Below are positions 1 to 45,526 of a stretch of 45,526 nucleotides of DNA, piece after piece. How positions within the stretch are numbered: position 1 is the first letter of the stretch; each line of letters starts with the position of its first letter. The position numbers and the translations under genes were made by a program. This DNA comes from Folioceros fuciformis (taxonomy: Eukaryota): assembly GCA_049999805.1 (NCBI GenBank), contig JBNGIO010006183.1, positions 186,414 to 231,939 on the forward strand, written 5' to 3'. The notes beneath the pieces are model-generated. The model searched no databases. It was not told the origin of the DNA and saw only the letters and a program-made list of their open reading frames with translations.

Positions 1-249
1 CCGTTGGCGCCATTAAGAGGCCGCTGCCCTCGGCCAGAGAATCTCCTACCGCGCCAAAGGCACTGCTCCAAACTCCTCGAATCATTCCACAATATTAATT
101 TCTCTTTGCTCAACCTTCTATTCTTCCAGGACGGGGACGAGGACGGCTCCGGCTCCGGTTCCGGTTCCGGCTCCGGCTGCGGCTCCGCCTCTGCCTTCTC
201 GCCACTACAGTACGTCGAACACTACCACCTGAGACTCCGTGTACCACAG

Positions 250-271
250 TAATAATAATAATAATAATAAT
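250..271. repeat. (TAA)n microsatellite
   Basis: taataataataataataataat, about 7 copies. Confidence 0.9.
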
Positions 272-983
272 ATATTAGAGATTTGATTTGATTTTGTATG
301 GGTCTGACCCGTCTCAGATTTTAATTTCAGCTAACACGCCCACCCATTTCTCACACAATTATGTACTACCACTTTCGCCTAAGCTACATACATAATGTAC
401 ATTCATAAACAAAACCCTATGGGCCTATTCCTTATGGTGCTTCTCTAAGTAAGAAGAGTAAGCATCGCAAATAAACAGGATCCTTCATTTCCTACACCTA
501 CGGCCAACATAATCATTTTTCCTTCAGAAAAAAGAGAGTGCGGCAGTCCTGGTCTACCACCTCCTCCACCACTTGCTTGTTTCTCCTGCATACCACGACT
601 CTTTTTCAGCCCAAGGAAGGATGGCTTGTCTTTTAAGAGCAACGACTTTCTAATCCCATCCCCATAATGCACTTATTGATTTGCTCCTATTGATTTCACT
701 TCACGCACGTGTGAAGAAAATTTAAAATATGGTAGGTACAAAAAGCAATCGATTTATAATTACAAGACCTAAGAAATAAGAACATAATTTAACGTCCCAA
801 AAAAGAAAAACAAGAAGGGACAGGCAAGGGGGTGGGTGGGTGGATCCATCAAACGATCAACAACTTTTCCATCAGCCATGGAAATTATGTGTGCAGGGGC
901 TGCACTGGGCGGCATGGCTGGCTACTGCCTCTTCATCCGGAGTTGGTAGGCGTGTAAGTTGTTCCCTCGCCGCACGGTGATGA

Positions 984-1048
984 GACAACATGTTAAGAAG
1001 CCCCCAACACCTTCGACAACATGTTAAGAAGCCCCCAACACCTTCGAC
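984..1048. repeat. Perfect 31-bp tandem duplication
   Basis: gacaacatgttaagaagcccccaacaccttc at 984-1014 and 1015-1045, followed by gac. Confidence 0.9.
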
Positions 1049-1250
1049 GTCACCTGTTGCATACTCACTGTATACATAGATACAACCGGTACAAGTGCAA
1101 GGTGCGCTGCAAACGTTGCATTCCAAGATTCTGTCAGGCTACCTTACGAGACAGGTGGTGCCACACTCCCAAATCCCCCATGGCTATCCATCCGCTTGGT
1201 TGCATTTAAAAGGAAGGCGATAACACTCGTCACATTAATCTTAAAACTCG

Positions 1251-1322
1251 AGGCCCCACCGAGATTCGAACTCGGGCTCTTGGATTCAAAGTCCAATGTC
1301 GTAACCACTAGACTATGGGGCC
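1251..1322 (-). tRNA. tRNA-Gln, anticodon UUG
   Basis: Reverse complement GGCCCCATAGTCTAGTGGTTACGACATTGGACTTTGAATCCAAGAGCCCGAGTTCGAATCTCGGTGGGGCCT. It has a 7-bp acceptor stem, a TTGGA-CTTTGAA-TCCAA anticodon arm and a GTTCGAA T-loop. CAA lies immediately upstream and a TTTT Pol III terminator 4 nt downstream (1243-1246). Confidence 0.96.
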
Positions 1323-1893
1323 TTGGTGATTTGATGCACTTGTCACGTAATCTGATAACTTACATAACAAGAGCACACGTGCCCTCCACAGTTTAGTCCT
1401 CCAATTGTCGAGCGACGGGGACCTTCGGGGTTTTGTCTAGTGTCTGGTTGGTCCCATGTAGTCTAGACAATTTAGGTTGGCAGGTTCGGGGACTGAGACG
1501 CAGCGTCTCAGCGACGCCATCTCATCCACACTGCCACGCGCACTTTCTCCGATTCCTCCCCCCGACCTGCTGGTGTGATGGACTGGGCACCTCATCCAAG
1601 CCACTCCGTTGCCGTTGGAAGCCCAAAGGATCGATGTGACGTAGTTGGCCAGCGTTAGAGTGGAATCGGATATGATGCAGGGTGCCGTTGTTGCCAAGAG
1701 AATGACAATGGCCATCATCACAGGCTCGCAACGCGCCCACGCACCCTTTCACCATATGCATTTACACAGATGGCAAGTGTGTCTGTCCGTGTCTGTCTGT
1801 CTGCCCGCTCCCTGCACTACGTAGACTGTACATGTATGGAGCCTACAAAGAAGGCGTCAGCCGCTGAGAGAGAGGGAATTTCCGCAGCATGGA

Positions 1894-1985
1894 GGCTGGC
1901 TAGAACGAGTCTGTTCTGATCTGCCATGGCTGGCTACAACGAGTATGCTCTGATCTGCCATGGCTGGCTAGAACGAGTCTGCTCC
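1894..1985. repeat. 34-bp tandem repeat, about 2.7 copies
   Basis: Unit ggctggctagaacgagtctgttctgatctgccat starts at 1894, 1928 and 1962, with a few substitutions. Confidence 0.85.
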
Positions 1986-2655
1986 GCCCACTTTCTTCCT
2001 GTCCCTAGCCTTCCGCCACCAGCATTGCGGAATCCACAAACGTTTGTGGAGCGTCGACCCTGTGGAGCACCAGCATGGCGACAACAAAAGGGCAAAAGTC
2101 CTCTCTGCACGCTCCACGCTCCACGGTCCCGGATCGCTTTCAGCATGGAGACTACCACTGTGCAAATGTGTACCCCGTATGGGGACGCCGACTGTATTGA
2201 CGCCAGTATAGAGTGGCAGGGCAAGTGGAGAAATAAAGATGCATATGTATGTGGATGGGGGCCCGGGCTGTGCACCAGTCACCGGCGCTCCGGGCTCCGG
2301 AGGGCCCATTGTAAGGACAGTGCGAGCCCATGTGGGCCGTCGAAACCACGCCGCACTGTGCTCCTTCTGTGGTGCCACGAGTTGGCAGGAATTGCGGGCA
2401 GGGGAGGACGGGAACCACTACCGTCGGGCCAGTAAGAGCAGCATCGTCTGGAGGAAGCGGATCCGGGAGAGGTCCGATGTGCTGAGGGGTGCGGCGCGTC
2501 GGATCCATGTCTGTCAGAAAGCGCTCCTTCACCGCCCAGTCGCCTGGATTCACACCTCCAGATCTCTCCAAGGGCTTGCAGGGGCCGGGGAGATGCGCGC
2601 CTTCGCAGCCTGGACATGGATGCGGGTACAAGTAGCGTGCGGAGGCCGGATTTCG

Positions 2656-5077
2656 ATGCAAGCGGCGGGTATCTTCACCTTGCTGCTTGCATTGCAGGCT
2701 GCGCCGTGGGGCGCGTTGGCTGTCTCCTGCCCCGTGTGCGGGCAGGAGGAAGTGCCATACCCGCTCAGCACAGGGGCAGGGTGCGGGCAGCCGCAGTACC
2801 AGCTGCTATGCCTCAACGGGAGCCTCGTCTTCCCGGCCAAGTCCGGGAACTACCGCGTGCTCAGTGTGCAGGGGTCGTCCCGGACCCTGGTGCTGCAGTC
2901 GCCGAACATCTCGGGGCCGGGCTGTTCGTCCCCGGATCTGCTGCAGGGTGGGCTCACCATTAACGCCGCCTCCCCCTTCTCGCTTTCTGCTGCCAACACC
3001 GTCTTCCTGCTCAACTGCTCCCAACAGATGTTTCTGTCCCCGCTCAACTGCTCCTCCACCAGCCTCTGCCATTCCTATCTGTCTCAGGTGAGGTATGGTG
3101 ATGGAATTCGGTCCATGTTCGATTCCCAGCAGCTCCAGATCTGGTGTGGGCTGGAGTGGTGAGTCTGGGGCCAACGCTGCAGTGGGCTGTGACAGGGCCC
3201 GAGCTCGGCCCTGTCGGAAGGTTGCTCCGCATCCACCAGCCTCATCTGCTGCACCTTCGCGACCGGGGGGTCGACCACCTCCAACGGCCTCCCCTTCCAG
3301 GAAGGAGTCTGTTCAGCGTACGTGAGCGTCGTCGACGTCGACAGCACCCGGACCCCTTCCTCGTGGAAGTATGGCATTCAGCTCACCTGGAGCCCCGCGC
3401 CCTTGCCTCCCTGCACCTTGGGGACGCCGGGCCAGTGCGGCCAGCACTCGCGCTGCCTGACCGTCGGGAGCAACTCCAGCAGGGAGCCTGCCTCCTCTGC
3501 TGTGTGTCAGTGTGAACCAGGATATGTATGGACTGATGGTGTGTGCGTTCCCGGTGAGCACACATCACTCAGTCTGGCAGCTCTGCAATGGCGCTACAAT
3601 TTGGAAATCCGCCGCTGCCCATGCATGCTAACCGTTTGCGTGGCTGCTGATCCTGCTTCTGCTCCTGCCAGGCTGCACGAATGGATCCTGCTCCACGCAC
3701 AAGAGGCGTCTCGTCCTTCCCCTTGCAGGTAAGCTCGTTGAGCAACGTGATATGACTCTGGGTCGTGCTGGCCATCGAGCCCATCTGCCTGACCGCTTGT
3801 GTTGCCAGCAGCAGTGTCGCTGGCATGCTCGCTCTTCTTGGCAGTGAGCATAGTGGTGTCTGCCCTCGCGTGCCGCCGGCAGCGGTTTGTCAAGCAGGTG
3901 GAGTCGGCCAGGATAAAAGAGCTGTCGGACCTGCTCAGCCAGGGTAGCATCGGTAGGGCGGCCAAGCTGTACACGGCCAAGGAGATGAAACGGGCCACCA
4001 ACGGCTTCTCGCCGGACTGTGTGCTGGGGGTAGGCGGCTTCGGCGAGGTCTACAAGGGCCGCCTGGACGACGGCACTCTGGTGGCCGTGAAGACGGCCAA
4101 GATCGGCAACATACGAGGCGAGGAGCAGGTGGTGAACGAGGTGCGCATTCTGTCGCAGGTCAATCATCGGAACTTGGTCCGGCTCTTGGGCTGCTGTGTG
4201 GAGATGACACAGCCGCTGCTGGTGTACGAGTTCGTGCCCAACGGCGCACTGTTGGACCACCTCAGGCCCAACAAGGCGAGTGCTCACGGTGGCCAATTTC
4301 GGGACGTCATCATCCTTCCCTGGGGCCTCCGCCTGCGCATCGCGCTGCAGACAGCGGAGGCTCTGGCCTACCTCCACTCTTCAGCCTCCACGCCCATCTA
4401 CCATCGAGACGTTAAGTCCTCCAACATTCTGCTCGACCGGGACCGCAACGCCAAGGTTTCCGATTTCGGCATCTCCCGCCTCGCCTCCCTCGACCTCACT
4501 CACGTCTCCACCTGCGCGCAGGGAACCCTTGGGTATGTGTCATCTCGACTATGCTTGCGTTTGTGGGCACTATGGGCGTGCGATGTGCTGTCATCTACCA
4601 CAAGCCGACATGACAGGGAACCATGCCTTCTGCGTGTTCTGCAGATATCTAGACCCCGAGTACTACAGAAACTATCAGCTGACGGACAAGAGCGATGTCT
4701 ACTCCTTTGGTGTGGTGCTCCTGGAGCTGGTGAGCTCTCAGCAGGTTATCGACTTCTCCAGGGACCAAGATGATGTTAACCTTGCCATGTATGCCCTCCG
4801 CCAGAATGAGGCCGGGAATCTCATGGACATCGTCGACCCCAACCTGCGAGATGCGTCCTCCCCTACGAGGGACGACACAATTTTGACGGTGACGCGGCTG
4901 GCTCTGCGCTGCCTGCAGCAGTCGCGCCTGGACAGGCCTTCCATGAAGGAGGTTGTGGAGGAGCTGCAGCACCTGGAGGATGTGGAATTTTATGGTCCCC
5001 CGGACACCTGGGGGCCTTTGCCGTCCCAAAGCACAACCACCACCGTCCCCGACTCCCCCTACGATTCCGATGGTTGA
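2656..5077 (+). CDS. Wall-associated receptor kinase-like protein (WAKL15/WAKL20-like), 5 exons
   Basis: Signal peptide MQAAGIFTLLLALQAAPWGALA; Cys-rich GUB_WAK-like ectodomain (CG..EVPYPLSTGAGCGQPQYQLLC); EGF-like segment (CQCEPGYVW); TM helix; RD kinase (GVGGFGEVY, VAVK, HRDVKSSN, DFG, GTLGYLDPEY). Inferred exons: 2656-3087, 3196-3553, 3672-3728, 3809-4532, 4645-5077. Confidence 0.92.
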
Positions 5078-5340
5078 CAATTGTTTCTCGCCTCCGGTTT
5101 ACTGCGCCTCGTGTGCAAAATGGCACTGCAGTGGCTGAAGGATGTATGTACAGACCATGAAACACATGCACTCTAGCATTTAACCAAGACATCCTTGCTT
5201 CTCGAGGCCTCTTACGACTCTGCCTTCGTTACACTTGCGGACAGGTTTCTGGTAGAGGCTCGGGCTAGGGTTCGGACTGTCCTGCACTTCGAAAATGTCA
5301 TTGGAATGCCTTCGTTCGTGTTGAACGAATACCAGCGCGG

Positions 5341-8300
5341 ATGAGGAACAGCCGTATCGGTGGCCACCTGAGGCTGTTGTACGGTAATTCTAGTGTCAAG
5401 CAGGATTCGAGCAAATATCTTGCACCCTTGGTGAGCGCACCCCACGCGGGCCAGGTGATAGTTGGCATGCCTCGTGTTGGCCGAGCAGCTGTAGAGGCAA
5501 TGTTTTGTTGGCTCACCGAGGATGAAATGCAGGGCAGGCTTTACGGCGAAAGTCCGAGTCTACGAAGTGCTTGTGGGAGCAAAGGTTCAGCAAGGTAGTA
5601 TATTTTTCTGTCAGGCATCTGGAACGAAGTTGGGCGGGACATTGAATCCTTGCACCGTTGCAGATCAACCGGAATACTGCGGAGAAGACAACAGAGGAAG
5701 GCTGGTCGCAGGCGGCATGGGTTGATGGCGAATTGGGGCTGCCCGGGTCTCCTGGGCCATGGAAAGCATCAAACCAGCTTGAGTCAGACAGCGGAGCTGA
5801 TTTAAAGAGTCAGAGGTTCAATCTTCTGACTCCGCCCCTTTCCACTGTTTCGATTCAAACCTCGCAGATTGGGTTGTGCTTGTTCAAGGGTGCTTGTTTC
5901 ACCTGTCCTTCATTCTGCAGAGTGGCGAGGCGTAGAATTGCGGCGGAAGAGATTGAAAACTGGAGCAGGTTGTGTGATAGGCAGCTCAATGAAGCCGTGG
6001 ATGTGCTGGACCGCTTGGTGCTGGGGGGTTCTCCTGTCCCTGACATTGTATACTATCATGCCATCAAGGGATGCATTACAAACAGAGATCTGGTGGCTGG
6101 CAGGCGTGTTCATGCTCTTACTCACAAGAGTGGTGGCGAGTCAAAGACATACGTGGCTAACAATATCATACGGATGTATGCGTCTCACGGAAGGTTGGGG
6201 GAAGCCATTCAGGTGTTCATCAAGTTGCCAGAACCAGACACCTTTTCTTGGTTTTTCATCATTTTGGCCCACGCCGACCATGGGAAGCCTGACGAAGCTC
6301 TAAAACTTTATCACCAGATGCGGCGGTCGACTGTTAAGCCAGACAATCATACTTTTGTGGCAGTCCTTAAGGCATGCTCCAGTCTTGGGGATTTGACATC
6401 CGGCAAGCAGGTCCATGCCGATGTTTTGGGGAGTGTGGTCAAGCCGGATGTGTTTGTTGGCAATAGCTTGATAGACATGTATGCAAAGTGTGGCAAAGTG
6501 GGAGACGCTCGTGAAGTCTATGACAAGATGCCGACAAAGAATGTGGTGACTTGGAATGCGTTGCTTGGAGGCTATGTACAGCAGGGACTTGCTCAAGAAG
6601 CCCTTGCCCTCTTTGCGTGCATGCAAGAGCAGGACATGACTTCAGCCAATCACCTTACGTTTGTGTGTTTGTTGAAAGCTTGTGCTAGCATTGGAGCCCT
6701 TCGAGAAGGGAAAGAGCTCCATGCTCAGATCCGGAAAGGAGGATTTGAAGGTGATGTTATGGTGGGCAGCAGCCTGGTGGACATGTATGCAAAATGTGGG
6801 AGTTTGAGTTTTGCTCGACAGCTGTTTGATAGGCTGTCTTCGAGAAATGTGGTGACCTGGACTGCCATGATTGCAGGATACGCCCAGCATGGATTAAGTC
6901 AGGAAGCCATAGCCCTTTATGCAGAAATGCGGCAGGAGGGCTTGGCTGCACGCAATCTTGCCACATTTGTTTCCCTGCTGAAGGCGTTCACAAACATAAG
7001 AGCTTTGCAACAGGGCAAGGATCTCCATCTCCAAATACAGAAAATAGGGGTGGAGGGCAATATGGTTATCGGGAGTTGCCTGGTAGAAATGTATGCAAGA
7101 TGTGGTAGCCTAGATGATGCCCGCAGGCTGTTCGACAGATTGCCCTCACGAGACACAGTGACTTGGAATTCGATGATCTCTGGGTATGCAGAGCAGGGAC
7201 TTGGCCAAGAAGCTCTTGACCTTTATCAAAGCATGCAACAGGATTGCACGATTACACCCAGTTTAGTTACGTACGTCTGCCTGCTCAAGGCATGTGCCAG
7301 CGTTGGAGCTTTAAAGCTGGGTGAGCAGATCCATTCAAAACTTCAACAAGGTGCCATCGAATCTGACCTGGTTGTTGGCAACTGCCTGGTGGACATGTAC
7401 GGAAAGTGTGGAAGCCTGGAGGATGCTCGCAAAGTGTTTGACAGATTGCCTAAGAAGGACGTGATCACATGGACTGCTCTCTTGAATGCCTATGGGCAGC
7501 ATAATGAAGGCTCAAGGGCCATGCAGTGCTTCGAAGAGATGCAGCAATCAGGGCTCACACCCAATGCTGCCACTTTCACTTGTCTTCTCTGTGCCTGCAG
7601 TCATGAAGGCCTGATAATTGAGGGCCGGCGTTATTTCAAAATGATGGTTGAAGACTACGGCATTGCACCCACCGTTGACCATTACAATTGCATGGTCGAC
7701 CTTCTTGGGCGGTCTGGCCACCTTGATGATGCAGAGAATATGTTGCAAGCCATGCCATTTAAGACGGACGTGGTGGGGTGGAGATCCTTGCTAAATGCGT
7801 GCAAAATGTATGCTGATGTTGAGCGGGCAGAGCGTTGCTTCAAACATCTTGTGAAATTGGAACCCAAAGCAGCAGCTTCTTACGTGCTGCTAGCAAACAT
7901 CTACGCAAACGCAGGCAGGTGGAGGGATGCAGAGCACGTAGAAGGCCTGCGGAAGTCAGTAGGTGCTGGCAAGAAGCCTGCAAGGGCCTGGATTGAGGTG
8001 AACAGTAGAGTCCATGGCTTCGTCGTCGGGGAAGAAAGGGACGACATCGCGTCGAAGCTAAGGAGTGTGAATGAGAGGTTGAAGGAGGAAGGCAGCCACG
8101 TCCCGCAAACGGAGTTGGTGCTGAAGCCGTTGTCTGACAGAGAGAAAGAAGATTCTCTGTGTGGACACGCGGAAAAGCTAGCATTGGCTTACGGCCTTCT
8201 GAACACTCCAGACGGTACACCTCTGCTTGTCACCAAAAATCTTCGCATGTGCGACGACTGCCACACTGGGACGAAGACCATGTCAAGGACCGAACAACGA

Positions 8301-8375
8301 GAGATTATAGTTCGTGATGCACACCGTGTTCACCGGTTTGTGAACGGGTTTTGTTCCTGTGGGGATGGGCTTTAA
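5341..8375 (+). CDS. PLS-class PPR protein with E1-E2 and variant DYW:KP deaminase-like domain (candidate U-to-C RNA editing factor)
   Basis: ORF 5658-8375 has 17 P/L/S motifs, E1, E2, then KKPARAWIEV...CGHAEKLA...LRMCDDCH...HRFVNGFCSCGDGL*. The first in-frame ATG (6174) lies inside the PPR array, so the start is on upstream exon(s). Best model: 5341-5430, 5538-5594, 5664-(5815), (5921)-8375. The 5' end is uncertain. Confidence 0.9.
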
Positions 8376-8872
8376 TGAGTGAAGGAATCGTACGTAGGGT
8401 ACTCTTAGGAATCGACATAGCGGCAGGGAGTATGGGCTGTTTTTTCAAGTGTGCAACTGTGTGGTGCAGATGGTCGTCATATTTTGGTGCTATTTAATTG
8501 TCTAAATGGACGGCTGTTGCAGGTTCTTGTTGCACGACGCTGATGGTTCTTTTCAGCGTTCTTCAAGTGACAGTAGCAGGTGTGGGGAGTTAATCAGTGT
8601 GGCTGTTAAAGGTCGGAATTGATGTTGTCGGGTGGAATAAAGATATAAGTATCATGTTGGGGTGCCCTTTGCCTAAGTTGTTAAGACATCAGTTATGACT
8701 CAGTGTGGGGAAGAGAAGATACAGTTCTAGAAGATGAGCATTTGCGCACTGAATTTTTTTGGAGAAATAGACAAACACGGACTTCGAGCTATTTGTACAC
8801 GATATTGAACTGCATGGATTTGAGAGAGCGCAGTGAGCAAGACCGGCAAGGGCAGCCGCGATCTACAGTGGT

Positions 8873-9755
8873 CTAGACTCCGGGAGTGTAGTTGGTGGCG
8901 TACGCCCAGGCATTGTTCACGGTTGGGTTGTCCAAGTGGTCGGCCAGGTTCTCGATGGGGCCCTTGCCGGTGACGATGGCCTGGACGTAGAAGCCGAACA
9001 TGGAAAACATGGCGAGTCTACCATTCTTGAGCTCCTTCACCTTCAATTCGGCGAAGGTGTCGGGGTCGTCGGCCAGGCCGAGGGGATCGAAGGAGCCGCC
9101 GGGGTAGAGGGGATCGGACACCTCGCCCAGAGGTCCTCCGGCCACGCGGTACGCCTCAACAGCGCCCATCAGAATCACCTGGGTAGCCCAGATAGCCAAG
9201 ATGCTCTGCGCGTGCACCAGGCTCGGGTTGCCCAGGTAGTCCAGACCTCCGTCGGAAAAGATCTGGGACCCGGCCTTGAACCACACGCACTCTCCGAAGG
9301 GCACCCCGTTCTTGGCCAGAAGCTCGGGGGTGACGCACCCGAGTGTGCCGAGCATGGCCCAGCGGGCGTGGATCACCTCAAGCTCCCTGTTCCTGGCGAA
9401 GGTCTCGGGGTCGGCGGACAACCCGGCAGTGTCCCAGCCGTAGTCGCCGGGGAACTCTCCCTTCAGGTACGAGGGCGTCTCACCAGAAAACGGGCCCAGC
9501 CACAGGGGACGGTCGGGGCCATACCTGCATCATACCGTACCACGTCAGGCACCGGATACAAGCACCTTCGCGATTGGACACCTGCGCAACGCAATGGGCT
9601 GCTACCCACCAAATGCTAGAGCTGCTGGCGCTCGACTTCCGCATCTGCAGCTTGGACTCGCTAGAGCCGGCAGCGCTAAGGATCTCGCTGCGCTGCCTGA
9701 AGACGCTTTGCCCGGCCAGGGCGGCGCTGGAGGCACATGCTGTGGCGGTGGCCAT
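8873..9755 (-). CDS. Lhcb: Major light-harvesting chlorophyll a/b-binding protein of LHCII (Lhcb1/2/Lhcbm type), 2 exons
   Basis: Transit peptide [16 protein letters not shown]..., then [63 protein letters not shown]. Exons 9755-9610 and 9524-8873, with the intron inside the Trp codon. Confidence 0.97.
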
Positions 9756-10460
9756 CTCTAACTTGTGCAGGGGCGAATTGAATGCAAGGGGCAGAAGCAA
9801 CAACTGGCGACCGAGCTAGCGAGCAACAAGAGTAACTTCGATAAGCATGCGATCCGGGTGCCCGCATTTGTACTCTCCTGCGCGGTAAGCTTTCCGGGAA
9901 ACCCGAGCTCTATCCATGTAGGATAGTAAAACGTTCACAATCCTGCCAAGCCTGTGAGACGACGTTTGTGGGGTAGGCTGTCAGGCGATGCAGCGCTGGT
10001 TGGTTCATGGCCAGGTCCGCATTGCATTCCTACCACAAGACGAGATTCGTGACAAGTGGCCTGATGCGCCAGCCAAGGCCGGCCTCTCAAAAATCAAGCC
10101 TTCCAATCACAGCCAGGGTAATTCCATTCCACGCGAATCCCACGACGGAGTGCATGCTTATGTATGCCCCACACGAGGAGGATTTGTTGCGCCATGCGTT
10201 TTGTGCGTTACATCGCTGCCGCCTGCGAACTTATGTTTTATCCACAGGATGGCACGGGTTTCACGCACCCACAGCAATACTTTTGGTTTAGGTTCTGTCT
10301 ACACATGACGATCAGACACTTGACGAAGACCCCACGGGATGCTGCATCTGAGAGTGCACAGAGTGAGGCTCCTCTGGAGACAGCAACAAGGGAGGCCTAC
10401 GGTGGCCTGGACTGTAATCCCGATTCGTCTCGCGAGTAATAGGCGATCTTGGGTTTGTGA

Positions 10461-13400
10461 TCAACGTAATTCCAAAGCGTAGACATGGTCGTCTCTGCAA
10501 CCTACAAATAGTCGCCCTCCCATCATCACTGGAGACGAGAAAACTTCTCCCGGAAGCCGCAGTCTAGCTACCTCATGAGCTTTCATGACATTGCTGGATG
10601 CGCTCCCTGTTTGATTGGATTCCGAAGAAAGCCCTGTGCTGACGTCTAGCTTGTCAGGTCTTCTAGACTCAGGAGTAGGCATCGCCTCCTGCGAGCCCTC
10701 TGTAATGATTTGCAGCAGCGAGACAATGCCTCCGGTAGTGCATACGCAAATTAGCCTGTCAGTAGGCAACTGTCAAGGAAGTTGCGACCGATGCAGGGAT
10801 CACGCCTAGACAGTACGTGCTTAATGGCCCACAGAGCTACAACATAATTCACCTGGAGGTTTTGTTGGCACCTTTGGACAACAGCTGAAGGCTGTCGTCC
10901 ACACAGCAGGAGGCTGTTACGGGATCGTCGACGCTATGCTCCCACAGAACGTGTCCGGTACCCTGCAGACCAACAAGCAGAAATACAAGATAGTCAAATG
11001 GGGTCAGCACGCCCTCGTCAAAGAGAGCAAAAGGCGAAGGAAACTGCAGCCTTGGTATGGTGTCGCCTTTACTTAACTGGCCTGATGGCATACAAGAATC
11101 CGGTCCTACAGCACACCAGCAACTGCGGGACCACCACTCAAGCGCTCTTCAGAAGACAGATCCTGCAGAAGGAAACAAAAGAGACGGTATACAAACACTG
11201 TTTTATCTCACCTGGTCAGGCAGACAAGCTGATAAGCAGGCACCACCAAACACCGGCCCCTTCACGGTCACCTGTGTCCACTGACGATACTCATCAGGTC
11301 CTTCAGAGGAGCACCTCCTCCCGACAACTCTGAGACATGGAGAACATGTTTGCATGCTGGGACAACGCACCTTCCATGCTATCTCTCCCTCTGGAGTAAA
11401 GGCCGTCACAAATCCACTCACTAACACGCAGATAACTGCACACAGAAGGAAAAGGTTCAAAAGAGAGCTTTTCCTACTGATTCTACCCTTCACAATGCGT
11501 AGCACCGAGAGACAGGGAAGATAACACACGAAAATGTGACGCTGTGTCCACGACAGGTGACCCAAAGACTGCAGCACCACATGTGTTTGTCCACAGCAGC
11601 GATGGAGATGGCTGAACAGCGTGCATTGAGGGTCAGCTGTCGGCAAAATTAACTGAAGCAAGTGCAAACAACAAGATATTCGGACACCCTTTTTAACTGC
11701 AACCATACTTCCGTTAGGATGGCGCTGATAATCCCGCTGGTGGAGGCAACGTATAGCCGGCACATAACCTACAGTGCTACGCTTAGCTCTCAAAGACAAT
11801 GAATGACAATAGCATGCCAAGCTACAGAGGGAGCAGATTGAGCAGAAGAAGATTAATTGCCGCACCAGATCGCAAGCAGGAGCACCGAAAACGCTACCCC
11901 CACACGTATGTTGCCAGACACAGCACTGTTGTACGCTATCAAGGGCATATATATTATGATCATGTGATCCACACCTGCAGTAAGCAGCGTATAGTTGAGA
12001 GGAAGCAATGCAAAGGAGAAAAACAAAGCATTAAAAGGAAATGAGAATGTACCATATCAAGCCAGTGCAAGGATCCAGAGTTGGCTGGCATTTCACCTGT
12101 CAAACCATTCAACACCCATTGAAGCATGCAAAAATTTAGGAACAACGTATACAATACGGAGGTCTTCAAGAAGAACTTACTTGAGGTCATTCCTACCTCG
12201 CCCCCTGTCTGAAATGTCCAAACTATCCTGCCGTCCCAGTAGTCAAAGAAGTAGATGAGCCCGTCATAGCACCCAACAATCACCTGGAGAACAGAAGGAT
12301 CCTTGCCATAGTTGAGGGCAAAGATATCAATCATAACACACGTTAGAGATGCAATTACCTGGTTGAAATCAAAACTGACAGCCGCTGATGACTCTATCCG
12401 CCCTCCTACTTCTGTCTCCCACAGCAGCTCACCACTGCATAAGGCATAAGGTATTTAAAAGTTACATGACATCTTGCATATACTACAAAAAGCTGTCTTT
12501 AATAGTCACAAAACATCTTGCATACACAACAAAAAGCTTTCTTGTAACCTGATCGACTCACCTTGCAGCATCGATGCAAACAAAGCGTTTTGCATGTGAG
12601 CCAATGAACAACCTCCATTCACCTGCAGTATGCACTAAAAGAGGCGATCCGTCTACACAAGAATGGAGTGAGACTCTCCAGCATGGCTGCAGCTGTCTTG
12701 AATCAAGCCCGTGTACCTCAAGAATTGGGAGTACACGAGACCCCTGTGAAAGTTCTCGGACACAGATACTATTACATCTAGTGAGCGCAAGTGGCCCTGG
12801 AAAATCAAGATGGAAGGGCCACAATAGCTCCCCCCTTCCTTTCACAGTCCCCACAAAAGATGTGTCGCCACTCATTGGAGCTTCTTGTTCTGTGCGAGCA
12901 CCTGGAGGTCCTACAGCATCCACACCCCGCAACAATTCAATCTGAGTAGAGACTCTACAAATGAGGCTACGTTCCAGTGAGCCTGTCAACCTTGATGATT
13001 CCAGAGCAGCTGTCTTGGTCCAAGTAGTTGACTCATGCATTGCATGGATAGCTGAGCAAAGCTCTGTGGCTGTGGGGTATGAATATAGGAGTAGCATGTC
13101 AATGCTCAAAATGTGTGCTACATGAGCGGCTGATACTGATGTTCCGCCAAGTGCAAAGAAATCAGCAGAAGGAGAGACGCGTTCCAGGTTCAGAACATGT
13201 GCAAAGACCTGGAAGAAGCAAAAATAAGCTGGAATTAGGAACAAATCACATGGATATAATTTGCAACAGTTGTTGGCTGCTAAAGCAGAAATATGCCTGT
13301 ACGATTTTGTTGACGGTATCACAATAATGATGTGTATCCAGCGCTGCCCCGTAAACATTAGTCTGTTTTGTAGAAAGAGTAGCGTAATCTACCTTCCCGG

Positions 13401-15611
13401 AACTGGTCACTGGCATAGCTCTCAGTACCTCTATTTGCTGAGGAACCATGAAAGATGGTAGCCTCTCCGCTAACCAGTTTCTTAGATCGTCAGGGCGCTC
13501 TTCATAATCGAGAACAACAAATGCTACAAGATGCAGTCCCCCATTATGCCAAGTTCGAGTCAAAACTGCAGCCTGTTGTACAGCAGCATGTGTTTGGAGA
13601 AGTGCTTCTACTTCTTCAAGCTGTATGCGCTGTCCATGAACCTTGACTAGCCGATCCTTTCTTCCAAGCAACAAGAAGCTGCCATCGGCCAGTAGAGTCA
13701 CAAGATCCCCTGTTTTGAACAAAGCACATTGCTCAGCAGAACCCTGAGACTGTCGTGGCCAAGCATCCAAAAACTTTCTGTTGGTTTCCTGTGGGTCATT
13801 CAGATAGCCTACAGCAACGCCACATCCAGCCACCCACAACTCTCCTTCTCCTGATGTCACAACGGAGTCATTTTCTGAAACAACAAATGCCTGTAGTCCA
13901 GATATTGGCCTGCCAATGGGAACTGTAGACGTCTTCAATTGAGTGGCGTGAAGTAAGCTGACCTCAAAGTAAGTACAGTCCCCAGACACCTGAAGGACAA
14001 AACCACGACAGACACAATCAGCAAGAGAGGTTAGCATTCAAATCACATATTACATCAAGTTGGAATTATTTATGGTGTCATGAAGAGCAGAGTCGATCGC
14101 ACCTCTGTACTACCATAAAGGTTCAGAATCGTTGTTGTCACCAAGAGCTGGTCAAGAGCTTGCCATAACCAGGTTTGCAATTGTTCCCCACTGAGCACTA
14201 GGATGCGTAAACTCAAAGCCGTTGCTTCGTTTTGCAGTCGAGGCAAAAGTGCATGCAGCAGGGATGGAACAGCGATCAGCCTCGTGATGTGATAATCCTA
14301 CAACAAACCAGAAACCGAATGAGCGGTCAAAGACACAACCACTGCCACATTTGCAGCAAATGCTTACGTAAGCCCAGAGTTGACTGTTGAACCTTCAATG
14401 TATCAAAAAGGATGAGAGGATTTCTTGATATCTGATTTCTTGGCGGAACAACCAAAAGACTAGCAGTAAGCAGCGGGCCCAATGCTTCGGTCAAGTGATC
14501 CACAAAGCCAATAGCAGTCTTAAAGCATCCCACGTCCCCGTCCAAATGTGGATAATTATCTTCCATCCATCTCAACCGATTCATCAGACCTGCAACGCCG
14601 TAAGGACATGAGGTACACGCTCAAAATGAAGGAACTCTGAATCCTTCACAAAGCACTAAAGCAGCAGGCTGCTTCTTGAATTGACACCTGTCTCTGTGCC
14701 ACATACTCCTCTTGGGGTACCTGTTGACCCTGATGTGTACAAAACGTACAAATATGAAGCCTTGCGTGAACTGCCTAGCCTTAATGGACAAGTCTTTGCC
14801 TGCAAGCCTTTCACGAATCCCTCCTGCACCGAAAGCACTGGGCAAGCAAACGTGCTGGCAATCTTTGTCACATCCATTCCATCGCTTCGGGGGGACCACA
14901 ACAAATGGTGGCAACAAATGACGAGACATGGCTTGCAGCTAAGTGCCACAGCTTCAAGTCTTCTTAGAGGCCAGGACAAGTCCAGTGGAACGAAGGCCGC
15001 CCCAGCTTTCACAACAGACAGAAGACAAACCAAATACTCCACCGAATTAACCATCATAAGTCCAATCTTCCTCTCGCAATCTCCACTTTCAGAAGTGGCA
15101 CGGTCTGCGACTAGTGCAATTCCAGGGAATTCGAGCTGAGCATCACCTTCCCACCCTGTCCCTGCCCGTCCAGAGGAATTTGCTTACGTGCCAATGCAGT
15201 CCAAGCCCACGAACGTGAAAATAGCGTTGCACCTAAACATGCGTCCTGCCTCAGCTGGCAATCAAGACCAAACGTACCCTCGAGTACAGCAGCAGCGTCA
15301 CAGCTTCTGCCCACAACATGCTCCAGAAGTACTGCCAACAAGTCAACAGCCAGAAGAAGTTCTCCATAGGTGTGCCCCACATCTGAGCTCCTGCAATTCA
15401 CTCCTTCCGAAATTGCCAATGAACACTCCAATCCATCATCGATGGCTGAAGCTTCAGCCTTGGAACCAGCGGATGACTGCCGAGAGCCGTCGGTGGAAGA
15501 AGTGGAGCGAGCGGATACATGCAGCACAGCAATATTCTCCGAACAGCGGGAAGCCACAGACTGGAATGCATCCAGCAAAGACCCTTGCTTAGAACAGCCA
15601 GCAGTCGGCAT
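10461..15611 (-). CDS. AAE19: Acyl-activating enzyme 19 / AASDH (ACSF4)-like: adenylation domain + phosphopantetheine carrier + PQQ-type beta-propeller, multi-exon
   Basis: A-domain motifs [65 protein letters not shown]. Carrier motif DFFALGGTS. Propeller repeats [34 protein letters not shown]...[10 protein letters not shown]. Probable ATG at 15611, stop at 10461. Confidence 0.9.
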
Positions 15612-15759
15612 TGAATCAATCCCCAATTCGCGTCCAGCTACTCCTTAGCAAGCTCAAGTTCATAACTGAGCAGGCTTCATAACATTAACATCTCAACTTG
15701 AAAGAGTATCGCATAGTGTAAGGGAAGAAATTTAAACAAGCAGGCTCTGGCAGCATGGA

Positions 15760-18675
15760 ATGCTGCAATCGCTGCCATGGAGTGCAGCTGCTGCCATGCA
15801 GGAACGGTTTGCAGCTTGGATGTGTTTCGGTGCATGCAAAAGTGGGGCAGTCATCCCGACTTCAGGCACAAGCGGTGGAACCAGGCCCTGTGGCTACATA
15901 TTGCTGGGCTGGATTCCCGAGATGCTCGGCTGCAGGTTGCAACCAGGGACATTCCTGGTTCTGTACTTCCCCTCAACGCGTCTCCAAGGTAGATGGGCTT
16001 CGTGTTGTCAGAACTTTTTTTCTGTCATTGTGCTGCGCTGCATTGTGACGTGTCGGGACGTTTGCAATTGCAGAGAGTCAGGCACGTCTCTGGACGCGCG
16101 TGAATTGGAGACATTATTTTGGAAGGGGTGGCTGCGCGAGGCACTACTCTGCTTGGAACAGCAGGGAGTAGTGCCCTCGGATCGGGTGTACAAGAATTTA
16201 CTGCAGGCCTGTGGCAAACGGAAGGCAGTTGTAGAGGCCAAGCTGGTACATGCTCATTTGACAAAGCATGGGCTAGAGTCCAACAGGGTGTTGGGCGACC
16301 TTCTAGTCACCACGCTGGTCACCTGTGGGATGTTTGAAGATGGACTTGAGGTCTTCAAGAAGTTCCACTATCGGACTGTTTATTCTTGGACAGCTATCAT
16401 TTCAGGGTACAGCAATGCTGGACAGTGTCGCCAAGCTCTGGCATGCTATGAGGAGATGCTACTGTCCGGTGTGGAGCCTGACAAATATACGTTTGTTGCC
16501 TTGCTTAAAGCTTGCAGCAGGTTGGAGGAGCTGGAAAAGGGCCAGCGGATTCATGCTGATATCGTGAGACGTGGGCTGGAAAATGATGTCTTCATCGGGA
16601 ACACGCTAGTTAGCATGTATGCGAAGTGTGGGAGCATCCTGATCGCACAGCAGGTGTTTGATTGTTTGTCGCAACGCAATGTGGTGTCGTGGAGTGTCAT
16701 GATCTCAGCGTATGCTAAGTATGGGCAAGGGGAGCAAGCTTTAAAGGTTTATGCGCAAATGCAACACGAAGGAATCAAAGCTGATGCTCGGACCTTTGTC
16801 AGCGTTTTCCAAGCATGCGGCATGATTGCAGAAAGTGAGGAAAGTGTGTGCGTGGATGAGGAGCACTTCAAGGTGGGGTTATTGCGACAGGGTAAGGAAG
16901 CACATGCTGCAGCAGCAGGGAGAGGGTGTGACGCGGACATCTTTGTTGGCAACAGTCTGGTCTCCATGTATGCAAAGTGTGGGAGCATCGACAATGCATA
17001 CCATGTGTTTGATAGCTTGTCTCTGCGAGATGTGGTGTCATGGAATGCACTACTTGCAGCGCATGCCCAGCAGGGTCAGGCAGAAACAGCGGTGCACATC
17101 TATGGCCGGATGGTGGAAGAAGGTATCAAGCCAACTGGACGGACTTTTGCCAGTGCTCTACAGTCGTGCAGCACCCTTGCAGAAAGGGAGGACGCGATGT
17201 ACCTGGATGGGGGGTATGTGAAGGTGGAGTCTCTGCAGAAGGGGAAGGAGATTCATGCGGATGCCACCGGAAGTGGTTGTGAATTGGACGCCATTGTTGG
17301 TAACGCTTTGGTGACTATGTATGCAAAATGTGGGAGCATCGTGGATGCGCAGCAAATATTCGACGGGTTGAATAAACATGATGTTGTGACATGGACAGCA
17401 ATTATCGCAGCTTATGTACAGCAGGATCAAGGGGACAAGGCTCTAGAGTGCTTTTGGCGGATGCAAGAGAAACGCATCAGGCCAAACTCCCGGACATTCG
17501 TTAGTGCACTCCAAGCTTGTTGTGTGATGGCAGAAGTGGAGGACTTCGCACTCGTGGATGGTCAGAACGTGAAAGATGACTCACTCCGCAGAGGAAGGGA
17601 AATACATGCTGAAGCTGCGGGCATGGGTTTGGAATCGGATGTGTTTGTGAGTAGCACTTTGGTTACTATGTACGCAAAGTGCGGGAGCATTAGGGACGCC
17701 GAACAGGTGTTCGACAGATTGGCTGATCGTGATGTGGTTTCATGGACTTCCATGATTGCAGCGTATGCTCAGCAGGATCAAGGGGACAAGGCTCTGCAGC
17801 TGTTTGCCCGCATGTCAGGAGAAGGGGTGATTGGTCATGAGGCGACATTTCTCTCGGTCCTGAAGGCGTGCAGCAGTACAGGAGCTTTAGATGTTTGTCT
17901 TGACATTCATAGAATTATAGTAGAATGTGGATTCCAGTCTAACGTGCCTGTAGCAAACAGTCTTATTTATACATTGGGCAAATGTGGAAGCATGAGTCAT
18001 GCTCAACAAACTTTCGACTCACTGCCCGAGCCTGATGTGGTATCATGGACGGCACTTATGGCTGGGTATGCTCGACTGGGAGATGGCCATTCGAGTGTGC
18101 AGTGCTTTGAGAGCATGTGCATGTCAGGTGTGAATCCTAATAAAGTCACCTTTCTGGCACTTCTCTCCGCATGCAGTCATGCTGGCATGGTGGAGCAAGG
18201 CTTAGAGTACTTTGGAAGCATGAAAAGGAAATTCGGCATCTGTCCGGAGCTGGAGCATTATGCTAGTGTAATTGATCTTGTTGGTCGCGCAGGACTCCTC
18301 ACAAAGGCAGAAGAGCTGGTTTTACAAATGCCAATGGAGCCTGATTCATCAATTTGGTTGAGCTTGTTGGGTGCTTGTCGGAAACACGGTGACGTGGAGC
18401 GGGCAAGGCGGGCTTTCCATGGTGCTGTCGGTTTAGATTCAACAAAATCTGCACCATATGTCCTCATGTCAAGTACTTATGCTGATGCCGGTATGTGGCA
18501 TAATGCACAAGAGGTAGATCAATTAAGGCAGAGTGCAAATGCATGGAAGAGGGAGCCAGGCCAAAGCTGGATAGAACATGATGGAGAGGTTCACACGTTT
18601 TTAGTCGGAGACTGCAGACACGGATCCACAGCAGATCTTAACAGACTGTTGCAACAACTGAGTGCAGTCCTGTGA
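15760..18675 (+). CDS. PLS-class PPR protein, E+ type (PG box, no complete DYW), with three 51-aa long-L motifs
   Basis: 20 P/L/S motifs, E1, E2, then WKREPGQSWIEHDGEVHTFLVGD and a stop before any HxE/CxxC. Probable short 5' intron starting at 15989; the true ATG is 15755, 15760 or 15777. Confidence 0.92.
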   Translation: MLQSLPWSAAAAMQERFAAWMCFGACKSGAVIPTSGTSGGTRPCGYILLGWIPEMLGCRLQPGTFLVLYFPSTRLQGRWASCCQNFFSVIVLRCIVTCRDVCNCRESGTSLDARELETLFWKGWLREALLCLEQQGVVPSDRVYKNLLQACGKRKAVVEAKLVHAHLTKHGLESNRVLGDLLVTTLVTCGMFEDGLEVFKKFHYRTVYSWTAIISGYSNAGQCRQALACYEEMLLSGVEPDKYTFVALLKACSRLEELEKGQRIHADIVRRGLENDVFIGNTLVSMYAKCGSILIAQQVFDCLSQRNVVSWSVMISAYAKYGQGEQALKVYAQMQHEGIKADARTFVSVFQACGMIAESEESVCVDEEHFKVGLLRQGKEAHAAAAGRGCDADIFVGNSLVSMYAKCGSIDNAYHVFDSLSLRDVVSWNALLAAHAQQGQAETAVHIYGRMVEEGIKPTGRTFASALQSCSTLAEREDAMYLDGGYVKVESLQKGKEIHADATGSGCELDAIVGNALVTMYAKCGSIVDAQQIFDGLNKHDVVTWTAIIAAYVQQDQGDKALECFWRMQEKRIRPNSRTFVSALQACCVMAEVEDFALVDGQNVKDDSLRRGREIHAEAAGMGLESDVFVSSTLVTMYAKCGSIRDAEQVFDRLADRDVVSWTSMIAAYAQQDQGDKALQLFARMSGEGVIGHEATFLSVLKACSSTGALDVCLDIHRIIVECGFQSNVPVANSLIYTLGKCGSMSHAQQTFDSLPEPDVVSWTALMAGYARLGDGHSSVQCFESMCMSGVNPNKVTFLALLSACSHAGMVEQGLEYFGSMKRKFGICPELEHYASVIDLVGRAGLLTKAEELVLQMPMEPDSSIWLSLLGACRKHGDVERARRAFHGAVGLDSTKSAPYVLMSSTYADAGMWHNAQEVDQLRQSANAWKREPGQSWIEHDGEVHTFLVGDCRHGSTADLNRLLQQLSAVL

Positions 18676-18844
18676 CGAGGATAGAGAAGTGTTTCAGGCA
18701 AGTTATAGAAGCACCAAGTGATTGACATAAATGACTTGATGTAGAAGCTTGAGGTGCTTGTACAAAAGAATGAGAAGCAATAGTAGCATTACTTGATAGG
18801 GAATTACTTGAAAGGGAATGTCTATTCTCATTGGGAGTGGAAGG

Positions 18845-19270
18845 CTAGTGTTTGGATGGAAAGCTGGTTAAGGGATCATCAACATTTGTAGGAGACTTTC
18901 CTTTTTGTTGGCGCAATTGTCGTGAGGGCTCAAGTGTCCAAGGAGGATTCTCATTGTTAAATGATGACTTAAAGGCTTGATAAAATAATAGCGATGCTTG
19001 ATGAAGATGAGAGCCTTGCATATCTATAGGAATGTCTACACCATCAACAAGAAGATTAATAACAATACTAAACAATTCATGGAAGAGCTCTTTCATAGTT
19101 TGGGAAGCACCCATCTTAACATTCCTTAGCCGTTGAAGGTGAACTCGAGTATGCTCTAGGCCATATAGCTTATGCTCCAAATCATGTAGTTCCTACTCCA
19201 AACAACCATGTAGAACATTCAAAGATTGTAAAGCTTGTACTAGTAGCTTGATGTCTAGTACTCTTTCCAT
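18845..19270 (-). mobile_element. Degenerate Ty1/copia gag-like fragment
   Basis: LQRLRNVKMGASQTMKELFHELFSIVINLLVDGVDIP..QASLLFYQAF resembles the Retrotran_gag_2 pattern (L..LKM.....V.EH...F..IV..L...G..I). There is an in-frame stop upstream and the region is AT-rich. Confidence 0.4.
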
Positions 19271-19344
19271 ACTTGTCATATACCATCTATGCTCCCTAAA
19301 AAACCTTCACCTTAAGAAACTAACAAACAAGGTTTAGTCACTTT

Positions 19345-20302
19345 TTGCCTAAGACAAGCATTCACATGTATCTTAGAAATTTGAAGTCTAGGTCATGTTG
19401 TTTAGACGAATCTCACAATCTTGAAATTGTGTCTCATAACCTTCAAGACTTATCTCAAATTCATGAAACTTAAGACATTGTTTACGTGTATCTCAAAACA
19501 TGATGCCTAAGACACGTTGTTTAAATTATCTCAAAAACTCGAAGCCATATCTTAGAGACTTGAAGCCATATCTTCTAGACTTGAAGTAATATCTTAGAAA
19601 CTTGAAGCGGTATATCATGAAAAGGAAGGTTGATTCACGTTATTAAATGTGTCTAAAAGAGGTATCCCATGAACAATTGAGAAATGGTGTGCCATATGCA
19701 GGAAGCCTAAGACACGTTGTATCTCAGAAACCTGAAGCCGAAGACACAAGAGTCAACATATCTCAGAAACCTAAAGCCTAAGATCTGCTACTTAGAAGTA
19801 TCTTAGATAGTAGACATAGCCTAAGATCTGTTACATAGAAGTATCTTAGATAGTAGACATATCTTAGAAACATGAAGCATAGTAAGACACACTGTTGGAT
19901 GTATCTTAGGAACTTGAAGCCATATCTCATAAACATGAAGTCTGAAAAGACGTGTTGGTAGATGTATCTCATAAACTTGAAGCCATGAAACCTCATACAC
20001 ATTGTTTAGACCTATCTCATTAACTTGAAGCTGTAACTTAGAAACCTAAAGCCTAAGACACACTACTTAGAAGTGTCTTAGGAGCATACGTATCTTAGAA
20101 AGTTGAAGCCGAATACATGCGGTTTAAACTTAACTAAGCCTAAGACATGGTGTTTAGACATGCTATTTAAACTTAACTAAGCCTAAGATATGGTGTTTAA
20201 ACGTTATTTCAGAAGCCTAATGTCTAAGACACGCTGTTTTGACATGATATCAAAAACCTAATGTCTAGCACACGCTTTTTAGACTTATCTTAGAAACCTA
20301 GA
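19345..20302. repeat. Degenerate AT-rich minisatellite built from two sub-units
   Basis: Many divergent copies of TATCTYAGAAACTTGAAGC interleaved with CCTAAGACACGTTGTTTAGA. Confidence 0.8.
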
Positions 20303-20639
20303 GCGTGATAAGAGAATATGTAATCACCTATTCTATCTTTCTACAAGAGAACCAGTTTGTAGAAAGAGCGTTTAATGTCGGTTAAAGAGTAAGATGCCTT
20401 CCTACAGAGGATATCTCGACAAACCATGGATGCACATAGTTCAAGAGAAGGTCTTCTAGAGCGCAGACAACCTGGGCCGCCGTGTGACTTCGAAGACCGA
20501 CTTCCATCTCCTGGTTGCCAGGAAAGTGACCCCACCGCGGCCGTTGGGGTAGATGGCTTTCGGGGATGAACCCGGGGCTCAACAAAATGAAGGCCACAGT
20601 GAGATGAGACTGGACAGGAGCTTCTATTACTTCAACACA

Positions 20640-21630
20640 CGATTCCATTATATAGCGAGAAATTGGGCACCTTCAAAAGTGTCAACAATCTGGCCATGTT
20701 GCTTGTTTCTGTAAATGCCCTCTTGTTTACACTAGCTTGTTGAATAATATTACGGCTACTAATCAAGAGTCTCTTCCTTTTCTAATACTCCTCCTTCATT
20801 GCCTTCCTCACCTTCTAATCAAGAGTCTCTTTCTCTTTCAGATACTCCTCCTTCATTGCCTTCCTCACCTTTTCATCTTTCACTCCTCGCCTTGTTGAGT
20901 GCTGCTAGTATGATTCATAGTGAATGGAATATAGATTGTGGGGCATTTCAACATGTGACTGGAAGAAGAGATCTTTTTTCAAATTTGAATCTAGGTCTGA
21001 TGGGCAACTATTATATGTTGGCTATAACTCTTCTTATCGTGTCAAGGACACAGGTGATATTGGTGTTATACAATATTATTGGACAATAACATATTTGCAT
21101 AATGTTCTATATGTTCCAAGTCTACTCAAAAATTTGTTATCGGCTCAAGCGTTGTGTCAACTTGGCCTCTCTGTTGAGTTTCACATTGATAATTGTATTA
21201 TTAAAAAAGTTTCTACTCAAAATATTGTTGCTTTTGGCAAACCTTATGGACGATTTTATAAGTTATATTGCTAGGGGATTTTAATGCAAGATGCCGGTTA
21301 TTATGCAGAACTTCCATTATTGCTATTATAGCGGCTGTGTTTGGGTCATGTGCACACACAGACATTCTCCAAATTGTTCATTACTATGAATTTCATGTCC
21401 CCACACTAAACAACTGTTTTGCTTGTTGTCATATTATGTTTGAAAAGCATCAACAAAAGGTTCTTTTCTCCTCATCCCAACTTGCAAGTTCTCGTACTAT
21501 TGGGGCCAGAGTTGTTCACTGTGATGTTTGTCAGCCTTTTTCATACACTTCTTTCAAGGGTTTGGCTATTTTGTTGCTTTCCTTGATGATTCTAAAGACC
21601 GCGTTCAGGCATTTACTTTTCACATGATCG
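20640..21630 (+). mobile_element. Decayed Ty1/copia LTR-retrotransposon gag-pol remnant (protease, pre-integrase and integrase start), frameshifted
   Basis: EWNIDCGAFQHVTG matches the copia protease motif W..DSGA..HMT. LHNVLYVPSLLKNLLS...GLSVEF...CII...G.....YKL follows, then VVHCDVCQPF, matching integrase LVHSDVCGP. A possible zinc-knuckle remnant EIGHLQKC lies near 20660. The pieces are in different frames and no LTR or PBS was found. Confidence 0.8.
20759..20875. repeat. ~56-bp tandem duplication
   Basis: ctaatcaagagtctctt...tactcctccttcattgccttcctcacctt occurs twice. Confidence 0.8.
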
Positions 21631-22008
21631 CTATGGGGTAATATTTTGAACATCTTACTAGTTACCTACTTAAAACATTACACACTCTTCTTTTATTTTT
21701 TCCTATAGAAATATAATCCACATAGAAAATAAAAGTGAATATAGCTCAAAGGATTTTCAAGGCTCCTCATCTTTAGGAATGCCAAGAGGTGCCACAATCT
21801 GGAGCATAAATTTATGGTTTTATCCATGGGTATGTATCTCCTGTACAGCATCTCACTAGGTAATGGATGTCCTGCTCAAGGCTATTTCACATGCACGGCT
21901 GATTGCCAAGACGCTACAACAAACTTGTATCAGCGAAAAAATGATGAAAAAATAGCTCAAATCCATTTGTTTCAAGTCAGGTCTGCACTCGAGAACTCAA
22001 TTAGCAGA

Positions 22009-25722
<3,714 letters not shown>

Positions 25723-25792
25723 GGCGATGCCGAAAATACCAGGAATTGAGCGAACCCGAAGCTCGCATCGCCCGCAACCTTCTCCCCTGCTT

Positions 25793-25800
25793 AAACCCTA
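25793..25800. promoter_or_regulatory. Telobox (AAACCCTA) near the ArgRS 5' end, with site-II-like TGGGCC/GGCCCA elements at ~26040-26095
   Basis: ttaaacccta lies ~70 bp upstream of the ArgRS ATG. Telobox plus site II is typical of plant translation-machinery genes. Confidence 0.45.
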
Positions 25801-25837
25801 CTCTCGTTTCAAGCTTGCCCTTTCACTTGACCTACAT

Positions 25838-25866
25838 TAGGCTAGGCTAGGCTAGGCTAGGCTAGG
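25838..25866. repeat. (TAGGC)n pentanucleotide microsatellite
   Basis: taggctaggctaggctaggctaggctagg. Confidence 0.9.
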
Positions 25867-27001
25867 ATATGGTACGTGCCAACGCGAAGGCCAGGTTCGA
25901 TCGACACCCGCCGCAAATGCACATGCAAATTGCAAAGCAAAAGCAAACGCAAAAGCAAACGCCCCGTAAACAAACAGTGAGGAGAAGTACTGTATGTAGC
26001 AGAAAGCAAGAGAAAGGTACAGCAGGGTCTCCAGAACATGGGGCCGGCCGGGCCCAGGCCGTGGTCCCATGCGTGGAGCGCATCGGGTGTGGGCCGAAGG
26101 TCCAGCGAAGCATGGTGCACGACTGGGGTCAACCACGGCATGACCGGCGGTGGGCGGTGAAAGGTCCAAAACAAGACACGAGCGGGCTCCGCAAAAGGGG
26201 TTGCTGACGGCGTCAAGTCATGTTGGCGACTGGGCAAGCGAGTTGCTCTCCCACGCTGTGTCAGCGGCGTCGCAGCGCGGCGGTGTGAACAGGACCGGGG
26301 GGCAGGTGCAGGACCTTCCTGGGCAGGTGTTTTGCGTTTCAACATCAAAAATGCACGCCATGTTGCTTTGCTCCCTTCTCTCATCTCTCCTCTGGTCTGC
26401 AGATTTCGGTGGACGCTACTACTGCTAGCAGGCTGGAGCTGGCTGCCCCCAGCTTGCTGCTGCTGCCCTCCTGCCGCTGTCTGGCTCCAGCGAGCTCCCA
26501 TCTGGCCAGCATCGTCGCCGTGTGATCTCCTCGCTGGTTGTCGGCAAGGCTTCGCCGTTGCTGCCGGTTCCCTTCCTCTGCCGCGGCCTTGGCATAGTGC
26601 GGTTGTGCTGTGCTGGAGTGGAGTGGAGTGTGGGAGACGCGTGCTGGGATCGCGCCCGTCAGGAATTGTCCCTCGCACCGTGGTGTACATCCCGCTTGTC
26701 AGCTCTGCTTGCCCCGCTCCCGCTGCGTTGTAACATTCAGGCTGTTGAGCCTCAGCTGGAAGTAAGGAGAATGTGCTGGTGTGAAGCAGCGGCAGCTCGG
26801 GAGGGATATGTATGCTTTGCGCACGGGAGGATCTGCAGGGATTGAGCCACTTGACGAGGCGCAGATCCAGTTGCGAGGGTCGCCTGACTAGACTCGGATG
26901 GTGCAGCAGCGTCTTGACGCCGACCCTGGCCGCCGGGGGACATGAGATTTTGATTTCGCTCCGCGCCGCGCCCCGTCCCGCCCCGCTCGACAAGGAAAGG
27001 T

Positions 27002-27009
27002 TATAAATA
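27002..27009 (+). promoter_or_regulatory. TATA box of the Pro-rich membrane protein gene
   Basis: TATAAATA about 60 nt upstream of ATG 27069. Confidence 0.55.
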
Positions 27010-27068
27010 TCATCTGGCACTTGAGTTGGATAGCCTGGCTGAAATCCATGTGAGCTCAAGAATTGGCG

Positions 27069-27851
27069 ATGAGGGGTGGTATGCAACATGAGTACGGCGG
27101 GGTGCGCCACACATTCCCTAACGTCACAGTGTGTCATAGGTTCCGGCCATCCTGCTTGCTGCTCCTATCCATCTTTGCACTGCTTGCTTCCTCTCTATGC
27201 GCTCCTGCTTCCGGCGCTACTTGTGTTACTCGCTCTGGTTCTTCTCTTGATGAACACCCTGTATCTCTTTCGAAGACCAATCATACTACGGTGAGTTTGT
27301 CTAAGACTGCCCCGCCTTCGAATCCCTGCAAGGCCGGGCCCCCACTTCCTGACCCTTCCAACCAGATGTCTCCTCCCCGTCCACCTGTCCCTCTCCCTGC
27401 TCCTGCTGCTGCTCCTACTCATCCACCTCGTCTTGGTGATCCTGTCGCCCGTTTGTCTCCTGTTCATACCCCTACTCTCATTCCCCCTGCTGCTCCTGCC
27501 CCAGGTACTCCCAGCCGATATCCTGTGGAACCCCCTCTTCCTCTTGCCCCTGTTCCGCCAGCAAATACTCCCGGACCAGAGTCTGAGGAACCCCCTCCTC
27601 GTCCTGCCCCTGTTCCGCCAGCAGGTACTCCCGGACCAGAGCCTGAGGAAACCCCTGCTCCGTTTCCAAGTCTACCGGAAAGGACAGCAGGCATGACGGG
27701 TGGAGCCAAAGCGGGTATAGCTTTGGCTTCCTTGGCGGGACTGCTGCAGGTGGTGGTGGTCATTTTTCTCATGGCTAGACGAAGGCAACTGATCAAGGGC
27801 ATCAATCAGCCTGCGGACTGGGGTCAGGGGAGGGATTCACGGATTCTGTAG
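27069..27851 (+). CDS. Proline-rich (HRGP/AGP-like) type I single-pass membrane protein, intronless, function unknown
   Basis: Hydrophobic signal LLLLSIFALLASSLCA; P/A/T/S-rich ectodomain with a 60-bp duplication (27528-27647); GMTGGAKAGIALASLAGLLQVVVVIFLMA TM followed by RRR and a short tail; TATA upstream. Confidence 0.75.
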   Translation: MRGGMQHEYGGVRHTFPNVTVCHRFRPSCLLLLSIFALLASSLCAPASGATCVTRSGSSLDEHPVSLSKTNHTTVSLSKTAPPSNPCKAGPPLPDPSNQMSPPRPPVPLPAPAAAPTHPPRLGDPVARLSPVHTPTLIPPAAPAPGTPSRYPVEPPLPLAPVPPANTPGPESEEPPPRPAPVPPAGTPGPEPEETPAPFPSLPERTAGMTGGAKAGIALASLAGLLQVVVVIFLMARRRQLIKGINQPADWGQGRDSRIL

Positions 27852-29807
27852 GAAGCTACCATATATGTAGCAGCATGGCAGGAATACCGTCTCGTAGAGG
27901 AGGGTACAATGGCGACCGTCACCAGCTGGATAAGGCCAGCATTCAACATCTGAGTTTCGTCCTGAAATAGGGCTGTGTAGGGCAGGGATATTGTGATTGT
28001 AGGTGTGAGTGAGCTTGGTTGGATTCTGCTTTTCATCCCAGTTGCCACACTAATGTGCGATACGAGTCTCGCAAGTGGTGGGTATGCGCTCCTGTGATAC
28101 TTTTATCAGTACACGTATCCTTGCGCTGCGTGGTGTCAAATCATCTGGTCAGGCAGGAGGAAGGGTGAGTGAGTAGAGGGTTTGTTTGTTACCATCTGCT
28201 TATGAGAAGTCAAATGTGGCCTAGCCTTAGAGGGCCTTGCCTTCTTGGGAATGCATCCACCACCCTCTCGACTTCTCCTTCCTGCATTACCACTTGGCAT
28301 CCGGATCCTTTCGGCACTGAAGGTCTGCATGGTGGTTGAGGAAGCTGCAAGTCGAAGCTGTGTGGAACATCCGCTTCTCAAACGCATGATGGATTTTCAT
28401 GTGCCGAGCTTCTGGGTTCGGTTTTGTTGCCACCGGCTGCCACAATGTGTACTTTTATGGAAGACACCGTCAAGTGCAAATACTGCGTTAGTAATGCGCC
28501 CCAAGGAAAGATACATAAACTTGTTCTCACTCCATATCCAGTCTATACTTGCTGAGAGTCTCGTCGAGGTCAAGCCGTGGGGTTGGTACGACGAAGCCGG
28601 GTGAGCCTCGGTATGAGCAACGTCGGGGTGACACGATCCCCGGTCCACATGTAAGGAAGATGCAGCGTAGAAGGGACATTCTCTTTTTAAAAGTCATTTT
28701 CACATGATAAAAATCCTGGGAGAGCACATCCCACTTCACAGTCACGGGCAACGCAACTGGCCCGCTCGCCAGTGCCCCGTTGCGAAACCCGTCATGCACC
28801 TGCAACCCCCGACTTTGTCGCTCACGCCACCATGATTCCTGACCAGGCAATAAAAGAATGATCCCGTAAGCCGCCTACGGTACGTGCACCAGTGGCCGAC
28901 ACCAGGCAATAGACAATCCGCATTGCTGTGCAGTCCCGCAACAACCTCTTACATCATCCTGACTTCATGCCCGATCCGCTGTTTGCAGATAGCAGAGATG
29001 GCTAATCAGCCAGCCTCCTGCAGCCTTATTCACCACTCAGCGCCACGACGGCACCATATCCGGTCACTGCAAACGCAACGCAGCACGATTCAAGGCTTCA
29101 GTATCGAACAAACAAAGAGAGCTGCCAATCATTCGGCAGCCGTCATCCCGCTGTAAGCGCTGTCCGTCTCTGCGAGCGTTTCTCCACCTTGGGCTGGCTG
29201 GATGGATGGATGGATGGATGAACGGAAGGAGAGTGAATCTCACACAAACGCCAGATGCCCCCTCCGTCGTGAGAGGCAGCCCTAGGTGACCAGAGCCAGC
29301 CAGCCAGGCCAGCCCTGGAGGCAGCCAGAGCGAATGCCATGTATGTATATTGTATGTACAGTATCCAGCTGTCTTGCGCTCACCGGGGTGCATGGCACGG
29401 AGGTCCATGTATGTATGTATGAAAATGTCCACGATGCAGCCCTCGTGCATACCCACCCGAAGTGGTTTGAACGTGGCGGTTAACTCGTAGGCCATTCTAA
29501 GACCACGAATTGCATCAAAGCTAAACGAGACATGCGGAACGGGAACGAATAAAACAATACTGAAAAACACGTACAACAGCATGCATACACAAATGTGCAC
29601 ACTGTGTGTGAAGTGTTTTCCGTTTCGCTTTAACCTGAGGAACGCGCCAAAGGGTATAAGAAAGGGGTCGAGCCGCTCAAGACGCTTCCCTGCCTGCCTC
29701 CTGCTCCCGCTGCCCCCGCTGCTGCTGGTGCTGCGGCTGCGGCGGTGCAAACCGTGCCTTCTTTCTCTCCCGCCTGGGACGCCACCGCAGCGGCCAGGGC
29801 CAGGGCC

Positions 29808-31074
29808 ATGGCGGACGAACCTTGCTCTTCGGATGACGACAAGGACTATGATCCCACGCAGGACATGACCGCCAAGCAAGGTCCCCTCCTTTCTCTCCTC
29901 TCCTCCCCTCTCTGCTTCTCCTCGCATCTGTCCTTTCTGTCCATTTTACCGAAATGCGGAGCGGCGGTTGCTCAGCCACGCGTTGCGCCCGCTTGTGTTG
30001 CGTCCGGATTTTTATTTTTTTTGCCTTACTGCTTGTTTGCGCATCTGGCTGATTTTTCACTCTGCTGGTTGCCTGGGATGAATCGCAGCGACGAAGGCCA
30101 AAATTAATGCTATCTGGGAGGAGATGAATGCGAAGAACACTGCGATGGCAGCGCAAGAGTCCGCGCGGGCGTCCTCGTTGGCAGCTGGAGGTGAGGCTTG
30201 GTATTGTCAGTACAGTTTAAGCAAGCACACATTGTTACCTCTTTGCTATCCGAGATTTCGCAGCGTGGGGATGTGGGAAGGATTGCTTTGCTGCAGTCGT
30301 GTGATCGGGCTCGCTGCAGGCCGGTGTGGGAGAAATTCGGGTCGCATCAATTTTGGAGCCATTGTTGGATGCCAATTACAGAGCCTGTTAGTGTACTTAC
30401 TGTTGTGATGTGGACTGTGGCAGCAAACAAGGCCAAAATCTCCGCTATTTGGGAGCAGATGAATGCCAGGAGCAATTCCATAGTTGTTCAGAAATTGACA
30501 AAGCCAGCAGCATCCGGAGCTGATGGACGAAGCAAAGTGAGCGAGCAAATTGCTGCTGCAGCCAAAGCAGCAGCTGCATTAGTGAAGACCGAGGTGCGCA
30601 CTCTCTCTATTTTGGGCGGTCTATCCTGGGAAATGGAAATTGGCTGTTGCCGAACGCGTGATCAGCATATGTCATGATTGTGCTCTTCTTGTCATGTCTT
30701 GGCAGCCCGAGGCACTTGCGGCGGAGCAGGCGAACGTGTTGAAATCCTCGGATCTGCAATCAAAAGCAGCTGAAGCTGTAGAACGGAAGGCTAAAATGGT
30801 GGCATCGTCATCAAGAGGCTTGGATGCGCTACTTCAGCAGATATCGAAAAAGCCTAAGATCAGTGTTCTAGATAAGTCCAGACAGGACTGGGGCCAATTT
30901 AAGGAGGAGAAGGGACTGGAGGACGAGTTGGAGGCTTACAAAAAAAGCGGAGACAAGTATTTAGACAAGGTTGCTTTCCTACAGCGGGCTGATGTCAGAG
31001 AGTACGAGAAAGAGCGGGAAGTTAGGTTAGCCATGCAGGCAAAGAGGCGGAATGAAGCATCATACAGGGAATGA
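29808..31074 (+). CDS. CFDP1: Craniofacial development protein 1 / BCNT / SWC5 (SWR1 complex subunit), 4 exons
   Basis: Acidic N-terminus SSDDDKDYDP and BCNT C-terminal domain GLDALLQQISKKPKISVLDKSRQDWGQFKEEKGLEDELEAYKKSGDKYLDKVAFLQRADVREYEKER. Exons 29808-29880, 30089-30190, 30424-30593, 30706-31074. Confidence 0.9.
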
Positions 31075-31554
31075 CATGTACATAACATAGTCACGTAGTA
31101 CGTCGTGTAGGGTTTTAGAAATGGGAGGAATCGCGGGCATCCAGTGGAGTCTTCTCTTGATGAGGATCACACCGGCGGAGTGCAGCAGGTTGCAGCTGGC
31201 CAGGCTGATACGAGCACCGTGCCTCTCCTGCCAAGACGCGTTTGCCTCACCTGGCCTGACATGTATTTTACTGACCAGGGATTTTGCCCTAAAGCAACTG
31301 ACACGAACCTCAGAAATAACCCGGTTGTTTTCATGCCCCCGAGTTAACCTAGGCAGATGTGTACTTTGGGCAGCAGCCTACACTTCTCACCGTACTGCAT
31401 CTGTAATCCTTCAGCTGACAGACTGTGGCGTTCAGTGTACCATACTGCCAATCGCCAAGGCGACAGGGAGGAAAGCAAGGACATAAATAACTGCTGTGGC
31501 TTATATATAGTACAAGCGGTTCCAAAAGCCTATTGTACAAATGACAACAAGGCA

Positions 31555-34500
31555 TCACTTCTGCTTTTGCCTATTGCTGAGAACTAGGCAGAAGAGAGCC
31601 ACAATGCGTGCAACCGCACCGTAAACAAAAAGAATACTCAGGCACAGGGGCAAGTGGTCCAGCCGATACCGCCCCTTGAACAGCACCTGACAGCGAGTAA
31701 TTAACCACACCCCCGAGTACCTGTCCCGAATTCGGCCACCCGATGTAAGCAACGGCAAGCGAGACAGGCGCAGGAAACGGAGGGGAAGAAATTTGTGGAA
31801 GTCAGGAGGGTGTGTGGTGTACCTTTCAGCATTCACAAGGACGTAGGCCTCCAGCGCCCAACGTGCAAAGCTACCGTAGGCTATGTAGCGGATGTACCCT
31901 GTCGTTTTGGTGGCAAGAAGTGTCCCAAGAATGGACACAAACACGGACCACTGCAAAGAACCAAGCACAGGATGAAGCACACCAGAGCAGACCACAAACC
32001 AGACGCGGCAGGCGCAGTGAAGTGAACAGGGATACCGAGGGGGTAGCCTCATCACTCACCAGCTGCGCGGGCCCAGGCTGGAGAAGAATTGCAAAAATGT
32101 AGCCAATTCCAGTCACACAATATACTAGAGCTAGAGTCACAACAAAGTTCCACAAGAATGTCGACCGCGGATCGTTGAAAAAGTAAAACAAGGCAAGATA
32201 AACAAGAGGCTTGATGACGACGTTGAAGAGGTCGACAGCATCCTTGGCGAGGAAGAAGGCGTATCTGTTGATTCCAGATGCACTTTCTCGCCAGTACTGA
32301 AGCTTGTCGTTGGAGAAGGTTCTCAATGCTGCAATCATGCACAGAAGAGCTGCAAACATGAAATGCACCAGTTAGCTGCTACAGAGATGAGAGCCTCCGG
32401 TTTCGAGTCCCCCCTCAACGTACAATGAACTGGCTCTCAGCCACACCACAGCACTTACCTACGGCTATGACGGTGTAAGTATACCCCGTCGAACCCAGAT
32501 TCGTATCCTTCACATCAGACAGAAATCCTAGGCTGGCTCCAGCCAAAAGCAAGATAACGTAGTCCTGCGCCTGGAGTCGCGCTTCTCGAAATCTTTGTAA
32601 TGCAACGCTGGAAACAGATTTGACATAACTAGAATTCAGACGACACACCACGACGTTCAGACCGGGCAGAAACACAACACAGTGACTTACCGCCTTAAAA
32701 TCACATCAAACTGGTTGAAAAAGCCCGGAGTCTTCCGTCCCGAATGATCCTCTACCTTGGTGAATGCACTCTTGATATTATCCAGATTCACAGCCACGTA
32801 CACCCTAAGCTCTTGGTAAAGCTCATAAGTAAAGCTTGTAGTTTTGTCCACTATTCCCGGAGATCCCTGTGACTTGCTCCGCTTGGAAGGAGTAGCATCA
32901 GGTGCCAGACCTTGCAAGTCCTCTGGGATTCGGTACCCATTATGGGTCATCCACATCACTGGAAGAATAGTTTGGTCGAAATTTGGATCTCCTATTCAGC
33001 ATCAACATCCAAGTTCGGTTGCTTAACTGTGACTGTGAAGGAAGCCACACACGGAATGGTGCACACCAGCAATTATTAAGGATGGTGCACCACGCCCTCA
33101 CTTGCAGTGCTGCGTAACACCACCGTACTTACCATCGGGCTTCACAACTCCCGCAAGAATGTCAAGGAAATGGTCAGGCGGGTTTATTCGTTCAGGTACA
33201 ACGACTCCAAGATCGGCGAAATACTCCTCGACATCCACAACTGGACCCAAGTACACGGTCCGTCCACCTTTCGCCAAGAACATCACGTCGTCGAACATCC
33301 TAAACAGCCCATAGCTGCAAGATGCAGTATGACATGTGTAAGCAAAAAAGTAATCCTCAGTGGCAGCAGAAGCTGGTAAGAAGGTGGTGCCTCAACCGAA
33401 ATTGGCTACCTTGGTTGATGAACAACAACAGCGACGTTCACACCAACCAACGCTTCTCGCCTTAGAGCTTGGAGCACCAACCGTGAGGATGTACTGTCCA
33501 GGCCTGAGGTAGGTTCATCGAGGATCAGCAAGGACGGTTCCATGACCATCTCAAGGCCCACATTTACCCTCTTCCGTTGGCCACCAGAAATACCACGCTT
33601 CTCGACAGTTCCCACGCGAGAGTCCCTGATATTGCCCAAACCTAGTGCATTTATGATTCTTTCAACCACAAAAACTTTCTCCCGCTTTGGCATGTCGACG
33701 GGGAGTCTGCAGAAAATGACACGCAGGTGAGTATCCCACTCAACATGCACAGGACTCCGGGGCTGTCACGAAAACGTACAACAACTATGGTCTTCCACTA
33801 AGATCACACAATGCGTCGTCATACCTATACTTGGCACTGAACCACAGATTCTCTTCCACAGTCAAGCTCCCATGGACGATATCATCTTGAGGTACGAAGC
33901 CAATGATCCTTCTATATCCCTGAATTGATCCTGGTTGACCGTTGATCCTAACGTGCCCCGTGGTGTAGCTGTGGTTCGCTTTTCCAGCTATTGCATTAAG
34001 AAAAACGGTCTTCCCAGCACCAGATGGACCCATCACCGCTGTTATACGGCCAGGAGACAACTTCCCTGTGACATTAGACAGAATTTTTTTTCCACTGCCT
34101 TTGAGGATCAGGCAAAGATCCTCAAACACAAGCTCGATGGGGGGCCGTCGACTTCCTTGAAGCATCTCTGCATACTCTTTCTGTGCCAACAGATCCCCCA
34201 TAGTAAACTTTTCACGTTCGATCTGCCCATAAGCATACTTGAAGATTTGACTGCGACTTTGATTCAAATTAGGACTGTTATTCACGGCTCGTTCGGCCTG
34301 ACGGTCTTCGACATAGCCATCCGTAGGGATGTTGACTGGTGGGGCTTCAATACTGGGATACAGATCCTCATAGTCTGTCTGAAACTCAACAGAGGAGAAA
34401 TCAGTGACACTTTGCCCAAGAGATTCATCCTCATTGATTGTTGCAGAAGCCAGCATGCTGAGTTCGCGCGATTTGGCTGCTGCTGATGCAGATTTGTAAC

Positions 34501-36548
34501 TTCTCGCATCCGAATCAGGACTGTCAGAGTACTTTGACGGTTTGCTACGCCTGGAGAAAGTTCGACTGAGCTGACCAGAGAAGTTCTTCGCTTGGCGCTT
34601 TGCTAAATTCTTCCATCTCTCGCCAGCTGATATATACTGCCTGGCTTGATACGCAGCTGTTTCACGAGCTTTGGCTCTGCGCCTTTCCCGGAGATGCATG
34701 ACATGATCGGAGCAATTATAAACCAGGAGGAGCAACAGAGCGAGCACGATCTGCAAAGCAATTTCAGAATTGAGATGAAACAGTGAACCCGTCCCTCAGG
34801 AGGCAAAACCACCCAGCACGAGAAAAGATGATAAGAGTGCTTACAATCAATAACAGTCCATATCCATGGAGATTTTCACTACTCTGCTTTGCATCACACT
34901 TGGTCAATCGTGAGCACGCTGCAAAGAAGCACCAAAGACGGCAGCAGAGAGTGAAATGCGGTGGACAGGTGATCACCCAAGCTTTACAAACAGCAAGTGA
35001 GCCAGATCCAAGGTCGAAGGGCAAATAACTTCTTACCACTCTGGCGAGTGGACCCCTGTCTGCAGTAGTGCCTGTGTAGGTTGCGTAAAGAAGGACAGCA
35101 CAGCTCAGGATCCAACAAATACTTGCGACAACAGGTCATCGATGAAAGCCAACACAGGACTGAAGAAACTTTGAAGTGATGACTTGCTCACCCTTCCTCA
35201 CATTCGAGCTTTTCCGTGGTGGCAGGGCAATAATGTCCACCCTCACAAAAGATGCCAGGAGTAAAATTAACTCCACTCCACATGTCTGCACCACCACAGG
35301 ACTGGTTGCCATGCGCAGGAGACATCTGGTATCCATACCTGGACAGGACCAACCCCAAATGCCATGAGGAAGCTGCCAAAGGGGCACCTTCCTGCCCGTC
35401 CAACACGAAATGGTTCGGTACTTACGGTAAGCATAAACCACCAGGCTCCCAAAAGGATGCCAAGGGGCAATAAGCGCCAAGAGGACAAGCTACAAAGCAG
35501 GACGTTGCAAGCTGTCAGGGCCCTTGAGGCAGAGCCAGGCATGTCACAAATGCAAAAAGCAGCGCAGCTCACTTACGGATCATGCACGTGAGCCCCTTGG
35601 GACAGAAGAAGCCAGCACAACATGGCTGCGGGTCGAACAGCCGCAGAGGGAGCGTGTTGGGAGCGGCCTGCGGCGAGGGGGCTAGGTCGTTGTTAGGGTC
35701 AGACGAGGAGGCTGCCCATCCAGGCTCGCAGGCCAGGGGCCACGAGAAGTGATTACAGTTGGAATTGAAGGGAGGGAATGCCGGGTTGGGAATGGCCGCC
35801 AAGTAGGCTTGCAGCTCCGACTCCCCGCACAACCTAGTGTCGATGTCGTCTGCATAAGGACCACCAGTGCAAGGATTCAGCACACAAGGGAAGGCGACGA
35901 GAGCGCACAGGAGCAGGAGGCGGGAAGGAAGAGCTTGCCGTACTGTATTCGCTGTAGCAGTCCTCCAGGAAGCCCACGTCGTGCGAGAAGTCGAACGCAT
36001 TGTTCCTGTCCCGAATGCTGCAGTCACACCCAAACATTCGGCCCGGAGCCTGGGAATGTGAGGCCTGTCCGAGCCCTACCCAAGAAGCGAATCATGGAGA
36101 CCAGGTAACGCAATGGCCGTCACCTGTCGATGATGCAGAAGCTGTACTGTTCCGCTACCTTCCGAGTGAGAGTATCCGCACGCACTTTTAGATGGTCCAC
36201 CAGCGCAGCCGGAGGGGGGGCCGGGAGAACTGGCGGCGGATACCCCAGCTCGAACCCCGGTGGGAGCTGCAGTCCCGGGGGGACCGAATAGCCCGCTATC
36301 GGAGGAGCACGCAGCGTCGGGATGCCATTCACGGGAGCCGGCGGCGAGGAGAATCTAAAACCCTGGGAGGCGGCGGATCTGACGAGCAGGAAGAGGTGAA
36401 GCAGCAACAACACGCTAGCTCTGCTGGGCCACAATCTCCAATCCCGCCTTGGCTCCAGCCGGATCTCCTGCTGCATACCTCGAGCTGCCCAATTCCGGAT
36501 CCTACTTCCCGTCACTCTGCGGCAGCTTGCGTCAGGATCCTCACCCAT
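31555..36548 (-). CDS. ABCG half transporter, ABCG24/ABCG28/WBC30-like, with Cys-rich N-terminal ectodomain, multi-exon
   Basis: Signal/Pro-rich N-terminus; Cys-rich domain ([46 protein letters not shown]); Walker [19 protein letters not shown]; signature ISGGQRKRV; Walker [20 protein letters not shown]2-type TMD ([24 protein letters not shown]). The start is 36548 or 36476. Confidence 0.93.
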
Positions 36549-37400
36549 TGCAGGAAGAATCCGGCAATGGAATGCTGGCACTACTGCTGCGTCTCTGCCG
36601 GGGATGCTTACATGCCACCACTCCTGCAGTGCTTGCAGCTCAGCGTCCAGAATCCGAGGAGGTGTCGAAGGGGAGGAGCGCTTCAGCACCCGCCAGCAGC
36701 AGCGTCCGCAGCGAGCACACGAGATGATAGCGACGCCAGATCCAGGCCAAGCCCAGCCTCAGCCGCCAGCCTCGGTCAGGACATCCGTCGCCTGGATGTG
36801 AGCGGGGGCTCGCAGGACAAGACGGCACGCCGTGGATGTGACATACCGTGAAACGAGGAACAGGAGGAGGCGGCGATGCGAAGGGACCGCGCGTCAGCAG
36901 TGACCCGCAGCCCTTTAGTGCACCGCACTGCGCGCTGCTGAGCTCTGCCACCAGGTTGCCGCGGTTCCCGGAAATCCGTGGATGGCCGCAGCGTCTGCGA
37001 AATGGGCCACCACAAGAGGGGTGAGAAAAGCGCTCCATACGTGTAGCTGGCCAGCGGGAGGCAAAAAATGGTGGCTTGCACACAACTTCCGGCTGGATTG
37101 ACGCGGCGGGGCGGGAGGGGCTGCCTCCAAGGCGTTTTTGTGGGTCCTCGTTGGGTTGACCCCGCGCCACCCCAGCCAACTTTGCTTTGCTTTGCTGCCC
37201 ATGGCTTTGCTCTCCTCCACATGAGATAAACGTAGGCCATAGCTTTAATCCCATACATTGCGTTCCGTTATGGCGGTTGCGAAGAGCCGGGTCCCGGGAC
37301 CCGCACCGCACAACTTAAGCTAGGGCAAACTAGCCGTTTTGCTTCGTCTTGCTTTTAGGGTTTCTCTTCGGCACTGAGAGCTGCGTGCTCGGGCGAGCGC

Positions 37401-38725
37401 ATGGCTGTCGCTGCAGCTGGCTGCGCATGGCGGCGCCCGTCGCTGCAGCGACAGCTGCAGCAGCAGTGGATGAAGGAGAAGCCGACTGCGCAACGAGTTG
37501 CTGCGCGGAAGACTCGCGCTTGTGCCGGTGGCGGTGTGGTGCATCAAGAGGAGGATGAGGTGTGTCGGGGGTTTAGCAGGGGCAGACTGCTCAGCGAAGT
37601 GAGTACGTGGGGGATTGGGGGACCTGCGAGCTACTTCGCGGAGGTGACGGATTCGATACGCCTCGCTGCTTGTTTGAGGTGAGGATAATTTAGGTGCCTC
37701 AAGACGTGGTTAGGTTTTCTGAGATTTGGAGTCGGTGCCCTGAGTTGAATGAATGAGAGCGGTTTCGGTTGGCGTCCAGATACTGCCAAAGGCACGACCT
37801 TCGGTGTCTTGTGTTAGGAAAGGGCTCCAATTGTCTGTTTGATGACCGTGGATTTGATGGATTAGTGCTGCTCAACCGGATCGACTTCGTCCAGTGCTGC
37901 GGGGCAGGGGTGTATCGCGCAGGTAGCGGCCACGCCTTCAATCTTCTAGGGATCCGCTGCTCCAAGGAAGGGTTTTCCGGGTTGGAGTTTGCGTGTGGGA
38001 TCCCTGGTACTGTGGGAGGAGCCGTGTATATGAACGCTGGGGCGGACGGGCAGGTGGGTGGTTCTCGACTGCTGCTGTGGTGAATGACAGGGTGGCGTTG
38101 CGGGGTGAACGCTCTGTACTCAATCGTGTGGTTTGCCTTGCAGCAAACGTCGGATGTCCTCACCGCTGTAGAAGTGGTGACTGGAGACGGGGAGGTTCGT
38201 GTACTGTCCAGAGAAAAGGGCCAGCTTCAGTATGCTTATCGTTCGTCACCTTTCCAGCGAATGCAGGGCTTTTTTGCCATCACCGCTGCGACTTTCCAGT
38301 TGTCAGCAAGCCTCAGTGCAAGAGAGAGACAAAGATCGTACTTAGACAGGTACGTCCCCGGGCTGCCGGTGCTGTCCTGAAGCTGTCGAGTCTCATTCCT
38401 CTCGTCGCTAACTTACTCCCTGGCCGCTTCTTCCAGGAGGAAGAGAACCCAGCCCGTGACCGAGCGTTCTGCTGGCTGTGTTTTCCGGAATCCTGGCGTC
38501 GGGGGACTCTCTGCCGGGGCCCTCATCGACCAGGCTGGTCTGAAGGGTGTGCGAGTTGGCGACGCTGCGGTCTCAGAGTTGCATGCCAACTTTTTGGTGA
38601 ACTTAGGGAACTCCAAAGCTGCGGATATGCTGTCCCTGATCTCTCTCGTCAAAGAGCGGGTTCGCGACACTTCTGGAGTAGATCTGCATGAGGAGATTAT
38701 CCATGTACCTTACACTCTCGTGTAG
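37401..38725 (+). CDS. murB: UDP-N-acetylenolpyruvoylglucosamine reductase (plastid peptidoglycan synthesis), 4 exons, with N-terminal transit-like extension
   Basis: STWGIGGPA, LGKGSNCLFDDRGFDG, GLEFACGIPGTVGGAVYMNAGA, YAYRSSPF, TQP...SAGCVFRNP, AGALIDQAGLKG, VSELHANFLVN, L.EEI. Exons 37401-37678, 37780-38053, 38144-38349, 38437-38725. Confidence 0.96.
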
Positions 38726-40174
38726 TTGACACGAAGCATCGTAATTGCTGAGACTTGCTGTGTGTGCCAATCGTCGTAAGCAAGTGGGTGTGGGTTCCGG
38801 AGGAGGATGTCCTATGTAGATCTGTGAAACGTGTTTGAAGGTCCTAGGGGAGGTGGAATATCCAAAGTTTCCTCTTGCCAAGTTAAAGGCACCGGAGAGT
38901 AAAAGGCACCGGCGGCCTATGCGGAGCACGCCTGACCTGCTGTGGTACGCCTCCTGGCTCGGATGATGACGACACCTGATGCCGCGCCGCAGCATCCAAA
39001 ACGTCGGAGCATGTAGTGAGTATGGTAGAAGGGCTCATAGGGACGAATTTGTTGCTCAAACGAGCAGAGAATCTGTAGAAGTACATCCCAATGTCTGGGG
39101 CGGGCTGTAGGCACTTCTATCTTAAAGCGCCAATCACCCAACCAGTAGTGTGTGTAATGACCAAAGATTCCAAAGGCGAGCTAATCCCGAGGGAAATGAG
39201 CAGAGTTGCAAGTGTCAGCAATAAATCGCCTCCGCTGAGGCCCGACAACCGTCAAAGCAGAGCAAGGTGGTTGTGCGGCGCAGCTTAGATACGCGTAACT
39301 GAATCTCGAGGCGCGGAGTCCAGGACTTGGCGGCCACCAGTGAGCGAAGCAGAGCCGAGCTGCTCTCATTGCTCTGCCACTGCCACTGCCTTACCTTGCC
39401 TTCCCAGCTCGTCCTTTACACCGATGTCTGAGAGCCTGACCGCCTGGCGGGCCGGCTGCTGCGAACAGATCTCTCATCACTCGGCCTTGGCGGCCCCCGC
39501 CACTCACTCTCCGCCCGGCGCCGGCCTGGGCTGGCCTGGGCTCGGCGCACTCGGCCAGTGATCAGATCATGCGCTCCCGAGATGAAGCCCGTTGGGAATG
39601 AGCCGCTATCCTCCAACTGTTGACTGGCTCTGCCCTTCCCTCTTTCATGAAGATGAAAGAGAATTCCGCGTCACCTATCCGCTCTATCCAGCCGGCTGAA
39701 CCCGCCGGCGCTCATCGCACTTCACGGGTAAGCTTGACGTTGTGAAAACTGGTGCGTCGACGGCAGCCGGCTGCGAGCCACGGCCAGCCGGTACAGTGCA
39801 CCTGGACCGCATCCTGCTGCTCTGCCATGAAGCCTCGAGCCCCCGAGGGCAGCTGCGATGCGATCCGGGGCCAGGCCAGGCCAAGCCATGCCAGGCTAGG
39901 CTAGGCGGCAATTGATTGTGCACAAATCGATCGATCCACAGAGCATTTGCGATGCTTATCGATTAGCCGGCTGATATTGTGTGCAGGAAGCGTGTTCGAT
40001 GTGAGACATAGATTGACAGCGTTGTTGAACGCAATTTGATGAATCATACAAAAGTGAGGCTATAAGGAAGTGAGCTAGCTAGGCTACTCGCAGGGCTGCT
40101 GACTCATGATTTCATTTCAGCTGCACAAAATGTGAATCAAGCACTTCACTCCACAGACTCCGCCTACAGAACGC

Positions 40175-40274
40175 NNNNNNNNNNNNNNNNNNNNNNNNNN
40201 NNNNNNNNNNNNNNNNNNNNNNNNNNNNNNNNNNNNNNNNNNNNNNNNNNNNNNNNNNNNNNNNNNNNNNNNNN
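40175..40274. other. Assembly gap (100 N)
   Basis: Run of exactly 100 N, a typical scaffold placeholder; true distance unknown. Confidence 0.99.
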
Positions 40275-40462
40275 CGGGGGGGCGGGGGGTGTGTGTGTTG
40301 CTACGGCGTCGAAGAAGCAAGAAAGCGTGTAGGCAGACTGATTTGCGAGGCAGCTAATCGCAAGTCCTGAATTCTACTTCTCCCGCCCCTGCCGACGACG
40401 TCCTAGCATTGAGCCTCCTGCAGTGGCATACAAAAAAGAAGAAGGATGGAGTAGCAAGGAAA

Positions 40463-40948
40463 TCAAGCTCCGAACCACACCAAGTGGGTGGAGGTGTCGA
40501 GATCGTAGTGATGGCTGCTGGATGACGAGTCTAGCCCCAGATGCAGCGCGGTGTCGTAGTCGTGGTCGGAGCCGTCCCGGCAGCCGCTCTTGCTCGAGTC
40601 GCTGTCCTTGGACCTGCGGTTGGCCGAGGAGCAGGAGCCCCGCGATCGGCCCAGTCGCAGCTCCAGGTCCAGGTCCAGTTCCCGGTCGGCCCCTTCCTCC
40701 GCCTCCTCCGCCTGCGCGTAGTGCTGGGTTCTGAGGCTGGAGCCGGAATCGGGTGTGGCGTCCACCAGGTCGCGCAGCGCCGTGAGCAGGAAGTCGTCGC
40801 CCCTGCGGCGGGCGTCCGCGAAGAATTTGGTGGCCTGCGCGTCTGACCAATTTCGTTGGTATATCGCGTTCAGGATGCCGCTCATCATCTGGCCCGACAC
40901 CCGCTCTTCCAGGCCCGCCAGCCAGCTGACCCACTCAGGGCTGCCCAT
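40463..40948 (-). CDS. Small intronless protein (161 aa) with N-terminal RST-like helical domain and C-terminal EAR motifs
   Basis: ATG 40948 in a good context (GCCATGG); strongly GC3-biased codons; LDLDLELRLG EAR motif plus DTALHLGL; pyrimidine-rich leader, a TATA-like stretch (~41353-41366) and a G-box (41393-41398) upstream. Confidence 0.7.
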   Translation of the reverse strand: MGSPEWVSWLAGLEERVSGQMMSGILNAIYQRNWSDAQATKFFADARRRGDDFLLTALRDLVDATPDSGSSLRTQHYAQAEEAEEGADRELDLDLELRLGRSRGSCSSANRRSKDSDSSKSGCRDGSDHDYDTALHLGLDSSSSSHHYDLDTSTHLVWFGA

Positions 40949-43629
40949 GGCTGCCGCTAAGCCTTGCGATTGCACGGCCTGCTAGCGCTGCTGGTTGCGA
41001 GTTTGGAGTGGAATTGAAATGGGCTGGGTGGAATGGGAATGGCGATGGGAACGGAGACGGGGACGGAAACGGGTGACGGGTGACGGATGACGGATCCAGA
41101 GGAAATGGACTCCCGGAGAGGACTGAGCCCCGGACTGAGACTGACTGAGCAACAAAATGCAGACTCTGAGGGGCCGGAGAGCTGGAAAGCGGCGGGCCGG
41201 AGGCGGGTGAGAGAGGCACAAGACAAGACAGACAGACGGGACGCGCCACACCCCAGAGAGAAGAGCGGAGAAGGCTGACTGGAGAAGCAGTAGCCTGCAG
41301 CCCAGAGCTTTGTGCACACAATGACGCTTGAGGGAATCTCGAGAGAATCCTCCTTTATGTTAAAAAGCGGGCATGCTGTGGGCTTGCGAGATCACGTGCC
41401 GTTTCAGCCACCACCCTAAACCCATCAATCTAACATCGGCATCACCTCTGCCTCCTGCCTCGCCGCGCCGCTTACACGCGGGTGTTAGATTCTAGTACCA
41501 TTCTAAGTGGGCGGTTAAGATTCTACTGGATCTTGACGCAGTTTTCACTTATGGGCCATCGTCAATTTGGTGACCAGTTGATTACATTCCTCCACGCTCG
41601 TCCACGGAGCCCTTTGATTCCACCGGGAACCAGACCGGTGCTGCCGGAATATCATATGCCTTCTTCCCTCACAACGCCCGCGCTTGTACTATCCAATATG
41701 CATCCAACGCCACTTGCAGATGGCCCTGCGACCTGCTATGGAGGTACTACCTACATGAACACGGTCTCCCAACTGTGCTTGTGCTTGTGCCTGCGCCTGA
41801 GCCTGTACACTACCAAATCAAATCAAAATTGAATGAGGTTGGATTTGGCTGCGGGAATAAGGCTGTTGCGGAATATCTGATGGGTGGACTTTTGTGCAGC
41901 AGCCTGGAGGGAAGACTCCACTGGGTACGCTGTACTGGTGAGGTGGGCGAAGGAATTTGTTGTTTGGGGAAATGAGCAAAGTCTGATGTGGGCTGTGGCC
42001 GCTATGTAAAGCGTAAAAGGGCCCAGGCCCGACCGAGACCCAGACGCAGGCCCATGCCCATGCCCACGCCGCAGGGCAAAGCTGGAGCTTCTTTCCTTAA
42101 ATGCCCCCAACCTGCTCCATCTCTCAACATGCTCTCATCTTAACGACCTGACCCCAAGTTGGATAGATAGGGCATTTGTATAGGGCAGCTAAAAAGCTTG
42201 GGTATTTTTGAAAAAGAAAAGTCGTTTTTTTTTAAACTCAAAAGGAGGGCCATCTTCAGATTCCACAGAGCATTACTCTTGTGGCGACGTTGACGAGGAT
42301 GATAGTGGTTAACGGTCTGCAGCTGCAGTCGGGCCGGGTGGCGGGATCAACAACTCACTCATCCTCATGAAACAGACACAGCCGTTTAAATGCTGCAAAC
42401 ACACACCCAGGATTATGGATCATGGTTGTTGCAGGAGAGAATCAATGCAACTTTGTCTTCTGCCTTGTGGAAGTGAAATCGACAGCAAGCCCCCTTCCCC
42501 AACGTCCCAGCCCAGCGTATTTCGAAGCCTGCCTTTCCCGTCACCTGGTTTAGGGCTCCGATTCCGATTACCCTTGCTGCCTACAGTCGTGCGCGCAAGT
42601 GCGCTGCAGATGTGGCAGCGAACCGGACAGATGACTTCAGCGCTGTTTTGTCCTCCCGAACTTGTCTCCCACCTCTAAACCATCATATAAGCCAAAGAGG
42701 CGGGAAGAAGATGTCCGAATGCAACACACAAATCCAGGAGCCCAGATCAGAAGCTTCAAGCTACCATCCGTTGTGGGTCCATTTGGCGAGAACCCCTCCG
42801 GATCCGGGTCCGGGTGCGGGTGCTGCTGATGGTGAGGCGAACAGAGTCAAACAAAACCTTTTCAAGGAATTTTTCACACCAGAAAAGTAGACCATCTGTA
42901 CATTGAGACACGGAACGAGTCTGGGCATATCGCATGCGAATGTCAAGCATCAAACACCAAGAGTCCTTACGATGCAAGCCATCGACGAGCCCATCTAATT
43001 CTTACAGCTGAGCAGATATCAGTCAAGGGTCACGTCTTGTCGCCCCGAAGCAAGTCTCCACAACTTAGCACGGGTAGGAACGAAACCCCTCGACATAAAA
43101 AGGAATAACACGACAGAATGAATTGATGATGTCTTCGGTAGTAATCACCTTGACGTCTCTCGGGACTATCTACTCTCAAGGATCATTTACCACATGAAGG
43201 ACTGCCATAAATTAAGGCACAGCTGTGCAAGACTCAAACGGAAGGGATAGGACCGTAAGGTTCAGACAAGAAATACGATCTGACCTCAACCCACCTCTTG
43301 TCGTTGGGAATGAAGGATTGTCCAAGCTACCCACTTGCACAACCTGCTTGAGGCACACGTCGTTCTATCATCAATGCAGGCTACTACAGAGTAGCATGCA
43401 AAAACTGGGATATACTTTTTTTCTCATCTTACATCCTCCTTCAGTCGAAGTCCAGCAACTTGATGCTGACGATAAACCGACTCAGATGCTCAGATGAAGA
43501 GAACCTGACAAGAGGAGAGCCAATTCCAGGTCACAGCCTCCAGCTCCGTCAACCTGCAACTTTCCACCTCACTCCTGTGAAGCGTAATCCCCATCTCACT
43601 GACACATATCCACATATCTGCTCGACTCC

Positions 43630-45526
43630 TCAAGATCCATAGAACCCTATCTGTTCCTCAAAGGAAAAGTCTAAGGGCCCTTCCATAGGCCCTCCAAAAT
43701 CAAACGTATGATCAAACATACCATCTGGTAAAGGCATATCGTCTTGAAGTGGTTCAAAGTGGCCATCCAGTATCTGGCTGCTCGAAGTGCTGCCCTGAAC
43801 AGCTCCGTTGCCCACCCCCCCCCAGTCGTAGACGTGCCCATGCCGGACAACTTCATCTCTACTTTCCATCCTCACTCCTCTAGCACTACTCATAGAAACC
43901 TGACCATTCCCGTGACCCTGGCCATCCATCAGGGGAGGAATCTCCACGTTGGTGGCAGGGTTGTTGTCGGACCTCCCATACACGCTGGCAAAACACTCCT
44001 GCAAAGGCGGCTGTTGGCTCCTGGCTCCTCCCATCTTGTGACCAGCGACAGCCATAGACACAAAGCCACTAGTGCCCTGATTAATGCCATCCACTCGAGT
44101 TTGGAACATGCCTTTCCCTGCACCTGCCTGTAAAACATTATGCGCTGAACCATTTTGCACGTACATGGGCCCAGTCGGCTCGAACTGATGCGAGCACGCA
44201 ATTTGATGAGAGTTTCTGGCGTTTCTATCAACAAAACCATGTGCTGCGTCATGATGGTAACAAGCTTCATACGGACAGGTGAAGGCCATGTTATCGATTG
44301 GTGATGACTCCTCTCCTATCCTTCTCTTCCTCCAGTTGTCTCCTTCCTGTGCTCTTGGAGGCAGCTGCTGGACATTTTGGTCTTCCCCGTCAGTGGGTCT
44401 CAGAGCAGCCTTTTGTTCAGGAAATAAGGGAGGCCGACTGCCATTCATGTTGTCACTGTAGGCATCCACACCTGCAGAGGGAGGGCGTTGGCGTGATGGC
44501 AGGCTGCCTACAATAACCTCATACTGCTCTACATCTCCTTCCGGACCCTCGTCGCTCGCTCCCCTGTCATTGATGAAGTGGTCAAAACCGTCGACGTCAT
44601 ACTCACTGGCACTATTGGCTGGCAAGAATGAAGAGGCATCTGTAGCCCCATGGATGGCACTGCTACTGACTACGCCAGCGGCGGACTTATTCATCTGGCG
44701 AGCGAGGGTCTCTTCCTGCTGCAAAACAGAGAGCCAGGTGGCACTCTCCTTGGCAGTCATCTTATCCTGCAGGCACTTGGACTGTCTCACCAGCTTCCTG
44801 ATTTTAGTGATGTCCGGAGACATGTGCTTGATGACAGCCGTGAGCACACCCACCTTCCAAGCCTTCTTCAAATCATGGGGCTTCTTGTAGGGAGGGGCTC
44901 CCTGCCCCTTGGACAGCCCGACCTCGGGCCACCAGTCCTCGTTCCCGGTGGGCCACCAGGGGGGAGGCTGGCCTTTCTCCAAGGGATACCTCCGCTGCGG
45001 AGGCTCGCAGTGCTGCATGAGTGCAGAGAGCAGCGAGCCGAGAGTGGTGTCCTGCAGCTCCTGCAGCGTGTGGGGGGTGGGGGCAGCCGCAGCCACCCCC
45101 TCCAGCTTCCCGGGAACACTGTGCTCAGCCTGGTACTTGGCTATGGCAGCAGGCCCATTCCTGTCGAACCTCACCTTCTCCTTCCACCAGGCCCTGATGT
45201 TGTCAGACGCCCCGCTCACAGGCTTCCCCTTCTCGGGAATGATGCCGTAGACGAAGCCCTGCGCCTTGCACACCTCCATCATCTTGAGCATGTACTTGAG
45301 GATGCCGTCCTGGGCCCGGGACATTTTCTTACGCCTGGCCTGCTCATGCGACTGCTTCTGCTTCGGCTTGTCGTTGGCCTCCTTGGTCTTCTGCATCTCC
45401 TTCATGCGCTTGTACGTGATGCGGTCCTTCCACATTCGCCTCTCAAGCTCCTCGATCTCGATGGTCTCGTCATCGCTGAGATCATCCTGCGTGCCGTCCC
45501 CGTCATTGTCCCCCCCAAAGTCCCCC
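43630..45526 (-). CDS. EIN3: ETHYLENE INSENSITIVE 3 / EIL transcription factor, 5'-partial (frame is open to the window end)
   Basis: [142 protein letters not shown], and a C-terminal FTCPY..C.H....[13 protein letters not shown] motif. Confidence 0.97.

Follow-up and report, generated by a model that had tools for sequence, protein, structure and literature searches.

The closest described relatives of the editing domain considered here are the DYW:KP domains, which are recognized by a KP box replacing the PG box, Ala within the HxE motif, a missing xHP segment and Met at position 92 (PMC9478123, PMC11845758), and of which hornworts carry both the DRH and the GRP variants (PMC9478123). The designs KP1-7 are compared by their text descriptions in papers, not by sequences; figure alignments might alter the residue comparisons. 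The designers KP2, KP3 (both GRP) and KP6 edit U-to-C, with the glutamate of HAE and the cysteines being required (PMC9478123). The GRP-type designs KP2 and KP3 perform U-to-C editing only, and KP6, a fern designer, is active in both directions (PMC9478123, PMC11845758, PMC11713852). KP1, a design derived mainly from DRH proteins, was inactive in E. coli and human cells despite proteinase K, three other designs being active (PMC9478123). In KP6, U-to-C editing needs Lys88 and the lysine of HAEK (PMC11845758, PMC11713852). According to the current model, Lys88 attacks C4 of the uridine, release is proposed to occur via hydrolysis, and the enzymes may be single-use.

Single changes flip the editing direction of KP6 (PMC11845758); in the same study, G64 and V113 push this enzyme toward C-to-U, C6 and T17 push it toward U-to-C, and E47, A116, V119 and any residue other than His at position 133 favour U-to-C. 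As of PMC11845758 (2025), no natural KP protein had a demonstrated activity; KP arrays have been reported to match U-to-C sites (PMC10226603). The tails of KP domains are more diverse than those of PG domains (PMC11845758), and PG enzymes suffer when the terminal Trp is lost. A conserved Lys is bonded by the terminal Asp, and GRP proteins carry Glu in place of this Lys (PMC9478123).

Domain composition and gene structure

The window analysed in this study is a stretch of 45,526 nucleotides from Folioceros fuciformis, and the features of the gene are collected in Table 1. Translation of positions 7971-8375 reads KKPARAWIEV ... GEERDD ... HAEK ... CDDCH ... CSCGDGL-stop and closes an open frame that runs for 909 codons (5646-8375). 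Pfam recognizes a DYW_deaminase domain (E 4.8e-35) with the E motif and PPR repeats N-terminal of it. In the alignment to the DYW:PG chain 9kfx, the PG box lies opposite PARAW (PGCSW aligned with PARAW) and a four-residue gap falls around SHP, so the motifs listed in the preliminary description (KKPARAW, absence of SHP, HAEK, CDDCH and the CSCGDGL end) are all present.

With the K of KP (7974) as position 1, the DYW:KP domain has 133 residues and its key residues are H65, A66, E67, K68, K88, M92, C93, C96, K101, D131 and L133. This numbering agrees with the KP6 positions named in PMC11845758, where C6, T17, E47, G64, K88, V113, A116, V119 and H133 correspond to majority or commonest states in our set of Cys6 paralogues. 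The zinc site HxE(x)nCxxC is present (H65-A-E67 and C93-x-x-C96), as are the four distinguishing features of DYW:KP domains named above, and the PG box, HSE, SHP and DYW end of the DYW:PG type are absent. A66, K68, K88 and M92 are shared with nearly all KP paralogues.

Table 1. Features of the PPR gene within the window
Feature	Positions	Strand	Basis
Predicted first coding exon; basic, Ser/Leu-rich start like an organelle targeting peptide	5341..5430	+	Inferred: first ATG giving a stop-free product with GT-AG introns; X2 contig end at 5431
Predicted second coding exon	5538..5594	+	Inferred: GT-AG borders and frame; 56 non-collinear letters before 5662 in X2 contig 12, fitting by length
Third coding exon	5664..5815	+	X2 contig 12 covering 5662-5813, resuming at 5919
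GT-AG intron, 105 bases, spliced out	5816..5920	+	Skipped in X2 contig 12; gap-free in DNA run X1
Last coding exon: entire PPR array, E1, E2 and DYW:KP domain	5921..8375	+	Frame, translation, Pfam
17 PLS repeats: L1-S1, four P1-L1-S1 triplets, P2-L2-S2	6042..7769	+	Motif parse, hand-set lengths
E1 and E2 motifs, 34 residues each	7770..7973	+	Pfam E_motif (E 9e-18); motif parse
DYW:KP domain, DRH (D-x-x) type, Trp6 and Gly99	7974..8375	+	Translation, Pfam, alignment, trees
Catalytic core H65-A66-E67-K68, K88, M92, C93-x-x-C96	8166..8261	+	Sequence; roles from PMC9478123, PMC11845758, PMC11713852
D-G-L-stop end, four residues past the last CxC as in 131/131 sampled KP domains (mostly chosen by length-fixing patterns)	8364..8375	+	

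Contigs of two sequencing runs from different studies, X1 (DNA, possibly the source of the assembly itself) and X2, cover positions 7975-8800 without any differing letter, and the DGL end is therefore genuine. No run is recorded as RNA, and X2 is taken as such because it skips the GT-AG intron. An assembly slip at the tail is ruled out by the identity of the genomic and spliced RNA contigs there. Splice signals, the reading frame and contig ends predict two more introns (5431-5537 and 5595-5663). If both are removed, the product would have 917 residues, the first 50 of which contain 11 Arg or Lys, 8 Ser, 7 Leu and 3 Asp or Glu, a composition count only that depends on the predicted exons 1 and 2. 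Two other organisms yielded gap-free orthologue pieces from their runs, with about 92% identity (differences at 70 of 926 letters in one and 64 of 746 in the other), and the alignment of the X6 piece ends at 8362, just ahead of the tail; two protein searches found no orthologue protein, the best identities being 71% and 76%. A pseudogene is ruled out, as the frame has no stop or frameshift and the RNA is spliced. The gene is nuclear and encodes a complete PLS-E1-E2-DYW:KP editing factor, as shown by its intact frame, splicing, domain order, catalytic residues and family placement.

On the 3' side, a chlorophyll a/b-binding gene on the opposite strand (8873-9529) converges on the end of the PPR gene, and a high-depth X2 contig runs from the DYW domain toward it. 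On the 5' side, a single X5 contig (5036-5815) holds exon 3 of the PPR orthologue together with the final part of the region of the upstream kinase gene, reflecting either overlapping transcripts or read-through, which contigs cannot separate. The neighbours assigned by Pfam in sampled frames are, in order, a protein kinase (3793-5077), an AMP-binding enzyme (11200-15640), arginyl-tRNA synthetase (22300-25300), a BCNT protein (30586-31074), an ABC transporter (31500-36100), a FAD-binding protein (37757-38725) and an EIN3 factor (43630-45525); the frames 40466-40981 and 27054-27848 gave no Pfam family match. A second long PLS-type PPR frame on the plus strand (15736-18675) contains an E motif and ends shortly past a PG-box-like segment with no DYW match. 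This frame is of the E+ type and likely encodes a C-to-U specificity factor that uses the DYW domain of another protein.

Census of paralogues and assignment of the domain type

A search of the same genome identified at least 150 scored matches (68-100% identity) among 590 candidates. The patterns used for the domain end also accept TGG where the stop stands. G-R-P-stop was matched 188 times (0 in its control), D-x-x-stop 171 times (5 in its control), D-R-H-stop 55 times (0 in its control) and D-Y-W-stop nine times, eight of these nine being parsed as PG domains; a D-G-x pattern with 22 matches versus 12 in the control was used solely for fetching loci. The 167 loci fetched yielded 139 distinct domains, classified as 8 PG, 28 GRP-type and 103 D-type. 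This sample is non-random, being composed of the 50 best query matches, 30 GRP-pattern, 9 DYW-pattern and 20 D-G-x places, the cox1 locus, and 57 more places out of the first 100 of the 171 D-x-x matches.

Several peculiar family members were observed in this census. One domain end (G000:C4972:2542-2571, plus strand) has an in-frame stop in its tail (D-stop-P-stop) and is probably a damaged GRP-type copy, and three other GRP-type domains terminate in DRP. Three of the eight DYW-ending domains (L061, L062 and L063) have a long charged insert replacing the normal N-terminal part and are possible trans-acting DYW donors for E+ proteins. At several places in the genome (L006, L014 and L022), KP genes lie tail-to-tail less than 1.5 kb apart.

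Examination of 13 GRP-diagnostic columns revealed the GRP state in only one position of the query (A26, common to most GRP domains). The absent states include E101, G116-Y117, K130-G131 and P133, and the DRH-type features K101, A116-H117 and G130-D131 are kept. In particular, Lys101 occurs in 103/103 D-type domains, and Glu occupies this position in 20 of the 28 GRP-type domains. When profiles were built with the query and the last three columns left out, its scores were 249.8 bits for the Trp6 set, 247.0 for the DRH-ending set, 237.0 for Cys6, 230.5 for GRP and 144.8 for PG. Similarly, mean identity is 73-74% to the D-type sets, 68.5% to the 28 GRP-type domains and 39% to the 8 PG paralogues, and the nearest rows are Trp6 D-type paralogues.

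The quick phylogenetic tree of 149 rows, from which three PG domains with long inserts and one truncated row were left out, places the query inside the KP clade (SH-aLRT 99) and outside the GRP clade (98, 28 rows). A more careful tree of 58 rows with the last four columns removed, in which the backbone is open and the bootstrap not settled, again supports the KP clade (100/99) and a GRP clade (100/99, 14 rows) that excludes the query. Judged by these residues, profiles and trees, the query is a DRH-type KP domain and not a GRP member, and its exact place among the D-type domains is not fixed by the tree. The assignment to DYW:KP made earlier is borne out by the KP features and by clade support of 99-100, and the proposed profile and phylogenetic comparison groups the domain with KP, apart from PG. 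Membership in DYW:WW, a type with a WW-type N-terminal box, is unlikely given the KP features and the clade.

Variability of the C-terminal tail

The literal D-R-H end is absent from the query, and it is present in only 37 of the 103 sampled D-type domains and 55 of the 171 D-x-x pattern matches; the domain is filed as DRH-type (D-x-x) because DRH names the commonest tail rather than a fixed one. The 103 D-type domains display 53 different tails, of which 43 are singletons, and DGL is one of these, occurring once like the 42 others. Gly132 is found in nine of them, a number enriched by the D-G-x search, and Leu133 in five. When the 133 positions of D-type domains are ranked by variability, position 132 is the 9th and position 133 the 4th, with D131 nearly fixed and the catalytic columns near-invariant. 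The stop lies four residues past the last CxC in 131/131 KP domains, most of which, except the 50 similarity matches, were chosen by patterns that fix this length. The terminus described previously as unusual is thus real but not meaningfully unusual; the DGL tail is tolerated ordinary drift, in which the Asp131-Lys101 pairing and the chain length are kept.

The part from P2 to the DYW domain was modelled with a mean pLDDT of 91 (49 for the last residue), and the model matches the PPR-DYW chain of 9kfx at TM 0.88. In a published PPR-DYW structure, the counterparts of G132 and L133 point to the L2-S2 and E1 repeats at the PPR-DYW interface; the Tyr equivalent to G132 tolerates replacement with little loss, and Arg13 of S2 is contacted by the terminal carboxyl. 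This arginine is kept in the DGL protein. The fixed tail length and free side chains may be explained by the terminal carboxyl meeting Arg13 of S2 while the side chains tolerate change. The suggestion that DGL could serve as a handle on the amination chemistry does not hold, since the last two residues sit at this interface and the chemical model rests on Lys88.

Position 6 of the domain is occupied by Trp, which is the PG state in the alignment with 9kfx, in 38 of the 103 D-type domains, including the query. Gly99 accompanies it in 32/38 domains, compared with 4/40 of the Cys6 domains. DRH ends are fewer with Trp6 (9/38) than with Cys6 (24/40), with a Fisher p of 0.0014 that overstates the case, as paralogues are not independent. 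Trp6 domains are enriched in the sample by likeness to the query. A Trp6 clade is unsupported, with five changes on the tree, and the Trp6 domains represent a grade. It is quite unlikely that this Trp6/Gly99 D-type grade with its freed last two residues forms a class with a function of its own, such as natural editors that work C-to-U or in both directions and stand between DYW:PG and the GRP enzymes with their strict U-to-C activity; if it did, natural W6 versus C6 pairs would point to the residues setting the editing direction.

PPR array and search for targets

The array follows the PLS-class order (P1L1S1)n-P2L2S2-E1-E2-DYW, and canonical code pairs were found in 10 of its 11 P and S repeats. 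Repeat positions 5 and last, read with the code table of PMC10482289, give U-n-n-Y-Y-n-A-A-n-G-C-n-U-A-n-U for positions -19 to -4.

In a search for organellar targets, no organelle genome was found in the assembly: rbcL had no match, and cox1 was represented only by a short nuclear copy of the mitochondrial gene (L110 1501-1683; G000:C1915:2375-2557, minus strand) with 59 codons, in which unedited codons are kept. Compared with the consensus of 80 homologues, 12 of 55 codons differ; seven of them are mended by one C-to-U and two by one U-to-C change, the latter including TAT where His is invariant in 80/80 homologues. This copy fits a lineage in which editing runs in both directions, though its codons may have mutated after insertion. 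A metagenome scan with the copy detected 80 loci with identity of at most 82%, none usable as the F. fuciformis mitochondrion.

Proposed function and rival explanations

Both lysines needed for U-to-C editing in KP6, Lys88 and that of HAEK, are present in the query. K88 also occurs in 8/8 PG domains, and this residue therefore does not set the direction. The remaining KP6 positions show a mixture of states, with E47, A116, V119 and non-His 133 on the U-to-C side, G64 and V113 on the C-to-U side, and C6 and T17 absent. With a probability of about 0.7, we interpret the protein as a factor of the DRH (D-x-x) type for site-specific U-to-C editing in an organelle, its tail being neutral; this activity appears most likely because both needed lysines are present and 10/11 P and S repeats are readable. 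The earlier suggestion of a candidate U-to-C enzyme is upheld. The protein would enter an organelle, with the mitochondrion slightly favoured; the TAT codon for an invariant His in the cox1 copy is what one would expect if the mitochondria require U-to-C editing. The repeats would bind near the predicted sequence, and the zinc domain, four bases further on, would convert uridine to cytidine, with Lys88 attacking C4 and the link resolved later, as in the published model. Asp131 would keep its partner Lys101 and the chain length would stay fixed, the last two side chains merely packing against the PPR array.

It is rather unlikely that the domain is silent or partner-dependent, or belongs to a spare paralogue with a site that no longer needs editing, so that the tail reflects relaxed selection. 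The inactivity of the DRH-based KP1, the damage to PG enzymes upon loss of the terminal Trp and the very large size of the family agree with such a state, and the X6 orthologue alignment that stops at 8362, before the tail, is a weak hint of a differing tail. It is opposed by the catalytic residues, the D131-K101 pair, the open frame, spliced RNA, canonical code and conserved orthologues, as well as by near-invariant catalytic columns alongside variable tails in the D-type paralogues.

Also unlikely is C-to-U or two-way editing by the same protein as a member of the Trp6 loose-tailed D-type grade, possibly intermediate between PG and U-to-C enzymes. W6 is the PG state and goes with G99 and fewer DRH ends, single changes flip the direction of KP6, and only nine DYW-stop pattern matches, eight parsed as PG, exist in the genome. 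Nevertheless, E47, A116, V119 and non-His 133 are U-to-C-favouring states in the published KP6 work, and the C-to-U-side states G64 and V113 also occur in 27/28 and 26/28 GRP-type domains, respectively, although GRP designs are described as U-to-C only. C-to-U editing can also come from E+ proteins that use a borrowed DYW domain, and the gene at 15736-18675 is of this kind. W6 is not one clade, and its p value overstates the case.

Finally, it is extremely improbable that the domain is a GRP-like subtype whose distinct terminus carries functional meaning: a sister relationship of the query with the GRP clade is not rejected by an AU test (p 0.42) and A26 is common to most GRP domains, but 12 of 13 diagnostic states are absent, identity and profile scores are lower for GRP than for D-type domains, the nearest relatives are Trp6 D-type, the query falls outside the GRP clade in two trees, and DGL is one of many singleton tails. 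The preliminary interpretation therefore stands as to DYW:KP and the U-to-C candidacy, and fails as to GRP-likeness, a special tail and a handle on the chemistry.

Comparison with known systems

The DGL protein is a real, intact, previously undescribed member within a known family. Taken alone, this gene matters little, being one of several hundred KP genes in the genome with a tail that represents drift. It can serve as a test case, being a natural D-type protein that is intact and has a clean PPR code, the DRH-based design having failed. Only about one tail in three among the D-type domains is covered by the name DRH. Conservation concerns chain length and Asp131, and this speaks against a classification of KP domains by their last three letters.

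The DRH variant represented by the designer KP1 (PMC9478123) shares with the query the KP box, the 133 residues without xHP, HAE, M92, K88, D131 with K101, A116-H117 and the P2-L2-S2-E1-E2 frame. The query departs from it by the DGL end and by Trp6 and Gly99, positions at which many DRH paralogues carry Cys and Ser. The GRP variant (KP2 and KP3, as described in the text) has in common the KP box, HAE, K88 and the missing xHP, and mean identity to the 28 GRP-type paralogues is 68.5%. The query lacks 12/13 GRP states, such as E101 and a terminal G-R-P, and is excluded from the GRP clade. KP6, by its published description, shares K68, K88 and a hydrophobic last residue (Leu in the query, Phe in KP6); the query, in contrast, is a natural protein rather than a consensus and already has E47, G64, V113, A116 and V119, the states tested as KP6 mutations. 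The DYW:PG proteins (OTP86, 7o4e; DYW1, 7w86; synthetic PPR-DYW, 9kfx) have the same HxE-CxxC site, K88, W6 and fold (TM 0.88 to 9kfx for the P2-DYW model), and the interface arginines of the query match R568, R591 and R595. Unlike them, the query has KP for PG, Ala for Ser in HxE, no SHP, V119 for the interface Phe and a terminus other than Tyr-Trp.

Follow-up and report, generated by a model that had tools for sequence, protein, structure and literature searches.

The window, by which we mean the whole stretch of 45,526 nucleotides of Folioceros fuciformis DNA that was analysed, carries on its minus strand what is very probably a gene for a small protein of 161 amino acids (P0001, about 18 kDa), in which a predicted four-helix N-terminal module of an undescribed family is joined to a disordered tail with two conserved EAR motifs. 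This architecture, a four-helix head followed by a disordered tail with conserved motifs, holds across the homologues. We give roughly even chances to the reading that P0001 serves as an adaptor or repressor of the EAR-motif type, restricted to its lineage and equipped with a new domain for binding a partner. The N-terminal helical domain would then hold another protein, probably a transcription factor, while the EAR motifs would dock into the TOPLESS-domain groove of the TPL/TPR co-repressors, and the targets of the factor held by the N-terminal domain would be repressed as a result. Our inferences are that P0001 binds TPL and acts in the nucleus, that its N-terminal domain has a partner, and what kind of protein that partner is. 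The initial annotation of this DNA had proposed a co-repressor adaptor made of a stand-alone RST-like domain fused to EAR motifs. The adaptor part of that proposal is a reasonable reading, because P0001 combines the lack of a DNA-binding domain with a folded helical module at its N-terminus and SRDX-like, conserved EAR motifs of the LxLxL type; the RST part is unsupported, and for this reason the finding reduces to a new lineage-restricted EAR adaptor or repressor whose head belongs to a new family.

The P0001 gene, its homologues and its flanks

The coding sequence of P0001 (40463..40948, minus strand) is a single exon which runs, as first annotated, from an ATG at 40946-40948 to a TGA stop at 40463-40465, with the start codon in the context GCCATGG. 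The length of the open reading frame is not significant taken alone, as frames of at least 161 amino acids were found in 39 of 500 shuffles of the region 40276-42000. The GC content at codon positions 1, 2 and 3 is 0.62, 0.50 and 0.86, the third-position value in the LHC gene of the window being 0.84, while the two alternative long frames that overlap P0001 have a third-position GC of 0.49 and a GC peak at position 1 or 2. In addition, the 425 nt upstream of P0001 contain no ATG on the coding strand (mean of 3.4 in shuffled sequence, with none in 46 of 2000 shuffles) and nine on the opposite strand. The coding-type third-position GC, the AUG-free leader, the GCCATGG start and the full-length homologue described below together indicate that the open reading frame is very probably a real gene. 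The contrary view, that P0001 is a chance frame in GC-rich, non-coding DNA, can call upon the frequency with which frames of this length arise in the local shuffles, upon the two further long frames that overlap it, and upon the absence of the exact protein from a collection of 15 billion proteins. Nonetheless, the codon-position GC of coding type, the leader without AUG, the excess of synonymous changes in the N-terminal domain and a homologue with both termini in common strongly disfavour this view, and we regard it as extremely improbable. Within the window, tblastn detected no paralogue of P0001, the best other match having an E of 0.31.

In an exhaustive phmmer search against 1,835,955,588 representative proteins, two matches reached E <=0.001, P0002 and P0003, and of these P0002 is the sole true match among the representatives. 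P0002 (166 aa, E 3.5e-26), whose source is one 18.8-kb assembly contig, aligns with P0001 end to end at 53% identity, and the two proteins have in common an MGS..PEW start and a ..LVW[FY]GA end. Its companion P0003 was rejected as a homologue and left out of all alignments; it is a low-complexity tandem-repeat protein of 561 aa that matches (E 2.6e-8) only via DLELELG-type repeats. Its seven units of ~81 residues are nearly identical and contain DLDQDLELELG stretches, and the protein is probably a translated tandem DNA repeat. A word-indexed search for homologues among proteins of near length found none with P0001 alone and P0002 only with the two-sequence profile; none of the 8000 longer proteins that were scored matched this profile, and the ESM Atlas yielded no usable match either for the whole of P0001 or for residues 1-68. 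Judged by these sequence searches, the P0001 gene seems to be restricted to a narrow land-plant lineage.

We compared the window with contigs from four of the 23 listed sequencing runs (X3, X14, X15 and X18). Contigs of 812, 1996 and 1104 nt, which come from three other organism labels and are ~93% identical to the window, cover the region from 40353, 40366 or 40498 to 40983 and then continue from 41084 or 41184 to 41274-41389. They are colinear with the genome over 40353-40983, and there is no joint within the open reading frame. Between 40983 and 41084 or 41184 the relatives' contigs carry 80-124 unlike letters instead. Run X3, whose organism label is that of the window, gave an identical contig of 259 nt that spans 40433-40691 only. 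Another X3 contig (41649-42000) joins 41741 to 41901 with GT..AG ends on the plus strand, and judged by this spliced joint nearby X3 behaves like RNA; the joint suggests a spliced, unannotated transcript adjoining the P0001 gene. A low-complexity, CTG/TGC-rich stretch at 41773-41806 has a very high read depth. The RNA nature of X3, X14, X15 and X18 is nevertheless a guess, no listed run being on record as RNA, and expression of P0001 is on that account only probable.

A probable 5′ leader extends over 40949..41389 (minus strand); it is pyrimidine-rich and free of AUG over 40949-41373. The contigs of X14 and X15, which belong to two studies, stop at 41389 and 41367, a weak hint of a transcript start near 41367-41389. 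The segment 41184-41389 is more conserved in the relatives than the coding sequence (7 differences in ~184-206 nt, compared to 32-43 in 486-631 nt), and could be a promoter or leader element that has been conserved. On the other side of the gene, a probable 3′ UTR occupies 40353..40462 (minus strand), where contigs of X15 and X18 reach 40353, 40366 and beyond. An assembly gap of 100 N at 40175-40274 lies ~190 nt downstream of the stop codon, with a run rich in G and (TG)n after it; the 3′ end of the P0001 gene may be incompletely assembled.

The same contigs allowed the two halves of the protein to be considered separately. We scored 36 single-letter differences out of the 40 listed (59 in total), 26 of which fall within the coding sequence; this substitution count comprises single-letter differences only and is partial, because 40 of the 59 differences and 12 of the 30 indels were listed. 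The scored differences pool three related organisms and are thus not independent events, and four codons with two changes each were scored change by change. In codons 1-66 there are 10 listed differences, eight of them synonymous and two non-synonymous (S8T and D51E, both conservative); in codons 67-161 there are 16, of which six are synonymous and 10 non-synonymous. The three listed differences that lie inside the two EAR motifs (R98, H136 and L139) are all synonymous. Between P0001 and P0002, the N-terminal domain has 42 invariant columns out of 69 and the tail 39 identical columns out of 100, and the conserved tail columns cluster in LDLELRLGRS, LxLGL and LVW[FY]GA. These counts indicate that the P0001 gene is under purifying selection, which appears to be strong on the N-terminal domain.

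The N-terminal helical domain

The N-terminal domain comprises residues 1-66 (40751..40948, minus strand), with four predicted helices and no known family. AlphaFold2 placed the helices of P0001 at residues 5-12, 19-31, 36-49 and 51-64 with a pLDDT of 80-89, and with P0002 as the target the same helices were obtained at a pLDDT of 66-77; since the alignment behind these models is only two sequences deep, and consists of two divergent family members, the packing of the helices may be wrong. An invariant residue, W34, lies in the loop that connects helices 2 and 3. On the strength of these models, residues 5-64 are predicted to be a compact four-helix module of an undescribed family. The hmmscan search of Pfam-A gave sub-threshold matches to LpxI_N (E 0.31 and 0.054), Dec-1 and Myb_DNA-bind_7. 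When P0001 was compared by phmmer with 177,635 PDB sequences there was one irrelevant match, to a thiol protease (E 0.44), and hmmsearch of the same number of PDB sequences with a profile of the N-terminal domain gave one match, to a thiol:disulfide interchange protein (E 1.3). Foldseek searches of the PDB with the two AlphaFold models returned 116 and 13 matches at E <=10 and none at E <=0.001; the top rows were designed bundles, mitoribosomal proteins, SctV/FlhA subdomains and the Zuotin four-helix bundle. The peptide-binding helical bundles DAXX 4HB and MLLE/PABC are listed among the closest known systems. Since the domain has no known relatives, it is purely by inference that we take it to be the partner-binding end of P0001, and it could be a stability or oligomerisation module instead.

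According to the initial annotation, the N-terminal ~62 residues were RST-like, a claim for which neither the profile searches nor the fold searches gave support. The hmmscan check against Pfam RST that had been put forward with it did not list the RST family, which we take to be PF12174: with an E limit of 10, no RST row came up for P0001, for P0002 or for their N-terminal domains searched alone, in a search whose HMMER filters let few matches through once E exceeds about 0.1. The second such check, AlphaFold combined with Foldseek, had the same outcome for both models, with no RST, TAFH or PAH chain among the matches listed (116 and 13 at E <=10). Similarly, there was no RST, TAFH or PAH chain for either model among the best 50 of 48,161 VIA-align comparisons, and no RST chain was found in the PDB by phmmer or with the profile of the N-terminal domain (177,635 sequences).

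PMC9127584 describes the alpha-alpha-hubs as small domains of four helices in which a loop residue is hydrophobic, places the RST domains in SRO proteins (WWE/PARP plus RST) or TAF4 proteins, and reports for the RST and TAFH genes an intron that precedes the alphaL-beta4 motif. As modelled, the N-terminal domain of P0001 resembles the RST domain of RCD1/SRO and TAF4 in its size (~65 residues), in its number of helices (four) and in the hydrophobic residue carried by the loop that joins helices 2 and 3. With its four short helices the model may represent a distant alpha-alpha-hub-like fold. The domain could be taken for a divergent RST domain (alpha-alpha-hub), a type that binds disordered motifs of transcription factors such as DREB2A and ANAC013/017; it would then bind the RCD1-type motifs of DREB2/NAC-like factors and bridge these factors to TOPLESS. 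However, unlike RST in the SRO and TAF4 proteins it stands alone at an N-terminus, with no other Pfam domain in the protein, and unlike the RST and TAFH genes it is encoded by a continuous open reading frame with no intron where those genes carry one; these differences, together with the failure of the hmmscan, PDB profile, Foldseek and VIA-align searches to bring up RST, make this identity very unlikely. We found no literature that combines an RST domain, an EAR motif and TOPLESS.

A different identity for the same region would be a degenerate SANT/Myb-like domain, which would make P0001 a small MYB-related EAR repressor. Both homologues do match Myb_DNA-bind_7 weakly, residues 29-55 being aligned to profile positions 6-32 of 88; the E value is 0.17 and 0.02 when the N-terminal domains are searched in isolation and 0.087 with the whole of P0002. 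These matches reach 12.1-13.1 bits, whereas the gathering cut-off is 31, and they take in only about a third of the profile. Moreover, the region where the third helix would lie is disordered and unconserved, and there is no Myb or SANT structure among the fold-search matches listed. It is because of the unconserved disorder in place of a third helix and of the absence of a Myb structure from those matches that we rate a Myb-like identity as highly improbable.

The EAR motifs and the disordered tail

After residue 68 the AlphaFold model of P0001 has a pLDDT below 50, except for a short helix over the first EAR motif, and the residues S, D, E, R and G make up 57% of the tail. The linkers of residues 67-131 (40556..40750, minus strand) are disordered, acidic and Ser-rich, have a pLDDT <50 and evolve fast. 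The first EAR motif, LDLDLELRLG, occupies residues 91-100 (40649..40678, minus strand) and contains DLELRL; it was present as annotated, and its LDLELRLGRS portion is invariant in P0002. A second EAR motif, DTALHLGL at residues 132-139 (40532..40555, minus strand), was likewise correctly recognised; its LxLxL lies at 135-139, and L135, L137, G138 and L139 are invariant in P0002. The stretch DLDTSTHL, which had been noted as a degenerate third motif, does exist at residues 149-156 (40481..40504, minus strand) but contains no LxLxL and is not conserved as an EAR motif. Directly before the stop codon, at 40466..40483 (minus strand), lies the C-terminal motif LVWFGA, which reads LVWYGA in P0002; L156, V157, W158, G160 and A161 are invariant, and the motif forms the end of both proteins.

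The LxLxL pattern starts at residues 91, 93, 95 and 135 in P0001 and at 102, 104 and 142 in P0002, at sites that are aligned and invariant, and DLELRL is present in both proteins. Two separate LxLxL sites occurred in 38 of 5000 composition-preserving shuffles of P0001 and in 54 of 5000 of P0002. At the DNA level a short hexamer repeat of the (CTGGAC) type, seen on the plus strand as three copies of GTCCAG, codes for the first EAR motif, and it illustrates how slippage can create or lengthen a motif of this kind.

Whereas SUPERMAN is a transcription factor of the C2H2 zinc-finger type, P0001 has neither a zinc finger nor another DNA-binding domain, in agreement with the initial annotation (none passes the Pfam thresholds). 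Beyond what is found in SRDX and SUPERMAN it has a further LxLxL and, at its N-terminus, a helical domain unrelated to them. The 12-residue repressor peptide SRDX, LDLDLELRLGFA, converts activators to repressors, as stated in an excerpt of PMC3904717, and residues 91-100 of P0001 are identical to the first 10 of its 12 residues. Passages of PMC4646777 report that DLELRL fused to the Gal4 DNA-binding domain suffices for repression, that the LxLxL peptides of NINJA, IAA1 and IAA10 occupy a single groove of the TOPLESS domain (TPD), and that none of the three leucines of LxLxL can be dispensed with. The interaction between TPL and EAR motifs holds in a moss according to part of PMC3443911, in which R/KLFGV-like motifs are also given as further TPL-recruiting repression domains. 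As a speculation, we point to the loose resemblance between LVW[FY]GA and R/KLFGV.

Possible modes of action and genomic surroundings

P0001 can be compared with the known EAR adaptors NINJA, KIX8/9, SPOROCYTELESS/SPEAR/TIE and ECAP, which are like it in having no DNA-binding domain, an interaction module and one or more EAR motifs that recruit TPL/TPR. NINJA-type adaptors extend the recruitment of TPL (a passage of PMC3443911), and the comparison includes ECAP and SPL as EAR adaptors as they are portrayed in excerpts of PMC13589544 and PMC4650584, respectively. In Pfam and in the phmmer search of 1.84 billion representatives, NINJA, KIX8/9, SPEAR/TIE and ECAP show no sequence relation to P0001. 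It differs from the known adaptors in that its putative partner-binding domain belongs to a different, undescribed family and in that the gene seemingly belongs to a narrow lineage.

Several other accounts of the protein bear on the same features. Leu-rich motifs serve several systems, and the LxLxL sites might be unrelated to TOPLESS and act, for example, as nuclear export signals or as an acidic-hydrophobic interaction region. A single LxLxL is indeed common by chance (833 of 5000 shuffles of P0001 and 941 of 5000 of P0002, that is, 17-19%), and the pattern can overlap Leu-rich export signals; however, the first EAR motif is a 10-residue match to SRDX that includes the sufficient DLELRL, and it has stayed invariant between homologues of 53% identity inside a fast-evolving tail, so that a function apart from TOPLESS appears quite unlikely. 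A decoy or modulator of the co-repressor is a further option, in which P0001 would bind TPL without tethering it to DNA and would either compete with other EAR repressors, which would cause de-repression, or cross-link TPL tetramers by means of its two motifs, the N-terminal domain serving for stability, regulation or self-association. The presence of two conserved EAR motifs on one short chain and an N-terminal domain with no known partner would suit such a protein, as would the promotion of TPL oligomerisation by the EAR motifs of D53 that is mentioned in part of PMC5457145. Yet the purifying selection on the N-terminal domain (eight synonymous against two conservative changes among those listed) suits a specific binding surface at least equally well, and prediction of a homodimer of this domain produced no answer (score 0.00, with the alignment unused) and carries no weight either way; we consider the decoy account unlikely. 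Possible, if doubtful, is a more specific proposal in which the N-terminal domain is an undescribed peptide-binding helical hub that works like RST, PAH or MLLE domains while belonging to none of them, so that transcription factors captured by their disordered motifs would become TOPLESS-dependent repressors by way of the two SRDX-like EAR motifs, and P0001 would be an independent, lineage-specific TPL adaptor.

EAR-motif adaptors decide which transcription factors can summon TOPLESS, and NINJA, KIX8/9, SPL and ECAP each opened a signalling pathway to analysis. If it is true that P0001 is an EAR-motif adaptor or repressor, it would add to these a lineage-restricted adaptor with a new partner-binding domain and would be a natural counterpart of the laboratory fusion of SRDX to transcription factors, as well as a compact, testable case for the origin of new repression modules or TPL adaptors. 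The general picture is left unchanged by P0001, and the more striking claim, a stand-alone RST domain, is unsupported. Were the N-terminal domain in fact a peptide-binding hub, a TPL adaptor would have been invented independently in a group of land plants that diverged early.

The window as a whole is nuclear land-plant DNA, and the neighbours of P0001 recognised by Pfam include a WAK-type receptor kinase, an LHC protein, an AMP-binding enzyme, an arginyl-tRNA synthetase, a BCNT protein and an ABC transporter. Two long intron-less genes for PLS-type PPR proteins (5646-8375 and 15736-18675) lie within 13 kb; one of them has an E motif and a DYW deaminase domain and the other an E motif only, a pair which suggests that the genome is rich in RNA-editing factors. 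On the same strand as P0001 and ~2.7 kb upstream of it, a gene for an EIN3-type transcription factor (43630-45525; EIN3_DNA-bd, E 2.4e-128) runs past the end of the window.
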